DNA of 64,000 bases from positions 297,372 through 361,371 of the forward strand of contig CAZELA010000001.1 in assembly GCA_964512835.1 (NCBI GenBank), given 5' to 3'. Positions 1 through 64,000 of the stretch are shown here, piece by piece. The notes beneath the pieces were generated by a model. It saw only the letters and a program-made list of their open reading frames with translations, was not told the DNA's origin and did not search any database. Each line of letters opens with the position of its first letter. Within the stretch, counting starts at the first letter, position 1. This DNA is from an uncultured Candidatus Saccharibacteria bacterium (GTDB lineage: Bacteria > Patescibacteriota > Minisyncoccia > Phycocordibacterales > UBA2100). The position numbers and the translations under genes were made by a program.

Positions 1-6
1 CCTGCG

Positions 7-660
7 GTGCGCTCGCGCATCCAGGGCCGATTCGCCATCAACGGTGCCGAAACGGTTGAAGATGCGCTCGACCAGATGCAGCGCTCCCGCAAAAAGTACG
101 CGGACCAGCCGGAATTCATCAATCTGAAGGATCCGACCTGGTACGCGTACCAAAGCAAGCAAGGTGCTTTGAGGTCGCTCGCCGACGCTGCGCAGACACG
201 AGATGTGCCGGAGAATCCGATAATGAAGGATATCTTCGGTGCTGTCGCGAAGGAGTACGGTCCGGATACGCACGAGTTCTTCGCGCGTCTCTATGTTGCC
301 GTGACCGAGCGGTACCCCGCGTTTTCCTCGCGTGACCTGCGGAATATTGATTCCGCAACGGACCTGCGCGTCATGGACTTCGATGTCCCGGACGAATGGT
401 TCGAGAAGAATGACGTATTCCATGATCAGGATCTTGCCCGTCAGACGGCGATGGTCCTCGAGCTCCGGAATGCGAACATGAAAGGTCTGCGATACGGCGA
501 CATCGTTCGTCAGGAATGGGTGCGGTATCTCGACAACTACGCCACGATCGCTGATCAGCAATTCGACCGCGAGGTCGAAGCTGAGCTTCATGCGATCCGT
601 GTGCGTGAGGAAGTGAGGCGCCGCCTCGGCATCAAGACCGAACTCAAGGGAGCAGCGTAA
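7..660 (+). CDS. hypothetical protein (217 aa; may be 5'-truncated by window edge)
   Basis: Complete ORF in six-frame track. Stop TAA 658-660 abuts ATG 661 of next gene (TAAATG), suggesting translational coupling. No family recognised. Confidence 0.5.
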   Translation: MRSRIQGRFAINGAETVEDALDQMQRSRKKYADQPEFINLKDPTWYAYQSKQGALRSLADAAQTRDVPENPIMKDIFGAVAKEYGPDTHEFFARLYVAVTERYPAFSSRDLRNIDSATDLRVMDFDVPDEWFEKNDVFHDQDLARQTAMVLELRNANMKGLRYGDIVRQEWVRYLDNYATIADQQFDREVEAELHAIRVREEVRRRLGIKTELKGAA

Positions 661-1923
661 ATGACGATCATGCCGCAGTTGGTGGCGGCCGGGCTCTTCG
701 GGCGCGGCCTCATCACCGTAAACGACGGCGTACTCGTGGACCGTTACAACGCGTGTCTTGCCGAAATGGATCTGCAGCAGACAAAGCTGCAGACCTTCCA
801 GATCGACAAGATGGGCTGGAGTCCCGAGATCGCCGCCGAACAGGGCAACGACTACTACCTGTCGCACGGGGATGCGAATCCTCTGGCGATAGTGCTGATG
901 CCCGAGCAGTGCTCGCCCAAAGTGCCGATCTATTTCCCGCAACACTCGTTCGATTGGGAATTGATGGCGCAATGGGACAAGGCTCACCGCACGCAGGTAT
1001 TCGAGCTGACACGCGACACCGCGATCTGGCTTGATATCGACCAGGAGGTCGATCTCTACCAGAGCCCCGGTGACCTGCTGACGGTCTACGAAGTGATGGT
1101 GCGCGCGCGGACGCCCGACGGGCTCATCGCGCGCGCCAAAGTGCAGCACGACCTCGTGAACGAATTCATCCGCACGGAAGATTCGTACCTCGACGGCGCG
1201 CTCATCGAAAAGATCCGCGTTAACCGCAACGAGAACGGCGACTTGCGCAAGCGAGCGCTCGTGATCCGCGATTACGCGTTTTCTGATCTGCGCAACTTCT
1301 ACTCGCGCGCGTTCGGGGGTGTATTTATCTTCCGTTCGCGCGGGGAACCGCTCATCATGTGCCGCGACCCCAAGATCGCACGCAAGTACGGTCTGGACGT
1401 CGCGGGGGAACACATGCATGAGAAATTGCTCTCGCGCGGGTACGCCCAGAACGACGTCAACTGGTGGCGAAGCAACCTCTACCGGTTGCAGATCATCGCG
1501 GAGTCGTTTCTGATGGACGTGCTGGATAAGGAGGAGCCCGAGCTCGAGTTCCTCTCGCTCAACAGCGCGGAGCAGAAGGCGATCATTCGGAAATACGGCG
1601 ACCAGCTCGGGATCCATCTCGAACTGCGTCGTCTGATCCGGCAGCTCGAGAACGGCGAGACGAACGTTCGTGTGGGACATGAAGCATCACGCTTCCTGAT
1701 CCATTCGGCGGCCGATCTCACGCCCGTTACTCGGGAAGTGGTCGGACAGCTTCTCACCTACATCAACGGTGGGCGGCTCGTGCCGTTGTTCTATCGACAC
1801 CAAAAGACGGAGTTCGCGAAGGCGTTTGCCACGGAGTGGAAGACGCCGAAGCGACAGTGGGCCCTGACTCGAATCAGGGAGCACTACGATCTGGCGAGTA
1901 AGTCCTCGCCGACGCCGTCGTAA
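661..1923 (+). CDS. hypothetical protein (420 aa)
   Basis: Long ORF, high-GC codon usage, start abuts the upstream stop. No motifs recognised. Confidence 0.5.
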   Translation: MTIMPQLVAAGLFGRGLITVNDGVLVDRYNACLAEMDLQQTKLQTFQIDKMGWSPEIAAEQGNDYYLSHGDANPLAIVLMPEQCSPKVPIYFPQHSFDWELMAQWDKAHRTQVFELTRDTAIWLDIDQEVDLYQSPGDLLTVYEVMVRARTPDGLIARAKVQHDLVNEFIRTEDSYLDGALIEKIRVNRNENGDLRKRALVIRDYAFSDLRNFYSRAFGGVFIFRSRGEPLIMCRDPKIARKYGLDVAGEHMHEKLLSRGYAQNDVNWWRSNLYRLQIIAESFLMDVLDKEEPELEFLSLNSAEQKAIIRKYGDQLGIHLELRRLIRQLENGETNVRVGHEASRFLIHSAADLTPVTREVVGQLLTYINGGRLVPLFYRHQKTEFAKAFATEWKTPKRQWALTRIREHYDLASKSSPTPS

Positions 1924-2071
1924 GTCAAAAAACTCATACTGTTCTCACATTCAAAGCATGGAAGGCGACCCCTTCCATGCTTTTTGTTTTTATGGTATAA
2001 TAGTTCCAGATTCCGTCTCAAAAAGTCGGAACTGTTCTACTGATCTTCACACTAGAAAAGGGGTTACAGAC

Positions 2072-2722
2072 ATGATCGCCTCTGTTACTACGTGGGTCAC
2101 AGGCTACCTGTTTTGGTGGCTGTGCGGATTCCTCGTCCTCGGCATCGTGCTACAGGTCATCGACATGTTCACGGTGAAGTACGAGGACTCACCGTGGGTG
2201 CCGTCGTACCGCAAATGGTACAACCGCTCACGGCCCGTTGATCAGCAGCTGCCTCCGGGCACTATGGGTTGGTTCTATAACCAGCCGCTTCGCCGGCGTC
2301 ACAACCGCGCGATGCTCGTTTCGGGCGCGCAGTCACTCGGAGCAGTCGCGTTCGGGTCGAATGCGTTACTCGAATTCGTCGCATTTCTTGCAGAAACGTG
2401 GGTGACATTGCCGGGCCTCTGGCTCGGACTGTTCGCCTTCAACTATCTGTGGAAACAGGACGAGTACATCGAGCGGGCCGATCAAATTCGCACGCGGATG
2501 ATGGGGATGTCGTGGCAGGCTCTGGTCGCGAAAGTCAGCGCGCTGTTTGCGCGTCGGACGATCGCGAGTATGACGCCGATGAATGCACCGACTTCACCAT
2601 CAGCTCCTGCGACGTCGCAACCGGCTCCCGCGCAACCCGCGACGCCGGTCGCACGACCGAAAGACGGCGGCATGAGCGCCGCCGATATCATCGCACGGCA
2701 CAAAGACGGGAGGGCGATTTGA
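2072..2722 (+). CDS. small membrane protein with Pro/Ala-rich C-terminus
   Basis: ATG 2072 preceded by AAAAGGGG. Two predicted TM helices (WVTGYLFWWLCGFLVLGIVLQVI). C-terminus APTSPSAPATSQPAPAQPATP. Confidence 0.5.
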   Translation: MIASVTTWVTGYLFWWLCGFLVLGIVLQVIDMFTVKYEDSPWVPSYRKWYNRSRPVDQQLPPGTMGWFYNQPLRRRHNRAMLVSGAQSLGAVAFGSNALLEFVAFLAETWVTLPGLWLGLFAFNYLWKQDEYIERADQIRTRMMGMSWQALVAKVSALFARRTIASMTPMNAPTSPSAPATSQPAPAQPATPVARPKDGGMSAADIIARHKDGRAI

Positions 2723-4392
2723 ACTCGCACGAAACGTTTCCGGAGCGCGCAATCGCGCTCGACTGGGAGTGGCAGCCGCCGCACTACAAACTCGCGTTTT
2801 CGAGCTACGGCTCGCAGGCGTGGGGATTCGTCGTGCAGCACCGCACTGCGTTTGTGAGTGTCGCGCTTGCGCTCGCGTTCGGACTCTTCGTATTCCGATA
2901 CGAGTTTCAGCCGACGGCGGTTGCGCTGCGTATCTACGCGGACGCGATCGTCGTCACCGGAGCGGTGTACGCACTGACATGGTATGTGCTCGCACGGTAC
3001 TTCACCAAGTGGAAGCGAATGCGCTTCGTCGGCACCATTGCCGGCGTGGCCGTCGCGCTTGCGCTTATGTGGGCGGGCACGAGCGTGCACAGGTATATCG
3101 GTCAGTACTGGCGTTACAAGACACTCAATCTTGTCGAGCTGGATCGGATGCCGATCACAGAGCACGAGCGTGTGCTGTCGCTCAACGGCATCTACACGCT
3201 CGCCAAATCGCTGCGCGATCAGACCGAGCGTGTGTCGAAACCGACGTTCATCAAAACGCCGACGGGCTATTGCTGGTCCATGGCGGTCGAACCCGACCGT
3301 TTGTGGCAGCAATGGCACGACGACATCGATGAGGTCTTGTGTGTGCCCGGCGGCGACTCATCGCCCGATCTTGCGAGGCGCGGGCTCATCCCCGTGCACC
3401 TCACGTTCGGCGAGAATCTGCTCTGGTCACGCAACATCGACACCTGCTCGCGACGCGCGCTCGGACTGTTCCGGTTCTTCAGTTATGAACCGGAGCGACC
3501 GTTCGTTGCGGAGCGTGACGGCAAGCGTGTGTGGATTGTGCCGTGGATCAGATGGGTCGGTACACTCGGTGTGTTCTTCCCGCGGCCGGAGTTCGGCGGC
3601 GTGCAGATCATTCCTGAGACACCGGAGTATTCAGCACTCCGCCGTTGGCTCTGGGAGGCGCCGAAACGCGTTCTCACCGGCTGCGGAGAATGGATACCTG
3701 CGCAGGACGTGCACAATCACGAATTCCTGCGTGGCCAGAATCTGATGCCGGACAGCGTTTCGCGCTCGTATGCCGAATCGTTCCGGTTCCAGGAAAGCAT
3801 CCTCGGACCGCTCGGCTTCTTCAAGGCCGGCGACGTGCGTATCGCGGACAGCGAAGGCGATATGAACAAGCAGCCGTACACGTCGTACTACAAGATGCCG
3901 CTCTCGGACAACCGGGGCGACAAGCTCTACGACTCGTTCGCACTGGAGCCGAATGACGTGGGAAAGAAGACGCTCGTGACGAGCCTTTTCGTTCCCGGCG
4001 ACGGCATCGGTCCGAGCTATGTTTATCGGCACTCGCTTCGCAACGAAGCACCGATGGGCATTACCTACGTGGACAGTCAGGTGCGCCAATCACGCCCTGA
4101 TTTCTTCTGGTCGGACCGCCGCGTGGAGGAGCATCGTTACTACATCCGTGACCTTCCTGACACGAAGGGCCGGGTGAAGCGGCGCATCATGTACCTCTCC
4201 GTCGTGGTGCTCGTGGAGAAGAAAACGGACGATAAGGGAGCGACGGAAGTCACGACCGGCTCGACTCCGTTCATCGCCATCACCGATTCGGACTCACGCG
4301 AGGTGGAATGGGTTGATGCTCACCACCCCGAACAGTGGGACGAAAAATTGAAGGCCAAGTTCGGCCCTCGGTGGAGCGAACGGGCGAAGTAA
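2719..4392 (+). CDS. large membrane-anchored hypothetical protein (about 557 aa)
   Basis: Long ORF 2398-4392. First plausible start is TTG 2719 overlapping the upstream TGA (start speculative). N-terminal 4 hydrophobic helices then about 400-aa soluble domain of no recognised family. Confidence 0.45.
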   Translation: MNSHETFPERAIALDWEWQPPHYKLAFSSYGSQAWGFVVQHRTAFVSVALALAFGLFVFRYEFQPTAVALRIYADAIVVTGAVYALTWYVLARYFTKWKRMRFVGTIAGVAVALALMWAGTSVHRYIGQYWRYKTLNLVELDRMPITEHERVLSLNGIYTLAKSLRDQTERVSKPTFIKTPTGYCWSMAVEPDRLWQQWHDDIDEVLCVPGGDSSPDLARRGLIPVHLTFGENLLWSRNIDTCSRRALGLFRFFSYEPERPFVAERDGKRVWIVPWIRWVGTLGVFFPRPEFGGVQIIPETPEYSALRRWLWEAPKRVLTGCGEWIPAQDVHNHEFLRGQNLMPDSVSRSYAESFRFQESILGPLGFFKAGDVRIADSEGDMNKQPYTSYYKMPLSDNRGDKLYDSFALEPNDVGKKTLVTSLFVPGDGIGPSYVYRHSLRNEAPMGITYVDSQVRQSRPDFFWSDRRVEEHRYYIRDLPDTKGRVKRRIMYLSVVVLVEKKTDDKGATEVTTGSTPFIAITDSDSREVEWVDAHHPEQWDEKLKAKFGPRWSERAK

Positions 4393-4404
4393 GTTCCTTT
4401 TGAC

Positions 4405-4441
4405 GGGCGGGTCGCAGCGATGCGACCCGCCTTTCTTTTTG
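4405..4441 (+). terminator. rho-independent terminator
   Basis: GGGCGGGTCGCA-gcga-TGCGACCCGCC hairpin followed by TTTCTTTTT. Confidence 0.7.
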
Positions 4442-4503
4442 TATCAGTTGACGTATCGGTATATTTAATGTTTAGTATAAACAGCAATCAGGGGGAGGGC
4501 TTC

Positions 4504-4971
4504 ATGCTCGCTTTTACGAGAAAGTCATGGTTTCCGAAGCTGCCGTCGCTCGATAGCATCAAACATGCAATCTACATGCTCGCGCCGGACCGCTTCCGGA
4601 CGCAGGGCATCGGCGCGAACAAGCGTTTTGTCGAACAGATTCGATACGTTCAGAATCTGTTCGTAAAAACGAACGCCGGAGTCGGTGCCACGGATGCGAA
4701 GGTTTTCGTCTGCAGGAAATGTGCGTCGCGCAGTCTTCCGGCTGTCGCGCGGGAGCTCACGTGCACGCGTGTGGTCCTCGACCGCTCCGTCGTCGGAAAA
4801 GTCATCGGACGCATGCGGTGGCGATTGCCCGAATGCACGACCTGCGACCACGAGTTGTCGCTCGAGGTCACTGATCCGATTCTCATCGACCACGGTCGCC
4901 TGAGCGAAGGATACGTCGACATTCCGGACGACATTCTGCTGTTCTTCGACGCTACCATCGAAGACGCCTGA
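4504..4971 (+). CDS. hypothetical Cys4 (zinc-ribbon-like) protein
   Basis: ATG 4504 preceded by GGGGGAGGG RBS. CRKC ... CTTC cysteine pairs. Confidence 0.45.
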   Translation: MLAFTRKSWFPKLPSLDSIKHAIYMLAPDRFRTQGIGANKRFVEQIRYVQNLFVKTNAGVGATDAKVFVCRKCASRSLPAVARELTCTRVVLDRSVVGKVIGRMRWRLPECTTCDHELSLEVTDPILIDHGRLSEGYVDIPDDILLFFDATIEDA

Positions 4972-4995
4972 CGGTTCATTCAACAGCGCCTGTGT

Positions 4996-5029
4996 TCCCA
5001 CACAGGCGCGCTTCTTTTTATCTGAACGC
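4996..5029 (+). terminator. rho-independent terminator
   Basis: GCGCCTGTG-ttccca-CACAGGCGC hairpin then CTTCTTTTT. Confidence 0.7.
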
Positions 5030-5054
5030 TCAATTGCACTGCTATCCTGTAGGT

Positions 5055-5951
5055 GTGGAATTGCAATCGACGACGTCAACGAAAACGCTGCTTTTTGCGA
5101 TCTTCTTTTTGATCGTACTGTTTTTAGGAGTGACGTATCTGTACGACCTGCAACAACAGGACAGTGTCGCGTATCGGGTCAAACACAATGGCGACATCCC
5201 GGTGATAAAGAACGACGAACAGGCTGCTGCGGCCATGCGCAATGCGCTCATGCCGCTGACGCCGAGCACAGGAGAGGCGGTGACATATGTTGAGGTGGCT
5301 GATTCGTGCAACTGGGCGTATGCGGGTGAATGCGTAAATATTCGCTCCGGTCCGGGGACAGAGTTTCCCGCTGTGACAAAATTGCGAAAGGGGGTTGTGC
5401 TTCGTGTTGAAAAAACCGTGCGCAATAATTTCCGCGACTGGTACAAGATCACGTTTGACGAGTTTGTGCGGTATCCCGAACGCTTGGGACCGGAGCTCTA
5501 TGTTGCGAGCGATGCCGTGAAGGGTTTTCAACTCGAGGCGCCGCATGATCTCAGAAAAAACGAGGTACGTGATGAGAACAAGCGGATCTACGTGGATCTT
5601 TCGGATCAGGTCCTGCGCGCATACGACGGGGACACGCTGTTTATGGTCGCGGACGTATCGACCGGCCTCGACGGCATTCCCACGCCGGTCGGCGCATATG
5701 AAATATTCCGCAAAACACCGAGTAGATACATGCAGGGGCCGATACCCGGACAAACGAGTGACGAATACGATCTGCCCGGAGTGCCGTGGACGATGTATTT
5801 CACCGACGACGGAGCTGCTATCCACGGTGCGTACTGGCACGATGAATTCGGATTTCAACATTCGCACGGTTGCGTGAACTTGCCGCTCAATCTTGCGCGA
5901 AAACTCTATGAGTGGACACCGCTCGGGACGCTCGTGATCGTGCAGCAATAA
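5055..5951 (+). CDS. L,D-transpeptidase (YkuD domain) with SH3b-like domain, membrane anchored
   Basis: C-terminal HGCVNLP catalytic motif and GIPTPVGAYEI typical of YkuD. SH3b-like VNIRSGPGTEFPAVTKLRKGVVL. N-terminal TM anchor. Start GTG 5055 or TTG 5061 after AGGTG; ATG 4992 lies inside the upstream terminator. Confidence 0.75.
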   Translation: MELQSTTSTKTLLFAIFFLIVLFLGVTYLYDLQQQDSVAYRVKHNGDIPVIKNDEQAAAAMRNALMPLTPSTGEAVTYVEVADSCNWAYAGECVNIRSGPGTEFPAVTKLRKGVVLRVEKTVRNNFRDWYKITFDEFVRYPERLGPELYVASDAVKGFQLEAPHDLRKNEVRDENKRIYVDLSDQVLRAYDGDTLFMVADVSTGLDGIPTPVGAYEIFRKTPSRYMQGPIPGQTSDEYDLPGVPWTMYFTDDGAAIHGAYWHDEFGFQHSHGCVNLPLNLARKLYEWTPLGTLVIVQQ

Positions 5952-5953
5952 AT

Positions 5954-5998
5954 AAAAGAAAAGGCGGCCGCAGGAATTCCTGCGGCCGCCATGTTTGT
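5954..5998. terminator. bidirectional terminator between convergent genes
   Basis: GGCGGCCGCAGG-AATT-CCTGCGGCCGCC perfect hairpin flanked by A-run and T-rich tracts. Confidence 0.75.
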
Positions 5999-6007
5999 GC
6001 TGACCGG

Positions 6008-7531
6008 TTAGCGAGAGTAGTTCGGCGCCGGACGAACGATTTTTACGCTCGGGTGCGCTTCGGCCATCCCTGCCTGGGACTGTTCCCAAAACTCCGCGTA
6101 CTGATGCAGGCCGGCAATGTCCGGGACGCCGAGGTATCCCATGCATTTACGGATGCCGCCCGTAAGCTGAATGAGCTCCTTGCGGAGCGGTCCCTTATAG
6201 GGGACCGTGCCTTCGACGCCTTCGGGAACAAGCTCTTCGACATCGAGATCGCTTTCGACGCCGTAGCGATCACGCGCCGCGTCGCTGTCGATCATTGCTC
6301 CCATCGACCCCATGCCGCGATAGAATTTGGCCATCGCGTTACGTTCGGGATCGAACTGAAGTTGCCCCGGCGATTCGTCGGTGCCGGCGAACAGACCGCC
6401 TGCAACAACGAAGTCAGCGCCGGCAGACAGCGCCGCCGCCACATCACCCGAATATTTCAGGCCACCGTCTGCGCCGACCATAACGCCGGAGCCGCAGAGT
6501 GCGCGAGCAACTTCGTACACTGCGGTGATCTGGCCCTTGCCGATACCTGCAACGACACGTGTCGTACAGATCTGGCCCGGTCCTTGTCCGACGAGAACTG
6601 CATGCGCTCCGGCTTCCGCGAGACGAAGTGCGCCTTCGGCGGTGGATACATTGCCGACGACGATGGGAATATTCGGGTGCCTACTGACAACCTTCTTCAC
6701 TGTCTCGATGACGTTTTCGCTGTCACCGTGTGCCGTTGAGATGTAGAGCACGTCGCCGTGCTTACGAACCGCTTCGTGAGCGCGATCCATGGCGTCGTTG
6801 CCCGCCCCGATATCGACCGCAACGCGCAACTGCCCGTTCTTGTCGATATTGAGCGGCAAGTTGCCCGGCTTGAAGATGCGCTCCAGATTCGAGTACAGAT
6901 ACATCTGGACATCTTTACGATTGTCGCCGAGCAGGTACACGACCTTTTTCTTGCGCCTGATCATGAGTTCGTACGCTTCACGTTGCGTGATGCCTTGCGG
7001 TGCGACCACCAGTTGGTCGAACGGTGTCATCGCGTCGCGCACGAGCGTGGAATGATCGTGACAGAACTGGAAGTCGCTCGAGGACATGTGCCCGGCAAGC
7101 TCGCCGGTTGTGTCGACGCACGCGAACGTATCGAACGGGTAGCCCTTTTCCTTTTTCAGGTTGAGGACCTGCTGCACCGTCCAATCACTCATGACCGTAA
7201 TCGGCGTTTTGATCAGGCCGTTGCGGTAGAACTTTACGCGATCCACCTCGCGCGCCTGATTTTCCACGCTCATGCCGCGGCCCTTGTGGAGGACGCCGAT
7301 GCCGCCGTTCTCCGCCATCGCGATTGCCATTCGATGTTCGGTGACCGTATCCATCGGCGACGAGACGAACGGAATATTGAGCGTGACGTCGCCGGCGAAT
7401 GTGGTGCGCACGTCGGTATTTTTGGGCAGAATCTTTGAGTGCCGCGTAGCCATGCGGACCTCGGAGAACACCAGCGAGCGGCGTTCCCGAATTGCTGTAT
7501 CAAGGACCAAGTCCGGAACACGTGCAGTCAT
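6008..7531 (-). CDS. guaB: IMP dehydrogenase
   Basis: IPFVSSPMDTVTE, CBS-domain insert, catalytic loop GPGQICTTR, GIGKGQITAV. Confidence 0.9.
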   Translation of the reverse strand: MTARVPDLVLDTAIRERRSLVFSEVRMATRHSKILPKNTDVRTTFAGDVTLNIPFVSSPMDTVTEHRMAIAMAENGGIGVLHKGRGMSVENQAREVDRVKFYRNGLIKTPITVMSDWTVQQVLNLKKEKGYPFDTFACVDTTGELAGHMSSSDFQFCHDHSTLVRDAMTPFDQLVVAPQGITQREAYELMIRRKKKVVYLLGDNRKDVQMYLYSNLERIFKPGNLPLNIDKNGQLRVAVDIGAGNDAMDRAHEAVRKHGDVLYISTAHGDSENVIETVKKVVSRHPNIPIVVGNVSTAEGALRLAEAGAHAVLVGQGPGQICTTRVVAGIGKGQITAVYEVARALCGSGVMVGADGGLKYSGDVAAALSAGADFVVAGGLFAGTDESPGQLQFDPERNAMAKFYRGMGSMGAMIDSDAARDRYGVESDLDVEELVPEGVEGTVPYKGPLRKELIQLTGGIRKCMGYLGVPDIAGLHQYAEFWEQSQAGMAEAHPSVKIVRPAPNYSR

Positions 7532-7627
7532 TGGAGCCTCCGGGGTTTTGCATCTATAAATGCAGAAAATCGGGCTTGCGGCCCGACAACTGCCTCAGAA
7601 TAGCCCTGAAGCACGGCATATGCAACC

Positions 7628-7662
7628 GAAAAAAGATAGGGTCGGCTCTGGCGAGCCGACCC
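7628..7662 (-). terminator. rho-independent terminator of the GH1 gene
   Basis: GGGTCGGCTC-tggc-GAGCCGACCC hairpin followed on minus strand by TTTTTTCGG. Confidence 0.7.
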
Positions 7663-7678
7663 GTTGATCGTAAAAGAA

Positions 7679-9022
7679 CTAGACGGCAGTAGCGACAATC
7701 GGCCGCGAGATCACGCTGGCATACCTGCCCGCGAGCTCCAGCGTGCGGCCGTTCGCGTAAATGATGTCGCGGTACAGCACCGCAGAGAATCGCGGATGGC
7801 GCTTTTGGGTCGTGCGGTCGACCATGAACAGTCCGAATGTTGGGCCGAACCCGTACTTCCATTCGAAGTTATCCATCAATGACCAATGCAGATATCCGAT
7901 CAGTGGGACGCCTTCGCGCACGGCTTTTTCGAGCCAGCCGATAGATTCCCAGAGATACCAGCATCGCCGGTGATCGAGCTGTTCGGATATTGCGTGCCCA
8001 TGCTCAGTTACCATGACGGGAACCTTGTAGCGGGCGTACGTCTCCGTGACCGTGTGGTAGATGGCCTCGGGGCACATGCCCCAATGCTCGTGCTTCGCGC
8101 CGATCATGTCGGAGCGGACCGGATGGTCGGTGCACGGATCGTGCCCCTCCCATCCGAAGCGATTCTTCGTCGCGTCGGCGGTGTCCCAGTACGAATGCAT
8201 GTAGGTCTGAATGCCGACAAAGTCGACAAGGCCTGCGGCATGCAACGGGTCGATCCAGTCCGTGTGGAACTTGTCTTCCTGAGCCTTCTGTGCGGGATCA
8301 TTCGATGAGTTCCAATTGATAGCCATCGCGATACCGACCTGCGCATCCGGCAAGAGCTCCTTGATGAGCGTGTGCGACGCACGATACGCGCCCTGCAATT
8401 GCCGGAATGCTTCCCAATACCCGCCTTCGCTTGCCATCTGCGGCGGCCACATATCCCAGCGATACGAGAACGTCGCATAGACGTTGGGCTCGTTCAAGAC
8501 CGTGAAGTACTTGATTGCGCCGAGATAGGGCAGAACCTTTTGTACGAGTCGGGCGAATTGCTCCGCCGCGTCGTACTGCGTCCAGCCGCCGACACGTTCG
8601 AACCACCGCGGATGCGTCCAGTGGTACAGCGTGATGATCGGGATGAGTCCCATCGAGCGCGCCGTGTTGCACATGTCGCGATAGCGGTTGAGCTCGGCTT
8701 CGTCGTAGACACCCTGTTCGGGTTCGAGACGGAGCCAGTCGATGCTGAATCGGATGGCGTTGTGACCGAACGCATGCGCCATCGAGAAGTCCTGCTTGTA
8801 GTGCTCGTTGAACTTGCACGCGTCGCCGGCGATGAATTCGCGCAGGCGTTTCGGTTCTACTCCGTCCTGCAGCAATTGCCGCAGGCGCGGCTTTGAACGT
8901 TCCCAGTCCGGCCAGTTGCCTTGTGTGCCGCCGCTGACCTGATACTCCGCCATCGCCGCTCCCCACAGAAACCCTTTCGGAAACGGTGTATACGACGGTG
9001 CCCGTACGCCTCGTAGTGCCAT
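7679..9022 (-). CDS. glycoside hydrolase family 1 beta-glucosidase
   Basis: FLWGAAMAEYQVSGG, TLYHWTHP, acid/base LNEP, nucleophile VTEHG (TENG-like). Start at MALRG (ATG 9022); ORF extends further upstream. Confidence 0.85.
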   Translation of the reverse strand: MALRGVRAPSYTPFPKGFLWGAAMAEYQVSGGTQGNWPDWERSKPRLRQLLQDGVEPKRLREFIAGDACKFNEHYKQDFSMAHAFGHNAIRFSIDWLRLEPEQGVYDEAELNRYRDMCNTARSMGLIPIITLYHWTHPRWFERVGGWTQYDAAEQFARLVQKVLPYLGAIKYFTVLNEPNVYATFSYRWDMWPPQMASEGGYWEAFRQLQGAYRASHTLIKELLPDAQVGIAMAINWNSSNDPAQKAQEDKFHTDWIDPLHAAGLVDFVGIQTYMHSYWDTADATKNRFGWEGHDPCTDHPVRSDMIGAKHEHWGMCPEAIYHTVTETYARYKVPVMVTEHGHAISEQLDHRRCWYLWESIGWLEKAVREGVPLIGYLHWSLMDNFEWKYGFGPTFGLFMVDRTTQKRHPRFSAVLYRDIIYANGRTLELAGRYASVISRPIVATAV

Positions 9023-9073
9023 GGCAAACCCCTTTTTTGCCTTATTGAACCTCCAAATGTGTACACCCGCGGC

Positions 9074-9115
9074 GCCCAAAAAGAAAGCGCCGATGGAAAC
9101 GGTTCCATCGGCGCT
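9074..9115 (-). terminator. rho-independent terminator of the GH17-like gene
   Basis: AGCGCCGATGGAAACGGTTCCATCGGCGCT hairpin followed on minus strand by CTTTCTTTTTGGG. Confidence 0.7.
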
Positions 9116-9119
9116 TGTA

Positions 9120-9926
9120 CTACGCAACAACGAGTTCAACAGGCCAATACTTGCGCGGGGAATTCGCGGATTCGCGAATGCCCCAGTGTGCTCCGGGCAA
9201 GCCCTCGAACTGAATCTTCCAGAGTTCATTGAACGCTTCGAACCAGAAGATCACAACGCCGTTACGACGTGACCACGCGATCATCTCGCTGCAGTAGCGC
9301 GCAGCACTTTCCATAGATGCGACCGACGAATGCCGAATGCCGTCGGGCGTTTCCCATGAATGTGTGCCGCCGTCTGACGGCCATCCCGTTTCCAGAATGA
9401 TCGTCGGCTTGTAGCTGCTTGCGACCCTGATCCGTCGGTACATGCTGTCAAAATCGCTGTGCGCATGCTCAATCGGGACACCATGCCAGAACGGGTAGTA
9501 GTGCATGCCGACCACGTCGCACTCGCGCATGACCTCCGGATGCAAGAGCAAGAGCTTTGCGTCCTCCGCGGTTGTTACGAGCGTACCTTTCGGGACACGT
9601 GCTTTGACGTACCGCAGACATGCGATCAGTGTTTCGGGCGAGACTCGTTTGAACAGCAGCGATTCATTTCCCACGATTACGAGTCGCGGCCTGAACGTGT
9701 GTGCGGTCTCGATCAATTCGTCGAGTGCGATCTTGTGAAGACTTGCGTCTTCGCCGAGCCATGCGCCCGGCACGATCTTGAGACCGTTTCGAATGGCCTC
9801 GAGATAGTAGGGTTCGTTGCCGTACATGCGGATCGCGTAGGCGTCCCGCGCAACCGTTATGAGAGCGGGGGTCACGATGTGCGGCTCGCGACCGACCGAG
9901 AAACACAGTCCGTCGAGCTTGATCAT
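9120..9926 (-). CDS. GH17-like glucan endo-1,3-beta-glucosidase family protein
   Basis: VIVGNES and ILETGWPSDGG match the two catalytic-glutamate motifs of GH17 (VGNE / ETGWPS). Confidence 0.6.
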   Translation of the reverse strand: MIKLDGLCFSVGREPHIVTPALITVARDAYAIRMYGNEPYYLEAIRNGLKIVPGAWLGEDASLHKIALDELIETAHTFRPRLVIVGNESLLFKRVSPETLIACLRYVKARVPKGTLVTTAEDAKLLLLHPEVMRECDVVGMHYYPFWHGVPIEHAHSDFDSMYRRIRVASSYKPTIILETGWPSDGGTHSWETPDGIRHSSVASMESAARYCSEMIAWSRRNGVVIFWFEAFNELWKIQFEGLPGAHWGIRESANSPRKYWPVELVVA

Positions 9927-10023
9927 GTGAAGGTCCTCCTCTGCACCGTACTGTATCGCATTCGAGCAAAAGAAAGCCGCCTTCCCAACGAATTCGGGAA
10001 GGCGGCAAGTTTCGGTTCGGATT

Positions 10024-11172
10024 CTATTCCGCCGGCGCGAGATATGCGTCGGGGAGCGGGAACTCGGACGCGGTGGCGAAATTGTCCTCGAGCTTATCGA
10101 CGCCGATCATTTGCGCCTGCGTATCAACGACTGTCGGCCATTGATTCGGAAGCGTGAGCAGCGCGCCGCGCATTTCGTTAATGGCGTAGACCGTCGCACC
10201 GGCGACACCGAGCGAAAAAAAGCCCGATGCCACAAGCAGCGGCAAGACCGCAACCAGCACGAACTGCCAGCCCTGCTGATTCATACTTTTCCATCCGAGC
10301 AATTTCAGGTTCGGACGAAACGTACGCAGATACGTCGACTGCCAGGCATTGAGATGTTCGCGGGCGATATCTCGCTGTTTGACGCGCTCCGTGATGGAAA
10401 GACTGTTGAGATCCTTCATGCGCGCTTCGTTGGCTTCGATGTCGCTGCGGAAATGCGCCCGTAGCGTGTAGCTCAAGTCGAGCAATCCGGGGAGCGGGCG
10501 TCCGAGCTTGTACGCAAAGACTCCTTCGAGCGTGCTCCATAGAACAACAAAGTACAGCAGCCATCCCGGCAGATACCGAGAGAGCCACGGTGACAGATCG
10601 GCGCTGAGCGAATACGTCATGTGGCCGAAGAGTGCGAGGATCGCGACGGAGCGACACAGCGGCACGAACAGATGCACAAGATTGTGTGCAATCAGAAACG
10701 GCCGGTCGACGATGATCTGACTGAGCCCGTCCGGTGCGTCACCGTTGAATGTGCGCTTATAGTCCATGATCCACGAATCACTGAACCATGTGCTGGATAC
10801 TTTGGCCCAGAACACGATGTAGTAGTTCTTGATCAGCTCGCTCTTGGGTTCGATCACGAACAGCAGAACGTAGAGTCCGACGAACGGCAACACAAAAGCC
10901 GATACTTGTTCGTAGCTCCCGCCTTTTTGGACGAGATCGCCGACAACGCGGCCGAGCGTTGCGAGGTAGTACGCTGCAACGGCGTTCACGACGGCGATGA
11001 CGCCGAGGGCAATAGCGCCGCCCCACGCGATGAGTCGTACGTGCCGTGAACCGAAGAAAAACGATCGGAACGTTGCGGACCTGAAGAAGGGTCTCGCGGC
11101 ACGGTCTCCCGAACGGAGATCTTGTGTCATCGTGTCCTCCCACTGGTTTGATACTTGGTACAGGTGAGTCAA
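10024..11172 (-). CDS. polytopic membrane protein, transporter-like (ABC TMD or SbmA/BacA-like fold suspected)
   Basis: About 6 TM helices, no ATPase domain. Start uncertain (MTHLYQ or internal MTQDL). Confidence 0.35.
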   Translation of the reverse strand: MTHLYQVSNQWEDTMTQDLRSGDRAARPFFRSATFRSFFFGSRHVRLIAWGGAIALGVIAVVNAVAAYYLATLGRVVGDLVQKGGSYEQVSAFVLPFVGLYVLLFVIEPKSELIKNYYIVFWAKVSSTWFSDSWIMDYKRTFNGDAPDGLSQIIVDRPFLIAHNLVHLFVPLCRSVAILALFGHMTYSLSADLSPWLSRYLPGWLLYFVVLWSTLEGVFAYKLGRPLPGLLDLSYTLRAHFRSDIEANEARMKDLNSLSITERVKQRDIAREHLNAWQSTYLRTFRPNLKLLGWKSMNQQGWQFVLVAVLPLLVASGFFSLGVAGATVYAINEMRGALLTLPNQWPTVVDTQAQMIGVDKLEDNFATASEFPLPDAYLAPAE

Positions 11173-11387
11173 AGACCGAAGAAAGTCAGAAGACTTTGAC
11201 TCAGTCCATTAGAGCACGCACGAGGGGAAGTGCGGTCTATACACGGGGGACAAAATGTCCTCTGAATATCCTTATTTGACACGAATATGTTTGAATGGTA
11301 CCGTATTTTCGGTTTCCCGCGCTCAGCATTTGAACTGCAATCGAGATCCATCGCGTCGCTCTGCATGCGTCATGCATGTGATCAACG

Positions 11388-11741
11388 ATGGTGGTGAAAA
11401 TGTTTTTGAACGATTGGGAAAACATCGATGAAATGAAGAATGACTTCGAGATATCGGACGTCGAGCTTGCTGGTGTCCGTATTCTCCTCGCTTCCTATAC
11501 CTGCGAGAATTACGATGGCTCTGCCTTCGTATTGTTTGAGCGGGATGGGAAGTTGTACGAGGTCAACGGCAACCACTGTTCTTGCTACGGTTTAGAAGGA
11601 CAATGGGAGCCGGAAGAGACGACGGTTGAGTCGTTGAGACATCGCCTGGAAAAGGGATGGCTCGGCTGGGCTTGGGACGGCACGGCTAACACCTTTGCCG
11701 ACGAGTTTGCAAACGTACTCAATACGATCGAACGTCGGTAG
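11388..11741 (+). CDS. hypothetical protein
   Basis: 117-aa ORF followed by a clear terminator. No family recognised. Confidence 0.45.
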   Translation: MVVKMFLNDWENIDEMKNDFEISDVELAGVRILLASYTCENYDGSAFVLFERDGKLYEVNGNHCSCYGLEGQWEPEETTVESLRHRLEKGWLGWAWDGTANTFADEFANVLNTIERR

Positions 11742-11750
11742 GTTGACTGA

Positions 11751-11781
11751 GCGGAGGGCCCGGCCCTCCGCTTCTTTTTTT
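11751..11781 (+). terminator. rho-independent terminator
   Basis: GCGGAGGGCC-CGGCCCTCCGC hairpin then TTCTTTTTTT. Confidence 0.75.
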
Positions 11782-11851
11782 GCCCGCGTTTCGCGGAATC
11801 GGGGACACCTGTTATCTTTATGCCAATTGGGGAATCGGAGTACTCAATCAA

Positions 11852-11922
11852 TGGGGGATCGTCTAATGGTAGGACTTCAGGTTTTGGTCCTGAATATCAT
11901 GGTTCGAGTCCATGTCCCCCAG
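11852..11922 (+). tRNA. tRNA-Gln (anticodon UUG)
   Basis: Manual cloverleaf: acceptor TGGGGGA/TCCCCCA (7 Watson-Crick pairs, U1-A72, discriminator G73 as in bacterial tRNA-Gln), D-arm GTCT-AATGGTA-GGAC, anticodon arm TCAGG-TTTTGGT-CCTGA (U33, anticodon TTG), 4-nt variable loop, T-arm CATGG-TTCGAGT-CCATG. CCA not encoded. Confidence 0.9.
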
Positions 11923-11964
11923 CAAAAAATTGAGCACCGCGAATATTTTTTGCGGGGGACATGG
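11910..11964. repeat. 20-bp inverted repeat forming a hairpin through the tRNA-Gln 3' end
   Basis: CCATGTCCCCCAGCAAAAAAT (tRNA T-stem 3' side plus acceptor 3' side plus trailer) pairs with ATTTTTTGCGGGGGACATGG 14 nt downstream, with one bulged A. Confidence 0.8.
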
Positions 11965-11978
11965 AGAGGAAAGGGGTC

Positions 11979-12033
11979 GGGAAAACACCTGTTTTCCCGT
12001 GGAGGAAGGTTTGGGAAAACCGTGGGTTTCCCA
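11979..12033. repeat. pair of similar short hairpins GGGAAAAC-N-GTTTTCCC
   Basis: GGGAAAACAcctgTTTTCCC at 11979-11998 and GGGAAAACCgtgGGTTTCCC at 12014-12033. Confidence 0.6.
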
Positions 12034-12034
12034 G

Positions 12035-12068
12035 AGGTCCTAGTCCCCCAGGTCATGGACTCGAAGCC
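12035..12068. repeat. rearranged copies of tRNA-Gln 3'-end segments
   Basis: GGTCCTAG-TCCCCCAG-GTCATGGACTCGAA holds a direct copy of the tRNA 3' end (TCCCCCAG) and an inverted copy of the T-loop and stem (CATGGACTCGAA is the reverse complement of TTCGAGTCCATG). Confidence 0.6.
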
Positions 12069-12203
12069 CGGAGCGATATGAGGCCAGTAGGCCGAATCGC
12101 GAGGGCCGGGTAGCGAGCCGAGGAGCACGATGGTGCGACGAGAGCGGAGCGCGAGCCATGTTTCCCAGCTCGTCATTTTTCGTTTTCGTGTTAGTTTTCG
12201 GGA

Positions 12204-12557
12204 ATGGAAAACAAAAAAGGCGGCTGCCATTGCGGTAAGGTGCGTTACGAAGCGGAACTTGATCTCTCGAAGCCAGTTATAGAGTGTAATTGCTCAATCT
12301 GTGCCGGTAAGGGCATGTTGTTGACATTCATTCCCGAAAATCATCTCACTATTGTTTCTGGAGAAGACATGCTCACCGAGTATCGATTCAATACAGACAA
12401 AATTGCCCACCTTTTTTGCAAAGTATGCGGCATGCAGTCGTTTGCGAAAGCCACCGATCGGGAAGGGAATCCCACGTACGCGGTCAATGTGCGCACAATT
12501 GACGGTATAGATCTTGATGCTTTGAATCGCATGCCTTTCGACGGAAAGTCTCGCTAG
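12204..12557 (+). CDS. GFA (glutathione-dependent formaldehyde-activating, Mss4-like) family protein
   Basis: GGCHCGKVRYE and ECNCSIC zinc-binding cysteine motifs. Confidence 0.8.
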   Translation: MENKKGGCHCGKVRYEAELDLSKPVIECNCSICAGKGMLLTFIPENHLTIVSGEDMLTEYRFNTDKIAHLFCKVCGMQSFAKATDREGNPTYAVNVRTIDGIDLDALNRMPFDGKSR

Positions 12558-12571
12558 TACCGAATCGATCG

Positions 12572-12892
12572 ATGTACCCTATGGCAAAAATGATCGCAAT
12601 TTATAAAACCCCAAAAGATATTGATGCGTTTGAAGATCACTATTTTAATGTGCATATTCCGCTCGCAAACCAGCTCCCAGGGCTCATAAAATATGAAATA
12701 AATGACGGAGCAATCTTGTCTACCACCGGACACAACGATGTGTTTCGCGTGGCTACGCTCTATTTTGAGACCATGGAAGCGTTGAAGGCTGCCTTTGCGT
12801 CAGATATAGGAATGCAGTGCGCCGCAGACCGAAAAATCTTGGCGGATAATGAACACGTACAGATATACCTGTTTGATACCAAGGAGGCCTAG
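12572..12892 (+). CDS. EthD / Dabb-like alpha-beta barrel family protein
   Basis: MIAIYKTPKDIDAFEDHYFNVHIPLA pattern typical of EthD-like stress proteins. Confidence 0.55.
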   Translation: MYPMAKMIAIYKTPKDIDAFEDHYFNVHIPLANQLPGLIKYEINDGAILSTTGHNDVFRVATLYFETMEALKAAFASDIGMQCAADRKILADNEHVQIYLFDTKEA

Positions 12893-12965
12893 CTCTTATG
12901 CCGCGCGGATCCAACTTCGTACCAAACCCCCGGCCGCAGACTTGAGTCGAAGATTGCTTAGAAAA

Positions 12966-13820
12966 TCAGGGGTGCTCATCCGTGACCGCTCCGAGTTTCC
13001 TGAATCGCTCGAGTTTAAGCAGCGCTGCGCTTTTCTGCTCAGCCGTTAGATTGTCAGCGTGCTCGATTTTTTTCTGGAGTAGATCTGCTATCGCCACCGG
13101 ATTCTTAAATTCATATATATTATCGATATACACGGCGGCCCTTTCATCGTCCTTTATAAAGTTCTTTGCAAATGGGTCTATGCGCAGACCAAGCTTCCTA
13201 CACAGATAATCGAATTTTCTTCGATGAAATACGGATTCGGTATGTGTCCCATCGCGATGAACATCCTCGCCGTGTACTCGTTCTCGAACCGTTATTCCTC
13301 TTCTATTTGAAATATCATGAATGTCCGCAATCTGATCAGGATAGAGAGCGTGCAGAATCTTTATAAGATCGAACTGACGAAGAAACTTTGCACGATCAGC
13401 TTTTGAATCGAGTGAGACTGTTTTTAGCTTCCACTGGTCCCAAATTCCGAGTACTCGCTCTATGTCGAACCCCTTCATGTGTAGGAGGACAGCCTTTCGT
13501 TCATCAGTATGTTCGTAGGCGAGTCGTTCAGAACCTGAGCCCATTTTCTTTACGGTGTCGAAATCTGTTCTTGAATTGGGGTTCTGCTTAGCGCCAAAGC
13601 TCGCTGCTAAATGGTCGGCTTCGGGCGAATAATCAAATCTGTCCGGATCTGTAGGACGGGCAACGTGCTCTCGAATTTGCCGAGAGATTTCTGAAAGAAG
13701 CTTGGGTATTTCAGGTTTTCCGAATATCTCAACGCCCTCTCCCTCATCAGACGGAGTCCGGATTTCGGCGCGTTCGGCTGATTTACTTTTCCCTTGAGTA
13801 CCCGCCCGTTCCAGGTTCAT
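12966..13820 (-). CDS. hypothetical protein (284 aa)
   Basis: Long ORF in AT-richer context. No family recognised. Confidence 0.45.
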   Translation of the reverse strand: MNLERAGTQGKSKSAERAEIRTPSDEGEGVEIFGKPEIPKLLSEISRQIREHVARPTDPDRFDYSPEADHLAASFGAKQNPNSRTDFDTVKKMGSGSERLAYEHTDERKAVLLHMKGFDIERVLGIWDQWKLKTVSLDSKADRAKFLRQFDLIKILHALYPDQIADIHDISNRRGITVRERVHGEDVHRDGTHTESVFHRRKFDYLCRKLGLRIDPFAKNFIKDDERAAVYIDNIYEFKNPVAIADLLQKKIEHADNLTAEQKSAALLKLERFRKLGAVTDEHP

Positions 13821-13951
13821 CCTGAAAGGGTATCATGTTAGTTCCGGCTTCGTACCAAACACCGCGCGAAATTTGAGCTCCGGCACACCCGGGTTTGTCG
13901 GTCGGCCACCGACTTCACGGAAAACATATCGCGATATGAAATAAAGCGGTA

Positions 13952-14350
13952 ATGAAAGGATTTACCACGTCCATCGAGACGGAGTCACTTACTAACGAGG
14001 ATTTTCGCCGCGTCCTGTACACAACACACAATTGTCAGCTCGTGCTGATGAGTCTTAAACCCAACGAGGAAATCGGAGAGGAGGTACATGGCGTGGATCA
14101 ATTTCTGCGCTGCGAGCAGGGAGAGGGCGTGTCTGTTCTTGATGGGGTAGAACACCCCTTTACCGACGGATTTGCTGTCATCGTACCGGCCGGAACGAAA
14201 CACAATATTATGAACCGCTCGAGCACGCAGGATCTAAAGTTGTATACGCTGTACGCACCGCCCCACCACATCAAGGACAAGGTGCATAAGACAAAAGCGG
14301 ATTCTGAGGCCGATGAAAACAACGACCATTTCGACGGTCAGACATCGTAG
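13952..14350 (+). CDS. cupin domain protein
   Basis: EEVHGVDQFLRCEQGEG ... VIVPAGTKHN two-motif cupin signature. Confidence 0.65.
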   Translation: MKGFTTSIETESLTNEDFRRVLYTTHNCQLVLMSLKPNEEIGEEVHGVDQFLRCEQGEGVSVLDGVEHPFTDGFAVIVPAGTKHNIMNRSSTQDLKLYTLYAPPHHIKDKVHKTKADSEADENNDHFDGQTS

Positions 14351-14503
14351 TGATGCGATTCGTTAGCTGAGCAAATCGAATCGTCAGTTCGCCGCCTTGT
14401 GGTAGAGAAACTAGAAATCTTCTTGCGGTCATCCGAATAGGATGACCGCCTCGTTTTTTGATAGACTAGTTCAACCCCGAATCAATCACCCATCAGTCGG
14501 TCT

Positions 14504-15031
14504 ATGAATATTCAAATCGGAGAAATGCGACCTGAGCACGTAGAAGCTGTTCAGGATGTCTTGTATCGAACATGGCTCGAGACATATCCGAATGTCGAAG
14601 TGGGTATAACCGTCGAGGATATTGAGGAGCGATGGAAAGATCGTAACTCCGAAGAGCGTCTCAGTCGTCGTAAAAGTGAGCTGCAGAAGAAGGATTCTCA
14701 CCGCAAACAGATAGTAGCTACTGCCGACGGGGAAGTTGTCGGTGTTTCTATCGCGACGCAGTCGGATACGGCGAATCGACTCAACGCGATGTATGTCCTT
14801 CCGGAATACCAGGGGAACGGTATCGGAATGACGCTGTGGAATGAAATACAAAAGTTTTTTGACCCTGCAAAAGATATCGTCGTCGGCGTCGCGACATACA
14901 ACACACGCGCGATACGTTTTTATTCAAAGTTGGGATTTGTCGACTCGGGTCGCCGGTATACCGATGATAGATTTCAAATGAAAAGCGGAGCACTGATTCC
15001 TGAGATGGACTTGGTCATCCGCGCTCAGTAA
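14504..15031 (+). CDS. GNAT family N-acetyltransferase
   Basis: VLPEYQGNGIGMTLW acetyl-CoA-binding motif. Confidence 0.8.
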   Translation: MNIQIGEMRPEHVEAVQDVLYRTWLETYPNVEVGITVEDIEERWKDRNSEERLSRRKSELQKKDSHRKQIVATADGEVVGVSIATQSDTANRLNAMYVLPEYQGNGIGMTLWNEIQKFFDPAKDIVVGVATYNTRAIRFYSKLGFVDSGRRYTDDRFQMKSGALIPEMDLVIRAQ

Positions 15032-15069
15032 GGTTCCGCCTTCATAGCAAACGCTCTGTCAGTTTTTTA

Positions 15070-15747
15070 ATGTATTCTCATCTGAATATGCACGAGCGCC
15101 ACGATCACACCCACGGTCATCATGCTCATGATCATGACCATGGTCATGCGCATGGCCTGGTATCGGAAGACATCCTGCGCTCAAAAGAGGGCATTCGCGC
15201 TGTATCACAGAGTCTCGTTGTGCTCGTGATAACCGCCGCTATACAAATTGCTATTTTCTTAACTACAAATTCCGTCTCACTCCTTGCGGACATGATCCAC
15301 AATATTGGCGATGCCATGACCGCTATACCGCTTGCAGTTGCGTTTTGGCGACGAGACATGCAAACCGAGAAATATGCAGGCTATTTTGTCGTTGCGACTA
15401 TCTTTGTCAGCGCGTGTATTACAGTGATTGAAGCGATTCACAGACTATTTGTGCCTGCGGAAGTTACTCATATACCTGTGTTGCTACTGGCGGGTATCGT
15501 CGGTTTTGTGGGTAACGAGATCGCCGCGTACATTCGTATCCGCGCGGGCAAACACTTGCACAGTAAGGCGCTGATTGCCGATGGGTACCATGCACGTGTC
15601 GACGGAGTCGTGAGTCTCGCGGTCGTAGCGAGTGCGATCCTTGTATTCTTGGGGCTCGACGTAGCTGATCCGATCATCGGCCTTGCAATCACGGTGGTAC
15701 TGATCCGCATTGCGTGGCAGTCATTCCTGACAATCCGCGCAGAGTGA
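15070..15747 (+). CDS. cation diffusion facilitator family transporter, TM domain only, His-rich N-terminus
   Basis: HERHDHTHGHHAHDHDHGHAHG tail, SLLADMIHNIGD TM2 motif, 6 TM helices. Ends without the usual cytoplasmic C-terminal domain. Confidence 0.65.
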   Translation: MYSHLNMHERHDHTHGHHAHDHDHGHAHGLVSEDILRSKEGIRAVSQSLVVLVITAAIQIAIFLTTNSVSLLADMIHNIGDAMTAIPLAVAFWRRDMQTEKYAGYFVVATIFVSACITVIEAIHRLFVPAEVTHIPVLLLAGIVGFVGNEIAAYIRIRAGKHLHSKALIADGYHARVDGVVSLAVVASAILVFLGLDVADPIIGLAITVVLIRIAWQSFLTIRAE

Positions 15748-15950
15748 TGAGTCCGTCTGTGCTGCGTCACGGCGCGACCGATTTGATAGAGTTTGGAGAT
15801 GGCGTATCTAATGGCTGACAGCCTCGGCGGAGTGCCGATCAGAGCGACCGTCGTACTACGTATCGGCGACCAGAATAGTTTTCTACACAAGAAAACTTAT
15901 TACGACCTATCAGTATCGAGATAGGCACCGACCTCGTCACAAGAGATTGT

Positions 15951-16526
15951 ATGAGTGAATCCGAACAACCCGTAAAACCATTCAAAACTGCCGCAGCCTT
16001 CGCGTTGTGGCTCAAAAGGAACCACGCCAAATCACCCGGCGTATGGATCAAATTCTTCAAAAAGAATTCCGGCGTGCAAAGTATTGTCTATAGCGAAGCG
16101 CTCGACGAGGCGCTCTGTTGGGGCTGGATAGATAGCCAGTCGAAAACGTTTGATGACAAATCGTACCTGCAGCGATTCACACCGAGGCGATCCAAAAGCA
16201 TCTGGTCCAAACGCAATCGCGAGCACGTAGCTCGGCTGATCAAAACAAAGCGCATGCAGCCCGCGGGGCTCAAAGAGGTGACCGCTGCAAAAAAAGACGG
16301 CCGTTGGGAGGCTGCGTACGACGGGTCCAGGGATATGCAGGTGCCCGCAGACTTCCTGAAGGAACTTTCCAAGAATAAGAAGGCTAAGGAATTTTTCGAT
16401 ACGTTGAATCGTGCGAACACATACGCCATCGCGTGGCGCTTGCAGACCGCCAAGAAACCGGAGACGCGCGAAAAGCGCTTTCGGGCACTCCTGCAGCTGA
16501 TGATTGCCGGCAAAAAGTTGCACTAG
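15951..16526 (+). CDS. YdeI/OmpD-associated family protein
   Basis: ALCWGWIDS and C-terminal AIAWRLQTAKKPETREKRF motifs. Confidence 0.7.
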   Translation: MSESEQPVKPFKTAAAFALWLKRNHAKSPGVWIKFFKKNSGVQSIVYSEALDEALCWGWIDSQSKTFDDKSYLQRFTPRRSKSIWSKRNREHVARLIKTKRMQPAGLKEVTAAKKDGRWEAAYDGSRDMQVPADFLKELSKNKKAKEFFDTLNRANTYAIAWRLQTAKKPETREKRFRALLQLMIAGKKLH

Positions 16527-16558
16527 GCATTGCCGCTGAACGGCACTATTATGAGTGC

Positions 16559-17209
16559 ATGAAAAACACACTCATCGTTCTGGGCGTAATCATAGTTGTG
16601 GGAGGAGGGGTGTATGCGCTCGTGCCTCGCGAGACTCTTAAACAGTATTTCCAAACGGGTGATATACCGACGCAGGCGCAGTTCGAGTCCATCATCGACT
16701 CATCGGTACATATGACCGACGATCGGCCTGTGGCTGAAGCAAAGGAATATAATCCGACCAAAAACTATGATGCGGGCGACACTGTGGTGAAATCCGATGC
16801 TGTTGTACAGGCGAAAGTTCTGACCGAAGGCCAAAAAGAATTTACGCTGGAACCCAAACAGTCGGCGACGTTCCGATGGGCTTCTGTTGTTCCGAAGACG
16901 AAGGAGTCTGTTACGTACCGCCTCAAGGTGTGGCAGCTCATGCAGGGGCAGACCGGCGCCCAAGCAATGGCAAAAAATTCTCCCGTTGTTACAAAAGAGG
17001 TGACGGATGCTTCCGAAATCACCGTGAATGGCATACTAACCGGCCCGTGCCGACCGCCGTATTTGTGCGATTTCGTTTGGAGTGTCGAAGTGGTTTCAAG
17101 CGGCGGACAGTCGACTTCGGGAACCATTGCCCCCGCCTCAGTGCCGACGAAACAGGAAGATGGCGCATCGGCTGAAACTGAGAGCGCTTCCGGTGGCCTG
17201 ATGCGCTAG
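16559..17209 (+). CDS. membrane-anchored secreted hypothetical protein
   Basis: ATG 16559 (MKNTLIVLGVIIVVGGG signal anchor). Track ORF start 16433 overlaps the upstream gene. Confidence 0.45.
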   Translation: MKNTLIVLGVIIVVGGGVYALVPRETLKQYFQTGDIPTQAQFESIIDSSVHMTDDRPVAEAKEYNPTKNYDAGDTVVKSDAVVQAKVLTEGQKEFTLEPKQSATFRWASVVPKTKESVTYRLKVWQLMQGQTGAQAMAKNSPVVTKEVTDASEITVNGILTGPCRPPYLCDFVWSVEVVSSGGQSTSGTIAPASVPTKQEDGASAETESASGGLMR

Positions 17210-17384
17210 CCCGACAATGGCGGCCTGTGCCATTTGATAGGATTGGCGCGCATGATGAATTTTCACGTCACGTTTCAGTTCCTCTGGTACGACTTCTGGG
17301 TCGGTGTGTTTTATGATCGGAACAAAAAAGTTGTGTATATCTGCCCGTTACCAATGTGTGTAATAAAAATATGGCGCGCATAGT

Positions 17385-17807
17385 ATGAATGAAGAATTGT
17401 TGGTTACGTACACTTTTGATGCTCTGGTCCAAGTGGTGTGGAATGCATGGACCGCTCCCGAGCTCATAGCGCGGTGGTTTGCGCCGGGTATCGAAATGGA
17501 CGTGCGCGAGTTGGACGTGCGACCTGGTGGCCATTTCCGATTTGCAGATACGGCGGAGCCCGACGGCGGTGAATACACGGGTACCTATCTGACAGTTGAC
17601 CCCCTCAAGGAACTTTCGTTTAGTGTTGTTGACTACTCGCGCACCGAGCACGCAATGGGAGAAAAAGCAGGGTTCAAGATTGTGTTTGAAGAACAGGACG
17701 GCAAAACAGTCTTGTCGCTCACTTCAGTCCCGCCTGCACCCTTCCATCAGGAAACGTTCGATGCTTGGACCGGCTGTTTCCAGCGGCTCGCGAACGTTAT
17801 ACAGTGA
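17385..17807 (+). CDS. SRPBCC (AHSA1 / polyketide-cyclase-like) domain protein
   Basis: VWNAWTAPELIARWFAPG start typical of Activator-of-Hsp90-ATPase-homolog family. Confidence 0.7.
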   Translation: MNEELLVTYTFDALVQVVWNAWTAPELIARWFAPGIEMDVRELDVRPGGHFRFADTAEPDGGEYTGTYLTVDPLKELSFSVVDYSRTEHAMGEKAGFKIVFEEQDGKTVLSLTSVPPAPFHQETFDAWTGCFQRLANVIQ

Positions 17808-17812
17808 TCAAT

Positions 17813-18241
17813 ATGGCAGAGCTCAAAACCCAAGTGAACAAGGCGAGTGTCGGCACCTTCCTGAAGTCGATCAAAAATCCCAAGAAGCGCGAGGATTGCA
17901 TCGCCATCTCGAAGCTGATGGAAAAGGTCTCGAAATCGAAGCCCGAAATGTGGGGGAAGTCGATCGTGGGATTCGGTCGGCGCACCTATACGTACGCCAA
18001 CGGCAAAACCAATGAATGGATGGTGATCGGATTTGCGCCGCGCGCCGCAAACATCGCGCTCTATGGTCTGACTGTGTACACGATGACGAATGGCGGACTG
18101 GTGGATGGCGACAACGACCATCTGCTGAAACTCGGCAAATTCAAAAAAGGGGGCGGCTGCTTGTACATCAACACATTAGAGGATGTGAACGTAAAAGAGT
18201 TGGAAAAAATTATCAAGCTTGCCTTGAAGCGAAAAAAATAA
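17813..18241 (+). CDS. DUF1801 (YdhG-like) domain protein
   Basis: VGTFLKSIKNPKKREDCIAISKLMEKV ... WMVIGFAPRAANIALYG pattern. Confidence 0.6.
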   Translation: MAELKTQVNKASVGTFLKSIKNPKKREDCIAISKLMEKVSKSKPEMWGKSIVGFGRRTYTYANGKTNEWMVIGFAPRAANIALYGLTVYTMTNGGLVDGDNDHLLKLGKFKKGGGCLYINTLEDVNVKELEKIIKLALKRKK

Positions 18242-18243
18242 AT

Positions 18244-18504
18244 ATGTCGGCAAAACACATTTCTTATCTCGTACTCGCACTTATTGCTGTGATCCTGTCA
18301 GGGGGCATGTTGCGGATGATCAATGATGCTGAGGGGCCGAATCTATTGATTGTCGGCGTGTTCGCTGCTGTCATATTCGGCGCATCGCTCGCGGTCAACT
18401 ATTTCCACTCATCGAATCTTGTCGTGACCGGAAAGGCGCGACTGATTATCGCGGTTGTCGTGCAGATTATTACGACTGCAATTCTGTATTTCTTCCTCCG
18501 TTAG
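18244..18504 (+). CDS. small membrane protein
   Basis: ATG 18244, three hydrophobic helices. Confidence 0.4.
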   Translation: MSAKHISYLVLALIAVILSGGMLRMINDAEGPNLLIVGVFAAVIFGASLAVNYFHSSNLVVTGKARLIIAVVVQIITTAILYFFLR

Positions 18505-18508
18505 CTCT

Positions 18509-19474
18509 ATGTCGACGCGCGCGGTCTGTGCAGTACTGCTCGCCGCCTATAGCTACATTCTGCTCAAGATAATGGTGCTTCGCGAGATACCGCTTGTGTC
18601 GGTGGGCCGACTCATGCTGCACTTCGGTGGTGCCGATGCGAACGGCTCGTCAAATCTTGTTCCGTTTAAAACGATTCTTTCGTATCTGTCCGGCAGCAAG
18701 GGATTGGTTATTGTGGGCGTGAATATCGCGGGGAATATCGGCCTCACTGTCCCGCTTGGAGTTTTGCTGCCGTCTGTGTGGCGAACCGTCTCGTGGAAAT
18801 ACGCGCTCCTGCTTTCTTTTGCGACGGGGTTTTTGGTAGAGGGTATGCAAGTGGTGCTCGATACCGGCATCTTCGATATCGACGACGTGCTTTTGAACGG
18901 GCTCGGGGTGATGATCGGCTACTGGATATATTTGTTTGTTGCTCACGGACTTGCCGCGCCACGATACAGAAATGTGGTCATCGCGTGTTTACTTGTCGTC
19001 TCGGGTGCGGCCGTTCTTGCCGTGGCAATATATCCGGGCATACGATTGTCGGCCGCACCGGGCCCGGACGTGTTACGTGGGTCACAGATAGCGGCATTTC
19101 CGCCGATGGGTGTTACGTGTTTTGACAACTTCTCATCGGTCGTCGCAGGTGGCTACGCAAACCCGTCATTCAACGTGCCTGAATTCGAATTAAAAGATGT
19201 CACGCACTTCAGATGTGCCTCGGCACGAGGCTTCGAGCAATACGAGATTGCAGGCACAGACAGGGCGGGCCATACATTCTATGTGCACCATGCATCCGGC
19301 GGCGTGGCAGCGTCCGGAGCTGATTCGTATATCGATCATTGCTCGGTACGCGACGACGTGATTGTTATGAGCACAAAGTCGATCGGGCGGAGCGGGATGT
19401 CCGAGCCGGGCACCTGTGTCTTCACCGAGGGCTTTCCCAGAGACGCGGATAGTATCTATGTATTCAACAGGTGA
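18509..19474 (+). CDS. VanZ family protein with extra C-terminal domain
   Basis: LVPFKTILSYL ... NIAGNIGLTVPLGVLLP ... DIDDVLLNGLGVMIGY VanZ-like motifs. ATG 18509. Confidence 0.65.
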   Translation: MSTRAVCAVLLAAYSYILLKIMVLREIPLVSVGRLMLHFGGADANGSSNLVPFKTILSYLSGSKGLVIVGVNIAGNIGLTVPLGVLLPSVWRTVSWKYALLLSFATGFLVEGMQVVLDTGIFDIDDVLLNGLGVMIGYWIYLFVAHGLAAPRYRNVVIACLLVVSGAAVLAVAIYPGIRLSAAPGPDVLRGSQIAAFPPMGVTCFDNFSSVVAGGYANPSFNVPEFELKDVTHFRCASARGFEQYEIAGTDRAGHTFYVHHASGGVAASGADSYIDHCSVRDDVIVMSTKSIGRSGMSEPGTCVFTEGFPRDADSIYVFNR

Positions 19475-19507
19475 TTGATAGTACGCGTGGAATGGTAATC
19501 TGCTTCT

Positions 19508-20110
19508 ATGCGAAAAATAATTGTTCAGGAATTCATTACACTCGATGGTGTCATGCAGGCGCCCGGAGGTACAGAAGAAGACACGGAAAGCAATTTTCAA
19601 TTCGGAGGCTGGACCGCACCGTATTTCCACGAAGCGGACCAAGAAGGTGCGACATTTATGGAGCGCTGGATGCAGTCGACCGACATTCTGTTGGGGGAAA
19701 AGACCTTCAAAATCTGGGAGAAATTTTGGCCAACTCACGAGGATATGTGGCCGGGGATCAATGCTGTAAAGAAATACGTGTTGAGTCCCGATCTCGAAAA
19801 GACGGACTGGAACAATACAATCTTTTTGCGAAGTGTGGACGAGGTGAAGACTCTCAAAAACGGTGACGGCGGCGACATAAAGGTGCACGGGAGTGCCAAC
19901 ATGGCACAGTCACTTTTTAAGAATGATCTTGTCGATGAACTGTGTCTTATGATTTTTCCGATAACTCTCGGACAGGGTAAGCGATTGTTCCAGGAGGGAA
20001 CGATTCCGGCCGCGTTTCGGATGACCGACCACAAAGTCACAAAAAACGGTGTGATCTTGGCCTACTATGAGCGCGCGGGCGAAGTGCAAACAGGAGAGAT
20101 CGCAGGCTAG
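19508..20110 (+). CDS. dihydrofolate reductase family protein (RibD C-terminal-like)
   Basis: MRKIIVQEFITLDGVMQAPGG start and VHGSANMAQSL, typical of YwjB/RibD-C family. Confidence 0.7.
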   Translation: MRKIIVQEFITLDGVMQAPGGTEEDTESNFQFGGWTAPYFHEADQEGATFMERWMQSTDILLGEKTFKIWEKFWPTHEDMWPGINAVKKYVLSPDLEKTDWNNTIFLRSVDEVKTLKNGDGGDIKVHGSANMAQSLFKNDLVDELCLMIFPITLGQGKRLFQEGTIPAAFRMTDHKVTKNGVILAYYERAGEVQTGEIAG

Positions 20111-20136
20111 CATACTAAACGGGCTACAATACGAGT

Positions 20137-20667
20137 ATGCATAGTAGGACTCCGACGAAAGATGAGCTCATCGACCAGTATCCGGACATTGATATCAATA
20201 TGGACGGCGGACCTGATTCCTTTCAGGAGGGCCTGCCTATCATTGAACGCGATCCGATAGCGATCATCATCAAACACCCGAGCGAGAATACTTATTTACT
20301 GGCAAATTGGAAACAGGCGGACTGGAAAGGGTTCGTTACGGGTGGGATCGAAGAGGGTGATTCCGTAGAGGACACGGTCCGAAAAGAGATTCACGAAGAG
20401 ACGGGTTACAAGAATGTCGGAGCGATCGTACAGACCGATATTGTTTCTCATGCTCTCTTTTTTCATCCGGTAAAAAATGTAAACCGGCTCGCGCATTACC
20501 ATCTGGTGTCCGCTCAACTTGTGGACCTTGATCGCGACGCAGTTTCGGCGGAAGAGCAGGCAATTGCCGACTTTGTGTGGGTACCGTTTCAAGATGTGGA
20601 AGGCATGCTGACCAGGCAGGGTATCAAGCACCTATGGCGTGCCTATAACGAACAGAAAAACGCCTAG
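20137..20667 (+). CDS. NUDIX hydrolase
   Basis: Nudix box GGIEEGDSVEDTVRKEIHEETG. Confidence 0.8.
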   Translation: MHSRTPTKDELIDQYPDIDINMDGGPDSFQEGLPIIERDPIAIIIKHPSENTYLLANWKQADWKGFVTGGIEEGDSVEDTVRKEIHEETGYKNVGAIVQTDIVSHALFFHPVKNVNRLAHYHLVSAQLVDLDRDAVSAEEQAIADFVWVPFQDVEGMLTRQGIKHLWRAYNEQKNA

Positions 20668-20669
20668 CC

Positions 20670-21020
20670 ATGACTCACCGCATACTCGCGATCCTCTTTA
20701 TATTCATCGGAGAAGTATTTTCGATCGGGGCTCAGCTCGCTGCGTCCAAGCGCGTGGTTCATGGTGCGGAGGGTGCGACTGCATATTTGTGGTGGATGTA
20801 CCTCATCGGTGCGCTCGGAGGGGTGCTGATCGTCGCGGGGTATGTGTATGCGTACCTCTACTTCAAAAACATCTGGATTGTTACGGCGATATCGATCGGT
20901 TCAATCGTTGTGTTTGAGCCTATCCTTGCACTCATCCTATTCAAAGAGGTACCCACCATGGGCGCTCTGATCGGTATTCTGCTGGGGGTACTCGGTATCC
21001 TGTCGGCACTTATACTGTAG
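20670..21020 (+). CDS. small membrane protein
   Basis: Four hydrophobic helices. Confidence 0.4.
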   Translation: MTHRILAILFIFIGEVFSIGAQLAASKRVVHGAEGATAYLWWMYLIGALGGVLIVAGYVYAYLYFKNIWIVTAISIGSIVVFEPILALILFKEVPTMGALIGILLGVLGILSALIL

Positions 21021-21464
21021 TGCCGCGATATTCCCATTCCCACACGAGACCGTCTTCGGGGTGGAGTACTTCGCCGGTTTTTTCAAAATTATTTTTGCGC
21101 AGAACGCTCGCCGACGGACCTTCGATCGGCATAGTGCGCGCAATGATCGTGATCGCGTTGTCGGTGTCCTGTGCGATTCGTATGAGTCTGCATGCCATCT
21201 CGGTCGCGTATCCGTGATTCTCGAACTTCGGAAACGTGAAATACGCGATTTCAACGCGGTCATTTGACGGAGGTGTTTTAAATGCGCACGTGCCGATGAT
21301 GGTCCCGTTATCGATCGCAACATAGGCGACCCACGGCTGCACATAGCCCTCGCGTGTGTAGTTCTTTGTTATCTCGGGGAGAATCTCGTCGAGTGCGGGA
21401 GAGTCGCCGGGGTTTATGCCGCCGACAATGCCGTCTTTCTGCACAGGGATCAATTCAAGTTCCA
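21010..21464 (-). CDS. GNAT family N-acetyltransferase (RimJ/RimL-like)
   Basis: VEIAYFTFPKFENHGYATEMA. Start at MELELIP; longer ORF would overlap the next gene. Confidence 0.65.
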
Positions 21465-21535
21465 TGTCGAGAGTATACGGATTCGCGCAAAAAAATACAC
21501 CGGAGGCCGCGAGGTCTCCGGTGTGCATCATGGAT

Positions 21536-21814
21536 CTATCCGAGGCGTTTGAGTCCCTGCGCCGACAGCATGAATGAGCGGGGATCATCAGACTCGTCAT
21601 GCTCGATGAGTGCCTGCGCGAATAGCTCGCGCAGGCACTTGGGCAGAATGTGGTACCGGTATTCCCAGATACCCGCGAGTTCAGGATTTCGCCAGTACGT
21701 GATCAGTGTGCCGGATCCGTCATCATGAACAATGACGCTGGCACTGTGCCAGAACCGTTGATTCGGATCGAATTTCCTGATTACCTCGCGCGTTCGTCTG
21801 AGTGGGCTGCTCAC
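21536..21814 (-). CDS. hypothetical small protein
   Basis: 92-aa ORF overlapping the upstream small ORF by 4 nt. Confidence 0.4.
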   Translation of the reverse strand: MSSPLRRTREVIRKFDPNQRFWHSASVIVHDDGSGTLITYWRNPELAGIWEYRYHILPKCLRELFAQALIEHDESDDPRSFMLSAQGLKRLG

Positions 21815-22080
21815 CCGCGAGCTCCACCTACGTGTCGGTGATACTGCTCGTTCAGTTCCGCGAAGAATGCAGGGGTCATGCCGGTTTCCTCAGCGAGAGC
21901 ATCGCAGAGCGCCGGGTAGATCGTGGGCAGCATTTCGCCCAGCACCATCCGGACATCCTGTTCATTCAGTCCGTATTTGCGGGCGAATGCTTCCGCATCC
22001 AGACCTCTTTCCTTGAAAAACCGTTGCTGCACGGTACGCCACGGCGTCAGCGGAGCGCTCCATTCCCGTGTTCCCGACAT
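21811..22080 (-). CDS. hypothetical small protein
   Basis: 89-aa ORF, first gene of a two-gene minus-strand pair. Confidence 0.4.
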   Translation of the reverse strand: MSGTREWSAPLTPWRTVQQRFFKERGLDAEAFARKYGLNEQDVRMVLGEMLPTIYPALCDALAEETGMTPAFFAELNEQYHRHVGGARG

Positions 22081-22177
22081 AGTCGTTCTCCTGTGTTCTA
22101 CCGTAATGACAATACCTCAGGGGTCGGCACATTCAAGCGGCTATGCGCGAGCTGTCGAACTGCTATCATCGGTGCAT

Positions 22178-22732
22178 ATGGAAATTGAGGTAAAGGCAAA
22201 AGTAGCGGATCTCTCGGCGATACGCGCGCGGATCGTTGCGCTCGGCTGCACATTCACTGATCCTGTTGTACAAGACGATACCGGGTATGTGCGAAATGTG
22301 GGATCAATGGATGCGTTTCTCGGAAACGATGTGTTCTTGCGCATCCGCGTGCAAAGTGACGGACGTGTCATGTACACCGCAAAAAAGCCGTCACGGTTTG
22401 CCGGTGACGGACTTGCAAAGACTGAGCACGAAGTAACTGTAAGTTCCGCCGAAGAGCTCACACGTATCCTGGAGCTTTCCGGGTTTGTCCGGGCGGTCCA
22501 TGTGCGTAAATCACGTCAGACAGCCCACTACAACCAGTACGAAATCTGCTTGGACGAGATAGAGGGCCTCGGCTCTTTTATTGAAGTGGAAGTGATCGGC
22601 GAAGAGGTAGATGCAGATTCGGTGCAACAGGACATGCGGGCATTTCTGCAAACACTGGGCATTCGCGCAGAGGATCAGGTACGAAAGGGATATGACATTC
22701 TCATACTCGAACGAGAGTACGGTATACAATAG
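22178..22732 (+). CDS. CYTH domain protein (class IV adenylyl cyclase / CyaB-thiamine triphosphatase family)
   Basis: MEIEVKAKV start with EXEXK motif, length and acidic-residue pattern of the CYTH fold. Confidence 0.65.
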   Translation: MEIEVKAKVADLSAIRARIVALGCTFTDPVVQDDTGYVRNVGSMDAFLGNDVFLRIRVQSDGRVMYTAKKPSRFAGDGLAKTEHEVTVSSAEELTRILELSGFVRAVHVRKSRQTAHYNQYEICLDEIEGLGSFIEVEVIGEEVDADSVQQDMRAFLQTLGIRAEDQVRKGYDILILEREYGIQ

Positions 22733-22733
22733 T

Positions 22734-22919
22734 GCCATGACGGCGAAAAAAACGATCAAAGATGGAGCGCGATGTAGGGTTGTAAACGGCACGCACGCCG
22801 GCGCATCGGGCACAATCCGCGATATAAAAACCAGTGCAACCGGCCACGTAACGATCACGGTCGTGCAGAAAAACGGAGAGCGTTTCAAGACGCTCGCAAG
22901 GAACGTAACCGTGATATAG
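22734..22919 (+). CDS. small KOW-like hypothetical protein
   Basis: 61 aa. KDGARCRVVNGTHAGASGTI resembles a KOW motif. Confidence 0.35.
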   Translation, partial: AMTAKKTIKDGARCRVVNGTHAGASGTIRDIKTSATGHVTITVVQKNGERFKTLARNVTVI

Positions 22920-22921
22920 AC

Positions 22922-23464
22922 ATGAAAGCGTACGTGGTTTTGCTCCGGGGAGTGAATGTGGGAGGCACCGGCACTATCTCTATTGCGGCTCTCAAGAAAG
23001 AGCTCGAGAAAGCAGGGTTTACGGATGTAGCGACATATATCAATAGTGGGAACGTAATCCTAAAATCCGATTCATCCGAAGCTCGCATAAAAGACACTGT
23101 AGAAACAGTACTATCCACGAAATTTAAACTAGGGATTCACCATACGGTCCTCGTACTCTCGGCTTCTACGCTTGCATCCATTGTAAAAAACAAGCCCAAA
23201 GGCTTTGGCGATGATCGAGCAAAATATTACAGTGATGTGATTTTTCTCATGGGGATCACAGTAAAGCAGACGATGCCGATTTTCCGTCCGAAAGAGGGCG
23301 TCGACACGATATGGGCGGGGAAGCGGGTCGTGTATTCACAACGACTTGGTTCTATGCGCACGAAGAGTCGTTTGAATAAGATCATGTCGTCACCACTCTA
23401 TAAATCCATGACGATTCGTACCTGGGGAACTGTTACGAAGCTTCTCGCTCTCATTCATCAATAG
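22922..23464 (+). CDS. DUF1697 family protein
   Basis: MKAYVVLLRGVNVGG hallmark N-terminus. Confidence 0.7.
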   Translation: MKAYVVLLRGVNVGGTGTISIAALKKELEKAGFTDVATYINSGNVILKSDSSEARIKDTVETVLSTKFKLGIHHTVLVLSASTLASIVKNKPKGFGDDRAKYYSDVIFLMGITVKQTMPIFRPKEGVDTIWAGKRVVYSQRLGSMRTKSRLNKIMSSPLYKSMTIRTWGTVTKLLALIHQ

Positions 23465-23553
23465 AGATTGGTCGATTGGTTACGAACCTTACAATGGGCA
23501 CAGGCGGTGCACGTCCGGAGACCGGTGGAAAACACCAGTGATACAATTCTGGC

Positions 23554-23997
23554 GTGGAAAAGATTCGATACCAGAGTCCTAAAGAGGCAATTGAGCAGGA
23601 CGAGTTCCCTGAGCATTCATTCGATCTTATTGTCGATGGAAGGAAGATAGGTGCCGCAGATTTGGACTATTTTTCCAGACCAATTCCTATGTATCGTTTA
23701 TCCAGTCTTTACGTTGGGGAGCCAAGAGAAGGAGATATATATCGCGGTCAGGGGTACGGAAGTACGGTGATGGCACGGGTAGAGGCCTGGCTGCTCAAGA
23801 AGAAAAAGCCCGGAATTCTGCATGACAGAATCGATCAGAGTTCTCCGGCAAAAGGTATGTACGCGCGGCGTGGCTGGGTCCCGGTACCTGATATGGAGGA
23901 CGTGTATGTATACAATTGGCCCAAGGATGTTGATTTGTCGGTTCTAAAAGGTGCAGATCATCGATACGTGCCTCGTGAATTACGTCGACGTAAATGA
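23554..23997 (+). CDS. hypothetical protein (possible acetyltransferase-like)
   Basis: ORF only. GQGYGSTVMARVEAWLLKKKKPGI weakly GNAT-like. Confidence 0.35.
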   Translation: MEKIRYQSPKEAIEQDEFPEHSFDLIVDGRKIGAADLDYFSRPIPMYRLSSLYVGEPREGDIYRGQGYGSTVMARVEAWLLKKKKPGILHDRIDQSSPAKGMYARRGWVPVPDMEDVYVYNWPKDVDLSVLKGADHRYVPRELRRRK

Positions 23998-24071
23998 TAA
24001 AAACTCGGGCCGTGAATTTTTGTAGACACAAGAACTGCGGATAGGGGTAAATAATAAGAACGGTACATGCT

Positions 24072-24542
24072 ATGGATCTCGTGATCAGGAAAACTCGTAA
24101 TGGGCGCGGAATTTTTGCGGCGCGGGATTTTGACCCCGGAGAAACACTCTACGAAGTCACGGGCGCATTTGTAAGCGGGGACGAAGATGACGATGTTGAT
24201 GAATCGTTCCAATCGAACACATTTCGATATGACGCAGATCGCTATATTTCACCAGCAGGAGAGATTGGTGATTTTCAAAATCATTCCTGCGAGCCGAATG
24301 CCAAAGTCATAAAGCACGACGGTCGTCTGTATGTCGCCGCCGCACAAGCTATTGCACACGGTACGGAAGTGTTGATTGACTACTCGACAATCATTGCAGA
24401 CGACGATAGTTGGACCATGCGCTGTTCGTGCGGCACATCATCGTGTCGGGGCGTCATCGGGCAATTTAACTCGTTACCGAACACCGTACGTATTCGCTAT
24501 ATCACTACCGAAATGGTTCCCGAGTATATTCGCGCTCTTTGA
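24072..24542 (+). CDS. SET domain protein (lysine methyltransferase fold)
   Basis: NHSCEPN SET signature, ELxxDY-like VLIDYS, post-SET cysteine cluster CSCGTSSCRG. Confidence 0.75.
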   Translation: MDLVIRKTRNGRGIFAARDFDPGETLYEVTGAFVSGDEDDDVDESFQSNTFRYDADRYISPAGEIGDFQNHSCEPNAKVIKHDGRLYVAAAQAIAHGTEVLIDYSTIIADDDSWTMRCSCGTSSCRGVIGQFNSLPNTVRIRYITTEMVPEYIRAL

Positions 24543-24600
24543 GCACCCTCGTATCGCCGACGTCTGTTGCGCGAACGCAAACCGCGTGTATAAAAATAGT

Positions 24601-24840
24601 ATGAAAAAAACATTGAGCACAGGAGACGTTGTTGTTATCAGCTTAACCGTTATCTTTTTTGTCGCGGCCTTATTCTTAAAGGGGTTCACAAAGGATCTGT
24701 TACTCGAGATCGGCGTGCTCTTGGTTTCGATAAAGCTGATCATGTTTAATTACAAGCAGACGATGTTTGATACTGATGTCGTGCAGCGTCTCGACGCACT
24801 TCAAAAGGACGTTACTGAATTGAAGGGGCGAACGCGCTAG
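24601..24840 (+). CDS. small membrane protein
   Basis: ATG 24601, two TM helices. Confidence 0.4.
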   Translation: MKKTLSTGDVVVISLTVIFFVAALFLKGFTKDLLLEIGVLLVSIKLIMFNYKQTMFDTDVVQRLDALQKDVTELKGRTR

Positions 24841-24863
24841 GCTACTCGCGCACGCCCGTTCAT

Positions 24864-25187
24864 TTGCTAGAGTGCTGTATGTCTGACACGGCCATGTCCG
24901 GAGGAACTGCGCACAAGATACCCGCCGATTTGAAGAAGAAACTTGCATCCGACAAAGCGGCGCTTTCAAAATGGGAGAGTTTGACACCGCTCGCACGCAA
25001 CGAATGGATCTGTTGGGTTGTTTCGGTCAAGAAAGAGGAAACGCGAACTGAGCATCTGGATCGTGTACCTGTCGAGTTGAAAGAGGGTAAGCGCAGACCG
25101 TGCTGCTGGATCGGATGCATTCATCGTACGGACAAAGACATCAGCCCCTCAATCAAAGGTATTTTGGCAAAGCGTGCCAAGAAATAA
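24864..25187 (+). CDS. YdeI/OmpD-associated C-terminal-domain-like protein
   Basis: LARNEWICWVVSVKKEETRTEHLDRV parallels the C-terminal motif of the YdeI-family gene at 15951. Confidence 0.5.
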   Translation: MLECCMSDTAMSGGTAHKIPADLKKKLASDKAALSKWESLTPLARNEWICWVVSVKKEETRTEHLDRVPVELKEGKRRPCCWIGCIHRTDKDISPSIKGILAKRAKK

Positions 25188-25193
25188 AAAAAT

Positions 25194-25213
25194 CGCCGGC
25201 GCGAACGCCGGCG
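25194..25213 (-). terminator. terminator-like hairpin oriented for a minus-strand transcript
   Basis: CGCCGGCG-cgaa-CGCCGGCG hairpin. A-runs on both sides on plus strand, so U-run follows the hairpin only for a minus-strand transcript. Confidence 0.55.
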
Positions 25214-25229
25214 AAAAAAGTGGTCCAAG

Positions 25230-25560
25230 CTGACCTCCGACAGTCTGTGCCAGACGCGTTGCGTCGCCGACAGAACTTCCGTCTCCCGTGTGGGCGGTAT
25301 TTCAAGGTCGAATCAGACCCAGCCGAAACCGGATCCTCATTTTCTCCCGCCTATCCTACGCACATCAGGACGAGTCTTCAGTCCACCTCCGGAGATTCGA
25401 ACTCCGGGGCTGATCGCGGTTTCCCACTGAACAACAGGCCATTAGGGCTTCGAACCCCTACACCGCACGAGGGATGGCTCCCATCTAGGTGTTTGCCTGG
25501 ACCGCGCGAAGTATAGACGCACTGGCCACACTGTCAAAAAAGATGGACATGATAAAATAA
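25230..25560 (-). other. about 330-nt non-coding structured region with three tRNA T-arm-like motifs (unclassified RNA or tRNA relics)
   Basis: No ORF over 60 aa on the GC-rich segment. Minus-strand reading has GGGGTTCGAAGCCC, CCGGAGTTCGAATCTCCGG and GGGTCTGATTCGACC stem-loops 55 and 87 nt apart. No complete cloverleaf could be built. Confidence 0.3.
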
Positions 25561-25565
25561 ACCCA

Positions 25566-25656
25566 TATGTCAAAAGGAATGGATCGTAAAAAAGAGGCCA
25601 AAAAGCCCAAGAAAGAAAAGCCGAAAAAGGACAAAAGTCGTCCGTACAACAATTAA
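25566..25656 (+). CDS. small lysine-rich peptide (29 aa), speculative
   Basis: MSKGMDRKKEAKKPKKEKPKKDKSRPYNN. Below the 60-aa track cutoff, read from sequence. Confidence 0.3.
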
Positions 25657-25728
25657 TACCGAAGTGTCGACAGAAATACCGCCCCCACAGGGTGGTTTTC
25701 TTTTTTCGGGGCAGGTATACCATGAACA

Positions 25729-26149
25729 CATGGACATCAATTACATCGCAATTTTAGTAGCGACCGTTGTGCAATTTATTATCGGGGCAATTTGGTATAT
25801 GCCGCTCTTCGGAAAACTGTGGGGCAAGATCCACGGCTTCGACCATGAAAGCCCGGAAGTGCAGGCTGAGATGCGTAAGGGTATGTTTCCGCTCCTCGCA
25901 GTTCAATTTCTCGGCACGCTCGTTACGTCCGCAGTGTTCGTGCTGCTGCTCAACGGCATGCCGTACGACTGGAATCGGTACGGATTAGTCGGATTCATGT
26001 GGCTCGGCTTTGTCGTGCCAACGCAAGTCTCAGCGGTGCTATTTGGCGGCACGCAGCCGCAGTGGATCGTAAAAAAGATCCTCGTCATGGCATTCGGTTC
26101 GCTCGCGTGCCTCGAAGCGCTCGCATTCGTGGTCGTAACAATGAGTTAG
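25729..26149 (+). CDS. DUF1761 family membrane protein
   Basis: MDINYIAILVATVVQFIIGAIWY start typical of DUF1761. Confidence 0.6.
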
Positions 26150-26167
26150 TAGTTGTCGTGAAATAAA

Positions 26168-26194
26168 CGAGAGGCCGGAACTGGGTTCCGGCCT
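26168..26194. terminator. bidirectional terminator
   Basis: GAGAGGCCGGAAC-tgg-GTTCCGGCCTCT hairpin between convergent genes. Confidence 0.65.
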
Positions 26195-26208
26195 CTTTCG
26201 TATGGCAT

Positions 26209-26529
26209 CTAGAGCTTGTTTGCCCGGGCGGACCGCAGAAGCCTGATCTCGTCCCGGATCTCTTCGAGCTCACCCTTGAGTCGCTTCTCGTCGGCGAGCA
26301 GCGGCTGGAGGTATTCATCGAAGACGCCGTGCTTCGCGATGACCTTGGCGCGGGCCTTTCGAAATGCCGCGCGCTTCCTGGTGTTCTCCTCGATCATCTT
26401 TGCGGGCATCGGACCGCCGAACACAACCTCGGTCTGGAATTCTTTCCTCGAGGAAAGGGCGGATAATTCCAGATCGCACGCGTCGCTCGGGCTCAATTCC
26501 GGTAGATGTATGATCCGTCCGCTCATCAT
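26209..26529 (-). CDS. hypothetical protein (106 aa)
   Basis: ORF only. Charged coiled-coil-like C-terminus. Confidence 0.4.
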   Translation of the reverse strand: MMSGRIIHLPELSPSDACDLELSALSSRKEFQTEVVFGGPMPAKMIEENTRKRAAFRKARAKVIAKHGVFDEYLQPLLADEKRLKGELEEIRDEIRLLRSARANKL

Positions 26530-26538
26530 GCGATCCTT

Positions 26539-26772
26539 TCAGGCCTGATATTGCTCGGCAAGCTTTTTCTTCAGATTGCTGGCACATACTGCAGTCGCGC
26601 ACCACAGTGACGTTTTGGAATACGGGTACCCGACGACCGGTGAACTGGAATTTGTGTCTTTTCCGCATCCACAGGCGCATTTGGGGTACGAGCTCTTCAG
26701 TGCAGGCGGTTTTTTCGGCTCAGTGAACATTAGTGCCTCCCTGGTATGTCTCGCGGTAGCGTACTCTTGCAT
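26539..26772 (-). CDS. small Cys-rich hypothetical protein
   Basis: [10 protein letters not shown] and [10 protein letters not shown] cysteine motifs. Confidence 0.35.
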
Positions 26773-26808
26773 CGGCCTCTAGGCAACTGCAATTGCTATA
26801 CTGAACGT

Positions 26809-27297
26809 ATGACAAAAAAGATCGTACTCGCGGGCGGGTGCTTTTGGGGGTTGCAGGATCTTATTCGTGCACAACCGGGTGTCGTGCATTCGGAGGTCGG
26901 CTATACCGGAGGCGAGGTAGAAAATCCCACATACGACAATCATCGCGGTCACGCGGAGGCTGTCGAAATCGAATACGATCCGTCCGTGACCTCGTACAAG
27001 AAATTGCTCGATTTCTTCTTTCAGATACACAATCCGACGACCCTAAACCGCCAGGGCAATGACGTCGGCACGTCGTATCGGTCAGCGATTTTTTACAGTA
27101 ACGAGGAGGAGCGAAAAGAAGGCGAGGATTTTATCCGCATCGTCGACGAGTCTGAGCGCTGGCCGGACCCGGTCGTCACAACGCTCGAGCCGCTCACACG
27201 GTTTTGGCGGGCCGAAGAGTACCATCAGGATTATTTGCAGAAGAATCCGGGAGGCTATACCTGTCACGCGATCTACTTCGACAGCTACCTCAAGTAA
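26809..27297 (+). CDS. msrA: peptide methionine sulfoxide reductase A
   Basis: GGCFWG active-site motif, [10 protein letters not shown]-like and YHQDYL. Confidence 0.9.
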
Positions 27298-27347
27298 GAA
27301 GAATGAATGAATTTCGTCTCTCTGACACTAGCAATCAACACACGTCT

Positions 27348-27929
27348 ATGAGCAAACTATCTATCGGAGTTGTCGGCGCTGTAGCCATTCTTATTGTGGG
27401 GTATATAGCGTTGAATTACGGGGCGCCGAAACGCGAAGCTGCAGTATTGGATTCCACTCCGTACGATGCGACAGTAGCAGGCACCTACGGCTGTCTTCCG
27501 CATCGTGATACTACGGGCCCGCAGACGGATGAATGTGCGTTCGGGCTGCATGCAGATACGGGCGAATGGTATGCGGTCAATTTTGGTGCGTCTGCGCAGG
27601 CTGCAGAGCAGTTTCGTAGTGGCGCACACGTAAAAGTGCAGGGCAATATTGTGATCAAGGAAGCGCTGAGCTCAGACCATTGGCAGAAATACGATATGAA
27701 GGGGATCTTTACGGTGAACGAGACGCTTGAGTCATCGTCGTCCACACCGACGTCAGGCGGCAGTGCAAAGATCAACATCAATGCTGTGTGTGAGGGTGCG
27801 CTCGCATACATGACATTCCCGAGCGGGGATGAGGCGGACCGGTTCGTGTCGGAGTGCAAAGAAGGCAAGCATCCGGAAGTGATTGAAAAATATAAGGCCG
27901 ATATGCAGGTCGATGGAGCGGCCATCTAG
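27348..27929 (+). CDS. membrane-anchored secreted hypothetical protein
   Basis: MSKLSIGVVGAVAILIVGYIAL signal anchor. Several Cys. Confidence 0.45.
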   Translation: MSKLSIGVVGAVAILIVGYIALNYGAPKREAAVLDSTPYDATVAGTYGCLPHRDTTGPQTDECAFGLHADTGEWYAVNFGASAQAAEQFRSGAHVKVQGNIVIKEALSSDHWQKYDMKGIFTVNETLESSSSTPTSGGSAKININAVCEGALAYMTFPSGDEADRFVSECKEGKHPEVIEKYKADMQVDGAAI

Positions 27930-27957
27930 GCGCAGTGCCATCAGGTATAATCCGAAG

Positions 27958-29502
27958 ATGCACAATCTCAAACGGGTTTTATTGGCTTTATTCGCTACGC
28001 TTCTCTTTGCTCCGGCATTGGCCTCTGCCGCAACCGCAAGCATACAGAATCTTTCAAGCGCTACGCCGCTCGCAAAAACGAGTGTTACGTTCAATATGTC
28101 GGTCTCAGGGTTCAGCTCGCCCTATTACACGATTGTCGACTCCTTTCCGAACTCCAGCATTAATTCCACCAATATGAATTTTGGCGGAAATTTCCAGTGG
28201 ACACCGAATGTTACCGATATTGGTACGCACACCCTTACGGTCACAACGAATGACAGTGACGGACACACGGTTGCCGTTACACAGCAGATAACGGTGCTCC
28301 CGCCGCCGTCAATCTCGATCCAAAATGTCTCGCCACAGAATTCCATCATGCCCGGTGCGGTCATGACGTTCACCGTCGCATCGCCGGGCTTCGTCAACCC
28401 CATATTTTCCCTGAGTGATTCTTTCGGAGGTTCTACCGTGTCAAATGCGTCCACGATGCAAAACGGTGCGTTCTCATGGACACCCGATACATCCCAAAAT
28501 GGCGAGCACGCAATCACGGTGTACGCGAGCGACTCGCAGGGTCACAGCGCGCAGGCTACTGTGCTGATGCGCGTAGGCTCCGGTCCGACGCTAACTGTGC
28601 CGTCAAACATAAATACAACCGTTGCTATCGGCCAATCAATTTCGTTTACCTTGAATCCGCTGAATTATTCACCGACCGGATTTACGGTATTCGACAAATT
28701 CTCGGGCACATCATCAATCACCAACAATGCGCTCACGACCAACGGTCTCTTCCAGTGGGTACCGACCGCGGTTGATGCCGGTCAGCACACGATCACATTC
28801 ACGGGACAGGTGGGTGCGTACGGACAGAGTGCGAGCACGAGCGTGGTTATCAATGTGCTCGGAGCGAACGGGCAACTCGTGACGCCGCCCACAACAACCT
28901 CCTCATCAGGCGCATCGGTGTCGAGTTTGCAGGCCCAGCTCGCGCTCTTGCAGGCGCAACTGAGCGGCGGTGCGCAATCCGCTCAGACTACGCGAACAAC
29001 GACCTCGGTCGGTAGCAGCTTCATCTTCACGCTTAATCTAAAACAGGGCTCAGAAAACGACGAAGTCACGGAACTTCAAAAGATTCTGAAGAAGCTCGGA
29101 TATCTCACCGTCGAGCCGAACGGATATTTCGGACCGTCGACTGTCGCCGCAGTAAAAAAGTTCCAGGCAGCCAAGGGTCTCACGCAGCTCGGCTCGGTAG
29201 GACCGGGAACGCGACTGGAGCTCAATTCGCTCACATCAGGTAGTCAGACTTCTGCGCCCGCTACTCCCGTAACCGGAAGCGGTTACGTATTTGATCACTT
29301 CATGGGACCTGGTGATGACGATTACACTGACGTGTACGAACTACAAAAGCGACTTGCATCGCTCGGGTTCCTTACCGCAACACCAAACGGCTTTTACGGA
29401 ACCGCTACCGAAGCAGCTGTCAAAAAATTCCAGACAAAACACGGACTCACTGCGACGGGATTTGTAGCCAAGGCAACGCGCGCCGCACTCAATTCGCAGT
29501 AA
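27958..29502 (+). CDS. secreted repeat protein: four Ig-like repeats plus two C-terminal peptidoglycan-binding (PG_binding_1-like) domains
   Basis: Signal peptide MHNLKRVLLALFATLLFAPALASA. Four about 90-aa repeats (FQWTPxVTDxGxHTxTV). Two LQKxLxxLGYLTxxPNGxFGxxTxxAVKKFQ modules. Confidence 0.65.
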   Translation: MHNLKRVLLALFATLLFAPALASAATASIQNLSSATPLAKTSVTFNMSVSGFSSPYYTIVDSFPNSSINSTNMNFGGNFQWTPNVTDIGTHTLTVTTNDSDGHTVAVTQQITVLPPPSISIQNVSPQNSIMPGAVMTFTVASPGFVNPIFSLSDSFGGSTVSNASTMQNGAFSWTPDTSQNGEHAITVYASDSQGHSAQATVLMRVGSGPTLTVPSNINTTVAIGQSISFTLNPLNYSPTGFTVFDKFSGTSSITNNALTTNGLFQWVPTAVDAGQHTITFTGQVGAYGQSASTSVVINVLGANGQLVTPPTTTSSSGASVSSLQAQLALLQAQLSGGAQSAQTTRTTTSVGSSFIFTLNLKQGSENDEVTELQKILKKLGYLTVEPNGYFGPSTVAAVKKFQAAKGLTQLGSVGPGTRLELNSLTSGSQTSAPATPVTGSGYVFDHFMGPGDDDYTDVYELQKRLASLGFLTATPNGFYGTATEAAVKKFQTKHGLTATGFVAKATRAALNSQ

Positions 29503-29507
29503 TACGT

Positions 29508-29690
29508 ATGGAGGACAAGGAGACGATAGAAGTCCTCACGAAGATGCTCACCGACCATTCGTTCAGTGATCGCGAGGAAGAAGCGATTAGGAACGCGATC
29601 GGTCTTATGGGTTGGACGAAACTGGTTGATGCATGGAAAGAGAATAAGAAAAAAGTACGCGATCGAAAATTGTCGGACCTCGATCTGTAA
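29508..29690 (+). CDS. small hypothetical protein
   Basis: 60-aa ORF directly after the upstream stop. Confidence 0.3.
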   Translation: MEDKETIEVLTKMLTDHSFSDREEEAIRNAIGLMGWTKLVDAWKENKKKVRDRKLSDLDL

Positions 29691-29749
29691 GTGGCATTCG
29701 GTCTTTTTTCGCTGTACTCTTGCAGAGGACTCAAACCGAGGGGAGCACA

Positions 29750-29926
29750 ATGACTCAGATCGCAGTCCAGGTTGAAGCGACAAAGGCCACGTTCACCGGT
29801 CGCTGCCAAAAGTGCGGCAGTGCCAATATGTGGAGCGAGGGCAACAAGTTCGGATGTGACTCCTGCGGTGCGCAGTACTGCACCGAAGATTCGCAGCCGA
29901 TCCATCGGCTTGCGCGCAGGGATTGA
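29750..29926 (+). CDS. small zinc-ribbon protein
   Basis: CQKCGS ... CDSCGAQYC. Start at MTQIAVQ. Confidence 0.35.
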   Translation: MTQIAVQVEATKATFTGRCQKCGSANMWSEGNKFGCDSCGAQYCTEDSQPIHRLARRD

Positions 29927-29942
29927 TCTCTGGTAAAGGCAA

Positions 29943-29976
29943 GAACCGGGCAGCGATGCCCGGTTCGTCTTTTTGG
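29943..29976 (+). terminator. rho-independent terminator
   Basis: GAACCGGGC-agcgat-GCCCGGTTC then GTCTTTTTGG. Confidence 0.75.
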
Positions 29977-30053
29977 TTGTGAGACAATACCGTCGATATC
30001 GATGAGCATACTGCTCGATATGTGTATCAAACCTGATTTATAATGCAGGCATC

Positions 30054-30716
30054 ATGCTGAGGCTGTTTATCCGGTCGCTACCGGGAAATATCGTTCGTAG
30101 TTTCGCGGGGCGAAAGCTGTTCTTTCTTCTTTCGGCGATCGCGGCAACATATGCGATCGTTCAAACAGGGACTGACTGGAACTATTTACTGTGGGTGCGG
30201 GATCCGCACCTTAACAAGATGTTTTTCCCTGCGGTTATCATCGGCGCGTTCGTGCCCGTATCAGTGCCGCTTTTTCTTGTAGTTTCCGGCCGAATATTCA
30301 ATTCACTGCGAACGAGTCTCGTGGGATGGGCACTCGGACAGGCGGCGCTCATCGGATCCATCGTCTCGTCGTTCCTGAAGGCTCTAACCGGCAGATTGCA
30401 ACCTGACCTGACCAATCTTTTGGTCGATTCCAGTCACGGATTCCAGTTCGGATTCCTGAATCACGGCATATTTTGGGGTTGGCCCTCGTCGCACACCACT
30501 ATCGCATTCGCAATGGGCATCACGCTTATCTATCTGTATCCGCGTCATCGGCACGTAGCGTTTTACGGACTCATCTACGCATTTTATGTGGGTATAGGCG
30601 TGTCGCTTTCCATCCATTGGCTGTCCGAGTTCATTGCGGGGGCGCTTATCGGAACCGCAATCGGTATGACGGTCGGCCCGTTCTTCCGTGACCACATGAA
30701 AAAGCTCGCAAGATGA
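30054..30716 (+). CDS. PAP2 family phosphatase
   Basis: KALTGRLQP (KxxxxxxRP), PSSH (PSGH), SIHWLSE (SRxxxxxHxxxD-like) motifs. Confidence 0.7.
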   Translation: MLRLFIRSLPGNIVRSFAGRKLFFLLSAIAATYAIVQTGTDWNYLLWVRDPHLNKMFFPAVIIGAFVPVSVPLFLVVSGRIFNSLRTSLVGWALGQAALIGSIVSSFLKALTGRLQPDLTNLLVDSSHGFQFGFLNHGIFWGWPSSHTTIAFAMGITLIYLYPRHRHVAFYGLIYAFYVGIGVSLSIHWLSEFIAGALIGTAIGMTVGPFFRDHMKKLAR

Positions 30717-31441
30717 TACACTCTCCGCATATGTCAGAGACACCGCATTACGAGCCCCACAAAGACGACTCGCTTTCACATCAAAATTGGCTGCGCGCGG
30801 CCGTGTTGGGTGCGAATGACGGTATCGTATCGGTCGCAGCGCTCGTCGTGGGTGTCGCCGGTGCAACAACTGTTACGCACGATATCTTTATCGCCGGGAT
30901 CGCCGGTCTTTTGGCGGGTGCGCTCTCAATGGCGGTCGGCGAGTATGTATCAGTAAGCAGTCAACGTGATACTGAAAAAGCGCTCCTCGCGAAAGAGCGC
31001 TATGAATTGGAGCACTTTCCGGCGGAGGAGCTCGAAGAGCTCACGAAGATATACGAGGGCAAGGGCCTCGGTCGCAAAACGGCCGAGATTGTTGCACGCG
31101 AGCTGACGGAACATGACGCGTTCGGCGCTCATGTAGAAGCAGAGTTGCATATCGATCCGAATGAATTGACGAGCGCATGGCAGGCTGCTTTTGCGTCCGC
31201 TGCATCATTTACGGTCGGTGCGATTATTCCGCTTGGAGCGATACTGCTGCCTCCGGAACAGTACCGGGTCGCGGTCACGTTTCTCTCGGTCTTATTTGCA
31301 TTGACCTTGACCGGTATTCTGAGTGCGCGGGCGAGCAACGCGAACCCGTTCGTTGTGGTACCCCGTATGATCGCCGGCGGAGGCTTTGCGATGATCGTTA
31401 CGTTCGTGATCGGTAATCTATTCGAGGTTCCGGTAGCGTAG
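30713..31441 (+). CDS. VIT1/CCC1 family iron/manganese transporter
   Basis: LRAAVLGANDGIVSVAALVVGVAGA hallmark. ATGA overlap with the upstream gene. Confidence 0.8.
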   Translation: MIHSPHMSETPHYEPHKDDSLSHQNWLRAAVLGANDGIVSVAALVVGVAGATTVTHDIFIAGIAGLLAGALSMAVGEYVSVSSQRDTEKALLAKERYELEHFPAEELEELTKIYEGKGLGRKTAEIVARELTEHDAFGAHVEAELHIDPNELTSAWQAAFASAASFTVGAIIPLGAILLPPEQYRVAVTFLSVLFALTLTGILSARASNANPFVVVPRMIAGGGFAMIVTFVIGNLFEVPVA

Positions 31442-31518
31442 TAGTTGTACCCGGACGCTCATATACGGTATAACAGTGCGGGCACACAGGTGCCGCAATA
31501 GGGAAAGGGAGATCACTC

Positions 31519-32547
31519 ATGCGCAATTCAGTGCGCTTTTTGTTTGCGTTGATCGCGTCAGCTTATCTCTGCGGAAACACTTCCGCAGCCGTGCCGTCCG
31601 GTTGTACGACCGATACGAAGGACCAAGAAGCTGCGATTGCGGTGTGTACGACGGCGATCGACTCAGTGAAGTCGTCGAAGGACGACGTGGTTGCAGCGCT
31701 CAAGATTCGCGCCGAATTGCACGTGTACATCGGCAACAAGGACGATGCGCAAGCGGATCTGACGCGAGCGCTCGACTACCGGCCGAACGATTCGTCGATC
31801 TACGCGGCGCGAGCGGCTGCACGCGAGGACTACGACGGCGAGAGTGCGATCGCAGACATGGGCAAGGCGATCGGACTCCATCCGAAGAAAGCCTCGTACT
31901 ACGTACAGCGGGCCAAGCTGCGTCTCAATCAGTCGCAGGGTTATCGTGCGGAAACCGACTTTTCGGATGCCATCAAACTGGAACCGAAGAACCCGGATCT
32001 CTACGAGGAGCGGCTGAACTTCTACACCGAGCAGCACGAGTTCGTGAAGGCGCTTGCAGATGTTACGAAAATGATCGAGCTCGGCAAGACTCAGCGCTGG
32101 CTCACTCGCGCTCAGATCTACATTCAACTCGGGCGGTATTCCGAGGCGATGTCCGATCTCGATAAAGTTGTGACCGACAAAGAATTCGATCCGGACAAGT
32201 CGTCGATCACTGCTGTGCTCGCATACGGTATGCGCGGCTACTGCAACATCACGCTCAATCAGATCGACAAGGCGGTCGCCGACTACTCGAAAGCGATCAC
32301 CGCCTTCGATCATCCGGCGCTCCGCATGTTGCGGGGCAATGCGTTCGTGCAGATGAAACAGTACGAGCTCGCGATCCAGGATTACACGGCGCTCTTGAAG
32401 GACAAGCCGGATAATGTCGACGCCTACCACCTGCGAGCGACCGCCTACGAACTCAACGGCCAATCGAAGCTCGCGCTGTCGGATCGCACTGAAGCGGCGC
32501 TGTACGCGTCAGGCCTCAAGCAGCCGAAGAAAGTCTTCGACCAATGA
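31519..32547 (+). CDS. secreted tetratricopeptide repeat protein
   Basis: Signal peptide then multiple 34-aa TPR-like repeats. Confidence 0.7.
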   Translation: MRNSVRFLFALIASAYLCGNTSAAVPSGCTTDTKDQEAAIAVCTTAIDSVKSSKDDVVAALKIRAELHVYIGNKDDAQADLTRALDYRPNDSSIYAARAAAREDYDGESAIADMGKAIGLHPKKASYYVQRAKLRLNQSQGYRAETDFSDAIKLEPKNPDLYEERLNFYTEQHEFVKALADVTKMIELGKTQRWLTRAQIYIQLGRYSEAMSDLDKVVTDKEFDPDKSSITAVLAYGMRGYCNITLNQIDKAVADYSKAITAFDHPALRMLRGNAFVQMKQYELAIQDYTALLKDKPDNVDAYHLRATAYELNGQSKLALSDRTEAALYASGLKQPKKVFDQ

Positions 32548-32567
32548 ACCTTGGTGCAGGTGCACCG

Positions 32568-32607
32568 GAAACCCCGCGTTACAGCGGGGTTCTCTTCATT
32601 TTTATTT
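32568..32607 (+). terminator. rho-independent terminator
   Basis: GAAACCCCGC-gttaca-GCGGGGTTC then TCTTCATTTTTATTT. Confidence 0.75.
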
Positions 32608-32630
32608 CAAAAGTCACGTATACTTTCCGT

Positions 32631-33245
32631 ATGGAGACTTTCAAGGTTTTGGTTTTGAATGCGTCGCTCAAGCACGGTGATGCTGCTTCAAATACCGAGG
32701 ATGTTGCGCTGATGGTAATCGAATCAATGAGGGGGCACGCCACCATCGACCATGAGATCGTGCGACTGGCGGACAAGCGGATACCGGTCGGTCTTGGTTT
32801 CAAAGAAGGCGACGACGACGAATGGCCATCGATCGCAGAGAAAATCGGCAATGCCGACATCGTGATCTTTGCTACACCCATATGGTGGGGCGGTCGTTCG
32901 AGTCTCATGCAGTGTGTAATCGAGCGCATGGATGCGTTTGATGAGGAGGCGCACGCGGGTGGGCGTAGTGCACTATTAAACAAGGTTGCCGGAGTCGTTA
33001 TAACCGGAAGTGAGGACGGTGCTCAGGCGACTCTCGCCGGGATCCTGTCCACGCTTACGTTTTTGAACTTCACCATTCCGCCGCAGGCGTGCACGTATTG
33101 GGTCGGAGAGGTGGGTATGGATCCAAAGACCGACGCAGAGCGCAGGCGCGCAAATCCTGCTGTTCTCGCTATGGCGCAGGCGACCGCTCGTAATCTTGTC
33201 GCGGTAGCCAGAATCCTCAAAACCTCACCGCTGTCAGCGTCGTAA
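32631..33245 (+). CDS. flavodoxin-like fold NAD(P)H-dependent FMN reductase family protein
   Basis: FKVLVLNASLKHGDAASNT ... IVIFATPIWWGG pattern. Confidence 0.6.
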   Translation: METFKVLVLNASLKHGDAASNTEDVALMVIESMRGHATIDHEIVRLADKRIPVGLGFKEGDDDEWPSIAEKIGNADIVIFATPIWWGGRSSLMQCVIERMDAFDEEAHAGGRSALLNKVAGVVITGSEDGAQATLAGILSTLTFLNFTIPPQACTYWVGEVGMDPKTDAERRRANPAVLAMAQATARNLVAVARILKTSPLSAS

Positions 33246-33276
33246 TCGACGAGTTTCCGGTACGTCATAGCACCAT

Positions 33277-33849
33277 ATGGCGAAGCTATATCCGGTGCTC
33301 ATCATAGGAGGAATACTTATCATTGCAGGCTGGCTTGTCTGGGGCAGTGTACATCCTGACGCGCGCCCTGCGCTTGGTAGCGCCACCACTACAGGAGTCA
33401 CACATACTGAAGCGATTTCAGCGGGTGGGGAGGCTGTTACACATGAGTGTAATGCGGACGGTAGACAGTGTGCTGACGGTAGTGTCGTCGGCAGGACAGG
33501 ACCACTGTGCGAGTTTGCAGCGTGCCCTAAGACGGGCGCGCAGAGTGGAACGATACGTACCTACATCGGTGGCGCGCAGAGCGCCCTCAATGTGACCATA
33601 ACTCCGCGGCAGGTTGTCGACGACAGTCGTTGTCCTACCGATGTGCAGTGCATCTGGGCGGGAACCGCTCACGTAAGGGCCAGTATCAACACATCCGCCG
33701 AGATGCGGGATGAAACATTCGAACTCGGCAAGCCGCTTCGTCTCGGCGCGTACACGATTACGCTCTCCGAGCTGACTCCTGCCAAGTCGGCAGGGGACGA
33801 AATACCCGCTTCATCGTATAGATTCGTATTCACGGTCAGTCGTTCCTAG
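33277..33849 (+). CDS. membrane-anchored Cys-rich hypothetical protein
   Basis: TM anchor then several paired cysteines. Confidence 0.4.
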   Translation: MAKLYPVLIIGGILIIAGWLVWGSVHPDARPALGSATTTGVTHTEAISAGGEAVTHECNADGRQCADGSVVGRTGPLCEFAACPKTGAQSGTIRTYIGGAQSALNVTITPRQVVDDSRCPTDVQCIWAGTAHVRASINTSAEMRDETFELGKPLRLGAYTITLSELTPAKSAGDEIPASSYRFVFTVSRS

Positions 33850-33865
33850 TGTTTGGTACAGTGTC

Positions 33866-34228
33866 GTGATGGCATTATTCGAGGAACGACCGAACCCGTT
33901 TCAGCGAAAAAAAGAGACATTCAGCGAGCGGGTCGTGAAGCTTGCGCTTGCAATCCCTGAGGGAAAGGTGACGACGTATGCAATTATTGCGCGTAAGGCC
34001 GGCGGCCAGGCGCCGATGCTTGCGCGAGCCGTTACCGGGATACTGGCCAAGGCATGGGACAAGGGAGAAAAGAACATCCCATTCCATCGAATCGTGTACA
34101 GCGACGGTAAGATCTGGACGTCGCCTGAATATCACAAAAAAAGATTGTCGCTCTATAAAAAGGAGGGGCTGAAAGTTGACGCAAAGAACCGCATCGTCGA
34201 TTTTATTGACCATCTGTATGAATTTTAA
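33866..34228 (+). CDS. alkyltransferase-like (MGMT DNA-binding domain) protein lacking the active-site Cys
   Basis: PFHRIV in place of the MGMT PCHRV active-site motif, within an MGMT-like HTH domain. Confidence 0.65.
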   Translation: MMALFEERPNPFQRKKETFSERVVKLALAIPEGKVTTYAIIARKAGGQAPMLARAVTGILAKAWDKGEKNIPFHRIVYSDGKIWTSPEYHKKRLSLYKKEGLKVDAKNRIVDFIDHLYEF

Positions 34229-34250
34229 AACGCGTACATATAATGAATCT

Positions 34251-34667
34251 ATGAACAACGAAACGTTTACGACAACCGTCAGTATTAATGCGTCGCTCGA
34301 ACTGGTCTGGTCATATTTCACGGACATAAAACACATCGGTGAGTGGGCAAACGGCTCACCGGATTGGGAAACGACCGCCATAAAGAATGATCTGCAGCCG
34401 GGTGGGGAGTTCCTTTCGAGAATGGCAGCAAAGGACGGCTCGCAAAGCTTCGATTTCGGCGGCGTATACGACGAAGTCATACCTCACTCGAAAATTGCAT
34501 ACACTATGGGTGACGGTCGCACGGCAATGACGACATTTACAAAAGACGGGGACTCGACCCGAGTCGATCAGGTAGTCGACGCCGAAAAAGAAAATCCTGT
34601 CGAATTTCAAAAGGCCGGATGGCAGAGCATGCTCGACAATCTCAAGGCGTGTATCGAGCGAATCTGA
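34251..34667 (+). CDS. SRPBCC (AHSA1-like) domain protein
   Basis: Pattern like the gene at 17385 (LVWSYFTDIKHIGEWA). Confidence 0.65.
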   Translation: MNNETFTTTVSINASLELVWSYFTDIKHIGEWANGSPDWETTAIKNDLQPGGEFLSRMAAKDGSQSFDFGGVYDEVIPHSKIAYTMGDGRTAMTTFTKDGDSTRVDQVVDAEKENPVEFQKAGWQSMLDNLKACIERI

Positions 34668-34672
34668 AGACT

Positions 34673-34783
34673 ATGACCGTGACACCAACAACGTGCAGCC
34701 GCGGCCACACATTTCGTAAGTCAAAAGACGTGCCCACGTGCCCGGTTTGTTGGCCGGGGCGGTATAAAAACACGAAAAAGTAG
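34673..34783 (+). CDS. 36-aa zinc-ribbon peptide, speculative
   Basis: MTVTPTTCSRGHTFRKSKDVPTCPVCWPGRYKNTKK (CxxxH ... CPVC). Below the track cutoff. Confidence 0.3.
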   Translation: MTVTPTTCSRGHTFRKSKDVPTCPVCWPGRYKNTKK

Positions 34784-34856
34784 AGCGTTGACACATGTAC
34801 TGAGGTAACGCATAGTTTCGATCGGAACTGCTCGCTGACACTACATAGGGTGCCTT

Positions 34857-35747
34857 ATGAACATAGACAAACGTCAGCTTCGGATGACGATTCTGAAGAG
34901 CTGGGGCTTTACGCTCATGGGCTTCTTCAACATCTTTGTCCTGTTGCTGATCGCCTCACTGCTTGCGCTGCGCTTCGGCGGCCCGGTCGCGATCTTCGCG
35001 ATTCTGACCCCCGCACTCGCGATGATGTGCCTCTTCTTTCTCCTCGGAGAAGTGGTGGTGAACCTCATCTTCGATGCGCAGACGCCGCATCCCGAACACG
35101 ACGCACGGTTTCTCGCGTCGATGAAGCGTGTGAAGAAAAAGACCGGCATGTGGGTTATGCCGCGTGCATGGATTATCCCGATGGACCAGCCGAATGCGAT
35201 GGCATACGGGCCCGGAATTCCCGGCATGTGTGCCGTCGGCATTTCAAGGAAGCTCGTCGACATGCTGAATGACGACGAGCTCGACGGCGTTCTCGGACAC
35301 GAATTCGTCCACATTCTGTGCCGCGATACCGGCCTGCTTGCGATCATCAGTCTTGCGCTCGGTCTCATCGACAAACTGCGCGGACTGCTGAGCAACAAGA
35401 ACGCGATGATCACACAGTCTCCGATCACGCTCGTGATCGGCTGGATCATCTACTTCGCCGGCAAGTTGGCGTTTGCCGTGTCGCGGTTCTCGATTTCGCA
35501 GGAACGCGAGATCGCGGCGGACGCGTTGAGTGCGTACTACAACGACGACGCGAAACCCATGATTTCCGCACTGCGGAAACTCAACGTGTGGGTTCTGAGG
35601 AACAGGAAGGAAGACGGCGAGAAGCCGTTCTTCCAGGACCTCATGGTTGCCCATCCCGGAATGGACGAGCGGATCGCTTCACTCGAAGCGCTCATTCATC
35701 ACGAGACGTTACTGATCACTAACCAGGCAGAGGAGGAGCACGCGTGA
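34857..35747 (+). CDS. htpX: M48 family zinc metalloprotease
   Basis: HEFVH zinc motif, NAMAYGPG motif, four TM segments. Confidence 0.8.
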   Translation: MNIDKRQLRMTILKSWGFTLMGFFNIFVLLLIASLLALRFGGPVAIFAILTPALAMMCLFFLLGEVVVNLIFDAQTPHPEHDARFLASMKRVKKKTGMWVMPRAWIIPMDQPNAMAYGPGIPGMCAVGISRKLVDMLNDDELDGVLGHEFVHILCRDTGLLAIISLALGLIDKLRGLLSNKNAMITQSPITLVIGWIIYFAGKLAFAVSRFSISQEREIAADALSAYYNDDAKPMISALRKLNVWVLRNRKEDGEKPFFQDLMVAHPGMDERIASLEALIHHETLLITNQAEEEHA

Positions 35748-37396
35748 ATCAGATACCCAGAAATATCCGCGCAACCGGAAACGGCGGCGGGGGAAAAGCG
35801 GCTGTGCCGGACGAACGTCCGCACGGCACAGGCGGATTCTGGTGGAAGTTCAACGTGATCGTGCTTGCGATCACGTTCGGGTTCTTCTACTGGATCTTTC
35901 CGCACCTCACGCAGAATGTCGTGTTCGACATGATTCTGCGCAACGGCTGGTATTTCATTCCCGGCTTCTTTCTTGCACTTGCGGCGCTCCGGTTCGGAAC
36001 CCGTAACCGCGAAGATCTGATGTCGGGTGAGCTCGGCAAACACCGGCGACCGATTTCGGTGCTGGTTACAGCCGGTACCGCATTTGTGTTGTGGTGCGCG
36101 TTCGTGTGGACCTCGACCGACTACCTGATCTACAAAACGTACGGGTCGTCGTTTACGGCACGCGCCGGGCTCATCCCGTCGTCGCCGGAGTTCACGCGCT
36201 TCACCCCCAAGGCGAACGCCTGCAACGATATCGGTAACTCGATCTCGACCAGCGGCGAACATGTCGACTGCAGCTACGCTGCACCGATGGTGACGTCGAA
36301 AGGGTTCTCGTGGGTCGCGCCGATCGTGCCGCGCGGTCTGTGGAACACGCTGTTCGTGAACAACCCCGGCTTCCTCGTCCTCGACGATTCGGCCGGTTCG
36401 TACGCGAATCCCTCGAAGCGTCTCGTGCGCATCGACGACGAACAGAAAGTCGGACCGGGTATGGAATGGTTCGATAATCTACAGTACAAGCTCGCGCACA
36501 ACGACTTCTTCGCGAACTACGACACGCCGCACTACCTGCCGCTCGATGATTCGAAGCCCGACAAGCTCTCGCTCGTCGTGCCGAAGATCAAGTATTTTCT
36601 CTGGCGCCTGCCCTACTGGGGCGGCGTCGTGATCGTGCACTCCGACGGCAGACTCGAGGATCTCGACGCGGAAAAGGCGGTTGCGGATCCGCGGCTGAAG
36701 GGCAAGTGGATTTATCCGCTCGCGCTCAGCCGGCTCTACATCTCGATCCAGAACTACGGATTGGGATGGGGGCTGCTTACGCCGTTCGTCACGATTCAGG
36801 GCAACCTGGAAATCGAACAGCTCTCGAGCGGTAATCAGTTTCCGTTCCTCACGCAGGGCGCGGATAACAAGCCGTATCTCGTGACTGCGACGCGTGGTCA
36901 GGGAAGTGCTCGCGGACTCTACCGCATGTACTTCACCGATGCGTCTACCGGCGTGACCACGTTCCATCAGTTCGGCCAGCACGAAGTGGTCTACGGTGCG
37001 GGTGCGGCCAAAGCGCGGCTCACCAACATCCAGGGCTATCAGTGGCATCACGAGGGCGAAAAGGGTGGAACGGGAACGATCATCGCGATCGAACCCGTCT
37101 ACGTCGTCCGTCCGAACGATCCCACGCTGTACTGGAAGTTCACGATCACCAACGTGACCTATTCCGGTATTTCGGCGACGGCGGTTGCGAACTCCGCTCA
37201 GCCGGACGACATCAAGGTCTTTCCGCACAGGCAGGACTACGAGTCGTGGCTGAAGGGGAACAATGTTTCTCCGGCATCGGCTACCGCGGTTTCCGCCGCG
37301 GGCGCGTCTGTCCGCGACGAAGTCCTCTCGAAGATTGAAGGCATGACGCGCGAGCTCAACTCGCTCCGCGGTCTCGTGCAATCGCTCCCGAAGTAG
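35744..37396 (+). CDS. large membrane-anchored hypothetical protein (550 aa), translationally coupled to htpX
   Basis: GTG 35744 overlaps the htpX TGA. Three N-terminal TM helices, then about 400-aa domain with no recognised motifs. Confidence 0.5.
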   Translation: MNQIPRNIRATGNGGGGKAAVPDERPHGTGGFWWKFNVIVLAITFGFFYWIFPHLTQNVVFDMILRNGWYFIPGFFLALAALRFGTRNREDLMSGELGKHRRPISVLVTAGTAFVLWCAFVWTSTDYLIYKTYGSSFTARAGLIPSSPEFTRFTPKANACNDIGNSISTSGEHVDCSYAAPMVTSKGFSWVAPIVPRGLWNTLFVNNPGFLVLDDSAGSYANPSKRLVRIDDEQKVGPGMEWFDNLQYKLAHNDFFANYDTPHYLPLDDSKPDKLSLVVPKIKYFLWRLPYWGGVVIVHSDGRLEDLDAEKAVADPRLKGKWIYPLALSRLYISIQNYGLGWGLLTPFVTIQGNLEIEQLSSGNQFPFLTQGADNKPYLVTATRGQGSARGLYRMYFTDASTGVTTFHQFGQHEVVYGAGAAKARLTNIQGYQWHHEGEKGGTGTIIAIEPVYVVRPNDPTLYWKFTITNVTYSGISATAVANSAQPDDIKVFPHRQDYESWLKGNNVSPASATAVSAAGASVRDEVLSKIEGMTRELNSLRGLVQSLPK

Positions 37397-37524
37397 GATC
37401 AGTCCTCAAACAATAGTTCTCAAGAATCGACGCCGCGGCCCCGTGCCGCGGCGTTTTCTTTTTGGTTGACCGGACTGAGTAGTTGGAGCATATTCAAAAT
37501 AGGTTCAACAGGAGGAATTGTTCG

Positions 37525-38478
37525 ATGACAGCCATTCATAAGCACGACCGCTATCGCGGCGCGATGGTCGGATTGCTCGGTGGTGACGAAATCGGGGGTC
37601 CGTACGAGACGTGGGGTGCTGCGGAAATCGCTGCAGACATTGATCGTCGCGGCGGCCTCACCATGTTCGACTATGTGAGTCCGTGGGCAAAGCTGCTTGA
37701 AGGCTCCACGAAGGTGCTGCCGAAGGGGCGCCCGACGGATGATTCCGATCACGCTGCAGCGCTCGGATTGAGCCTCGTCGAGCATCGTCGGGTCGTCCCC
37801 GAAGACATCTATGCTCGGCTTCGTCGGATTACATTCGAGCACGTGAGTCCGCTGTGGAACGGTGTCGCAAAGAATGCCGGCCACACGACACGAACAATGC
37901 TTCGTCCGGCAACGCTTGCAGAATCGCAAGCGCTTACCGTCGAAACATATCCGAGCAACGGTTCGCTCATGCGTGCGGCTGCGCTCTCGCTTTTCTACGG
38001 CTCCTTCGAAGCTGCGGATCACGTAGTCATCGATTCGGTAACGCGCATCACGCACCGGCATGAGGTTGTCGAAGATTGCACCGGCGCGTTTGTCGCGACA
38101 CTGTGCAATCTGCTCGAAGGTCATGATCCCGAATATTCGATCAAATCGCATATCGGATTCTCGCTCTCTGATCATGTGAGCATGCACTGCGATAGGGTCA
38201 CACCGAAAGACCCCGGCACGTGGCCGGCTCGTGGAGCGGCAACGTTCACGCTGCATGTTGCATATTGGTCTTTGATGCACGCAACCAGTTATGCCGACGG
38301 TATCGAAAAGGCGATTCGTGTCGGAGGTGATTCGGAAACCTATGCAGCGGTTGCGGGGGCACTTTTGGGTGCTCGGTTCGGCATTCACGACATCCCTGGT
38401 GCATGGCGCAAAGACATGATGGGTGTCGACGTGATGCTCGGCATTGCCGACGACCTGTACGAGATCGCTCACCGCTGA
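37525..38478 (+). CDS. ADP-ribosylglycohydrolase family protein
   Basis: RYRGAMVGLLGGDEIGGPYE N-terminal motif, NGSLMRAAAL, GGDSETYAAVAGALLGARFG. AGGAGGAA RBS before ATG 37525. Confidence 0.8.
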   Translation: MTAIHKHDRYRGAMVGLLGGDEIGGPYETWGAAEIAADIDRRGGLTMFDYVSPWAKLLEGSTKVLPKGRPTDDSDHAAALGLSLVEHRRVVPEDIYARLRRITFEHVSPLWNGVAKNAGHTTRTMLRPATLAESQALTVETYPSNGSLMRAAALSLFYGSFEAADHVVIDSVTRITHRHEVVEDCTGAFVATLCNLLEGHDPEYSIKSHIGFSLSDHVSMHCDRVTPKDPGTWPARGAATFTLHVAYWSLMHATSYADGIEKAIRVGGDSETYAAVAGALLGARFGIHDIPGAWRKDMMGVDVMLGIADDLYEIAHR

Positions 38479-38493
38479 GGTGGGTACTAAAAA

Positions 38494-38530
38494 ACGGCCG
38501 CCTTTCGAGGCGGCCGTGCTTTTATATAAT
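38494..38530. terminator. bidirectional terminator between the ADP-ribosylglycohydrolase and NrtR genes
   Basis: ACGGCCGCC-tttcga-GGCGGCCGT hairpin with AAAAAA upstream and TTTTATATAATTT downstream. Confidence 0.75.
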
Positions 38531-39220
38531 TTCAATCTCTTTGACCTTGTCGCTCGCAAACCGATACAGCTGCGCGGGCCGGAAGCGTCCGCCGGTTCGC
38601 TTGCGCGGCAGTTCTTTGAGAATATCGAGCTTCAGGATTTTTTTACGGAAATTGCGCTTATCAAGTTCGTGACCGAGCGTAGCCTCGTACATTTGTTCGA
38701 GCTCCGTCAGCGTGAACTCTTTCGGCATGAGCTTACCGATCAGTGTTGTGTAGGTCATGCGCGAATGTAGGCGAGTGAGTGCTACAGACAGCATGTCGGT
38801 GTGATCGTATGCAAGCGTGACTTTCTTGCCGGCGGGGGCCCACCAGCAATCATCTGTGTCGGACTGTTCCGTGTGCGAGAGCGAGCTCCACGGAACATAC
38901 GCGATGTAGCCCACGGCGACCACGCGCCCGCGCGGATCGCGATCGACTTGGCTGAATGTATAGAGCTGTTCCATGTACACCTTGTCGGGATCGACACATG
39001 CTTTTGCAGAGAGGTGACGGCGCGCGGCGTCTTCTGCGGTTTCTTTCGGATCAATAAGGCCGCCGGGGAATCCCTGTGAGTTTGCGAAGTAGGGTGGTCG
39101 ATTCACGGCAACGAGTCGCATATGAAGCTGACCGTCCTTGACGGTAAACAGCGTGACGTCGGTTGCGAGCACCGCAAAGCGCAGATGCTCCGGAGAGGGA
39201 ACGAATGTTCCGTTGGACAT
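38522..39220 (-). CDS. nrtR: NrtR-family Nudix-related transcriptional regulator
   Basis: Degenerate Nudix domain with EQLYTFSQVDRDPRGRVVAVGYIA signature. C-terminal winged helix EFTLTELEQMYEATLGHELDKRNFRKKIL. Confidence 0.75.
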   Translation of the reverse strand: MSNGTFVPSPEHLRFAVLATDVTLFTVKDGQLHMRLVAVNRPPYFANSQGFPGGLIDPKETAEDAARRHLSAKACVDPDKVYMEQLYTFSQVDRDPRGRVVAVGYIAYVPWSSLSHTEQSDTDDCWWAPAGKKVTLAYDHTDMLSVALTRLHSRMTYTTLIGKLMPKEFTLTELEQMYEATLGHELDKRNFRKKILKLDILKELPRKRTGGRFRPAQLYRFASDKVKEIEII

Positions 39221-39287
39221 AGATACACTGTACAGAACAAATAGTTATTGTCAAATATACACTTATCAACAGGTTATTTAGTGTAGT

Positions 39288-39447
39288 ATTGACACTATGT
39301 GAAACCGGGAATACTGTGCGAAGTAGGAGTAGGACATTTGTTCTCTGACATAGTGCGTACATATATTGACAGTGTCAGTTCAAAATGTGACAGTTTCGCC
39401 GGTTTGCTACTTCGTTAGCACATGGTCTTTGACAGTGTGCTAGTGAA
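39288..39447. promoter_or_regulatory. three direct repeats T(A/T)TTGACA(C/G)T(A/G)TG in the nrtR-operon intergenic region (candidate operators or promoters)
   Basis: tattgacactatgtg 39288, tattgacagtgtcag 39364 (with TGTCA-N10-TGACA inverted repeat), tttgacagtgtgcta 39434. Confidence 0.45.
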
Positions 39448-39465
39448 TCTAAGGTAACTGAAACT
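39437..39465 (+). promoter_or_regulatory. putative sigma-70-type promoter of the 39493-44749 operon
   Basis: TTGACA-N16-TAAGGT, then AGAGGAGAA RBS 8 nt before ATG 39493. Confidence 0.35.
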
Positions 39466-39492
39466 GAGTTCAACCCAGAGGAGAACTACCAG

Positions 39493-40686
39493 ATGACGAC
39501 CGAATCCAATGCCGCACCCGCGGTTGTGCCGCAGGCGTGGATCGACTACATCGGCCCGTTCGTTTCCGTGATCGGCAAGCCGATCGAGGACGTGAATACG
39601 GCGCTCAGCTCCATCGTCGGCGACCCCGGCGACCAGGCGATCGCGCTCCTCAAGGACGCGAACCTGACCCCGGACGCCGCGATCAAGAGTGCGTTCCAGG
39701 GTATGCCGCTCGGCATTCTGAATCTCGCGATCACCAAGCTCCGTGCGGCACCTGTTGCCGCCACGCCGGTTTCGTTCGGCGGGCTCGATATTCTGCCCGA
39801 CGTGCCGACCGAGCAATCGTGGCTCTCGGCGCTCCGCGCAGGCGGGGCACTGAAGGTCAGTCAGGCGACGGTCACCTCTGCGATTCGTGCGACGCTCGCT
39901 CACCGCGCCGGTCTCTACGACCTGCCGGCGATCCTGGTCGAACGCATCGAGAAGTTCGCCGATGACAACGCCGAGCAAGTCGGCACCGACTTCTTCGCGC
40001 TGCGCAAGCAGTTGCGCAAGAAGGAGTACGCCGAAGTGTTCGAGGCGATCGGCATCGACGGTCTCGACGGCAACTACGTCACCGACAAGCGCAAGAATGA
40101 TCTGTTCGTCCGCATCGACGGCGACCTGTGGCCTGCCATCGTGTCCTTCCAGGGCACGCTGAAGGGCTGGGTCGACTCGTGGCAGACGCAGTCCAACAAT
40201 CCCGGACTGATGATGCAGAACATGATGGCGATCATGTCGGGCGGCGTCGGCGCCGTTCCGCAGGCATTCATGATGCAGGCGCCGGATACCGGCGTGCTGC
40301 ACGATGCGGCCGACGGCTTCAACGACGTGATCAACAAGGTCTTCGCCGGCACCCGCATGCCGATCGCCAGTGCGCTCGCGCACGAAGCGACGCAGATCGT
40401 GAAGACGCTCGAGAATCCGGCACTGCCCGGATATATCGGTGCGGCCAATCGCGATCAGATGCTGCGTATGCTCGGCGTCGAAGTTGCGGCAACGTATCCG
40501 CGCATGGAGGTCAATCTGATCAAGTACGTGATGAGCGTGCTCAAGATCAAGGACCTCTCGGCCGGACCGGAAGAGCAGCAGTTCTTCGTCGCGCTCTCGA
40601 TGCTGGGCAATTCGATCCCGTGGGATCAGCTCGGCCTCGGCAAGCGCAATCGTCCCGACACTGAGCGGCGCCCTCGCGCGCTGTAA
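39493..40686 (+). CDS. hypothetical protein (397 aa), first gene of operon
   Basis: Ala/Gly-rich, no recognised motifs. Confidence 0.5.
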   Translation: MTTESNAAPAVVPQAWIDYIGPFVSVIGKPIEDVNTALSSIVGDPGDQAIALLKDANLTPDAAIKSAFQGMPLGILNLAITKLRAAPVAATPVSFGGLDILPDVPTEQSWLSALRAGGALKVSQATVTSAIRATLAHRAGLYDLPAILVERIEKFADDNAEQVGTDFFALRKQLRKKEYAEVFEAIGIDGLDGNYVTDKRKNDLFVRIDGDLWPAIVSFQGTLKGWVDSWQTQSNNPGLMMQNMMAIMSGGVGAVPQAFMMQAPDTGVLHDAADGFNDVINKVFAGTRMPIASALAHEATQIVKTLENPALPGYIGAANRDQMLRMLGVEVAATYPRMEVNLIKYVMSVLKIKDLSAGPEEQQFFVALSMLGNSIPWDQLGLGKRNRPDTERRPRAL

Positions 40687-40755
40687 CAGAACGGACATCA
40701 ATGGGAGGCGGCACCGTTCGGTGCCGCCTCGAATTCTTTGAAAAGGATTGCACCG

Positions 40756-41868
40756 ATGATGGATGCAGATCTTCTGCCCGTCTACGAACGCATCATGCAG
40801 GCCGCACGGCCTGAGGATGTGTTCGAAGAATTGTCGGTCGTGCTTCCGCCGCGTCTCATGGAAAAGCATTTACAACCCGAAATGGATGCGATGCGTACCG
40901 TGCTTGATGCGGACCGCTACTCGTCACTCGATGACAAGGAGGCGGCACGACTCGCCAAGCCGAAGCTCGAAGAGTTCTATCGGATGGCGCTCGAGCGCGC
41001 GGCCAAAGGCCTCTACGCGCCCGAGGACTACACGCCCTACGTTCCGACCGGCAACGGTCGGACGATCATCGTCGACGGCACGACATATACGGTCGGTGAA
41101 AAGTTCCACGTGGGAGAGCATTCCGCTCTCTACAAGGGACGCATGGCGATCGATCAGGGAAGCGCAGGGGTCATCATCCGGATCGCGAATGATCCGGATA
41201 CCAATCCCTACGTTCTCAACGAGATCGGCATGCTCGATCAATTGCATCGTGTCGACGTCGGATACTGGCGTCACATTCCGTTCATGCTCGGCCGCTTTTC
41301 CGCGGGCGATCGTATCGGTCTTGTGACGCGCTACTTCTCCGGGCATACGCTCACCGAGGTGCGCGCAAACAAACTGCATCGCGATGGTCTCGACCAGCGC
41401 CATGTTGTGTGGGTGCTCGACAGAATGCTCGGGCTTATGTGGTACTACCACGAGCTCGGCATCGTCCACGGTCGGATCGAGCCGGAGAGAATCCGTGTTC
41501 GGCCGTACAACCACAATGCGCTCCTTACCGGCTGGGGACACGCGGTCTTCAAGCCGGCGATCACCGGACAGAAGCTTGCTTCTGTCGGCGGAATATTCGA
41601 AGCCCCGGAAATCGGGGATTCGGGTGCCGTCGGTCCCTGGACCGACATCTATAGTCTCGGCAAAACGCTCATCTGGCTCATCGGCGGCGATCCTGCCACC
41701 AATGAAATGCCCGATCGTGTCGAACCGAAACTGCGACAGTTTCTGGCGAACATGGTGTGGAAGAGCCCCAAGGCTCGACCGCACAATGCCCGTCAGCTCT
41801 ACGACGCTCAAAACAGGTTGAAAGACACCCTGTGGGAGCGGCGATTCGTCCACATGCCCATGGCATAA
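40756..41868 (+). CDS. protein-kinase-fold protein with degenerate catalytic motifs (pseudokinase-like)
   Basis: VGEHSALYKG (Gly-loop-like), VIIRIA (VAIK with K to R), NEIGMLDQL (C-helix Glu), HELGIVHGRIEPERIRV (HRD/HGD loop with D to G/R), GWG for DFG, TDIYSLGKTLIWLIGG (subdomain IX). Confidence 0.6.
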   Translation: MMDADLLPVYERIMQAARPEDVFEELSVVLPPRLMEKHLQPEMDAMRTVLDADRYSSLDDKEAARLAKPKLEEFYRMALERAAKGLYAPEDYTPYVPTGNGRTIIVDGTTYTVGEKFHVGEHSALYKGRMAIDQGSAGVIIRIANDPDTNPYVLNEIGMLDQLHRVDVGYWRHIPFMLGRFSAGDRIGLVTRYFSGHTLTEVRANKLHRDGLDQRHVVWVLDRMLGLMWYYHELGIVHGRIEPERIRVRPYNHNALLTGWGHAVFKPAITGQKLASVGGIFEAPEIGDSGAVGPWTDIYSLGKTLIWLIGGDPATNEMPDRVEPKLRQFLANMVWKSPKARPHNARQLYDAQNRLKDTLWERRFVHMPMA

Positions 41869-41882
41869 CAAGGGAGACTACC

Positions 41883-43322
41883 GTGAAGACATCAAGGATC
41901 AGTTCACGCGCCGACGCAGAGGTTGCACTCACCAATGTGCGCTCCAGCGCGGCCGCGTTCTCGCATAGCGAAGCCATGACGCGCTCCGGCGCCGGACGGT
42001 GTCATCCGAACCTCAACCCGAAGGGTGTGGTTCGCGAGTGTCTCGATACGAGGCAGATGCCGTTCGTCACGCCGATCGCGATCGGCATGGATATCACGAA
42101 GTCGCGCGGCAACGATGCGCGAATCGTGTACGAACAGACGATGCCGCTTTTGGGCTCGTTGTTCATGTCGGGCGCCGTCACCGATCCGCAGATTCTGTTT
42201 GCGGGTATCGGCGACGCGACCGTCGACACGGCGCCGCTCCAGGTGGGGCAGTTCGAGTCCGATGACCGCATGGACAAGGATCTCGAGCGTATGTGGCTCG
42301 AGGGCGGCGGCGGCGGAACAGGCCAGGAGTCGTACGAGCTGTTTGCGTATCTGCTCGCTCGCAAGACCAAGATCGACGCGATCGACAAGCGCGGCAAGAA
42401 GGGCTATTGCTTCTTCACCGCCGACGAAGCGCCGTATCCGAGCGTGAAGAAGGCCGAAGTCGAGACCGTCTTCGGTGACAAGCTGAAGAAGGACATCCCG
42501 ACGCCGGATATTTTCGCGGAGTTACAGAAGAAGTTCCGCACCTTCCTGATCTATCCGGGTAAGCCGATGGCGGAACGTCAGGATGACATCGATGCCGAGA
42601 TTCGTCAGCGCTTGCTGAAGGCCGGCGGCCGGTTCGAGAACTGCTCGATCCGGGCGACGCTGATCTGGAACAATTTCAATGACCTGGATCTGCATGTCGT
42701 GACGCCGGATCGCGATCACATCTATTACGGCAATCGCACCTCCAGGTGCGGCGGCGCGCTCGATGTGGATCGCAACGCGACCGGTCGCGAGACCCGCGAG
42801 CCCGTGGAGAATATCCGCTGGCCCAAGGGGACCGCGAAGCCGGGCAAGTATCGTGTCTACGTCCAGAACTTCGCCGAGCACGAACGCAACGGCAAGGATA
42901 CGCCGTTCAAGGTCGAGCTCGATCTCGACGGCACGATCAAGACCTTCGAGGGTGTCATGAAGGCCGGCACCACCAAGGGGCCGAGCGACACGATCGCGTT
43001 CGAGTTCGACTACGTGCCGAAAGGCATGCAGCAGGCGAACGCGCAGGGTCGCGAGGCCTACGCCGACGAGACCATCCTCGGCGAGTGGCGCACGTGCATT
43101 CCGGACGGCCACATCATCCGGCTGACGGATGCGAAGTGGACGACCGAAGCCATGATCGGCGTCATGGGTATCCAGAGCGGAAAGAAGACACTCAGGCAGG
43201 TCCTCGCGGACATGCATGAACGTGCCGTCGATCCGAAGGGTATCAAGGACGTCGAGCTCGCGCTCAAGCCGTTCGCCGCGCAGGCGGTGATCGACGAGGT
43301 CGGCGAAGAAGCATTCACTTGA
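41883..43322 (+). CDS. von Willebrand factor A (MIDAS) domain protein with C-terminal beta-rich domain
   Basis: GTG 41883 after AAGGGAGA. IAIGMDITKS (DxTxS MIDAS), GGGGGTGQESYELFA (Thr motif), YCFFTADEAPY (Asp motif). Confidence 0.55.
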   Translation: MKTSRISSRADAEVALTNVRSSAAAFSHSEAMTRSGAGRCHPNLNPKGVVRECLDTRQMPFVTPIAIGMDITKSRGNDARIVYEQTMPLLGSLFMSGAVTDPQILFAGIGDATVDTAPLQVGQFESDDRMDKDLERMWLEGGGGGTGQESYELFAYLLARKTKIDAIDKRGKKGYCFFTADEAPYPSVKKAEVETVFGDKLKKDIPTPDIFAELQKKFRTFLIYPGKPMAERQDDIDAEIRQRLLKAGGRFENCSIRATLIWNNFNDLDLHVVTPDRDHIYYGNRTSRCGGALDVDRNATGRETREPVENIRWPKGTAKPGKYRVYVQNFAEHERNGKDTPFKVELDLDGTIKTFEGVMKAGTTKGPSDTIAFEFDYVPKGMQQANAQGREAYADETILGEWRTCIPDGHIIRLTDAKWTTEAMIGVMGIQSGKKTLRQVLADMHERAVDPKGIKDVELALKPFAAQAVIDEVGEEAFT

Positions 43323-43405
43323 CACGCAGTCAGTACCATCGCACATTACGGGAGCGCCTTTCGGGGCGCTCCTTTGCTTTTGATCTTTTACACAGGGGAA
43401 TAGCA

Positions 43406-44749
43406 ATGAAAAAACACGCGACAATCGTCGTTGATCTCGGGTTCGGCGATGCGGGCAAAGGCACCATCGTTGATTACGTCGCGCGACGCGGCGGCTACGC
43501 CTCGGTCGTTCGATTCAACGGAGGCGGTCAGGCTGCACACAATGTGGTCCTACCCGACGGCCGACACCATACGTTCCGTCAGTTCGGAAGTGCCACGTTC
43601 GTTCCGGGAATTCGGACGCATCTCTCGCGCTTCATGCTCGTGGATCCGTTCGAACTCATTCACGAAGCGAATCTCCTGGTGGACGCCGGCGTTCGTGATC
43701 CGCTTGCGCGGCACTCGATCGACGAGCATGCGCTCGTCGTTGCTCCTCATAGCAAGAATGCCAATCGCGTGCGCGAAGCCCGTCGTGGAAACGGCAGGCA
43801 CGGCACGTGTGCAATGGGTATCGGCGAGACGATGGACATGTCGATCAAACATCCGGACATGGCCATCCGTGCGCGCGACCTGCTCGATCTGAGCGTAGTC
43901 ACACGCAAGTTGAATCGCATCGCGGAGTATGTTGCGGCCGAGTTCAAGGACGATTCGCTCTACAAGGAGCTGGAGAATACGCCGGCTGCGAGCCGCACGG
44001 GTGCGTGGTTCGCAGATGCGCCGCCGAGCGAGTGGGCAGGAATGCTTCACGAGATCGGAAAACGCATCACGATCGTCGACGACAAACATCTGTGGCGCAT
44101 CGCGCGCAGCGGAAACTTGCTGTTCGAAGGTTCGCAGGGAGTTTTGCTCGACGAATGGCGCGGATTTCATCCGTATACCACGTGGTCGACAACGACTGCA
44201 GAGAATGCTCGAACCTTGCTTCAGGAAGCAGGCTACGAGTATTCAACGGAGACGATCGGCGTCCTGCGCGCGTTTCATACGCGTCATGGCGAAGGTCCGT
44301 TCCCGACGGAAAATGCGACGCTCACGAAACTGCTACCCGATAGTCACAACGACAACATCGGTCCGCAGGGAGTGTTTCGTGTCGGCTGGTTTGATGCGGT
44401 GCTCGCACAGTACGCGCTTGATGTATGCGGCGGCGTTGATTCGCTTGCGATCACACATCTCGATCGCTTCGACGCACTGGCTGATCCGCAGATCTGCCTC
44501 GGATACAAATCTGCAAACGGTGCGTTTGCGCGAATTCCGGTGAATCCGGTCAAGGAAGATCTTGTTGCGCAGGCAGAGATCACGAAGTTGGTCGCGCGTG
44601 CGCAACCGCTGTACCAACCCGCGCGCCTGGTGGGCGATCCCTATGCCAGGATGATCGCAGACATGGTTTCGACACCGGTCTCGATCACATCGTACGGGCC
44701 GACCTCGGCGGACAAGCGAGCCCTCGGGAGGCGCGTTCGCGCAGCGTAA
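43406..44749 (+). CDS. adenylosuccinate synthetase (PurA) family protein, divergent paralog
   Basis: P-loop GDAGKGT (GDEGKGK), NGGGQAAHNV (GGHNAGHT), EGSQGVLLD (EGAQGTLLD), HTRHGEGPFPTE (STRVGAGPFPTE), VGWFD (TGWLD), ITHLDRFD (LTKLDVLD). Several PurA substrate motifs altered. Confidence 0.75.
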   Translation: MKKHATIVVDLGFGDAGKGTIVDYVARRGGYASVVRFNGGGQAAHNVVLPDGRHHTFRQFGSATFVPGIRTHLSRFMLVDPFELIHEANLLVDAGVRDPLARHSIDEHALVVAPHSKNANRVREARRGNGRHGTCAMGIGETMDMSIKHPDMAIRARDLLDLSVVTRKLNRIAEYVAAEFKDDSLYKELENTPAASRTGAWFADAPPSEWAGMLHEIGKRITIVDDKHLWRIARSGNLLFEGSQGVLLDEWRGFHPYTTWSTTTAENARTLLQEAGYEYSTETIGVLRAFHTRHGEGPFPTENATLTKLLPDSHNDNIGPQGVFRVGWFDAVLAQYALDVCGGVDSLAITHLDRFDALADPQICLGYKSANGAFARIPVNPVKEDLVAQAEITKLVARAQPLYQPARLVGDPYARMIADMVSTPVSITSYGPTSADKRALGRRVRAA

Positions 44750-44763
44750 GTTCTTTGAGACTC

Positions 44764-44799
44764 AGCCTTCGGCCCACGCCGAAGGCTGTTCTTTTTTTG
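44764..44799 (+). terminator. rho-independent terminator of the operon
   Basis: CAGCCTTCGG-cccacg-CCGAAGGCTG then TTCTTTTTTT. Confidence 0.8.
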
Positions 44800-44813
44800 T
44801 GTAGGATGTACGG

Positions 44814-45164
44814 ATGGCCACACAGCCCGAAACAATGGAATTCATATTAGAAAAACTTGGCGATGCCAAAACATTTACGTCGCGCATGATGTTCGGTGAG
44901 TATGCGCTCTACGCCAACGGCAAACCGGTCGGGTTTGTGTGCGACGACCTCCTGTACGTAAAGATTCTGCCGGAAAGCGCCGCACTAGAGGATGAATGCG
45001 AAAAGGGACACGCGTACCCGGGATCAAAGCTTTATTACATTGTGGAGGAATCGCAGCTCTCCTCGCTCGAAGACTTGCCGCAGCTGTTGATCGACATGGC
45101 AAAATCTATCCCGGCAAAGAAAAAGAAAGCCAAAAAGACTGCGCATACACGTTCGACTAAATAA
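44814..45164 (+). CDS. TfoX N-terminal domain protein
   Basis: MMFGEYALYANGKPVGFVCDDLLYVK pattern of TfoX/Sxy N-domain. Confidence 0.6.
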   Translation: MATQPETMEFILEKLGDAKTFTSRMMFGEYALYANGKPVGFVCDDLLYVKILPESAALEDECEKGHAYPGSKLYYIVEESQLSSLEDLPQLLIDMAKSIPAKKKKAKKTAHTRSTK

Positions 45165-45187
45165 GCGCGTCCGTGTACAATCGCGAT

Positions 45188-45301
45188 ATGGGACGAATTT
45201 CACCGATTGCGCCGCGAAAGTCGAAGTCTCGCAAGACCGCTAAGCGTCTCGCGAAAAAGGCTGACATGCTCAAGGCCCGCGCAGCAAAAAAGCGCGCGTA
45301 A
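45188..45301 (+). CDS. 37-aa highly basic peptide, speculative
   Basis: MGRISPIAPRKSKSRKTAKRLAKKADMLKARAAKKRA, followed by GCTCCGG-taac-CCGGGGC hairpin plus TTTTG. Confidence 0.35.
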   Translation: MGRISPIAPRKSKSRKTAKRLAKKADMLKARAAKKRA

Positions 45302-45360
45302 ATCACAAAAGCTCCGGTAACCCCGGGGCTTTTGACTTATAGGCTCGGAAGTTCATACTT

Positions 45361-46122
45361 TTGGGCATGAGACACACCTATCTGGCGGCAGGCATTATTG
45401 CGGTCGTCTCAGTCGGCGTACTGTTGTTCACGCACTATGACCGCGGTGGTGCAGAGCGTATCGTTGAGGAGCAGGGTGCGTATTCGTATACATGCATGAG
45501 CGACGGTGGCGAGAAAACACAGCTCTCGATGACTCCTTCGCCAGATCTGTCGTCGCTTCAGGTACGTTTCAATACGGAAGCGAATACCAGCGTATTGAAT
45601 CGCGCAGAGCCGCTTGCGGGACAAGCTGCTCGCTACATGAACGAAAACCTCACACTGAGTGGAGTCGGCGAGCGTGTCACATTCTTTTGGCATGACGAGG
45701 CGGGCTTTACCTGCGACCCGGTACCGAGTCAGACGGAGGCACCATTCAATTGGGGCGATCCGTCCGAGGGTGCGGCTGTCTCGCACGAAAGTGCCGAGGC
45801 CGTACGCGCGAACATCGTGGGGATGTGGCGCAGTGTCGAAGACCCCTTGTCGCTCAGAGAGTTTTTAAGTAGTGGCTCAGTGATCGATACCTACGACGAC
45901 AAAGAACCGTACCGCCAAGGGTGGACTGTTTTCACTAAAAACGATGTAGGAACGACAACGCTCGGGTTTACGCCGGAAGCGGGGCTGGTATATATCAACA
46001 TGCGGGAAGGCGGTGATTTCGTTCCCGGAATGTTTTTCAGCGTCGACAAGTTGACTGCCGATGAACTTGAAATGACGTTCATGGATCGGGGAAACAAGCT
46101 TACATACAAGCGCGTTCAGTAA
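45361..46122 (+). CDS. membrane-anchored hypothetical protein
   Basis: N-terminal TM anchor. No family recognised. Confidence 0.4.
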   Translation: MGMRHTYLAAGIIAVVSVGVLLFTHYDRGGAERIVEEQGAYSYTCMSDGGEKTQLSMTPSPDLSSLQVRFNTEANTSVLNRAEPLAGQAARYMNENLTLSGVGERVTFFWHDEAGFTCDPVPSQTEAPFNWGDPSEGAAVSHESAEAVRANIVGMWRSVEDPLSLREFLSSGSVIDTYDDKEPYRQGWTVFTKNDVGTTTLGFTPEAGLVYINMREGGDFVPGMFFSVDKLTADELEMTFMDRGNKLTYKRVQ

Positions 46123-46152
46123 AACTTAACAATTACGCGGTACAATCCCGTC

Positions 46153-47079
46153 ATGCAAAAAATAACACCCGCGCTGTGGTTCGACAAAAACTGCGAAGAA
46201 GCGGTTAATTTTTATACGAGTGCATTTCCGAATTCGTCGATCAAAACGATTAAACGATACCCGGACGGCATGAATGAGGGCCCGATGCAGGGCATGGGCG
46301 GGAAAGTGCTGACCGCGGTCTTTGAGCTCGACGGACTCACGTTCCAGGCGCTCGACGGCGGACCGTATTTCAAGCTGAACCCGGCGATTTCTTTTATGGT
46401 GAACTTCGATCCGTCCCGCAATCCCGATGCTGCGGCTGATCTGGATGTGCTCTGGTCCAAGCTATCCGAAGGTGCGACGGTTCGAATGCCGAAACAGGAA
46501 TACCCGTTCAGTAAGATGTACGGCTGGGTAGAGGACCGATTCGGTGTGAACTGGCAGCTCATTCTTACGAATCCCGACGGAGAACCGCGTCCGAACATCA
46601 TTCCGTCGCTCATGTACACGAAGGATGCGAGCGGAAAAGCCGAAGAGGCGGCGAATTTCTACGTATCGCTGTTCACTAATTCCCGTATGGGTACGGTGGC
46701 GAAATATCCCGATGGAATGCCGGCCGGCGTGCCCGGAGGCGTCATGTTCGAGGATTTCATGCTCGACGGACAGTGGTTTGCCGCGATGGACGCGGGGCAG
46801 GAACATGACTTCCGATTTAATGAAGCTGTATCATTTTCCGTTGAAACTGCAGACCAGGAAGAAACCGATTTCTTTTTCAAGAGCTTGAGTGCCGTACCGG
46901 AAAGTGAGCAGTGTGGCTGGCTCAAGGATAAGTACGGCGTCTCGTGGCAGATTGTGCCGAAGCGAATGGCGGAACTGCTCTCATCGTCGGATCAGGAAAA
47001 GTCGACCAAGGCACTCAGCGCCATGCTGAAGATGAAAAAAATCGACATTGCGGGTCTTGAAGCAGCCTACAATTCCTGA
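46153..47079 (+). CDS. VOC-fold protein, tandem PhnB/YjdN-like (3-demethylubiquinone-9 3-methyltransferase-like) domains
   Basis: Two repeats each beginning ITPxLWFD / IIPSLMYTKDASGKAEEAANFY with GW ... NWQ motifs. Confidence 0.65.
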   Translation: MQKITPALWFDKNCEEAVNFYTSAFPNSSIKTIKRYPDGMNEGPMQGMGGKVLTAVFELDGLTFQALDGGPYFKLNPAISFMVNFDPSRNPDAAADLDVLWSKLSEGATVRMPKQEYPFSKMYGWVEDRFGVNWQLILTNPDGEPRPNIIPSLMYTKDASGKAEEAANFYVSLFTNSRMGTVAKYPDGMPAGVPGGVMFEDFMLDGQWFAAMDAGQEHDFRFNEAVSFSVETADQEETDFFFKSLSAVPESEQCGWLKDKYGVSWQIVPKRMAELLSSSDQEKSTKALSAMLKMKKIDIAGLEAAYNS

Positions 47080-47084
47080 GCGTC

Positions 47085-47969
47085 TCAGTCGTTGAACGAA
47101 ATCAGATAGGTATCGATCAGGCGCTGATCGAGATCATAGAACGTCTTGCCTTCCGCGTGCAGTCGGGTCGCAAGTTCGACGCCCACATATCGCCAATGCC
47201 ACGGTTCGAAAATAAAGTGACCGTTTCCTTTCGGATACGAGAGTATGAATCCGTATTCGTGCGCGTGTTCCTTGAGCCACGTGAATCCCTGCGTCTTATC
47301 GAATCCGCTGAGTCCGGCTTTCAGCTCAGGCATTGTAAAGTCGAGCGTAGTGCCGAGCTGGTGTTCGGAGTATCCTTGGTCTGCGGAGAATGAATTTGCA
47401 GTACCTGCTCCGTAGGTAACTTTGTACCCTTCTTTAAGTGCCGCCTGTGTATCAAAGGATCGGTAGGCCGAAAGGGCGAGTAGGTGTACGCCGCTCGAGC
47501 TTGCCGCATTGAACAGATCGTTGAGATGTTTCGACGCGGAGGTAAGGAAATATTCCTGCTTATCCGGTCGCGCAAGATACTGCGGGGGTATGGGGGCAAC
47601 CTGTGCCGGTACGTAATTTTCGTTCAAAAAGTACACCGACGAATATTTTGCGAGCAGCTGTCTGTCGGTTTTGCTGAGCTTATCCAGGATGCCCACAGTT
47701 CCCGCGATCGATTCAACCTGGGCTCCGAGCGCAGCTTTTTCCGCTTCGCGTTGCTCGAGCAGGTGCTTGAGGTCGTCGGCAAGTGTGTCGGAATTGATCA
47801 GGTCCTTGGTGAGCTGATCTGATTGCTCGGTAAGTCGGGCAGACAACTCGCGTTCGGCCGTATATGCGATCTCCAGTTTGTTGTATTCATTGACTCCAAA
47901 GACCAATGCGCATGCAAGCACGAGGGAGAGTATCGAAGCGACCGTGGCGGGTGACAGAAGGGTCTTCAT
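47085..47969 (-). CDS. M15B (VanY-like) D-alanyl-D-alanine carboxypeptidase family protein
   Basis: SEHQLGTTLD (SxHxxGxAxD) and EPWHWRY motifs. Start at MKTLLSP signal anchor. Confidence 0.7.
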   Translation of the reverse strand: MKTLLSPATVASILSLVLACALVFGVNEYNKLEIAYTAERELSARLTEQSDQLTKDLINSDTLADDLKHLLEQREAEKAALGAQVESIAGTVGILDKLSKTDRQLLAKYSSVYFLNENYVPAQVAPIPPQYLARPDKQEYFLTSASKHLNDLFNAASSSGVHLLALSAYRSFDTQAALKEGYKVTYGAGTANSFSADQGYSEHQLGTTLDFTMPELKAGLSGFDKTQGFTWLKEHAHEYGFILSYPKGNGHFIFEPWHWRYVGVELATRLHAEGKTFYDLDQRLIDTYLISFND

Positions 47970-48025
47970 CGACGCGATTGTAGCATGCGTCGAAATGCGT
48001 CGGCTTTTGCTATATAGTGACCCGA

Positions 48026-48910
48026 ATGACGACGAATACGACCGAGTGGCAGGTACTCCTGTTCTATAAGTACGTACCCGTAGCAAATCCGCAGGAATGT
48101 GCCGATGCTTTTCGGGTACGGGCGGCCGAGCTCGCGCTCACCGGACGCGCGATTGTGGCAGAGGAAGGATTGAACGCGACCGTCGAGGGCAGTATCGAAG
48201 CTACAGAATCATTTGCCGCGTGGATACTGTCCGATCCGCGGTTCGCCGACATGCAGATTAAGCGCTCGAAGGGTACCGGTGAGAGTTTCCCGCGCCTGTC
48301 AGTAAAGGTTCGTGCAGAGATCGTCGGAACAGGGTTTAGTCGCGACGAAGCCGACCCGTATGTTAAGACCGCGCCGCGCCTGACTCCGGAGGAGTTGAAA
48401 GCGTGGTACGAAGAGGCGCGCGACTTCACGGTGATCGACATGCGTAACAACTACGAATTCGCATCCGGTCACTTTAAGAACGCCGTCCAGCCCGACATCT
48501 CTGCGTCGCGTCATTTGCCGCTTGCGATGGAAAAGCTGAGTCCGCTCAAAGACAGACCGGTCGTTACGGTTTGTACGGGCGGGGTACGCTGCGAAAAAAT
48601 GGCCGCATATCTTTTGAGTCACGGTTTTACCGACGTGCATCAGCTCGACGGCGGGATCCATTCATATATGGAACAGTTTCCGGGAGAGGACTTTGAAGGG
48701 ACGCTCTACACATTCGATAAGCGCCTCACCATGGATTTCGGCGGCGAGCGCTCAGTGATAGGTCGTTGCCGTCTCTGTAATGCGTCAACCGAGCACTACG
48801 TTGATTGTGCTGAAGACACGTGTCACTACCATTTTCTGGCGTGTGCGAATTGCACCGACGAGCGCGGCAGGGCTTTTTGCAGTGATGAATGTCGGATGAC
48901 TCGCGTATGA
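48026..48910 (+). CDS. trhO: rhodanese-domain tRNA uridine(34) hydroxylase (TrhO/YceA family)
   Basis: WQVLLFYKY start, rhodanese active-site loop CTGGVRCEK, Cys-rich C-terminus. Confidence 0.75.
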   Translation: MTTNTTEWQVLLFYKYVPVANPQECADAFRVRAAELALTGRAIVAEEGLNATVEGSIEATESFAAWILSDPRFADMQIKRSKGTGESFPRLSVKVRAEIVGTGFSRDEADPYVKTAPRLTPEELKAWYEEARDFTVIDMRNNYEFASGHFKNAVQPDISASRHLPLAMEKLSPLKDRPVVTVCTGGVRCEKMAAYLLSHGFTDVHQLDGGIHSYMEQFPGEDFEGTLYTFDKRLTMDFGGERSVIGRCRLCNASTEHYVDCAEDTCHYHFLACANCTDERGRAFCSDECRMTRV

Positions 48911-49479
48911 ACATAAAGCAGGCGGAATTCATGCGCGGTATCCGCGGTACCGACGAACTATTGCAGGACGGGACTCCGCAGTTCGCTTTCATCGGGCGAT
49001 CCAATGTGGGTAAATCAAGTTTGCTCAATGCACTTACGGAACGAAAGCAGCTTGCGCGAGTCGGTAAGAAGCCGGGGAAGACAACAGAGATCAATATCTA
49101 TCGCATAAACAACGACCGATACTTTATGGACCTGCCCGGATACGGTTATGCCGAGGCAACCCCTGCCGAGCGCGAAAAATTGCGTAAACTCATTATTTGG
49201 TATTTCACGTCCGACGAGGCGCGGCCTGTCCTGACGGTTCTTATACTCGAGGCAAAAGCCGGTCTGACTCGATTCGATGAGGAGATGTTGCGGGTACTTC
49301 GCGAACGCGAACTTCCGTACGTGATCGTGCTCAACAAAGTCGATAAACTTTCGCAGAAAGAGCTCACCGAGAAAGTCCGCGATATCAAAGAGCGATCTCT
49401 GGAAGCCGAGATCATACAGACGTCGACCGAGACGGGTAAGGGGGTCAGTGCGCTGCGCGACCGGATACTCGGACTATGA
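48907..49479 (+). CDS. engB: ribosome biogenesis GTP-binding protein EngB/YsxC
   Basis: G1 GRSNVGKSSLLNAL, DLPGYG, NKVDK. ATGA overlap with trhO. Confidence 0.85.
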   Translation: MNIKQAEFMRGIRGTDELLQDGTPQFAFIGRSNVGKSSLLNALTERKQLARVGKKPGKTTEINIYRINNDRYFMDLPGYGYAEATPAEREKLRKLIIWYFTSDEARPVLTVLILEAKAGLTRFDEEMLRVLRERELPYVIVLNKVDKLSQKELTEKVRDIKERSLEAEIIQTSTETGKGVSALRDRILGL

Positions 49480-49850
49480 GCAAGCGCGTGCTGCTGAGCG
49501 CGATTGTGGTAGCGCTCGTGCTGGGTGTAACGCTCGGTTACTACCGTGGTGCACCGAACGATTTTGTAGAAGCGCCTGATACGTCGGTCGATTACGGATA
49601 TCGATGCGGTGACGGGTCGGAGTTCACTATTGTTCCAAGCGAGGATATGGCGTCACTGATGATCGTGCCCGCTACGAGTGCGGATTACGTACCGCAGACA
49701 GTGCTGAATCGCATAGCCACCGATGTGTTCGAGGGTGCCGGTGTTACATTTACGGCACATGATGTATCCGCCGAGCTCGGTACGACTGAACACGGGACCA
49801 CGACGTGCGCATCGATGAATCCGCCGAAGACCACGCTGTTTCATCATTAG
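49476..49850 (+). CDS. membrane-anchored hypothetical protein
   Basis: TM anchor. ATGA overlap with engB. Confidence 0.4.
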   Translation: MSKRVLLSAIVVALVLGVTLGYYRGAPNDFVEAPDTSVDYGYRCGDGSEFTIVPSEDMASLMIVPATSADYVPQTVLNRIATDVFEGAGVTFTAHDVSAELGTTEHGTTTCASMNPPKTTLFHH

Positions 49851-49861
49851 TACACTGCGGT

Positions 49862-50317
49862 ATGAACTATTGGCTCATAAAATCGGAACCGGGCTCGTAT
49901 TCAATCGATGATCTGATGCGCGACAAGAAAACTGCGTGGGAAGGTGTGCGAAATTTTCAGGCGCGGAATCATATGCGTGCCATGAAAAAGGGAGACCTGC
50001 TGCTGTTCTATCATTCATCTACAGATCCTGCGGGTGTCGCGGGTATCGCAACCGTTGTCCGCGAGGCGCACGCGGACATGAGCCAGTTCGCAGAGGGCGA
50101 CTATTTCGAGCCGAAAGCCACGAAAGAACGACCGGTATGGGAGTGTGTTGATGTTGCCTTCGTTGCAAAAGTGAAGCGGTTTGTACCGCTTAATGAGCTC
50201 CGCGGAGAACCGGCGCTTCGGGCAATGGTGCTGTTACAACGCGGATCACGTCTATCGGTGCAGCCGGTCACCGAGGGGGAGTTTGCCCACATTCAAGCAC
50301 TATCGGAGAAGGTATAG
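49862..50317 (+). CDS. EVE (PUA-like) domain protein
   Basis: MNYWLIKSEPGSYSIDDL canonical EVE N-terminus. Confidence 0.75.
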   Translation: MNYWLIKSEPGSYSIDDLMRDKKTAWEGVRNFQARNHMRAMKKGDLLLFYHSSTDPAGVAGIATVVREAHADMSQFAEGDYFEPKATKERPVWECVDVAFVAKVKRFVPLNELRGEPALRAMVLLQRGSRLSVQPVTEGEFAHIQALSEKV

Positions 50318-50342
50318 AGCATTTGAACGATATACTGTCCGC

Positions 50343-51611
50343 ATGAAGCTTCACACGCCGGTCTTGGTCGTGTTCGCACTCGTTGTATCTGTGTGGTTCG
50401 TTTCCGGACCGCTCCCATTCGTTACCCGACCGGATACGATGACTGCAAATAATGCCGCAGTCGTCGCCACATCGGTGACGGTAACGATTCCGAAAGGCGG
50501 CGCAAAACAGGTAGTACTTTCAAAAGACAGACTGCTGGCCCTTGCCGACACGTTGTATCAGGACGGGCAGGTGCCGCTCGGGGATTACCGGTATTCGACG
50601 ACTGTCGCAAAGCGCGGATCGGTGTATTTGTGCAACGCCCGCAAGGACAATCCCGGCTCATCGGTGAACGGTCCGTGGATCAAGGGCGACACATGGAATT
50701 TTCTCGACAAAGTGAACGTCTCGGGCAGTGTGTCGTGGAAGAACGCAAAATTCACTAATGTGGTCTCCGGTAACACGCGCACGCTTGCGGGTAATGCATT
50801 GCCGATAAGTCATACGACCGGCACGTTCCCTGTATCGCGGTCCGATGCCGCTGCCGCGTACGACCCGAATCCGAATACGATTGCCGCTCAGACGATATCG
50901 CTCAAGTTGCCCGCAAATCCCGTGTATTCAGAAACGCCGTACTGCATGGGTGGAGAGGTTGGCATCATGCTCACGGGGGTTCCACTTTTTAATGCCTTTG
51001 ATGCGGGTCTGCGCGATGCACCGGCACACGAATTACAGGACAGCTGCGACGGGCATCCCCAGGGCAGCGGCGAATATCACTACCACAGCATGTCGTCGTG
51101 CTTTAAGGATGACAGCGTGGAAACGGTGCTCGGCTATGCGTACGACGGATTTCCGATCACCGGATCGAAAGTCGCGGACGGTAAGTTCCTAACGACGGAC
51201 GATCTGGATGAATGTCACGGGATCACGAGTGACGTGATCGTAGACGGCAAAAAGAAGACGACATACCACTATGTCATGACCGTGGACTTCCCGTATTCTG
51301 CGGGTTGCTTCCGCGCGAAGCCTGTAACGACCGGACCGAGCGCCGGTCAACCCGGGCAGGGTGGCGCGCAGCAGGCAGGAGTACGGTCAACGGGTACACA
51401 GCAGATAAATCCGGCGGCGCAGAATCAACAGGCTCCGCAAGGCGGTCTGCCGACGCAGGCAGGCACACCCCCGCAGGAAGCAACGAACGCGTGCGCGAGT
51501 TCGACATTCAACGATGAATGCTCGTTCACCAGTCCGCGAGGGGACACTGTCTCCGGGGTGTGCGGGGCGCCGCCTGGTGCTACAAGGCTCGCCTGTATCC
51601 CGTCTCGGTAG
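50343..51611 (+). CDS. secreted YHYH-domain protein with Gln/Pro-rich linker and Cys-rich C-terminus
   Basis: Signal anchor. GEYHYHSMSSC YHYH motif. Confidence 0.55.
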   Translation: MKLHTPVLVVFALVVSVWFVSGPLPFVTRPDTMTANNAAVVATSVTVTIPKGGAKQVVLSKDRLLALADTLYQDGQVPLGDYRYSTTVAKRGSVYLCNARKDNPGSSVNGPWIKGDTWNFLDKVNVSGSVSWKNAKFTNVVSGNTRTLAGNALPISHTTGTFPVSRSDAAAAYDPNPNTIAAQTISLKLPANPVYSETPYCMGGEVGIMLTGVPLFNAFDAGLRDAPAHELQDSCDGHPQGSGEYHYHSMSSCFKDDSVETVLGYAYDGFPITGSKVADGKFLTTDDLDECHGITSDVIVDGKKKTTYHYVMTVDFPYSAGCFRAKPVTTGPSAGQPGQGGAQQAGVRSTGTQQINPAAQNQQAPQGGLPTQAGTPPQEATNACASSTFNDECSFTSPRGDTVSGVCGAPPGATRLACIPSR

Positions 51612-51669
51612 TAGAGGTGGCCTGTATTGACTCGTACATTAATCTGTGGCAGAATTGGTCCCTGCCACT

Positions 51670-51822
51670 ATGACGAAGAATTTCCTACAGGATGGTAAGT
51701 GGATCGAGAAACCGACCGCGGTGGCCGTCGTCATGTGTAAATGTGGCGGTAAATACATCAAAACACGACCCAAACAGACGGCATGCCTGCAGTGCATGAA
51801 GTCATTCGCAATCAACGCATAA
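51670..51822 (+). CDS. 50-aa zinc-ribbon peptide, speculative
   Basis: CKCGG ... CLQC. Followed by AACCGCCCTG-TA-CAGGGCGGTT hairpin. Confidence 0.3.
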   Translation: MTKNFLQDGKWIEKPTAVAVVMCKCGGKYIKTRPKQTACLQCMKSFAINA

Positions 51823-51877
51823 ACCAAACCGCCCTGTACAGGGCGGTTCTCCGTTTACACGTGGTACCGTACCCTGC

Positions 51878-52147
51878 ATGTACTTCGTGTACGTACTGCG
51901 ATGCAAAGACGACTCGCTGTATACCGGGATCACAAACGACCTGGAGCGGCGGCTCCGCGCACATAAAGCAGGAACGGCAAGCAGTTATACGCGGTCGCGT
52001 CGGGCGGATCGCTTTGTATATATCGAACGCAAGCGAACCAAAGGTACCGCGCTCAAGCGAGAAGCTGCCATCAAAAGACTGACGAGGGTGCAGAAACTCA
52101 CGCTCATCAAAAACGCAAAAGTTGGTAAAACGCCAACTGTGCGGTAG
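51878..52147 (+). CDS. GIY-YIG nuclease family protein (UPF0213/YhbQ-like)
   Basis: MYFVYVLRCKDDSLYTGITNDLERRLRAH matches the GIY-YIG core. Confidence 0.8.
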   Translation: MYFVYVLRCKDDSLYTGITNDLERRLRAHKAGTASSYTRSRRADRFVYIERKRTKGTALKREAAIKRLTRVQKLTLIKNAKVGKTPTVR

Positions 52148-52156
52148 GTTCTGTGG

Positions 52157-53605
52157 ATGTCCGGTATCGAAACCGTCGTACGGTTCAACAGTGTGTCGTA
52201 CGAATATAACGCGAAAAAACGCATCCTCGATGAGGCATCCTTTTCGATTAAGCGCGGGGCCAAGCTCACGCTCATGGGTCAAAATGGTGCGGGCAAGAGT
52301 ACTATTTTCGGTCTGATCACAAAGGCGATCGTGCCTGAAGACGGCGATATCAATATTCCGCACGGACTGTCGATTGCGATCGCACGACAGGTAATACCCC
52401 GAAAGGAGCTCGATCTCTCGGTACGGGATTTTTTTCAGGCTGTCTTTCCTAAAAAGGTGTACGACATCGATCCTAAGATCGATGAAGTACTCGAGATCGT
52501 GAACCTCCACGCGCCGCACGATCGCATTGTGCGATCATTCTCCGGCGGTCAGCAGGCGCGACTGCTGCTTGCCTCAGCGCTCATTCAGAATCCCGACGTT
52601 TTGCTGCTCGACGAACCCACAAACAATCTTGATAAAGAAGGCATCGCGCACCTGACCGTTTTCCTCCAAAAATATCCGAAGACGTGTGTCGTTATTTCTC
52701 ACGATGCGGACTTTTTGAATTCGTTCACGCAGGGAGTGTTGTATTTAGACGTTCGTACACAAAAGGTAGAGCAGTATGTGGGCGACTACAATGATGTGCT
52801 TGATCAGATAAAGGCGCGCATCGAAAAGGAGAACATGAAAAACGCGCAGCTCGCGAAGAAGATCCAGGCAAATAAGGATCAGGCTAATGTGTTCGCCCAC
52901 AAGGGCGGCGGCATGCGCTTGGTTGCAAAGCGAATGCGTCAGGCGGCGGAAGATGCGGAAGAAGAGATGGTTGATGTCCGCCGGGAAGATAAGACTATTA
53001 AGGCGTTCACCATACCGTGCCCGGAGAATATGACGGGCGAGCTGGTGCGTATAGAGTCATTCAAAGTGATTCTCGACCACAAGCCGAAGGTTAAAAAGAA
53101 GTTGGTCACACTCAAAAAGAACCAGCACCTGCTTTTGACGGGCCCCAACGGTATCGGTAAATCGACGCTGCTCGAGTCAATCGTTAATAAAGAGGACGGC
53201 ACGATTCTCGCCGATGGTGCTCGGGTGGGTTATTACCGCCAGGACTTTTCAAACTTGGATTTTGATAAAACGGTCCACGAGGAACTCATGGCCGTAATGG
53301 AAAAGAAGTATGAAGAAACACTACGTTCGGTCGCAGCGGGCTTTCTGCTGACCGGCGACATCATTTATACAAAAATCGGACACCTATCCGAGGGGCAGAA
53401 AGGTCTTGTCGCGTTTGCCCGGCTCGTGTTGATGAAGCCGGCGATCCTCATTCTTGATGAGCCGACGAACCATATCAACTTCCGCCACATTCCGGTCATC
53501 GGGAAGGCGCTCGACGAATACAAGGGTGCAATGATACTGGTCAGCCACGTTCCTGAATTTGTCTCCGGGGTGCGGATAGACGAGACCCTCGACCTATCAA
53601 AGTAG
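52157..53605 (+). CDS. ABC-F family ATPase
   Basis: Two ABC ATPase domains, each with Walker A (GQNGAGKST, GPNGIGKST), signature and Walker B motifs. No TM domain. Confidence 0.8.
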   Translation: MSGIETVVRFNSVSYEYNAKKRILDEASFSIKRGAKLTLMGQNGAGKSTIFGLITKAIVPEDGDINIPHGLSIAIARQVIPRKELDLSVRDFFQAVFPKKVYDIDPKIDEVLEIVNLHAPHDRIVRSFSGGQQARLLLASALIQNPDVLLLDEPTNNLDKEGIAHLTVFLQKYPKTCVVISHDADFLNSFTQGVLYLDVRTQKVEQYVGDYNDVLDQIKARIEKENMKNAQLAKKIQANKDQANVFAHKGGGMRLVAKRMRQAAEDAEEEMVDVRREDKTIKAFTIPCPENMTGELVRIESFKVILDHKPKVKKKLVTLKKNQHLLLTGPNGIGKSTLLESIVNKEDGTILADGARVGYYRQDFSNLDFDKTVHEELMAVMEKKYEETLRSVAAGFLLTGDIIYTKIGHLSEGQKGLVAFARLVLMKPAILILDEPTNHINFRHIPVIGKALDEYKGAMILVSHVPEFVSGVRIDETLDLSK

Positions 53606-53623
53606 CGTGCTACGCTTTACGGT

Positions 53624-54196
53624 ATGAATACCAGCCTGAAGCTTTCGTTCTTCGGGGTGATGATGCTCGCGCTTGCGGCGGCGATATTTGCTGCCGGACA
53701 CCAGACAAAAGGGGTTGAGCGCGCCGCAGGATCTGCTGCGCAGCGAGACATGTCGACATCGAGCGGCTACATACAGGAGCGTTCGCAGGCCCGACTGACG
53801 CCGTTGCAATACGAGGTGACGCAAAAAAACGGCACCGAACCGCCGTTCCGAAATGAGTATTGGGACAATCACCAAGACGGCATCTATGTCGACATAGTCT
53901 CCGGAGAAGTTCTGTTCTCGTCTGCAGACAAATACGATTCAGGTACCGGTTGGCCGTCGTTCACGAAACCGCTCGAGCCCGATAATGTCGTGACACGATC
54001 GGACACAGAGCTCGGGATTGAACGCACGGAAGTGCGATCCAAACATGCCGATTCGCACCTTGGCCATGTGTTCAACGACGGACCCGCGCCGCTCGGTCTT
54101 CGGTACTGTATGAACTCTGCTGCACTTCGGTTCGTACCGGCAGCCGATTTGGAGCGCGAGGGATACGGCGAGTACGCGCACCTCTTTCGACAGTAG
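53624..54196 (+). CDS. msrB: peptide methionine sulfoxide reductase B with N-terminal signal anchor
   Basis: [26 protein letters not shown]. Confidence 0.85.
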
Positions 54197-54205
54197 GAAC
54201 GGGAA

Positions 54206-54913
54206 TTAGAGCCCGAGCGTGTCAAGAAACTCCTTGAGCTCCGGGCCCGTGATCTTGCGATACTGACCGATCTTGAGTGCTCCAAGACGTATGTTCAAAA
54301 TGCGGGTGCGTTTGAGATCGCCGACACTCTGCCCGAGTGCTCCGCACATGCGGCGGATTTGATGTTTTTTGCCCTCGGTTATCGTAAACGTGAATTTTTT
54401 GTCACCACGTTTTACGATTGAGCACTGTTTCGTAACATAACCGCCGATATCGATGCCCGCCTCAAGTTTCTTTGCAAAATAGCTCGGCGGTTTTTCTCGG
54501 GTGAGAACCTCATATTCCTTTTCGTGTTCGTGTTCGGGGTTCAAGAGGGCGTCGGTTAGGCGGCCGTCGTCGGTCAGAATAATGAGGCCGTATGAATCCT
54601 TGTCGAGTCGTCCGACGGGAAATACCCCTTGAACCGGCAAGATTTCCTTGATCTCCTGTTCATCGGGATCGATGTCCTTTTGTGCCGAATGAGTGATTAC
54701 GCCGCGGGGCTTGTAGTAGGCGAGATAGCGGAAATCGCTTTTGGGGAGATCAACCTTCACCGTATCCGTTTCGTTGACCTTGTCGCCGAGCTGGGCTTTT
54801 TTGCCGTTAATGAGCACGCGTCCGTGCGCAATGTGTTCGTCCGCTTCGCGTCTGGTGCAGTACTTTTTGTGTGCGAGGTACTTGTTGATGCGCATCGGGT
54901 AGAGACTTTCCAT
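54206..54913 (-). CDS. RsuA/RluB-family pseudouridine synthase
   Basis: S4-like RINKYLA, catalytic GRLDKDSYGLIILTDDG, KKHQIRRMCGALG. Confidence 0.75.
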   Translation of the reverse strand: MESLYPMRINKYLAHKKYCTRREADEHIAHGRVLINGKKAQLGDKVNETDTVKVDLPKSDFRYLAYYKPRGVITHSAQKDIDPDEQEIKEILPVQGVFPVGRLDKDSYGLIILTDDGRLTDALLNPEHEHEKEYEVLTREKPPSYFAKKLEAGIDIGGYVTKQCSIVKRGDKKFTFTITEGKKHQIRRMCGALGQSVGDLKRTRILNIRLGALKIGQYRKITGPELKEFLDTLGL

Positions 54914-55067
54914 AGGGGGGAATTATGCAATGAACTAGGAAAAAAGCAAGCATCACCGTAGGTGATGAAGGGCTTCATAATTCCTACACTCGCGCTTGGC
55001 TACCATTGCCGTATACCCGCAACGCTGCGGGCATTAATTACCCATTATTAAAATAACTAATATACGT

Positions 55068-55319
55068 ATGGAACTTATTGCTTTTCTCGTTCTCGGCGGA
55101 ATCGCCGGCTGGATTGCATCTCTCATCATGGGTACCGATGCATCGCAGGGTATCTTTCTCAATGTTGTTGTCGGCGTTGTCGGTGCGTTCATCGGCGGTA
55201 TGCTGTTCAACGCGTTTGGTAATGCAGGCGTCACCGGCTTTAACATCTACAGCCTTGTAGTTGCCGTGCTCGGTGCCGTTGTACTTTTGTTCATCGTTCG
55301 TCTTTTCCGAAGTGTGTAA
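55068..55319 (+). CDS. GlsB/YeaQ/YmgE family stress-response membrane protein
   Basis: GGIAGWIASLIMG ... GGMLF pattern. Confidence 0.75.
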   Translation: MELIAFLVLGGIAGWIASLIMGTDASQGIFLNVVVGVVGAFIGGMLFNAFGNAGVTGFNIYSLVVAVLGAVVLLFIVRLFRSV

Positions 55320-55334
55320 TTGACGGTTCGGTAC

Positions 55335-55370
55335 AAAAAACGCGCCGACTGCGGCGCGTTTTTTGTTTAT
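55335..55370 (+). terminator. rho-independent terminator
   Basis: AAAAAACGCGCCG-act-GCGGCGCGTTTTTT. Confidence 0.8.
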
Positions 55371-55482
55371 GAACGACGGATAGTGTTGCGCGAGATATCA
55401 ACAGACCTAGCACAGTGTTCCTATTCGTGGTCAAAACAGGTGATACTCTGTTGTCATACATTAATAGTACTCTTTTTATTAC

Positions 55483-55866
55483 ATGGAGATCTTTCTCGCT
55501 AAGTTGTTTGGACTGTATTTTCTTACCATCGGCGTTATCATTTTGATTCGTCGCAAGGCAGTCATGCCGGCAGTAACGGAGCTCGCGGGTAATCGCCCGG
55601 TCCTGCTCACTATCTCGGTCATCGAGATCGGCGCAGGTCTTGCGCTTGCACTCGCGTACCCGGTGATTACCTGGTCCGTAGAAGGCATCTTTTCGGTCAT
55701 CGGCTACATGCTCTTGGTCGAAGGATTGATCTACCTCGCATCACCGTATCGCACCACGCAGAAGTTCATTCGCTCGTTCAATCGTTCTGAATGGTTCATG
55801 GCGGGTGCTGTTGCCTCGGTGCTCGTGGGCGGCTACTTGGTAGCCTACGGATTCAACCTCCTATAG
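55483..55866 (+). CDS. small membrane hypothetical protein
   Basis: Four hydrophobic helices. Confidence 0.4.
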   Translation: MEIFLAKLFGLYFLTIGVIILIRRKAVMPAVTELAGNRPVLLTISVIEIGAGLALALAYPVITWSVEGIFSVIGYMLLVEGLIYLASPYRTTQKFIRSFNRSEWFMAGAVASVLVGGYLVAYGFNLL

Positions 55867-55948
55867 ACCGTCATTCGTCTCCGTGTCTGAAACGCCGGCA
55901 TCAGTGCCGGCGTTTCGCATGTACCCGCGTTTGGTATACTTTTTGCAT

Positions 55949-56707
55949 ATGCCACTTCTCATTCCATTGTTGGTGATAGTCGGTGCGGTCCTACTCGTTA
56001 GCATTAAGCAAATCAATCAGTACGAACGCGGCGTAAAGTTCATGCTCGGTAAATTCAATATGATCATGGAGCCGGGTTGGCGCCTGGTTATTCCCGTTTT
56101 TCAAAGCTACGAAAAAGTTGATATGCGTGTAAAGGCGGTAGATGTGCCGGACCAAAAGGCGATTACGCGCGACAACGTGTCGGTTACCGTGAATGCCGTC
56201 CTGTACTACAAAGTCGACAATGCGGAAAAGGCGATAATCGAAGTAGAGGACTTCCGCTATGCAATTTCGCAATACGCACAAACGACGATGCGGAATGTGG
56301 TGGGCGAAGTAACGCTCGATGAACTGCTGGCACAACGTGAAAAGCTTGCCGCACGCATCGCAGAGATCGTTGATAAGGAATCAGATGCGTGGGGACTCAA
56401 TGTGAACAGTGTGGAGTTGCGCGATGTGTCGCTCCCGAGCGATATGGAACGCACGATTGCAAAGCAGGCGGAAGCAGAGCGCGAAAAGCGAGCCGTCATC
56501 ATTAATTCCGAAGGCGAACTCGCGGCGGCACACAATATGGCTGAGGCGGCACGCATTCTTGCAGAAGTGCCGGGAGCACTCCACCTACGCACACTACAGT
56601 CGATCAATGACATTTCTTCGGATCAGTCCAACACAGTAGTGTTTGGAGTCCCGCTCGAGATTTTGAAATCATTTGAAGGTTTCCACATCACGAAGAAGGG
56701 GCAGTAG
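55949..56707 (+). CDS. SPFH/band-7 (stomatin-like) family protein
   Basis: N-terminal TM anchor. IKQINQYERGVKFMLGKF ... TRDNVSVTVNAVLYYKV SPFH core. Confidence 0.75.
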   Translation: MPLLIPLLVIVGAVLLVSIKQINQYERGVKFMLGKFNMIMEPGWRLVIPVFQSYEKVDMRVKAVDVPDQKAITRDNVSVTVNAVLYYKVDNAEKAIIEVEDFRYAISQYAQTTMRNVVGEVTLDELLAQREKLAARIAEIVDKESDAWGLNVNSVELRDVSLPSDMERTIAKQAEAEREKRAVIINSEGELAAAHNMAEAARILAEVPGALHLRTLQSINDISSDQSNTVVFGVPLEILKSFEGFHITKKGQ

Positions 56708-56724
56708 CGTGTTATATAAGAGAG

Positions 56725-57999
56725 ATGGATAGGATTGCCCATTTTGGGGCGACCGCTTTTGCGTCGCTCTCTATACGGAGTTACCGTCGCCTGTTCGTTT
56801 CGCAGGCGATCGCTCTTTCGGGCACGTGGATGCAGATTGTCGCGCTCGGCTGGCTTGCGCTGCAACTCACCGGCTCGGGCGGGCAATTGGGATTGATCGT
56901 TGCCGCACAATTTTTACCGCTGCTTTTGTTTGCGCCGTGGGGCGGACTGCTTGCCGATCGTTCCGACAAGAAGATGATATTGCAGTACACACAATACGCG
57001 TATGTCGTCACGTCGATTGTACTGGGGTTACTTGTCGTAAGCGGACATATCGAGATATGGATGCTCTATATATTCGCGCTTGTGCTCGGGTTTGTGCGCG
57101 TGTTTGAAATGCCTGCGCGTCAGACAATCATTTCGGAACTCGTTTCTCCCGATCATCTGAAAAACGCCATCAGTCTCAATGCGTCCGTGAACAATCTTGC
57201 GCGCGCGATCGGTCCGTCTATTGGCGGTATCGTCATTGCAACAGCCGGTATCGGGTTCTGTTTTTTCTTTAATGCATTTACCTACGTGGTTGCCGCATAC
57301 GTGCTCACGCTTATCCGGGAGAATGAAATAACGCGCTCCGCACCCGCATCGCGTGCACCGGGTCAGCTCAGAGCGGGCTGGGCCTACGTGTGGAATACGC
57401 CGCTTATCCGCGACCTTTTGATCATGATCACGATTATCGGAACGTTCACGTTTGAGTTCCAGATCTCGCTCGCGCTATTGGCAAAGGTTACCTTTGGTAG
57501 TGATGCAACCGCATACGCAGCGCTTATGTCCGCATTTGGTGCGGGTGCCGCTATCGGCGGCATTATCGCCGCAAGCCGCAGTGAGACAGGCCCTGCTCCG
57601 TTCCTGGGATTTGGCGCACTTGCGGGGTTCAGTATTTTACTCGCGTCTGTCGCGCCCTCGCTCGGACTCGCCATTGCAGGCATGGTGCTCGTGGGGTTCT
57701 TTACGGTAAATATGGTGTCGACCGCAAATTCCATGATCCAAATGGAGTCGCATCCGGAAATGCGCGGACGCGTCATGGCGATCTGGAGCATGGCGATGAT
57801 GGGATCAACGCCGATTGGCGGCCCGATCATCGGATGGATCGGTGAATACACGGACGCCCGCGTGGCGCTCGCAACGGGTGGCGCTGCGATGCTGATCGCG
57901 GTTGTGTACGGGTACATCGCGCTCGTGCGCAAAAAGCCCGCCGACCACATCGCCCCCGACACCTCGCTCATCAAACTCGCCGAAACCCACCACGCGTAA
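56725..57999 (+). CDS. MFS transporter (EntS-like)
   Basis: 12 predicted TM helices. YRRLFVSQAIALSGTWM start typical of MFS_3. Confidence 0.7.
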   Translation: MDRIAHFGATAFASLSIRSYRRLFVSQAIALSGTWMQIVALGWLALQLTGSGGQLGLIVAAQFLPLLLFAPWGGLLADRSDKKMILQYTQYAYVVTSIVLGLLVVSGHIEIWMLYIFALVLGFVRVFEMPARQTIISELVSPDHLKNAISLNASVNNLARAIGPSIGGIVIATAGIGFCFFFNAFTYVVAAYVLTLIRENEITRSAPASRAPGQLRAGWAYVWNTPLIRDLLIMITIIGTFTFEFQISLALLAKVTFGSDATAYAALMSAFGAGAAIGGIIAASRSETGPAPFLGFGALAGFSILLASVAPSLGLAIAGMVLVGFFTVNMVSTANSMIQMESHPEMRGRVMAIWSMAMMGSTPIGGPIIGWIGEYTDARVALATGGAAMLIAVVYGYIALVRKKPADHIAPDTSLIKLAETHHA

Positions 58000-58092
58000 A
58001 GATAAATAAGCGTTCATAGCGCAACCATAAAAGTACTGATAGCGTGAGTGCGGGCACCACAAGGTGCACCTGTATATAGAGGAGGAAACGGA

Positions 58093-58359
58093 ATGAGGAA
58101 ATTCGTCCTGGTTGCGGCAGTTGTTCTTGCTGCCAGCCATGTTTCGGCACCCGCGAGCGCACAGGGTGTCGGGATTTATGTCGGCCCCGGTGGCGCCGGC
58201 GTCACGGTCGGCCCGCAGGGACCGCCGTATGCCGGTCAGCGATACTACGATGATCGACCGCGCGGCTACTATCGCGAGGGTCCGCCTGTGCAGCGCTGCC
58301 GCACCATCTGGGTCGACCGCGGAGGGTGGACCGAGCGGGTTCGTACCTGCGACTACTGA
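58093..58359 (+). CDS. small secreted Gly/Pro-rich protein
   Basis: GGAGGAAA RBS, signal peptide MRKFVLVAAVVLAASHVSAPASA. Confidence 0.4.
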   Translation: MRKFVLVAAVVLAASHVSAPASAQGVGIYVGPGGAGVTVGPQGPPYAGQRYYDDRPRGYYREGPPVQRCRTIWVDRGGWTERVRTCDY

Positions 58360-58384
58360 TCACGCGTTTCTACACGACATGCAA

Positions 58385-58414
58385 GGCGGGCCCCGTGCCC
58401 GCCTTTTTGTTTTG
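58385..58414 (+). terminator. rho-independent terminator
   Basis: GGCGGGC-cccgt-GCCCGCC then TTTTTGTTTTG. Confidence 0.8.
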
Positions 58415-58439
58415 GGCGCGGGCACGATACGATGTGTGA

Positions 58440-59774
58440 ATGCGTTCCCGAATAGCATTCATTGCGCTGCTGTTGCTTGCGCCATCATTTGTTTCCGCCG
58501 CGATTACCTCAGACCTACGGTACGGTTCAAAAGGTCCTCAGGTAAGTGAGCTTCAGCAATTTCTTATAGCGCAGAATATTCTCGTGGGAACTCCGACGGG
58601 AAATTTTTATACGATCACACAAAACGGAGTAAAAACATTCCAGCGACTTGTCGGTTTACCACAAACCGGCTTTGTAGGGCCGATGACGCGTGCAGAAATA
58701 AACGTACGCCTCCTCGGTGCGGCAAAAGCGTCGTCTACGCCCGCTGTGTCGACGCCGACCATTCCGGCCGTCACCGCATCGACATCGCCGGAGGTGGCGG
58801 CGTTAATTGCGCAGGTGCAAAAGATGCTTGGCGGTCTGCCGGGCGGTAATCAGTCGGCGGCTATCACGCAGACCGTTGCGACATCCACGACGCCGTTCGA
58901 GTTCGATCAAAAATGGCGCAATGCTGTCGTGAATTTGTTCTGCACCGATCGCTACGGCGGCGGGCTCTCGAGCGGTAGCGGTGTGATCATCGACCCGCGC
59001 GGCATCATCCTTACGAACGCGCACGTGGCACTCGATTTCTTGTTCCAGGATTGGCCGAACCCGAGCATCACTGAATGCGTTGTGCGCACGGGTATGCCTG
59101 CCTATCCTACATACAAGGCGATGCTTATCTATTTCCCGCAGGGATATGTGCAGGACACGGTATCTGCTCAGCCGGGCGCGAGCGACGACACCTTCCAATA
59201 CGGCAAAGACGACTACGCGCTTTTGGTTATTACGGGGCCAAGTAACGCACAGGTATCAATGCCGGCATCATTCCCGTATATGCCGATGAACTTTGCTCCA
59301 CCCGCGGTAAAAACGCCGGTGTATTTGTTGGGGTATGCATCCGAGTACGCGAGTTACGAAAGTCTCCAGCGCAGCCTCTACCAACTCGCGTCACCTGCAA
59401 CGGTTGACGCACAGCAGGGATTGCAGGGGAGTCGAACGATCGATGCGGTCGCGTTCAACGGCAACGTGGTCGGGCAGCACGGCTCTTCCGGCGGCGCCGT
59501 CATATTGAACGGCGGCCAGATTGCGGGACTCATGACCTTCTTCGATCGTAATCCGGGCCAGACAACGTCGGAAAAGGTCCTCAATGCTATTACAACCGGA
59601 TATATCGCCCGCGATTTTGAAACAGACACCACTGTGCCGTTTGCCACATTTATGGCAAATGACCCGTTATCGCTTGCTGCTCGTTTTGCCAGCACGACAG
59701 CTCCCGTGTACCAAAAGGCTTTTGCTCAAATGTGGAAGTCCCGCGGCATAACGATCCCCGGATACTACCAATAG
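58440..59774 (+). CDS. secreted S1-family (trypsin-like) serine peptidase with N-terminal peptidoglycan-binding domain
   Basis: Signal peptide. PG_binding_1-like LRYGSKGPQVSELQQFL ... GFVGPMTRAEI. GVIIDPRGIILTNAHV (His), GSSGGAV (Ser). Confidence 0.7.
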   Translation: MRSRIAFIALLLLAPSFVSAAITSDLRYGSKGPQVSELQQFLIAQNILVGTPTGNFYTITQNGVKTFQRLVGLPQTGFVGPMTRAEINVRLLGAAKASSTPAVSTPTIPAVTASTSPEVAALIAQVQKMLGGLPGGNQSAAITQTVATSTTPFEFDQKWRNAVVNLFCTDRYGGGLSSGSGVIIDPRGIILTNAHVALDFLFQDWPNPSITECVVRTGMPAYPTYKAMLIYFPQGYVQDTVSAQPGASDDTFQYGKDDYALLVITGPSNAQVSMPASFPYMPMNFAPPAVKTPVYLLGYASEYASYESLQRSLYQLASPATVDAQQGLQGSRTIDAVAFNGNVVGQHGSSGGAVILNGGQIAGLMTFFDRNPGQTTSEKVLNAITTGYIARDFETDTTVPFATFMANDPLSLAARFASTTAPVYQKAFAQMWKSRGITIPGYYQ

Positions 59775-59775
59775 C

Positions 59776-59805
59776 AAAAACCGACCGCGCTGCGGTCGGT
59801 TTTTG
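59776..59805. terminator. bidirectional terminator
   Basis: AAAAACCGACCGC-gct-GCGGTCGGTTTTT between convergent genes. Confidence 0.8.
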
Positions 59806-59837
59806 TAGGAGATGTGTCCGAGAGAACAATGATCCGA

Positions 59838-60705
59838 CTAGTGTCGGAACATGCCACCGAACGCGTGATCCAATAGGTCGAACACGGTCGTTGTGATGGC
59901 TTTACCCGAGACGGGAGTTGATGTGCCGTTCATGCCGATCGGGAAGAGTCGATGGATACGGTGGAAGATGTCGTGCGTACCCATTGGCGGTGTGGTTGTG
60001 CCCGTCGGAGGAGTCGTCGTGCCCGTTGGCGGGGTCGTGGTTCCCACACCCGGTGTCGTTGTGCTCGTACTGGTCGAGCTTTGGCTGGTGAGTGTCATCT
60101 GCCCGCGCACGACGCCGCCCGGATAGGCGACGGAATGCACATTGGCGTAGATAATGCCTGCCTTCAGCGCATTACCGAGATCCGTCAGGGTTGTGATCGG
60201 CATGGAGCATCCTGTCGTGGTTGCATGGAGGTCCGATGCACTGACCGTCGATGTGGCGACGAGCGTGCCGTTTACATCGGTCGAGCTTGCGCTCGGGTGA
60301 TACATATCGAGTACCACAGGACCGTTCGCCCCCGGGAGACCGCAGTGCAGGTGTGCCGCGGTGATGTCATCACCGTTCCACACACTCAGTACCTGCCACA
60401 TCATCGTGGTGGTGGTAGGCGAACCGGTAGCGCTCGTCATGTCGAACCAGATCCGTGCGTGACCGGTCGTTGTTGCGGTGGACGTACCCACGCCGTTCGT
60501 CGACGTGCTCGTGGTAGCGGAAACAGGCGGAACCTGATTTGTCCCGCTCAAGTCGGCGTCGAACACGTACGAAGTGGTCGTTGTGCCTGTTGTTGACGTT
60601 GCCGTATCCGCGTACGCGAGCGTGGTGTACCCGATCGAAAGCGCAAGCGCGAGTGTTGCACCGAGTGCCAGATACCCGAGCTGTTTCGTAATTGTTTGAT
60701 GCATA
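59838..60705 (-). CDS. secreted CHRD domain protein with Thr/Pro-rich tandem repeats
   Basis: AAHLHCGLPGANGPVVLD and ANVHSVAYPGGVVRGQ CHRD motifs. C-terminal (TTTPPTG)x3. Confidence 0.7.
59980..60063. repeat. 21-nt tandem repeat (x4) within the CHRD gene
   Basis: cccattggcggtgtggttgtg / cccgtcggaggagtcgtcgtg / cccgttggcggggtcgtggtt / cccacacccggtgtcgttgtg encoding TTTPPTG units on the minus strand. Confidence 0.7.
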
Positions 60706-60905
60706 TGTGTTTTCCTTATTGCTAATGTGCTGTGTCTTTTCGACCTGCAACGCATTGTTGAATACCGAAGGAGAAGAGGGCATGAAAGCACGGCAGTACG
60801 GATGCGCGGCCGCGTATGAAATAAGTCCGTCCCGCAGCGTGTATTAGAGAGTGAGAAGCAGCAATGATTCTCACCATGGTTTTAGAAGCTTAATTACAAG
60901 AAAGT

Positions 60906-61610
60906 ATGACAAAGACACAATCCCTCATCGCTATTCCGGCCATCGCGGCAACACTGCTCGCGGGCGGAGCGCTCGCAGGGTATGCAACACTCGCTTCGGC
61001 GCAGACGGCAGACTCATCGACGGGTTCGGCAGTAGCGACAATGATGAAAGGTATGCGAGATCGCGGACCACACGTCCACGGTACCGTCACTGCGGTGAGC
61101 GGCACGACCATCACCATCACTGATGATCGACAGAACACGACGTACACGATCGACGCGAGTGCGGCTACGTTCAAGAAGGCCGCGGAAGGAACGGCTCCGA
61201 CCACAGTAACGATCTCCGAGATCGCAGTAGGTGACACTATCAGTGCAATGGGGACCGTTTCCGGCACGACGGTCAAGGCGACCGAAGTACTGGAAGGCGA
61301 CTTCGGTCGTGGCGGTCACGGCGGCATGGGCGGTCACGGACGAGGTCCCGGCGTTATGGGCACGGTTACGGCAGTCAACGGTTCGACCATCACTGTCACC
61401 GATCAGCGCAGCGGAACGAGCTATACGGTGAACGCAGGTTCGGCAACTGTTCAGAAGATGACAACCGGCGCGCTCAGCGACATCGTCGTGGGCGACACAA
61501 TCGGTGTACAAGGCGATGTATCGGGCTCAACGGTAACAGCAAAGAACATCATGGATGATCTGCCTGTACCCCCGAACGGACCGTCTGCTGCTCCGACGCA
61601 GAATCAGTAA
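60906..61610 (+). CDS. secreted protein with two DUF5666-like repeats separated by a Gly-His-rich linker
   Basis: Signal peptide. Repeats GTVTAVSGTTITITDDRQNTTYTID ... VGDTISAMGTVSG and GTVTAVNGSTITVTDQRSGTSYTVN ... VGDTIGVQGDVSG. GRGGHGGMGGHGRGPG linker. Confidence 0.5.
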   Translation: MTKTQSLIAIPAIAATLLAGGALAGYATLASAQTADSSTGSAVATMMKGMRDRGPHVHGTVTAVSGTTITITDDRQNTTYTIDASAATFKKAAEGTAPTTVTISEIAVGDTISAMGTVSGTTVKATEVLEGDFGRGGHGGMGGHGRGPGVMGTVTAVNGSTITVTDQRSGTSYTVNAGSATVQKMTTGALSDIVVGDTIGVQGDVSGSTVTAKNIMDDLPVPPNGPSAAPTQNQ

Positions 61611-61707
61611 TCAATCGACGACACAACACACTCCAGAGCGCGCAGGCCCCCGACGCTATCAGCACAGGGGGTCTGCGGCATGGAAGACCTGCACTTTCAC
61701 ACGTACT

Positions 61708-62277
61708 ATGTCTCGCATGAGCGCAGCCGATACAGACGAAACGATTGCGTCCCGTGTTCAGGCGGGGGACGCGGATGCCTATGGCGAGCTCGTGGCCCGT
61801 TACGAAGCAAAGCTGCTTCGCTACGGCCGCAAGTTTCTTGCGCGCGACGAGGACCGGCAGGATATCGTGCAGGATGTATTCATCAGTGCGTACCAGAACA
61901 TACAGAGTTTCGATACGACGCAGCGCTTCTCGCCCTGGATGTATCGCATCGCTCACAACGCATTCGTGAACGAAATTCGCAAGAACGAACGCAGGCCGCT
62001 GTTGCCGTTTGATTTCGATACGGTCATCCCGCATGCGGTCTACGAAGATCCCGCAGAGAGCGAGCGGGAACAGAAGGATATGCGCGCGTATCTTGAGCGG
62101 GGGTTAGGCAACATTTCGTCCAAGTACCGCGAAGTATTGGTGCTTCACTATTTCGAAGACATGGCTTACAAGGACATCGCTGATATTCTGCAGGTGCCGC
62201 AAGGCACCGTGGGTATCAGAATAAAACGGGCAAAGGAGGCATTGCGGGCACAGTACACAGATAAAAACTATGAATAA
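61708..62277 (+). CDS. ECF-type RNA polymerase sigma-70 family factor
   Basis: Region 2 DIVQDVFISAYQ ... SPWMYRIAHNAFVNEIRK and region 4 DIADILQVPQGTVGIRIKRAKEAL. Confidence 0.75.
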   Translation: MSRMSAADTDETIASRVQAGDADAYGELVARYEAKLLRYGRKFLARDEDRQDIVQDVFISAYQNIQSFDTTQRFSPWMYRIAHNAFVNEIRKNERRPLLPFDFDTVIPHAVYEDPAESEREQKDMRAYLERGLGNISSKYREVLVLHYFEDMAYKDIADILQVPQGTVGIRIKRAKEALRAQYTDKNYE

Positions 62278-63046
62278 CGAACATCACAAAAAGGAGTCAT
62301 TGAAGGACGCGGTTCTTTCAAAGATCAAAGCGGGGGATGTGGCAATGAAGCCCCGACTGTATTTCACGTTGCAGGTGGGAGCTGTTGCGGTCGTTTCTGT
62401 TGTTGTTCTGATGCTCTCGATCTTTATATTCAATTTCATTCTGTTCTCCATTCGTATCAACAGTCACGATGCGTTCCTGGCGTTTGGCCCGCGAGGTATT
62501 CAGGGGTTCCTTATCTTCTTCCCATGGCTAACGCTCATGCTTGATGTGGTGATGATCGTCATACTGGAATGGCTCATACGTAAGTTTCGCTTCGGATACC
62601 GTATTCCGATGCTCTACATTGTGGGTGCGATACTAGCGCTCACATTCGTCGCCGGGTTTGCTCTCGATCGCGGAACATACTTCAACGACCGGCTCATGGA
62701 TCGAGCAGAACACGAAGGCCTGCCGCCTCCGCTCGCGTTTATGTATCATGGTGCCCGTCATGCGCCGCACGACGGAATCTGTCGCTGTACGGTCACTGCT
62801 ATTGAGAATTCGACAATCACGGTTGCCGATTTCCGCGACGGGGCGACAACGACCTACACAGTCCTCTTGCCGACTGATGATATACGAGCGACTTCGTCCA
62901 ATATCAAAGTCGGAGACGTAGTGTTCGTTGCGGGGGACAAGGATGAGGATGGTACGATTCGCGCCTTCGGCGTACGAAAGGAGAGCGACAAAGGGTACCG
63001 GAGCCGACCGCCTCAAGAGATTCCTGCGCAGGAGCGAATGAAATAA
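62270..63046 (+). CDS. putative anti-sigma factor, membrane protein with C-terminal DUF5666-like module
   Basis: ATGAATAA overlap with the sigma gene. Three or four TM helices. C-terminal CTVTAIENSTITVADFRDGATTTYTV ... VGDVVFVAGD resembles the repeat of the 60906 gene. Confidence 0.5.
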   Translation: MNNEHHKKESLKDAVLSKIKAGDVAMKPRLYFTLQVGAVAVVSVVVLMLSIFIFNFILFSIRINSHDAFLAFGPRGIQGFLIFFPWLTLMLDVVMIVILEWLIRKFRFGYRIPMLYIVGAILALTFVAGFALDRGTYFNDRLMDRAEHEGLPPPLAFMYHGARHAPHDGICRCTVTAIENSTITVADFRDGATTTYTVLLPTDDIRATSSNIKVGDVVFVAGDKDEDGTIRAFGVRKESDKGYRSRPPQEIPAQERMK

Positions 63047-63130
63047 TATCGATGCCTCGAGTGTATTAAGAGTATCGTGCCGGTGCACGAGTATTCTCTT
63101 TTAACACAATCCCTGCGATACTCTCTTCAT

Positions 63131-64000
63131 ATGCCTAGTGTTCGCTCTCTTTCCGCGCGTCTCTCGAATACATATACATGGGCGAAGGCACATCTCTATA
63201 TATCGGGACTTATCGCTATTGTGGTACTCGGCGGCGGCTACTATGCCTACGGAACGATTACGTCGACAGACGGGGAAACGCTGTATACGTTGGGTACCGT
63301 CTCCAAAAAAACCATCGTTGAATCCGTATCGGCATCCGGGCAAGTATCGGCCTCGAACGAGCTTTCCGTTACTGCCGACGTATCCGGCGATCTCACATCG
63401 GTGGCAGTAAAAGCGGGGCAGAAAGTCGGAGCCGGCGCAGTACTCGCGCGTGTCGATTCCTCGGACGCATATCGCACGCTTCGCGATGCGCAGGCAAATT
63501 TGGAAACCGCAAAACTCTCGCTGCAAAAAGTGCAGGCGCCCGCATCCGGTCTCACGCTCACGCAGGCACAGAATGCGCTTGCAGCGGCGGAAGACGCCAA
63601 GCGTACCGCCGACGAAAATCTTGCAAAAGCATATTTTAATTCAAACGGCGACATCGTCAGCGTCTTTTTGGATGTACCGGATATGGTGGCCTCGCTCGAG
63701 AGTATCCTTACCGGAACCGACGCCAATCGCTCACAGTGGAATATGGACTACTACGTAAACTCCATGCAGCAGTTCAATGACAAGGCGCAGATCTATCGCA
63801 ATGATGCGTATCAGAAGTTCACGAAGGCAAAAGTATCGTACACAAGCGCATATGCGCAGTATCAGACGCTCGGAACGAATGCAACACCTCAGCAGACGGA
63901 GGCGATGTTGTCCGAGTCCAAAGATATGCTCGATGCGCTTGCAGAAGCGATCAAAAGTACGGACGCCTTTATACGGCTCTACAAAACAACAATGGAGGGT
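63131..64000 (+). CDS. HlyD/MacA-like periplasmic adaptor (membrane fusion) protein, 3' partial at window edge
   Basis: Open frame from ATG 63131 to the window end (absent from track because it has no stop). TM anchor, then biotinyl-lipoyl-like SGQVSASNELSVTADVSGDLTSVAVKAGQKVGAGAVLARVDS and coiled-coil. Confidence 0.6.
   Translation, partial: MPSVRSLSARLSNTYTWAKAHLYISGLIAIVVLGGGYYAYGTITSTDGETLYTLGTVSKKTIVESVSASGQVSASNELSVTADVSGDLTSVAVKAGQKVGAGAVLARVDSSDAYRTLRDAQANLETAKLSLQKVQAPASGLTLTQAQNALAAAEDAKRTADENLAKAYFNSNGDIVSVFLDVPDMVASLESILTGTDANRSQWNMDYYVNSMQQFNDKAQIYRNDAYQKFTKAKVSYTSAYAQYQTLGTNATPQQTEAMLSESKDMLDALAEAIKSTDAFIRLYKTTMEG

Follow-up and report, generated by a model that had tools for sequence, protein, structure and literature searches.

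What does an operon do that places a PurA paralog beside a vWA protein, a kinase-like protein and a protein of unrecognised family, and do its genes belong together? In the 64-kb window (the whole stretch of DNA analysed), the module comprises four plus-strand ORFs (39493-44749) with a divergent NrtR-like gene alongside. The start codons of the four genes, g1-g4, were picked via ribosome-binding sites, and the unit is laid out as follows.

39390..39447, + strand: conserved 5' leader upstream of g1 that includes a hairpin (TAGCACA...TGTGCTA; inverted repeats I2 and I3)
39493..40686, + strand: g1, 397 aa, all-alpha
40705..40730, + strand: terminator-like hairpin between g1 and g2, a possible attenuator; 11-bp stem, 9 GC pairs, weak T tail
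40756..41868, + strand: g2, 370 aa, predicted pseudokinase; alternative TTG start at 40738
41883..43322, + strand: g3, 479 aa, GTG start; vWA and TerD-like
43350..43373, + strand: terminator-like hairpin between g3 and g4; 10-bp stem, tail TTGCTTTTGA
43406..44749, + strand: g4, 447 aa, PurA-family paralog
44763..44798, + strand: strong intrinsic terminator at the end of the unit; 11-bp stem (44763-44788), 8 GC pairs, tail TTCTTTTTTT

The original prediction described four same-strand genes with spacers of 15-84 bp, bounded by one strong terminator. The ORFs are present, with measured spacers of 69, 14 and 83 bp, and the terminator is confirmed, but two internal terminator-like hairpins had been overlooked. 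Because these lie after g1 and g3, internal attenuation is probable, and g1-g4 would then not form a simple single transcript. A consensus promoter scan gave no resolved site for the operon promoter itself. In the leader, the stretch CGCCGG.T.GCTACTT.G.TAGCAC is kept in loci L007, L008, L010 and L011; an Rfam search of the leader gave no match.

A neighbourhood search found the same four families clustered in more than 50 of the 59 independent g1 loci, in CPR bacteria and other phyla and in two gene orders, so that homologs do co-occur beyond chance and g1-g4 make up a conserved unit inherited together, as had been proposed. The commoner CPR gene order adds a 600-aa Pol-beta nucleotidyltransferase protein (P600). 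The pairwise distances correlate among the five families (r 0.64-0.84), profile HMMs connect the divergent versions of type A, type B and phages, and L040 carries an apparent vWA-PurA-like fusion ORF.

The g2-g3-g4 triad is also common in large phages, an observation absent from the original account. It occurs without g1 in mycobacteriophages (in Bixzunavirus, g3 is 45% and g4 40% identical) and in a Rhizobium phage. Of 42 large-phage loci from IMG/VR, 39 carry g3 and g4 homologs side by side, and 27 have a g2 homolog. Phage triads often have their own NrtR-like gene and are set among NAD+ salvage genes; the Bixzunavirus triads have no adjoining NAD genes. g1 is absent from the phage loci examined and is known from cells only. 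The module is thus real and widely conserved, from tiny CPR bacteria and other bacteria to giant phages.

g4 matches Pfam Adenylsucc_synt (219 bits), phrog_1211 (257 bits) and E. coli PurA (1cg4/1ade; E ~1e-31, 27.5% identity by tblastn), and scores far below the cut-offs of the specific models, with 155.7 bits for TIGR00184 (cut-off 395.55) and 33.7 for PurZ (cut-off 300). Residue-level alignment with PurA bears out the predicted substrate-motif changes: D13, K16, H41, Q224, T239, D333 and S414 are retained, and N38Q, T129C, R143D, V273H and K331H are changed. The aspartate site (R303-R305) is lost and the IMP-phosphate site is lost in part; therefore g4 is neither PurA nor PurZ. D13, K16, Q38, H41, T239, H273 and D333 are common to g4, all 37 viral sequences and nearly every cellular homolog, the one outlier probably being the canonical purA of L061. 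Position 224 is His in type B, and position 239 is Ser or Thr across g4 homologs. Judged by these residues, g4 is a GTP-dependent member of the PurA family whose acceptor and amine pockets are remodelled.

The partners were also characterised. g2 scores 30.3 bits against Pfam Pkinase, slightly below the cut-off of 31.7, and matches phrog_3043 'kinase' (E 1.7e-16). Alignment confirms the replaced catalytic residues listed earlier for this kinase-fold protein (K of VAIK to R, HRD to HGR, N to R, DFG to GWG), which mark g2 as a pseudokinase. Its N-terminal helical region aligns with a J-domain of phage homologs, HPD being DAD in g2; YRxLAxxxHPD is found in 15 of 24 phage homologs, and the phage homolog at L075 matches Pfam DnaJ (E 7e-4). 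g3 has no Pfam match, yet it matches phrog_2971 (E 7.6e-51) and phrog_1735 (E 2.1e-31). The reading of g3 as a vWA/MIDAS protein stands, with a vWA fold at ~60-225 and an invariant DxTxS, but it had missed a TerD/YfaP-like beta-sandwich (~254-377) and a C-terminal helical domain (~395-467). D70, T72, S74, D111, D115, E125, E140, G143, G144 and D181 are invariant across both gene orders and phages. In Foldseek searches with the predicted structure (pLDDT 82.9), the vWA domain resembles those of integrin beta I-like, SpaC, Sec23/24 and factor B proteins (E ~1e-6), and g3 matches TerD with a probability of 0.99; some homologs are labelled YfaP/DUF2135 by JGI. In type B, the vWA proteins terminate in short conserved motifs, for instance ...WL. 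g1 has no family match in Pfam, NCBIfam, PHROGs or PADLOC, in agreement with its first description, and is an all-helical protein of new fold. An N-terminal helical domain (SAM/HhH-like in type B homologs) and an Ala/Pro linker precede a highly conserved ~290-aa helical domain that includes a flexible Met/Gly-rich loop, and the C-terminal tail is conserved.

Upstream of the operon lie the following elements.

37483..38478, + strand: ADP-ribosylglycohydrolase, a peripheral neighbour (Pfam ADP_ribosyl_GH, 140 bits)
38522..39220, - strand: NrtR-like regulator, divergent from the operon; degenerate Nudix and NrtR winged-helix domains
39246..39264, no strand assigned: degenerate NrtR box on the -35 of the nrtR promoter; 2 mismatches to TAGTGT-N7-ACACTA
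39279..39297, no strand assigned: perfect NrtR-type operator, TAGTGTAGTATTGACACTA; exact match to the palindrome TAGTGT-N7-ACACTA

The regulator matches Pfam NrtR_WHD (86.9 bits) and NUDIX (35 bits), scores 141.7 bits against the NCBIfam ADPR-responsive repressor model (below the cut-off of 400), and has a degenerate Nudix box, GLIDPKETAEDAARRHLSAK. The perfect box overlaps a TTGACA -35-like hexamer (39289-39294) oriented toward the operon. The degenerate box, with the promoter-like site of nrtR (TTGACA-16-TACAGT, - strand, 39254..39227), is also conserved in the four loci that share the leader. In many loci, with either gene order, AGTGT-N7-ACACT stands immediately 5' of the leading cluster gene, and it contains the operator core of the NrtR family, GT-N7-AC (PMC2330246), which fits an NrtR-type operator. 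At one mismatch or fewer, the box is found in 18 of 56 cellular loci, against 1% of control windows. The cluster has an adjoining NrtR-like homolog at 16 cellular loci and at 12 of 42 viral loci. The link to a divergent NrtR-type regulator is therefore upheld, and it is conserved at the level of the predicted operator; ~60% of cellular loci lack all three of an NrtR gene, a recognisable box and NAD genes within 9 kb.

Genes of NAD+ salvage recur beside the cluster. The order at L092 is PncB-NadE-PncA-NrtR-kinase-vWA-PurA and that at L082 is NrtR-NAMPT-vWA-PurA-kinase-NMNAT, and both arrangements repeat in sibling loci; NAPRTase is found at L067, and Nudix protein, NAMPT, NadE, PncA and ADP-ribosylglycohydrolase genes lie near the cluster in CPR loci. 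This context, which the original prediction had overlooked, narrows its 'nucleotide or ADP-ribose-linked' function to NAD+/ADP-ribose metabolism or conflict. The ADP-ribosylglycohydrolase that it named as a linked neighbour is present, but homologs or analogues are near the cluster only at L006, L008 (where NrtR boxes lie 5' of the gene), L034, L038 and L047, out of ~59 cellular loci; it is therefore outside the module core.

The best reading is an accessory module that serves NAD+/ADP-ribose metabolism or conflict, is probably induced by ADP-ribose and has a new PurA-type chemistry. We put at about even the chance that it is a conserved NrtR-regulon module tied to this metabolism, in which, by analogy with characterised NrtR proteins, ADP-ribose would release the repressor. 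Breakdown of NAD+ would raise ADP-ribose, NrtR would leave the operator and the operon would be expressed. g4 may then spend GTP on phosphorylating an oxygen of a nucleotide-like substrate, outside the IMP/aspartate pair, and join the product to a non-aspartate nucleophile, an aromatic/hydrophobic pocket taking the place of the arginines. g3 and g2 would serve as substrate- or client-holding and regulatory subunits, the J-domain of the phage pseudokinase would recruit Hsp70, and g1 may be their partner or client in cells. Overall, the module would restore or protect the NAD+/ADP-ribose economy, through a new salvage or reconstitution step or the handling of ADP-ribose-modified molecules; in phages, the module would counter NAD+-depleting immunity. 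Several points count against this reading: most cellular loci lack the NrtR gene, the box and the NAD genes, the Bixzunavirus triads have no NAD genes beside them, and the operon promoter did not emerge from the consensus scan. Known NAD+ salvage is complete without an enzyme like g4 (NadE at L092, NAMPT and NMNAT at L082), so that no obvious step is missing, and a vWA protein with a pseudokinase is unusual beside a metabolic enzyme and would suit a protein-directed or conflict system better.

The main rival, though an unlikely one, is a self-contained anti-phage or abortive-infection system. The vWA-pseudokinase pair would sense infection, the PurA-like enzyme would make a modified purine nucleotide as signal or poison or drain GTP, the effectors would be g1 and, for type B, also the MntA-like nucleotidyltransferase protein, and the copies in phages would act as decoys, counter-measures or means of superinfection exclusion. 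Consistent with this are a make-up recalling vWA/kinase conflict modules, default-off repressor control typical of such systems, the GS...DxD motif of P600 (its similarity to MntA being weak), a small family (328 clusters), variable flanks with integrases near some loci, and a patchy cross-phylum spread (CPR, Melainabacteria/Obscuribacter, Bdellovibrionales, Schekmanbacteria and Myxococcota, the taxon labels of metagenome-assembled genomes being unreliable). However, the PADLOC search gave generic kinase matches only, no recognisable effector domain (nuclease, TIR, SIR2, pore) was found, the window neighbours are housekeeping genes, and the phage triad sits within NAD+ salvage operons; nor are the components fast-evolving (40-55% identity within type B, 57% for g1 between the two gene orders). 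Base modification of DNA or RNA is a further rival, but it is very improbable that g4 turns a 6-oxopurine in a polynucleotide, bound by the SAM/HhH-like N-terminal domain of g1, into an N6-substituted purine. The free 5'-phosphate contacts (R143, T129) are indeed lost, DNA hypermodification is frequent in large phages, and PurZ already shows a phage PurA paralog changing genome chemistry. Yet the cluster has no conserved DNA-modification partner such as a polymerase or glycosylase, NrtR control and NAD salvage genes are unexpected in such a pathway, and the PurZ-model score is far under its cut-off.

Ordinary purine salvage, with g4 as the organism's own adenylosuccinate synthetase and unrelated neighbours, could draw on the strong Pfam match, the salvage dependence of CPR bacteria and the fact that g4 is the sole PurA-family gene in the window. 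It is already contradicted by scores far under the purA equivalog cut-offs, the family-wide loss of aspartate-binding arginines and IMP-phosphate contacts, the canonical purA beside the cluster copy at L061 and the near-invariant linkage with the same partners across phyla and phages, and it hardly merits consideration; g4 is no ordinary purA. A chaperone or assembly machine, in which the vWA protein grips a client peptide (g1 in cells), the J-domain pseudokinase brings Hsp70 and the PurA-like protein is mainly a GTP-driven switch making no new small molecule, is doubtful, somewhat more so than an anti-phage role. vWA proteins act as peptide-binding co-chaperones (PMC7159879, PMC9503650), and the MIDAS-type motif and vWA fold of g3, the HPD-containing J-domains of many phage kinase-like proteins, the Met-rich loop and tail of g1 and the ...WL termini suit this role. 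Against it, g1 is absent from phages, the PurA catalytic base and acid (D13, H41) are strictly retained, residues that contact the base are unchanged or conservatively replaced (positions 224 and 239), and Q38 and H273 are newly invariant, which argues for chemistry on a bound substrate and not a bare GTPase.

The module, built around a repurposed PurA copy, is apparently undescribed. In line with the original prediction, the defence catalogues and literature searched describe no system that combines a PurA paralog, a vWA protein and a pseudokinase. Among known systems, MoxR-vWA pairs offer the analogy for the g3-containing module that is drawn in the chaperone or assembly reading.

The module genes, g1 to g4, are all read from the + strand, and the window around them has the following features:

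37483-38478, + strand, ADP-ribosylglycohydrolase gene, beyond the bidirectional terminator from the NrtR-like gene
38494-38517, perfect bidirectional terminator hairpin between the convergent ADP-ribosylglycohydrolase and NrtR-like genes
38522-39220, - strand, NrtR-like gene (Nudix and NrtR winged-helix domains), upstream of g1 and divergent from it
39493-40686, + strand, g1, 397 aa
40705-40730, GC-rich terminator-like hairpin inside the operon, 3' of g1
40756-41868, + strand, g2, 370 aa, with an AAGGA ribosome-binding site and an alternative upstream start (TTG at 40738)
41883-43322, + strand, g3, 479 aa, with a GTG start preceded by AGGGAG
43350-43373, GC-rich terminator-like hairpin inside the operon, 3' of g3
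43406-44749, + strand, g4, 447 aa
44763-44798, strong intrinsic terminator, 3' of g4

With spacers of 69, 14, and 83 bp, g1-g4 form a compact unit that is probably attenuated internally, because terminator-like hairpins follow g1 and g3. These hairpins suggest graded expression, in which g1 would be expressed most highly and g4 would possibly have its own transcript. The original prediction described an operon running from one promoter region to one strong terminator; the strong terminator is present, but two more hairpins lie inside the operon. A promoter scan gave no + strand sigma-70 promoter for the operon. An M48-family peptidase gene and a 550-aa ORF, together at 34857-37396, lie shortly before the ADP-ribosylglycohydrolase gene, the former running 4 bp into the start of the latter. 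The ORF has no family match, and outside the source contig, a 108-kb fragment of a MAG (L006), the pair was found in no other locus examined. A single tRNA gene (11852-11922) is the sole gathering-level Rfam match in the 64-kb window.

The product of g4 is a PurA paralog. It aligns with PurA end to end (219 bits with the Pfam model; E ~1e-31 with E. coli PurA), and it scores far below the cut-offs of both PurA equivalog models (155.7 versus 395.55 bits for TIGR00184, and 182.6 versus 402 bits for NF002223) and of the PurZ model (33.7 versus 300 bits for NF038379, with 41.8 and 52.7 bits for phage relatives). Residues were mapped onto the E. coli PurA sequence, and the numbering was checked against a PDB alignment. 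g4 retains the P-loop GDxGKG (GDAGKG in the window), D13, K16, H41, Q224, T239, D333, and S414, and the P-loop, the catalytic Asp13 and His41, and the guanine-specifying Asp333 are all found in the window protein and in the homologs examined. Five positions are changed: N38 to Q, T129 to C, R143 to D, V273 to H, and K331 to H. The contacts of PurA with the IMP 5'-phosphate (Asn38, Thr129, Arg143', and Thr239) are altered across the family (N38Q, T129C/I/V, and R143D/E/N/G), with T239 alone being kept. The L-aspartate site (Arg303, Arg305, and Thr300/Thr301) is replaced across the family by G/V, F/V/L, and P/W/Y/Q, and in g4 small, aromatic, or hydrophobic residues stand in place of the R303-R305 site. 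D13, K16, Q38, H41, T239, H273, and D333 are shared by the window protein, all 37 viral sequences, and almost all cellular homologs; type B homologs, from clusters with the second gene order described below, have H at the position of Q224. As judged from these alignments, the residues for GTP binding and phosphotransfer are intact and the substrate pockets are different, in line with the original description of a PurA-family enzyme with changed substrate motifs. One outlier among the cellular homologs is probably a canonical purA on the same Saccharibacteria contig as a cluster copy (locus L061). Located 8 kb downstream from the cluster copy, this gene (10483-11814) has GDEGKG, GGANAGH, and an intact arginine cluster.

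A g1 profile scan of one genome per GTDB species yielded 59 loci, and a PurA-like gene is present in the cluster, mostly adjoining g1, in more than 50 of them; the anticipated co-occurrence of these genes in other genomes is thus observed. Two gene orders prevail. In type A, the order of the window, g1 is followed by the genes for the kinase-like protein, the vWA protein with its TerD-like part, and the PurA-like protein. Its carriers are Paceibacteria-type CPR and MAGs labelled Melainabacteria, Obscuribacter (a 7-Mb contig), Bdellovibrionales, and others, and locus L067 has the same order. In type B, found in most CPR, a short kinase-like gene (~270 aa) is followed by genes for a vWA-like protein (~370 aa), the PurA-like protein, and g1, and a gene for a protein of ~600-650 aa, here called P600, converges on g1 in 45 loci (e.g., 9324-11264, - strand, in locus L001). 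P600 has a Pol-beta nucleotidyltransferase motif, GSRLKGYG...SDIDV (GS...DxD), is weakly MntA-like, and has a conserved helical domain at its C-terminus; neither the window nor phages have this protein. Profile HMMs join the divergent versions at E values of 1e-13 to 1e-19. Between types A and B, g1 is ~57% identical over its conserved domain and the proteins of the triad (g2-g3-g4) are 25-32% identical. Within type B, pairwise distances of the five families are correlated (r 0.64-0.84). A Schekmanbacteria locus has the order kinase-vWA-x-PurA-g1, and in a Kofleriaceae locus the triad stands without g1. These comparisons of gene order and sequence show that the genes form a unit that is inherited together. 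In a MAG labelled Bdellovibrionales (L040, 7677-10547), the vWA/TerD-like and PurA-like parts are in one 956-aa ORF, possibly a natural fusion or a lost stop codon; as a fusion, it would predict that g3 and g4 touch each other directly. In the type B locus L039, a second kinase-like/vWA-like pair follows g1, a local duplication of the adaptor pair.

The triad without g1 also occurs in ~200 Bixzunavirus mycobacteriophages, in which its members are annotated separately as a Ser/Thr kinase, a hypothetical protein, and a "PurA-like adenylosuccinate synthetase". The window proteins are 45% (g3) and 40% (g4) identical to those of Bixzunavirus, closer than to the type B CPR versions. A Rhizobium phage has the vWA-PurA pair. 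In IMG/VR, 42 loci were found in phages of 72-512 kb, with adjacent vWA-like and PurA-like genes in 39 and a kinase-like gene in 27. A J-domain signature (YRxLAxxxHPD) is present at the start of 15 of 24 phage kinase-like proteins, and the window g2 has DAD at the aligned site.

The regulator divergent from g1 has an N-terminal Nudix domain (NUDIX, 35 bits) and a C-terminal NrtR winged-helix domain (NrtR_WHD, 86.9 bits); its score with the NCBIfam equivalog model, 141.7, is under the cut-off of 400. The operator of the NrtR family is palindromic, spans ~21 bp, and has a GT-N7-AC core (Rodionov et al., 2008, PMC2330246). In the window, a perfect palindrome, TAGTGTAGTATTGACACTA (TAGTGT-N7-ACACTA, 39279-39297), contains this core and lies over a TTGACA hexamer facing the operon, making it a candidate operator; a degenerate copy of the box (39246-39264) lies over the -35 element of the nrtR promoter. 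In both gene orders, an NrtR-type box immediately precedes the first gene of the cluster, even in loci where no NrtR gene adjoins, and with at most one mismatch it was found in 18 of 56 loci, compared with 1% of control windows. NrtR-like genes adjoin the cluster in 16 cellular and 12 viral loci. The unit is thus shown to carry predicted NrtR operators, and the proposed link between the operon and NrtR extends well beyond the window. Between the NrtR box and the g1 start, type A loci have a conserved 5' leader (window 39390-39447; CGCCGG.T.GCTACTT.G.TAGCAC plus a TAGCACA/TGTGCTA hairpin), which is also found in loci L007, L008, L010, and L011. It matches no known RNA family in Rfam; an attenuator is one possibility, and a small regulatory RNA element another.

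The unit is repeatedly embedded in NAD+ salvage contexts in both cells and phages. Viral loci L092-L098 have the order PncB-NadE-PncA-NrtR-kinase-vWA-PurA, and loci L082, L083, and L088 have the order NrtR-NAMPT-vWA-PurA-kinase-NMNAT. A phosphoribosyltransferase gene and an NMNAT/Nudix gene are near the vWA-PurA pair of the Rhizobium phage. The neighbors in CPR loci include NAMPT, a Nudix protein, NadE, PncA, and ADP-ribosylglycohydrolase, and L067 carries NAPRTase. This context is not universal for the phage copies, because the Bixzunavirus triad is close to the end of the genome and to a polynucleotide kinase gene, and has no NAD genes in its vicinity (3857-4378 in Mycobacterium phage Colt, L005). 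Just downstream of the NAD-salvage and triad cassette of L092, there is a Cas12f1-like/TnpB-type gene (11049-12611, - strand). ADP-ribosylglycohydrolase, from which a link to ADP-ribose had also been drawn, is indeed a neighbor in the window, but it is near the cluster in only five cellular loci (the window and four others) and was therefore rejected as a core component.

g1 has no match in Pfam, NCBIfam, PHROGs, PADLOC, or PDB. In its AlphaFold model (pLDDT 85.6), which is all-helical, an Ala/Pro linker joins the N-terminal helical domain, which is SAM-like in type B homologs, to a conserved domain of ~290 residues that includes a Met/Gly-rich loop. With 328 clusters at 50% identity in a set of 1.84 billion proteins, every one ~400 aa long, the family is small and uniform, and the nearest relatives of g1 are CPR/Patescibacteria by label. 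Because g1 is absent from the phage genomes and viral contigs searched and the window flanks are housekeeping genes, a prophage locus in which g1 would be a structural protein of the phage was considered and rejected.

g2 has a kinase fold (Pkinase, 30.3 bits, below the gathering score of 31.7) and also matches phrog_3043. The catalytic substitutions reported earlier are present, with Arg for the beta3 Lys, HGR for HRD, and GWG for DFG, and Arg also takes the place of the catalytic-loop Asn. A PknB sequence served only to locate these motifs. g2 therefore lacks all four residues of active eukaryotic-type protein kinases, and is predicted from its motifs to be catalytically inactive. The catalytic Asp is not conserved across the family, and by motif the kinase is dead in most members.

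g3 has no Pfam match, and PDB searches with the single sequence and with a profile gave no vWA match. In its AlphaFold model (pLDDT 82.9), the N-terminal domain has a vWA (Rossmann-like) fold, seen in the predicted structure only; in Foldseek it resembles the vWA domains of integrin beta I-like proteins, SpaC, Sec23/24, and factor B (E ~1e-6, probability 1.0). The middle beta-sandwich of the model resembles TerD (Foldseek probability 0.99), some homologs are labelled YfaP/DUF2135 by JGI, and the C-terminal part is a helical domain. D70-x-T72-x-S74, D111, D115, E125, E140, G143, G144, and D181 are invariant in all versions. Among these, DxTxS and D181, together with GGGGT after E140, constitute a conserved motif of putative MIDAS type. 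Matches of g3 to Salmonella, Klebsiella, and Caulobacter phages cover only residues 235-396, the TerD/YfaP-like middle domain, and are unrelated to the triad.

Depletion of NAD+ is a central weapon of bacterial immunity, and research on how phages rebuild NAD+ is very active. In its general form, our reading is that the module has a role in NAD+/ADP-ribose homeostasis or in the conflict over it, and we consider the chances for and against this to be about even. ADP-ribose arising from NAD+ breakdown would derepress the operon; g4 would use GTP for the O-phosphorylation and ligation of a substrate that is not the IMP/aspartate pair; a substrate or client would be held by g3 and g2, with Hsp70 being recruited in phages; and g1 would be a cell-specific partner or client. 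The more specific proposal, in which the PurA paralog in complex with the vWA protein and the pseudokinase catalyzes a novel GTP-driven NAD+/ADP-ribose reaction, is tentative. The reaction might be a fourth route that rebuilds or re-amidates a pyridine nucleotide, for example by O-phosphorylation of ADP-ribose or a nicotinate nucleotide and subsequent coupling to nicotinamide or ammonia. Alternatively, a nucleotide might be removed from a client protein, or ligated to it, in a GTP-dependent manner. With such a complex, phages would use the module against NAD+-depleting immunity, and CPR would combine it with the new-fold g1.

Other readings of the same loci seem less probable. A stand-alone defense system would be compatible with a mobile cluster, and the module is also carried by phages next to their own NAD+ salvage genes; we regard this reading as rather doubtful. 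The vWA fold of g3 and the J-domain signature of many phage kinase-like proteins would suit a chaperone or assembly machine, and g4 keeps the catalytic residues of a GTP-using enzyme; such a machine appears unlikely. Modification of nucleic-acid bases, a conceivable use of a phage-borne nucleotide enzyme like PurZ, would have to accommodate the pyridine-nucleotide neighborhood, and is highly improbable. That g4 is an ordinary purA is scarcely credible: it aligns with such enzymes over its full length, and the aspartate site and the IMP 5'-phosphate contacts other than T239 are lost.

For the reading centered on NAD+/ADP-ribose, a conserved three-protein unit in phage NAD+ salvage operons under NrtR-type control is a testable candidate for a new step or layer in the conflict. 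To our knowledge, the re-purposing of PurA in phages was previously represented only by PurZ. The g4 family would be a second, larger PurA radiation, in which the GTP chemistry is kept and the substrate pockets are exchanged, and it promises a new reaction. In the salvage-dependent CPR/Patescibacteria, the module adds the strongly conserved g1, which can now be studied through defined partners.

Single features of the module recur in several known systems. PurA (EC 6.3.4.4) shares with g4 the P-loop, D13, H41, the base-contacting Q224 and T239, and D333, and PurZ is likewise a phage-carried PurA paralog. In g4, however, Gly and aromatic or hydrophobic residues occupy the aspartate site (R303-R305, T300, T301), other residues stand at R143, T129, and N38, and position 273 has gained an invariant His. 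Moreover, a linked vWA protein always accompanies g4 and a pseudokinase usually does, whereas PurA and PurZ have no such linkage. The TerY-P triads (vWA, Ser/Thr kinase, and PP2C), which function in Ter/stress responses and conflict, also have a standalone vWA and kinase-fold pair in a mobile cluster, and g3 even has a TerD-like beta-sandwich; the kinase-PP2C-vWA theme has been described (PMC7159879). The resemblance is partial, as originally judged: the kinase is inactive by motif in most members, no PP2C family is among the conserved neighbor families of the 59 cellular and 42 viral loci, and the PurA-like enzyme, g1, and the NrtR regulator are present instead. The MoxR-vWA ternary systems (Kaur et al., 2020, PMC7159879) similarly combine a vWA protein, an NTPase, and a third protein in fixed order with co-evolution. 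In the module, the role of the NTP-using partner falls to a PurA-fold GTP enzyme whose catalytic residues are intact, the vWA protein lacks fused variable effector domains, and no conserved AAA+ family, and thus no MoxR ATPase, is found in the loci.

The NrtR regulons of NAD+ metabolism (PMC2330246) have the same Nudix and winged-helix regulator and the GT-N7-AC operator core, and nadV/NAMPT, nadE, pncA, pncB, and an NMNAT-Nudix protein are shared neighbors in related loci. g1-g4, in contrast, are not known NAD+ enzymes, and neither "purA" nor "adenylosuccinate" occurs in that paper. The phage pathways NARP1, NARP2, and NARP3 are, like the module, phage-borne and tied to NAD+ breakdown products, and in L082, L083, and L088 the triad lies between the NARP2-type genes for NAMPT and NMNAT. 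The module proteins g1-g4 do not include Adps, Namat, Nampt, Nmnat, PnuC, or NadR; the defining pairs (Adps and Namat, Nampt and Nmnat, or PnuC and NadR) are represented only by Nampt/Nmnat neighbors in some related loci, and neither a PurA-like nor a vWA component is mentioned in the NARP3 paper (PMC13464706).

Systems centered on ADP-ribosylglycohydrolase have a predicted role against ADP-ribosylation (Iyer et al., 2022, PMC9503650, section 3.8). They share with the module a Nudix-HTH repressor, a vWA "peptide-binding chaperone", and, in the window and four other loci, the ADP-ribosylglycohydrolase neighbor. They differ in that this enzyme is absent from most module loci and the module has no coupled phosphatase, and their description does not include a PurA-like enzyme, a pseudokinase, or g1. 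In PADLOC-DB 2.0, generic kinase-domain matches were obtained for g2 only, and g1, g3, and g4 had no match, as was also the case for the proteins of type B and the triad of phages. Full-text searches, with incomplete coverage of the literature, gave no description of the cluster, which agrees with the original claim that no described system combines these components. The nearest published idea is the ADP-ribosylglycohydrolase-centered systems with Nudix regulators and vWA chaperones (PMC9503650). The module shares single features with PurA, PurZ, active kinases, TerY-P, MoxR-vWA, and NARP1-3, as a whole belongs to none of them, and is not described as a cluster in the literature searched; we therefore rate it, as far as sequence comparison can tell, as a new kind of system that is built from known folds and one new fold.

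Follow-up and report, generated by a model that had tools for sequence, protein, structure and literature searches.

The gene at the center of this study, which carries the database name adenylosuccinate synthetase, raises the question of whether its product catalyzes the PurA reaction or a different reaction on the same fold. The window analyzed here (the whole stretch of DNA, 64 kb in length) contains this gene together with those of several putative partners, and these features are listed in Table 1. We propose, with a probability of about one half, that a conserved module not described before has the PurA-like protein as its catalytic subunit, that this subunit is a GTP-dependent 6-oxopurine ligase for which the amine is not free aspartate, and that the module responds to NAD+/ADP-ribose.

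Table 1. Features of the PurA-like gene cluster and its surroundings (positions in the window)
Feature	Position	Strand	Length	Basis or remark
ADP-ribosylglycohydrolase (ARG/DraG-like)	37525..38478	+		PF03747, E = 1.5e-40; convergent with nrtR
NrtR-type regulator (Nudix + NrtR winged helix)	38522..39220	-		PF21906, E = 1e-24; NUDIX (PF00293), E = 1.6e-8; divergent
Two operator-like palindromes, AGTGT-N7-ACACT	39247..39296			Between nrtR and the cluster, in the divergent promoter region
First gene of the cluster, accessory	39493..40686	+	397 aa	No recognizable domain
Protein-kinase-fold partner, predicted pseudokinase	40759..41868	+	369 aa	Pfam Pkinase; phrog_3043
vWA-domain partner	41883..43322	+	479 aa	Upstream of the PurA-like gene; phrog_2971
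PurA-like (adenylosuccinate-synthetase-fold) ligase, predicted	43406..44749	+	447 aa	PF00709; residue table; AF2 model
Terminator-like hairpin, 11-bp stem and then TTCTTTTTTT	44763..44788	+		Closes the PurA-like gene

Overall fold and family assignment

The open reading frame spans positions 43319 to 44749, and the N terminus given by its ATG at 43406 agrees with those of the homologues. The PurA-like protein matches Pfam PF00709 over its full length (residues 7 to 434, E = 7.7e-65), and its AF2 model (pLDDT 90.4) aligns in Foldseek with solved adenylosuccinate synthetase (AdSS) structures with TM scores of 0.77 to 0.82, compared with 0.54 to 0.60 for the PurZ and PurZ0 structures. The protein is below every NCBIfam cut-off for PurA and PurZ; i.e., its score is 183 bits with the PurA model NF002223 (equivalog cut-off, 402 bits), 156 bits with TIGR00184 (cut-off, 395.55), and 34 bits with the PurZ model NF038379 (cut-off, 300 bits). 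Homologues in phages are filed by PHROG and RefSeq as "2-aminooxy adenylosuccinate synthetase". No second purA was found in the 64-kb window.

Active site residues

Residue conservation was scored over 163 relatives of the PurA-like protein, which share approximately 30 to 100% identity. Residues are numbered according to E. coli PurA; this numbering agrees with the alignments of 1cg4 and 1kjx and with the mutant names K16Q, R143L, and R303L. The motifs that the original prediction regarded as a conserved P-loop, switch, and GTP site are all present (GDAGKGT, residues 14 to 20 of the window protein; EGSQGVLLD, 241 to 249; GEGPFPTE, 295 to 302; VGWFD, 326 to 330; and LDRFD, 352 to 356), and the GTP-binding and catalytic residues are retained in the relatives, among which Asp13, Lys16, His41, Gln224, Thr239, Asp333, and Ser414 are invariant or nearly so. 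Asp13 is present in 163 of 163 sequences.

The two segments that had been singled out as deviating from PurA, NGGGQAAHNV (38 to 47) and CAMGIGETM (135 to 143), do deviate, and they do so family-wide. In the former, the catalytic His41 is retained and Asn38 is replaced by Gln; in the latter, Thr129 is replaced by Cys and Arg131 by Met, the residue at position 131 being Met, Val, or Leu across the family. The most telling change, which had gone unnoticed, is in the aspartate loop. Immediately before VGWFD, the window protein has IGPQGVFRVGW in place of GATTGRRRRTGW, and therefore Thr300, Thr301, Arg303, and Arg305 are missing. The aspartate loop of PurA is lost in all 163 sequences, and family-wide TTGRxRR gives way to (W/F/Y)QGx(F/L)R, which is one residue shorter. 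Thr300 is replaced by Pro (in the window) or Trp, Thr301 by Gln, and Arg305 by Phe, while Arg303 is deleted; the Gln in the remodelled loop is invariant, and the other replacements in it are aromatic or hydrophobic.

Among the ligands of the IMP 5'-phosphate, Thr239 is kept along with the substitutions at Asn38 and Thr129, and the region of the inter-subunit Arg143 is neither conserved nor alignable. Val273 of PurA corresponds to His in the PurA-like family. In the H. pylori AdSS, the contacts are made by Asp12, Asn37, Gly119, Thr121, Thr230, Val264, Arg294, and Arg135*, and a sulfate ion is held by Arg294 and Arg296 (PMC11571797).

Since the PurA-like family shares with PurA the P-loop, the Asp13/His41 pair, Gln224, Thr239, and the guanine-specifying residues Asp333 and Ser414, it most likely performs the same first half-reaction, i.e., the GTP-dependent 6-phosphorylation of a 6-oxopurine nucleotide. 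Throughout the family, the residues that bind aspartate have been exchanged and those for GTP-dependent activation of a 6-oxopurine are invariant, so that a different amine substrate would be the most economical reading of the alignment. The original prediction of a ligase adding a different amine or acid to a nucleotide is thus supported as far as the amine is concerned, and its comparison with PurZ is not (see below). In principle, other residues or the partner protein could make up a new aspartate site.

Distribution and paralogy

The module is present in at least 545 genome stretches, and its carriers, which are mostly cellular genomes, include hundreds of bacterial species from at least six phyla. 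The same residue signature is found in Actinomycetota, Chloroflexota, Myxococcota, and phages, and the PurA-like gene is also carried by Rhodococcus megaplasmids. Approximately 200 cluster C1 mycobacteriophages carry the module, with a PurA-like gene in every C1 phage examined; the gene order is identical in gp253 to gp256 of mycobacteriophage LRRHood. Jumbo-phage contigs and many phage contigs of 100 to 500 kb carry it as well. That the PurA-like type is a paralog follows from an Anaerolineae contig (L075) on which a canonical PurA (ATTGRPRRCGW) and a copy of the divergent type (AWQRDFRVGW) are located 3 kb apart; the two are 28.5% identical.

Neither the partners described below nor the phage distribution had entered the original prediction. 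No conserved neighbors beyond the vWA, kinase-like, NrtR, and Nampt genes emerged from neighbor clustering of 160 loci, in which datZ-, mazZ-, or dpoZ-like and dutZ or dmtZ genes were likewise not recurrent, and when 36 cellular and 81 viral loci were clustered all against all, no conserved purB, glutaminase, or phosphatase gene was found. A known defense system was considered and rejected: PADLOC gave no match for the PurA-like or vWA protein, for neither of which it has a model, and the kinase-like protein matches the MADS6 kinase model weakly, with 39 bits against the 460-bit cut-off. A defense-island setting was also rejected, as the module is flanked in Chloroflexota, Myxococcota, and Gammaproteobacteria by housekeeping genes (e.g., those encoding Rho, PPDK, polyprenyl synthase, and a helicase of the DEAD type).

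The vWA partner

A vWA gene is located upstream of the PurA-like gene at 68 of 69 cellular and all 73 viral loci, and the two genes are inherited together in bacteria, plasmids, and phages. The window vWA protein is 46% identical (E = 4e-59) to the protein encoded upstream of the Spirillospora homologue. It consists of a MIDAS-containing vWA domain (residues ~50 to 230), a DUF2135/TerD-like β-sandwich (~250 to 380), and a C-terminal helical domain; the AF2 model (pLDDT 81) matches integrin β-I and vWA domains (4fx5, SpaC) in Foldseek with a probability of 1.0. The MIDAS residues (DxTxS...T...D), namely Asp70, Thr72, Ser74, Gly142-Gly145, and Asp181, are invariant.

The vWA partners begin with (M)G-[SGYN]-[GS]-x-[WFY]-[SD] in 153 of the 155 cases in which the N terminus is available. 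The two exceptions form the clade of the window, and they also have Pro at AdSS position 300; the vWA gene of the window has a GTG start, and its product is without the Met-Gly of the family. That the vWA N terminus and position 300 vary together may be purely phylogenetic.

The kinase-like partner and the accessory gene

A kinase-like gene is found at 63 of 69 cellular and 46 of 73 viral loci, and its product in the window matches Pfam Pkinase with 30.4 bits, slightly below the cut-off. The Asp of the HRD motif is Ala in 80 of 96 relatives. In the window copy, Arg, Arg, and Gly occupy the positions of the HRD catalytic Asp, the VAIK Lys, and the DFG Asp, respectively (the copy reads HGR/GW), so that the catalytic residues of an active Hanks-type protein kinase are absent and the protein is predicted to be a pseudokinase. 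Most relatives have an N-terminal J-domain, in which HPD is kept in approximately 90 of 112 sequences; this domain is degenerate in the window copy, with LDAD at HPD. NCBI names the relatives either "molecular chaperone DnaJ" or "Ser/Thr kinase".

The 397-aa protein has no match in Pfam, NCBIfam, or PHROG, and homologues of its gene are confined to a Patescibacteria subgroup (L001, L003 to L005, and L027 only). Terminator-like hairpins are located 3' of this gene and 3' of the vWA gene, and therefore cotranscription of the window cluster is not assured.

NrtR, its putative operators, and NAD+-related genes

An NrtR gene accompanies the module at 51 of 69 cellular and 8 of 73 viral loci; it was not found at the Chloroflexota and Myxococcota loci. 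The Nudix box of the window NrtR is RRHLSAKAC, while 55 of 65 relatives have REL-EETG, and this degeneration suggests that the window protein is probably a sensor only. The sequence AGTGT-N7-ACACT occurs twice in the 64 kb, both times in the 272-bp intergenic region, against an expected 1.06, a count that by itself is not significant. The identical palindrome is present in the orthologous intergenic regions of three further loci, L005 (TTAGTGTCAATTTGACACTAA), L006, and L007.

Besides the window, L005, L006, and L008 have an ARG gene adjoining the module, and L031 has a weak match there. The link is loose and restricted to a few Patescibacteria loci; ARG is thus not the core of the module, since it occurs at only 3 of 69 cellular loci. 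Genes of NAD metabolism are associated with only ~10 of ~160 loci. Nampt is located beside the module in L087/88, L090, L156, L157, and the Saccharibacteria loci L005 and L006, and the jumbo-phage contigs L095, L102, and L119 have the order NrtR-Nampt-vWA-PurA-like-kinase-like-NMNAT.

Proposed reaction and alternatives

The proposed module would consist of a vWA protein and the PurA-like enzyme, usually with a J-domain pseudokinase and often with an NrtR-type Nudix regulator. Judging from its sequence and structure model, the PurA-like enzyme has the complete AdSS fold and all of the residues for binding GTP and Mg2+ and for phosphorylating the 6-oxo group, with Asp13 as the base and His41 as the acid, whereas the residues that hold L-aspartate are lost and the 5'-phosphate ligands altered. 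IMP or a close 6-oxopurine nucleotide would be activated with GTP and then transferred to some amine that is not free aspartate. The enzyme is presumably in a complex with the vWA protein, for which, by analogy, a role as an adaptor to a protein target is plausible; its MIDAS site would recruit or present the partner. In cells, ADP-ribose or a related nucleotide may switch the operon on via NrtR, which would make the operon responsive to NAD+ cleavage or ADP-ribosylation. The module is also found in large phages, sometimes within their Nampt-NMNAT operon for NAD+ salvage.

We favor the free α-amine of the N-terminal glycine of the vWA partner as the amine donor in most members of the family. 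The window clade, which has lost this glycine, the aromatic residue at position 300 (W300 to P), and the HPD of the J-domain and has gained the 397-aa gene, would be a derived variant, and its donor may differ. The idea of the N-terminal glycine is not applicable to the vWA protein of the window itself. A more specific version of the proposal is a protein-directed "purinylating" ligase, which would join the GTP-activated C6 of IMP to the α-amine of the vWA N-terminal glycine or to a delivered client, forming an N6-protein-linked AMP in a new conflict module that responds to ADP-ribose/NAD+ and is shared by bacteria, megaplasmids, cluster C1 mycobacteriophages, and jumbo phages; in this full form we consider it improbable.

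Direct amination of IMP to AMP by ammonia or a small amine, which would rebuild the adenylate and NAD+ pools after depletion of NAD+ and ATP and leave only regulatory roles to the vWA and J-domain proteins, is consistent with the retained catalytic core, with the hydrophobic residues in place of the cationic aspartate-binding ones, which suit a small neutral nucleophile, and with the position of the PurA-like gene between those for Nampt and NMNAT under NrtR in the jumbo-phage operons. However, neither a glutaminase nor another ammonia-delivering partner was found, the strict coupling to vWA and the invariant N-terminal glycine of that partner are left unexplained, and canonical PurA and PurB already do this job in every host, so that we regard this reaction as unlikely.

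The partners of the PurA-like protein (vWA, J-domain, and pseudokinase) are protein-interaction modules rather than enzymes, and the MoxR-vWA adaptor systems provide a precedent for a noncatalytic subunit that senses GTP or another nucleotide within a chaperone-like vWA/J-domain complex. Such a pseudoenzyme is quite unlikely, as the invariance of the catalytic base, acid, and Gln224 in 163 sequences is unexpected for a mere binding module.

A housekeeping adenylosuccinate synthetase (IMP + aspartate + GTP to adenylosuccinate) in a fast-evolving Patescibacteria genome would account for the full AdSS fold with intact catalytic residues, for the database name, and for the window's having no second purA. 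On the other hand, a signature shared by Actinomycetota, Chloroflexota, Myxococcota, and phages is not lineage-specific drift, canonical PurA coexists with the PurA-like type on one contig, PurA-like genes are located on megaplasmids, the aspartate loop has lost its two threonines and the two arginines that bind the carboxylate, and the gene is always coupled to that of vWA and scores far below the PurA cut-off. On the grounds of residue loss, paralogy, and gene context, we reject this reading as very improbable, in agreement with the original prediction, which had set the protein apart from housekeeping PurA.

A PurZ-type enzyme making the 2-aminoadenine (Z) precursor for DNA, the analogy drawn in the original prediction, would likewise be a phage-borne PurA paralog and has the PHROG/RefSeq name of the phage homologues in its favor, but it is effectively refuted by Asp13, the NF038379 score, and the structure: PurZ, which is defined by Asp13 to Ser (Ser in 100% of 147 phage sequences), changes the nucleotide to dGMP and keeps aspartate (PMC12884076), whereas the PurA-like family keeps Asp13, has lost the site for aspartate, is carried mostly by cellular genomes, and has no conserved datZ-, mazZ-, or dpoZ-like neighbor at 160 loci.

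Implications and comparison with known systems

To our knowledge, exactly two reactions have been described for enzymes of the PurA fold, those of PurA (IMP + Asp) and PurZ (dGMP + Asp). If the proposal is correct, the PurA-like family would be a third clade, with the activation chemistry and without the aspartate site, and would represent a new enzymatic activity on purine nucleotides. The fixed association of the enzyme with vWA and J-domain pseudokinase proteins, its link to NrtR, and, in some phages, its connection to Nampt and NMNAT suggest a role in the NAD+-centered arms race between phages and bacteria, a field in which a PurA-like component has not previously been reported; no description of the module was found in full-text literature searches or in papers on NrtR, NAD-ADPr viruses, PurZ, and NARP1/2/3. 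The family thus seems to be misannotated, as "adenylosuccinate synthetase" in genomes and as "2-aminooxy adenylosuccinate synthetase" in the databases of phages, and these names could lead both surveys of Z-genomes and reconstructions of Patescibacteria metabolism astray.

The PurA-like protein shares its whole-length fold with PurA/AdSS (EC 6.3.4.4; PF00709; E. coli 1CG0 and H. pylori 6ZXQ); however, it is 21 to 27% identical to PurA and is a paralog with an obligate vWA neighbor. Similar to the PurA-like family, PurZ and PurZ0 (succino-amino-deoxyadenylate synthase of Z-genome phages; NF038379; 6FM1, 7ODX, and 7VF6) are phage-carried PurA paralogs with a changed substrate, but PurZ has ~340 to 365 aa and is encoded with datZ/mazZ/dpoZ or dutZ/dmtZ, whereas the PurA-like protein has ~440 aa and its gene accompanies those for the vWA protein and the J-domain pseudokinase. 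MoxR proteins and vWA adaptors are paired in CbbQ/CbbO, NorQ/NorD, and RavA/ViaA, and Mg-chelatase has the pair ChlI/ChlD. In these pairs, as in the module, the gene for a P-loop protein that uses nucleotides adjoins that for a vWA protein whose MIDAS site is intact; the NTPase of the pairs is an AAA+ ATPase, while that of the module belongs to the SIMIBI class, as a ligase with the AdSS fold.

The window resembles the NrtR regulons (Rodionov et al. 2008, PMC2330246) in having an adjacent Nudix-wHTH regulator and putative palindromic promoter boxes, and in some phages and Saccharibacteria the module shares its locus with Nampt (NadV), NMNAT, and ARG, as in phage NAD+ salvage (Nampt + NMNAT, "NARP2"). 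In contrast to NrtR regulons and NARP2, most module loci are without NAD biosynthesis genes, and the published NrtR regulons (PMC2330246) and the NARP papers are without a PurA-like, vWA, or kinase-like gene. The ARG-centered systems with Nudix/WYL regulators (Iyer et al. 2022, PMC9503650, section 3.8), in which peptide-binding "chaperones" such as vWA occur and which are predicted to counter viral ADP-ribosylation, have ARG at their core. The window also has adjoining ARG, Nudix-wHTH, and vWA genes, although ARG is found at only a handful of the module loci. The published description of those systems includes neither a PurA-like enzyme nor a J-domain pseudokinase, and the coupled phosphatase was not seen in the window. 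The predicted inducer, ADP-ribose, is common to those systems and to the window cluster.

Sequence, fold and family of the PurA-like protein

The open reading frame of the PurA-like gene spans positions 43319 to 44749 on the forward strand, and its ATG at 43406, which is consistent with the N termini of homologues, gives a protein of 447 residues. The seven motifs named in the original prediction are all present (residues 14-20, 38-47, 135-143, 241-249, 295-302, 326-330, and 352-356). PF00709 of Pfam covers the protein from end to end (E = 7.7e-65). The AlphaFold2 model, with 50 relatives as input (pLDDT 90.4, pTM 0.91), matches solved adenylosuccinate synthetases (AdSSs) with TM scores of 0.77-0.82 (21-27% identity) and the PurZ and PurZ0 structures with only 0.54-0.60. 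The NCBI curated PurA models score 183 bits (cut-off 402) and 156 bits (cut-off 395.55), and the PurZ model scores 34 bits (cut-off 300).

Canonical PurA was rejected as an identity, since both scores lie below the cut-offs and the aspartate-site residues are replaced family-wide. PurZ was rejected because of its low score and the absence of its hallmark, Ser instead of Asp13 (E. coli numbering), which occurs in 147 of 147 phage sequences; of 481 phage PF00709 proteins, that study assigned only 151 to PurZ and left the remainder undiscussed (PMC12884076). The proposed analogy to PurZ is not supported, on the same two points. That the protein is not housekeeping PurA is borne out by the scores and by the Anaerolineae MAG contig L075, where a canonical PurA (loop ATTGRPRRCGW) and a family member (loop AWQRDFRVGW) lie 3 kb apart (1816-3342 and 6116-7396) with 28.5% identity; against E. 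coli PurA, the canonical copy scores 381 bits and the family member 123 bits. The remaining family members reach 74-138 bits in this comparison, and no second purA occurs within the 64-kb window. At the level of sequence, the PurA-like enzyme is a paralog of PurA.

Protein searches gave matches of 45-76% identity from Patescibacteria MAGs, Actinomadura, and Spirillospora. In species-representative genomes, family-specific peptide patterns confirmed relatives in at least 545 stretches (545 of the 600 matches listed); Patescibacteria, Actinomycetota, Chloroflexota, Myxococcota, Terriglobales, and Gammaproteobacteria are among the matches listed. At the protein level, the window shares 99% identity with contig CAZWFX010000003.1 of MAG GCA_964633425.1.

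Active site

The protein was aligned to E. coli PurA with 50 close relatives and then with 163 cellular and viral relatives; the E. coli sequence used as reference agrees with PDB alignments and with the mutant names K16Q, R143L, and R303L. Asp13 (the catalytic base), Lys16, His41 (the catalytic acid), Gln224, Thr239, and the guanine readers Asp333, Ser414, and Gly416 are retained in all or nearly all 163 sequences. Asn38 is replaced by Gln in 100% of the family, Thr129 by Cys, Arg131 by Met, Val, or Leu, Val273 by His, Thr300 by Trp, Phe, or Tyr (Pro in the window copy), Thr301 by Gln, and Arg305 by Phe or Leu; Arg303 is deleted, and the region of the inter-subunit Arg143 is not conserved. 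The altered IMP and aspartate segments of the original prediction thus prove to be family-wide replacements (Asn38, Thr129, and Arg131). In H. pylori, the AdSS residues that correspond to Asn38, Thr129, Thr239, Arg303, and the inter-subunit Arg143 form hydrogen bonds with IMP, and an anion at the aspartate site is bound by the counterparts of Arg303 and Arg305 (PMC11571797). Because the catalytic and GTP residues are kept and the aspartate-site residues are changed throughout the family, the activation half of the reaction looks intact and the aspartate pocket is, on this alignment, gone; the 5'-phosphate/2'-OH pocket is altered.

Gene neighborhood and regulation

Features of the window around the PurA-like gene
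Feature	Position	Strand	Remark
tRNA-Gln	11852-11923		sole tRNA gene of the window
Low-GC stretch	12000-26000		GC 0.48-0.53
ORF, 550 aa	35744-37396
Terminator-like hairpin	37429-37455
ADP-ribosylglycohydrolase (ARG)	37525-38478	+
Terminator-like hairpin	38494-38517		between ARG and nrtR, bidirectional
NrtR-type regulator	38522-39220	-	Nudix + winged helix
Divergent intergenic region	39221-39492		272 bp
397-aa protein	39493-40686	+	no recognizable domain
Terminator-like hairpin	40705-40730
Kinase-fold protein	40759-41868	+
vWA protein	41883-43322	+	479 aa
Terminator-like hairpin	43350-43373
PurA-like gene	43406-44749	+
Terminator-like hairpin	44763-44788
TfoX_N-domain protein	44814-45164		ordinary downstream gene
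Duplicated 3-demethylubiquinone-9 3-methyltransferase-like (glyoxalase-fold) domain protein	46153-47079		ordinary downstream gene
VanY-type D-Ala-D-Ala carboxypeptidase	47085-48086		ordinary downstream gene

Among loci in which the sequence upstream of the PurA-like gene extends for 2.5 kb or more (69 cellular, 73 viral), a vWA homologue lies nearby in 68 cellular and all 73 viral loci, a kinase-like gene in 63 and 46, and NrtR in 51 and 8, respectively. Unbiased clustering of all neighboring ORFs gave no further conserved partner, and in other phyla the flanks of the module are unrelated housekeeping genes. In Spirillospora, the NrtR, kinase-like, vWA-like, and PurA-like genes form a co-directional, tightly packed set. 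Some loci have a second vWA paralog, downstream of the PurA-like gene in Myxococcus (L033:9448-10350, L047) or, in an Anaerolineae MAG (L013:735-2814), upstream as a tandem copy. Only the Patescibacteria form of the module has the 397-aa gene; neither the product of this gene nor the 550-aa ORF matched Pfam, NCBIfam, or PHROGs. The low-GC stretch (0.55-0.60 elsewhere) directly follows the tRNA gene and may be an integrated element.

The Nudix box (REx2EE) is intact in 55 of 65 NrtR homologues and not in the window copy. Two AGTGT-N7-ACACT palindromes occur in the 64 kb, both in the intergenic region between nrtR and the cluster, and this palindrome is also present in the intergenic regions of orthologous loci; their position and conservation are suggestive of a candidate operator, and their count alone is not significant. 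Terminator-like sites (17 observed versus 7.6 expected) follow almost every gene in the window, as GC-rich hairpins that have stems of 10-11 bp, loops of 4 nt, and a T-rich tail. The putative operon itself contains two of them, one behind the 397-aa gene and one behind the vWA gene, and co-transcription of the cluster is therefore uncertain.

The vWA and kinase-fold partners

The vWA protein was modelled with AlphaFold2 (pLDDT 81), and Foldseek matched the model to integrin beta-I and vWA domains with a probability of 1.0; the MIDAS residues D70, T72, S74, and D181 are invariant. The Patescibacteria form has an additional DUF2135/TerD-like beta-sandwich and a helical tail. A Met-Gly start was found in 149 of 158 vWA partners, and in 4 more the motif follows a start codon that is GTG or TTG. 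Since 3 are cut by contig ends, the motif, with the consensus (M)G-[SGYN]-[GS]-x-[WFY]-[SD] (e.g., L164:4900-5010 and L163:5719-5790), is present in 153 of the 155 available N termini. The sole exceptions, L001 (the near-identical twin of the window) and L003, start with M-K-T-S, and their PurA-like enzymes have Pro at position 300, which is elsewhere Trp, Phe, or Tyr. Methionine aminopeptidase removes a Met that precedes Gly, so mature partners with the Met-Gly start would expose a glycine alpha-amine. Across the family, Trp300/Phe305 is paired with Trp at vWA position 6, and Phe or Tyr300/Leu or Ile305 with Phe, which may reflect shared ancestry rather than contact.

The kinase-fold protein has an N-terminal J-domain in most lineages, with the HPD motif in approximately 90 of 112 aligned sequences; Pfam DnaJ matches of single members are weak, and NCBI labels many "molecular chaperone DnaJ." The HRD aspartate is Ala in 80 of 96 sequences, and the VAIK Lys and αC Glu are retained; the window copy has lost HPD, Lys, and the DFG Asp. 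From these residues, a pseudokinase or an atypical enzyme is predicted.

Phages and plasmids

A tblastn search of a phage collection gave 242 records with family matches, approximately 202 of them from Bxz1-type Mycobacterium phages (cluster C1), which align with 98% of the query at 40% identity. Phage LRRHood encodes, in this order, gp253 ("serine/threonine kinase"), gp254 (vWA homologue, phrog_2971), gp255 (88 aa), and gp256 ("PurA-like adenylosuccinate synthetase"); the start annotated for gp254 is a GTG 12 codons upstream of Met-Gly and may be wrong. RefSeq and PHROGs label the mycobacteriophage proteins "2-aminooxy adenylosuccinate synthetase" (NC_054718.1, NC_023714.1, NC_011269.2; phrog_1211), lumped with PurZ; this is probably wrong because Asp13 is retained in them and the hallmarks of PurZ are missing.

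At least 158 IMG/VR viral contigs, many of 100-500 kb, have family members; L102, L095, L119, and L090 are jumbo-phage contigs of 200-512 kb. L095, L102 (2496-9540), and L119 have the genes in the order NrtR, Nampt (NadV), vWA, PurA-like, kinase-like, and NMNAT; i.e., phage NAD+ salvage genes are interleaved with the module. Nampt also adjoins the module in L087/88, L090, L156, and L157, and in the Saccharibacteria loci L005 and L006, next to ARG and NrtR. The phage NrtR copies have an intact Nudix box. Rhodococcus megaplasmids, including R. jostii RHA1 pRHL1, also carry the PurA-like gene. The module is found on linear or large plasmids in Rhodococcus sp. DK176 (pDK3, L164) and on 10 other Rhodococcus megaplasmids, including pRHL1, in the order kinase-like, vWA, PurA-like, and a downstream Nudix gene with a degenerate Nudix box.

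Interpretation and comparison with known systems

As judged from sequences and models, the protein is an AdSS-fold enzyme with intact GTP-dependent activation machinery, a lost aspartate site, and an altered IMP-phosphate site, and it is co-inherited with a MIDAS-competent vWA protein and, in most cases, with a predicted pseudokinase that has a J-domain. The module is frequently under predicted NrtR control; cells as well as large phages have it, and it is sometimes located within NAD+ salvage operons. We infer that an activated 6-oxopurine nucleotide would be ligated to an amine other than free aspartate, that the enzyme would act in complex with the vWA protein, and that the module may contribute to responses to NAD+ cleavage or to ADP-ribosylation. 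A speculative and rather improbable candidate for the amine donor is the glycine at the N terminus of the vWA partner, or of a client delivered by it. The window's system is a derived variant, with no N-terminal Gly, Pro at position 300, degenerate J and kinase domains, the extra 397-aa gene, and the adjacent ARG; its donor may be a different one even if glycine should prove to be the donor in the family at large.

A literature search that included papers on PurZ, NrtR regulons, and phage NAD+ salvage gave no description of the module. The nearest published concepts are PurA and PurZ, NrtR regulons, and phage Nampt-NMNAT salvage. Iyer et al. 2022 (PMC9503650) predicted ARG-centred Nudix/WYL systems with vWA chaperones; unlike the module described here, these contain no PurA-like enzyme, and the module around this enzyme may represent a new kind of system.
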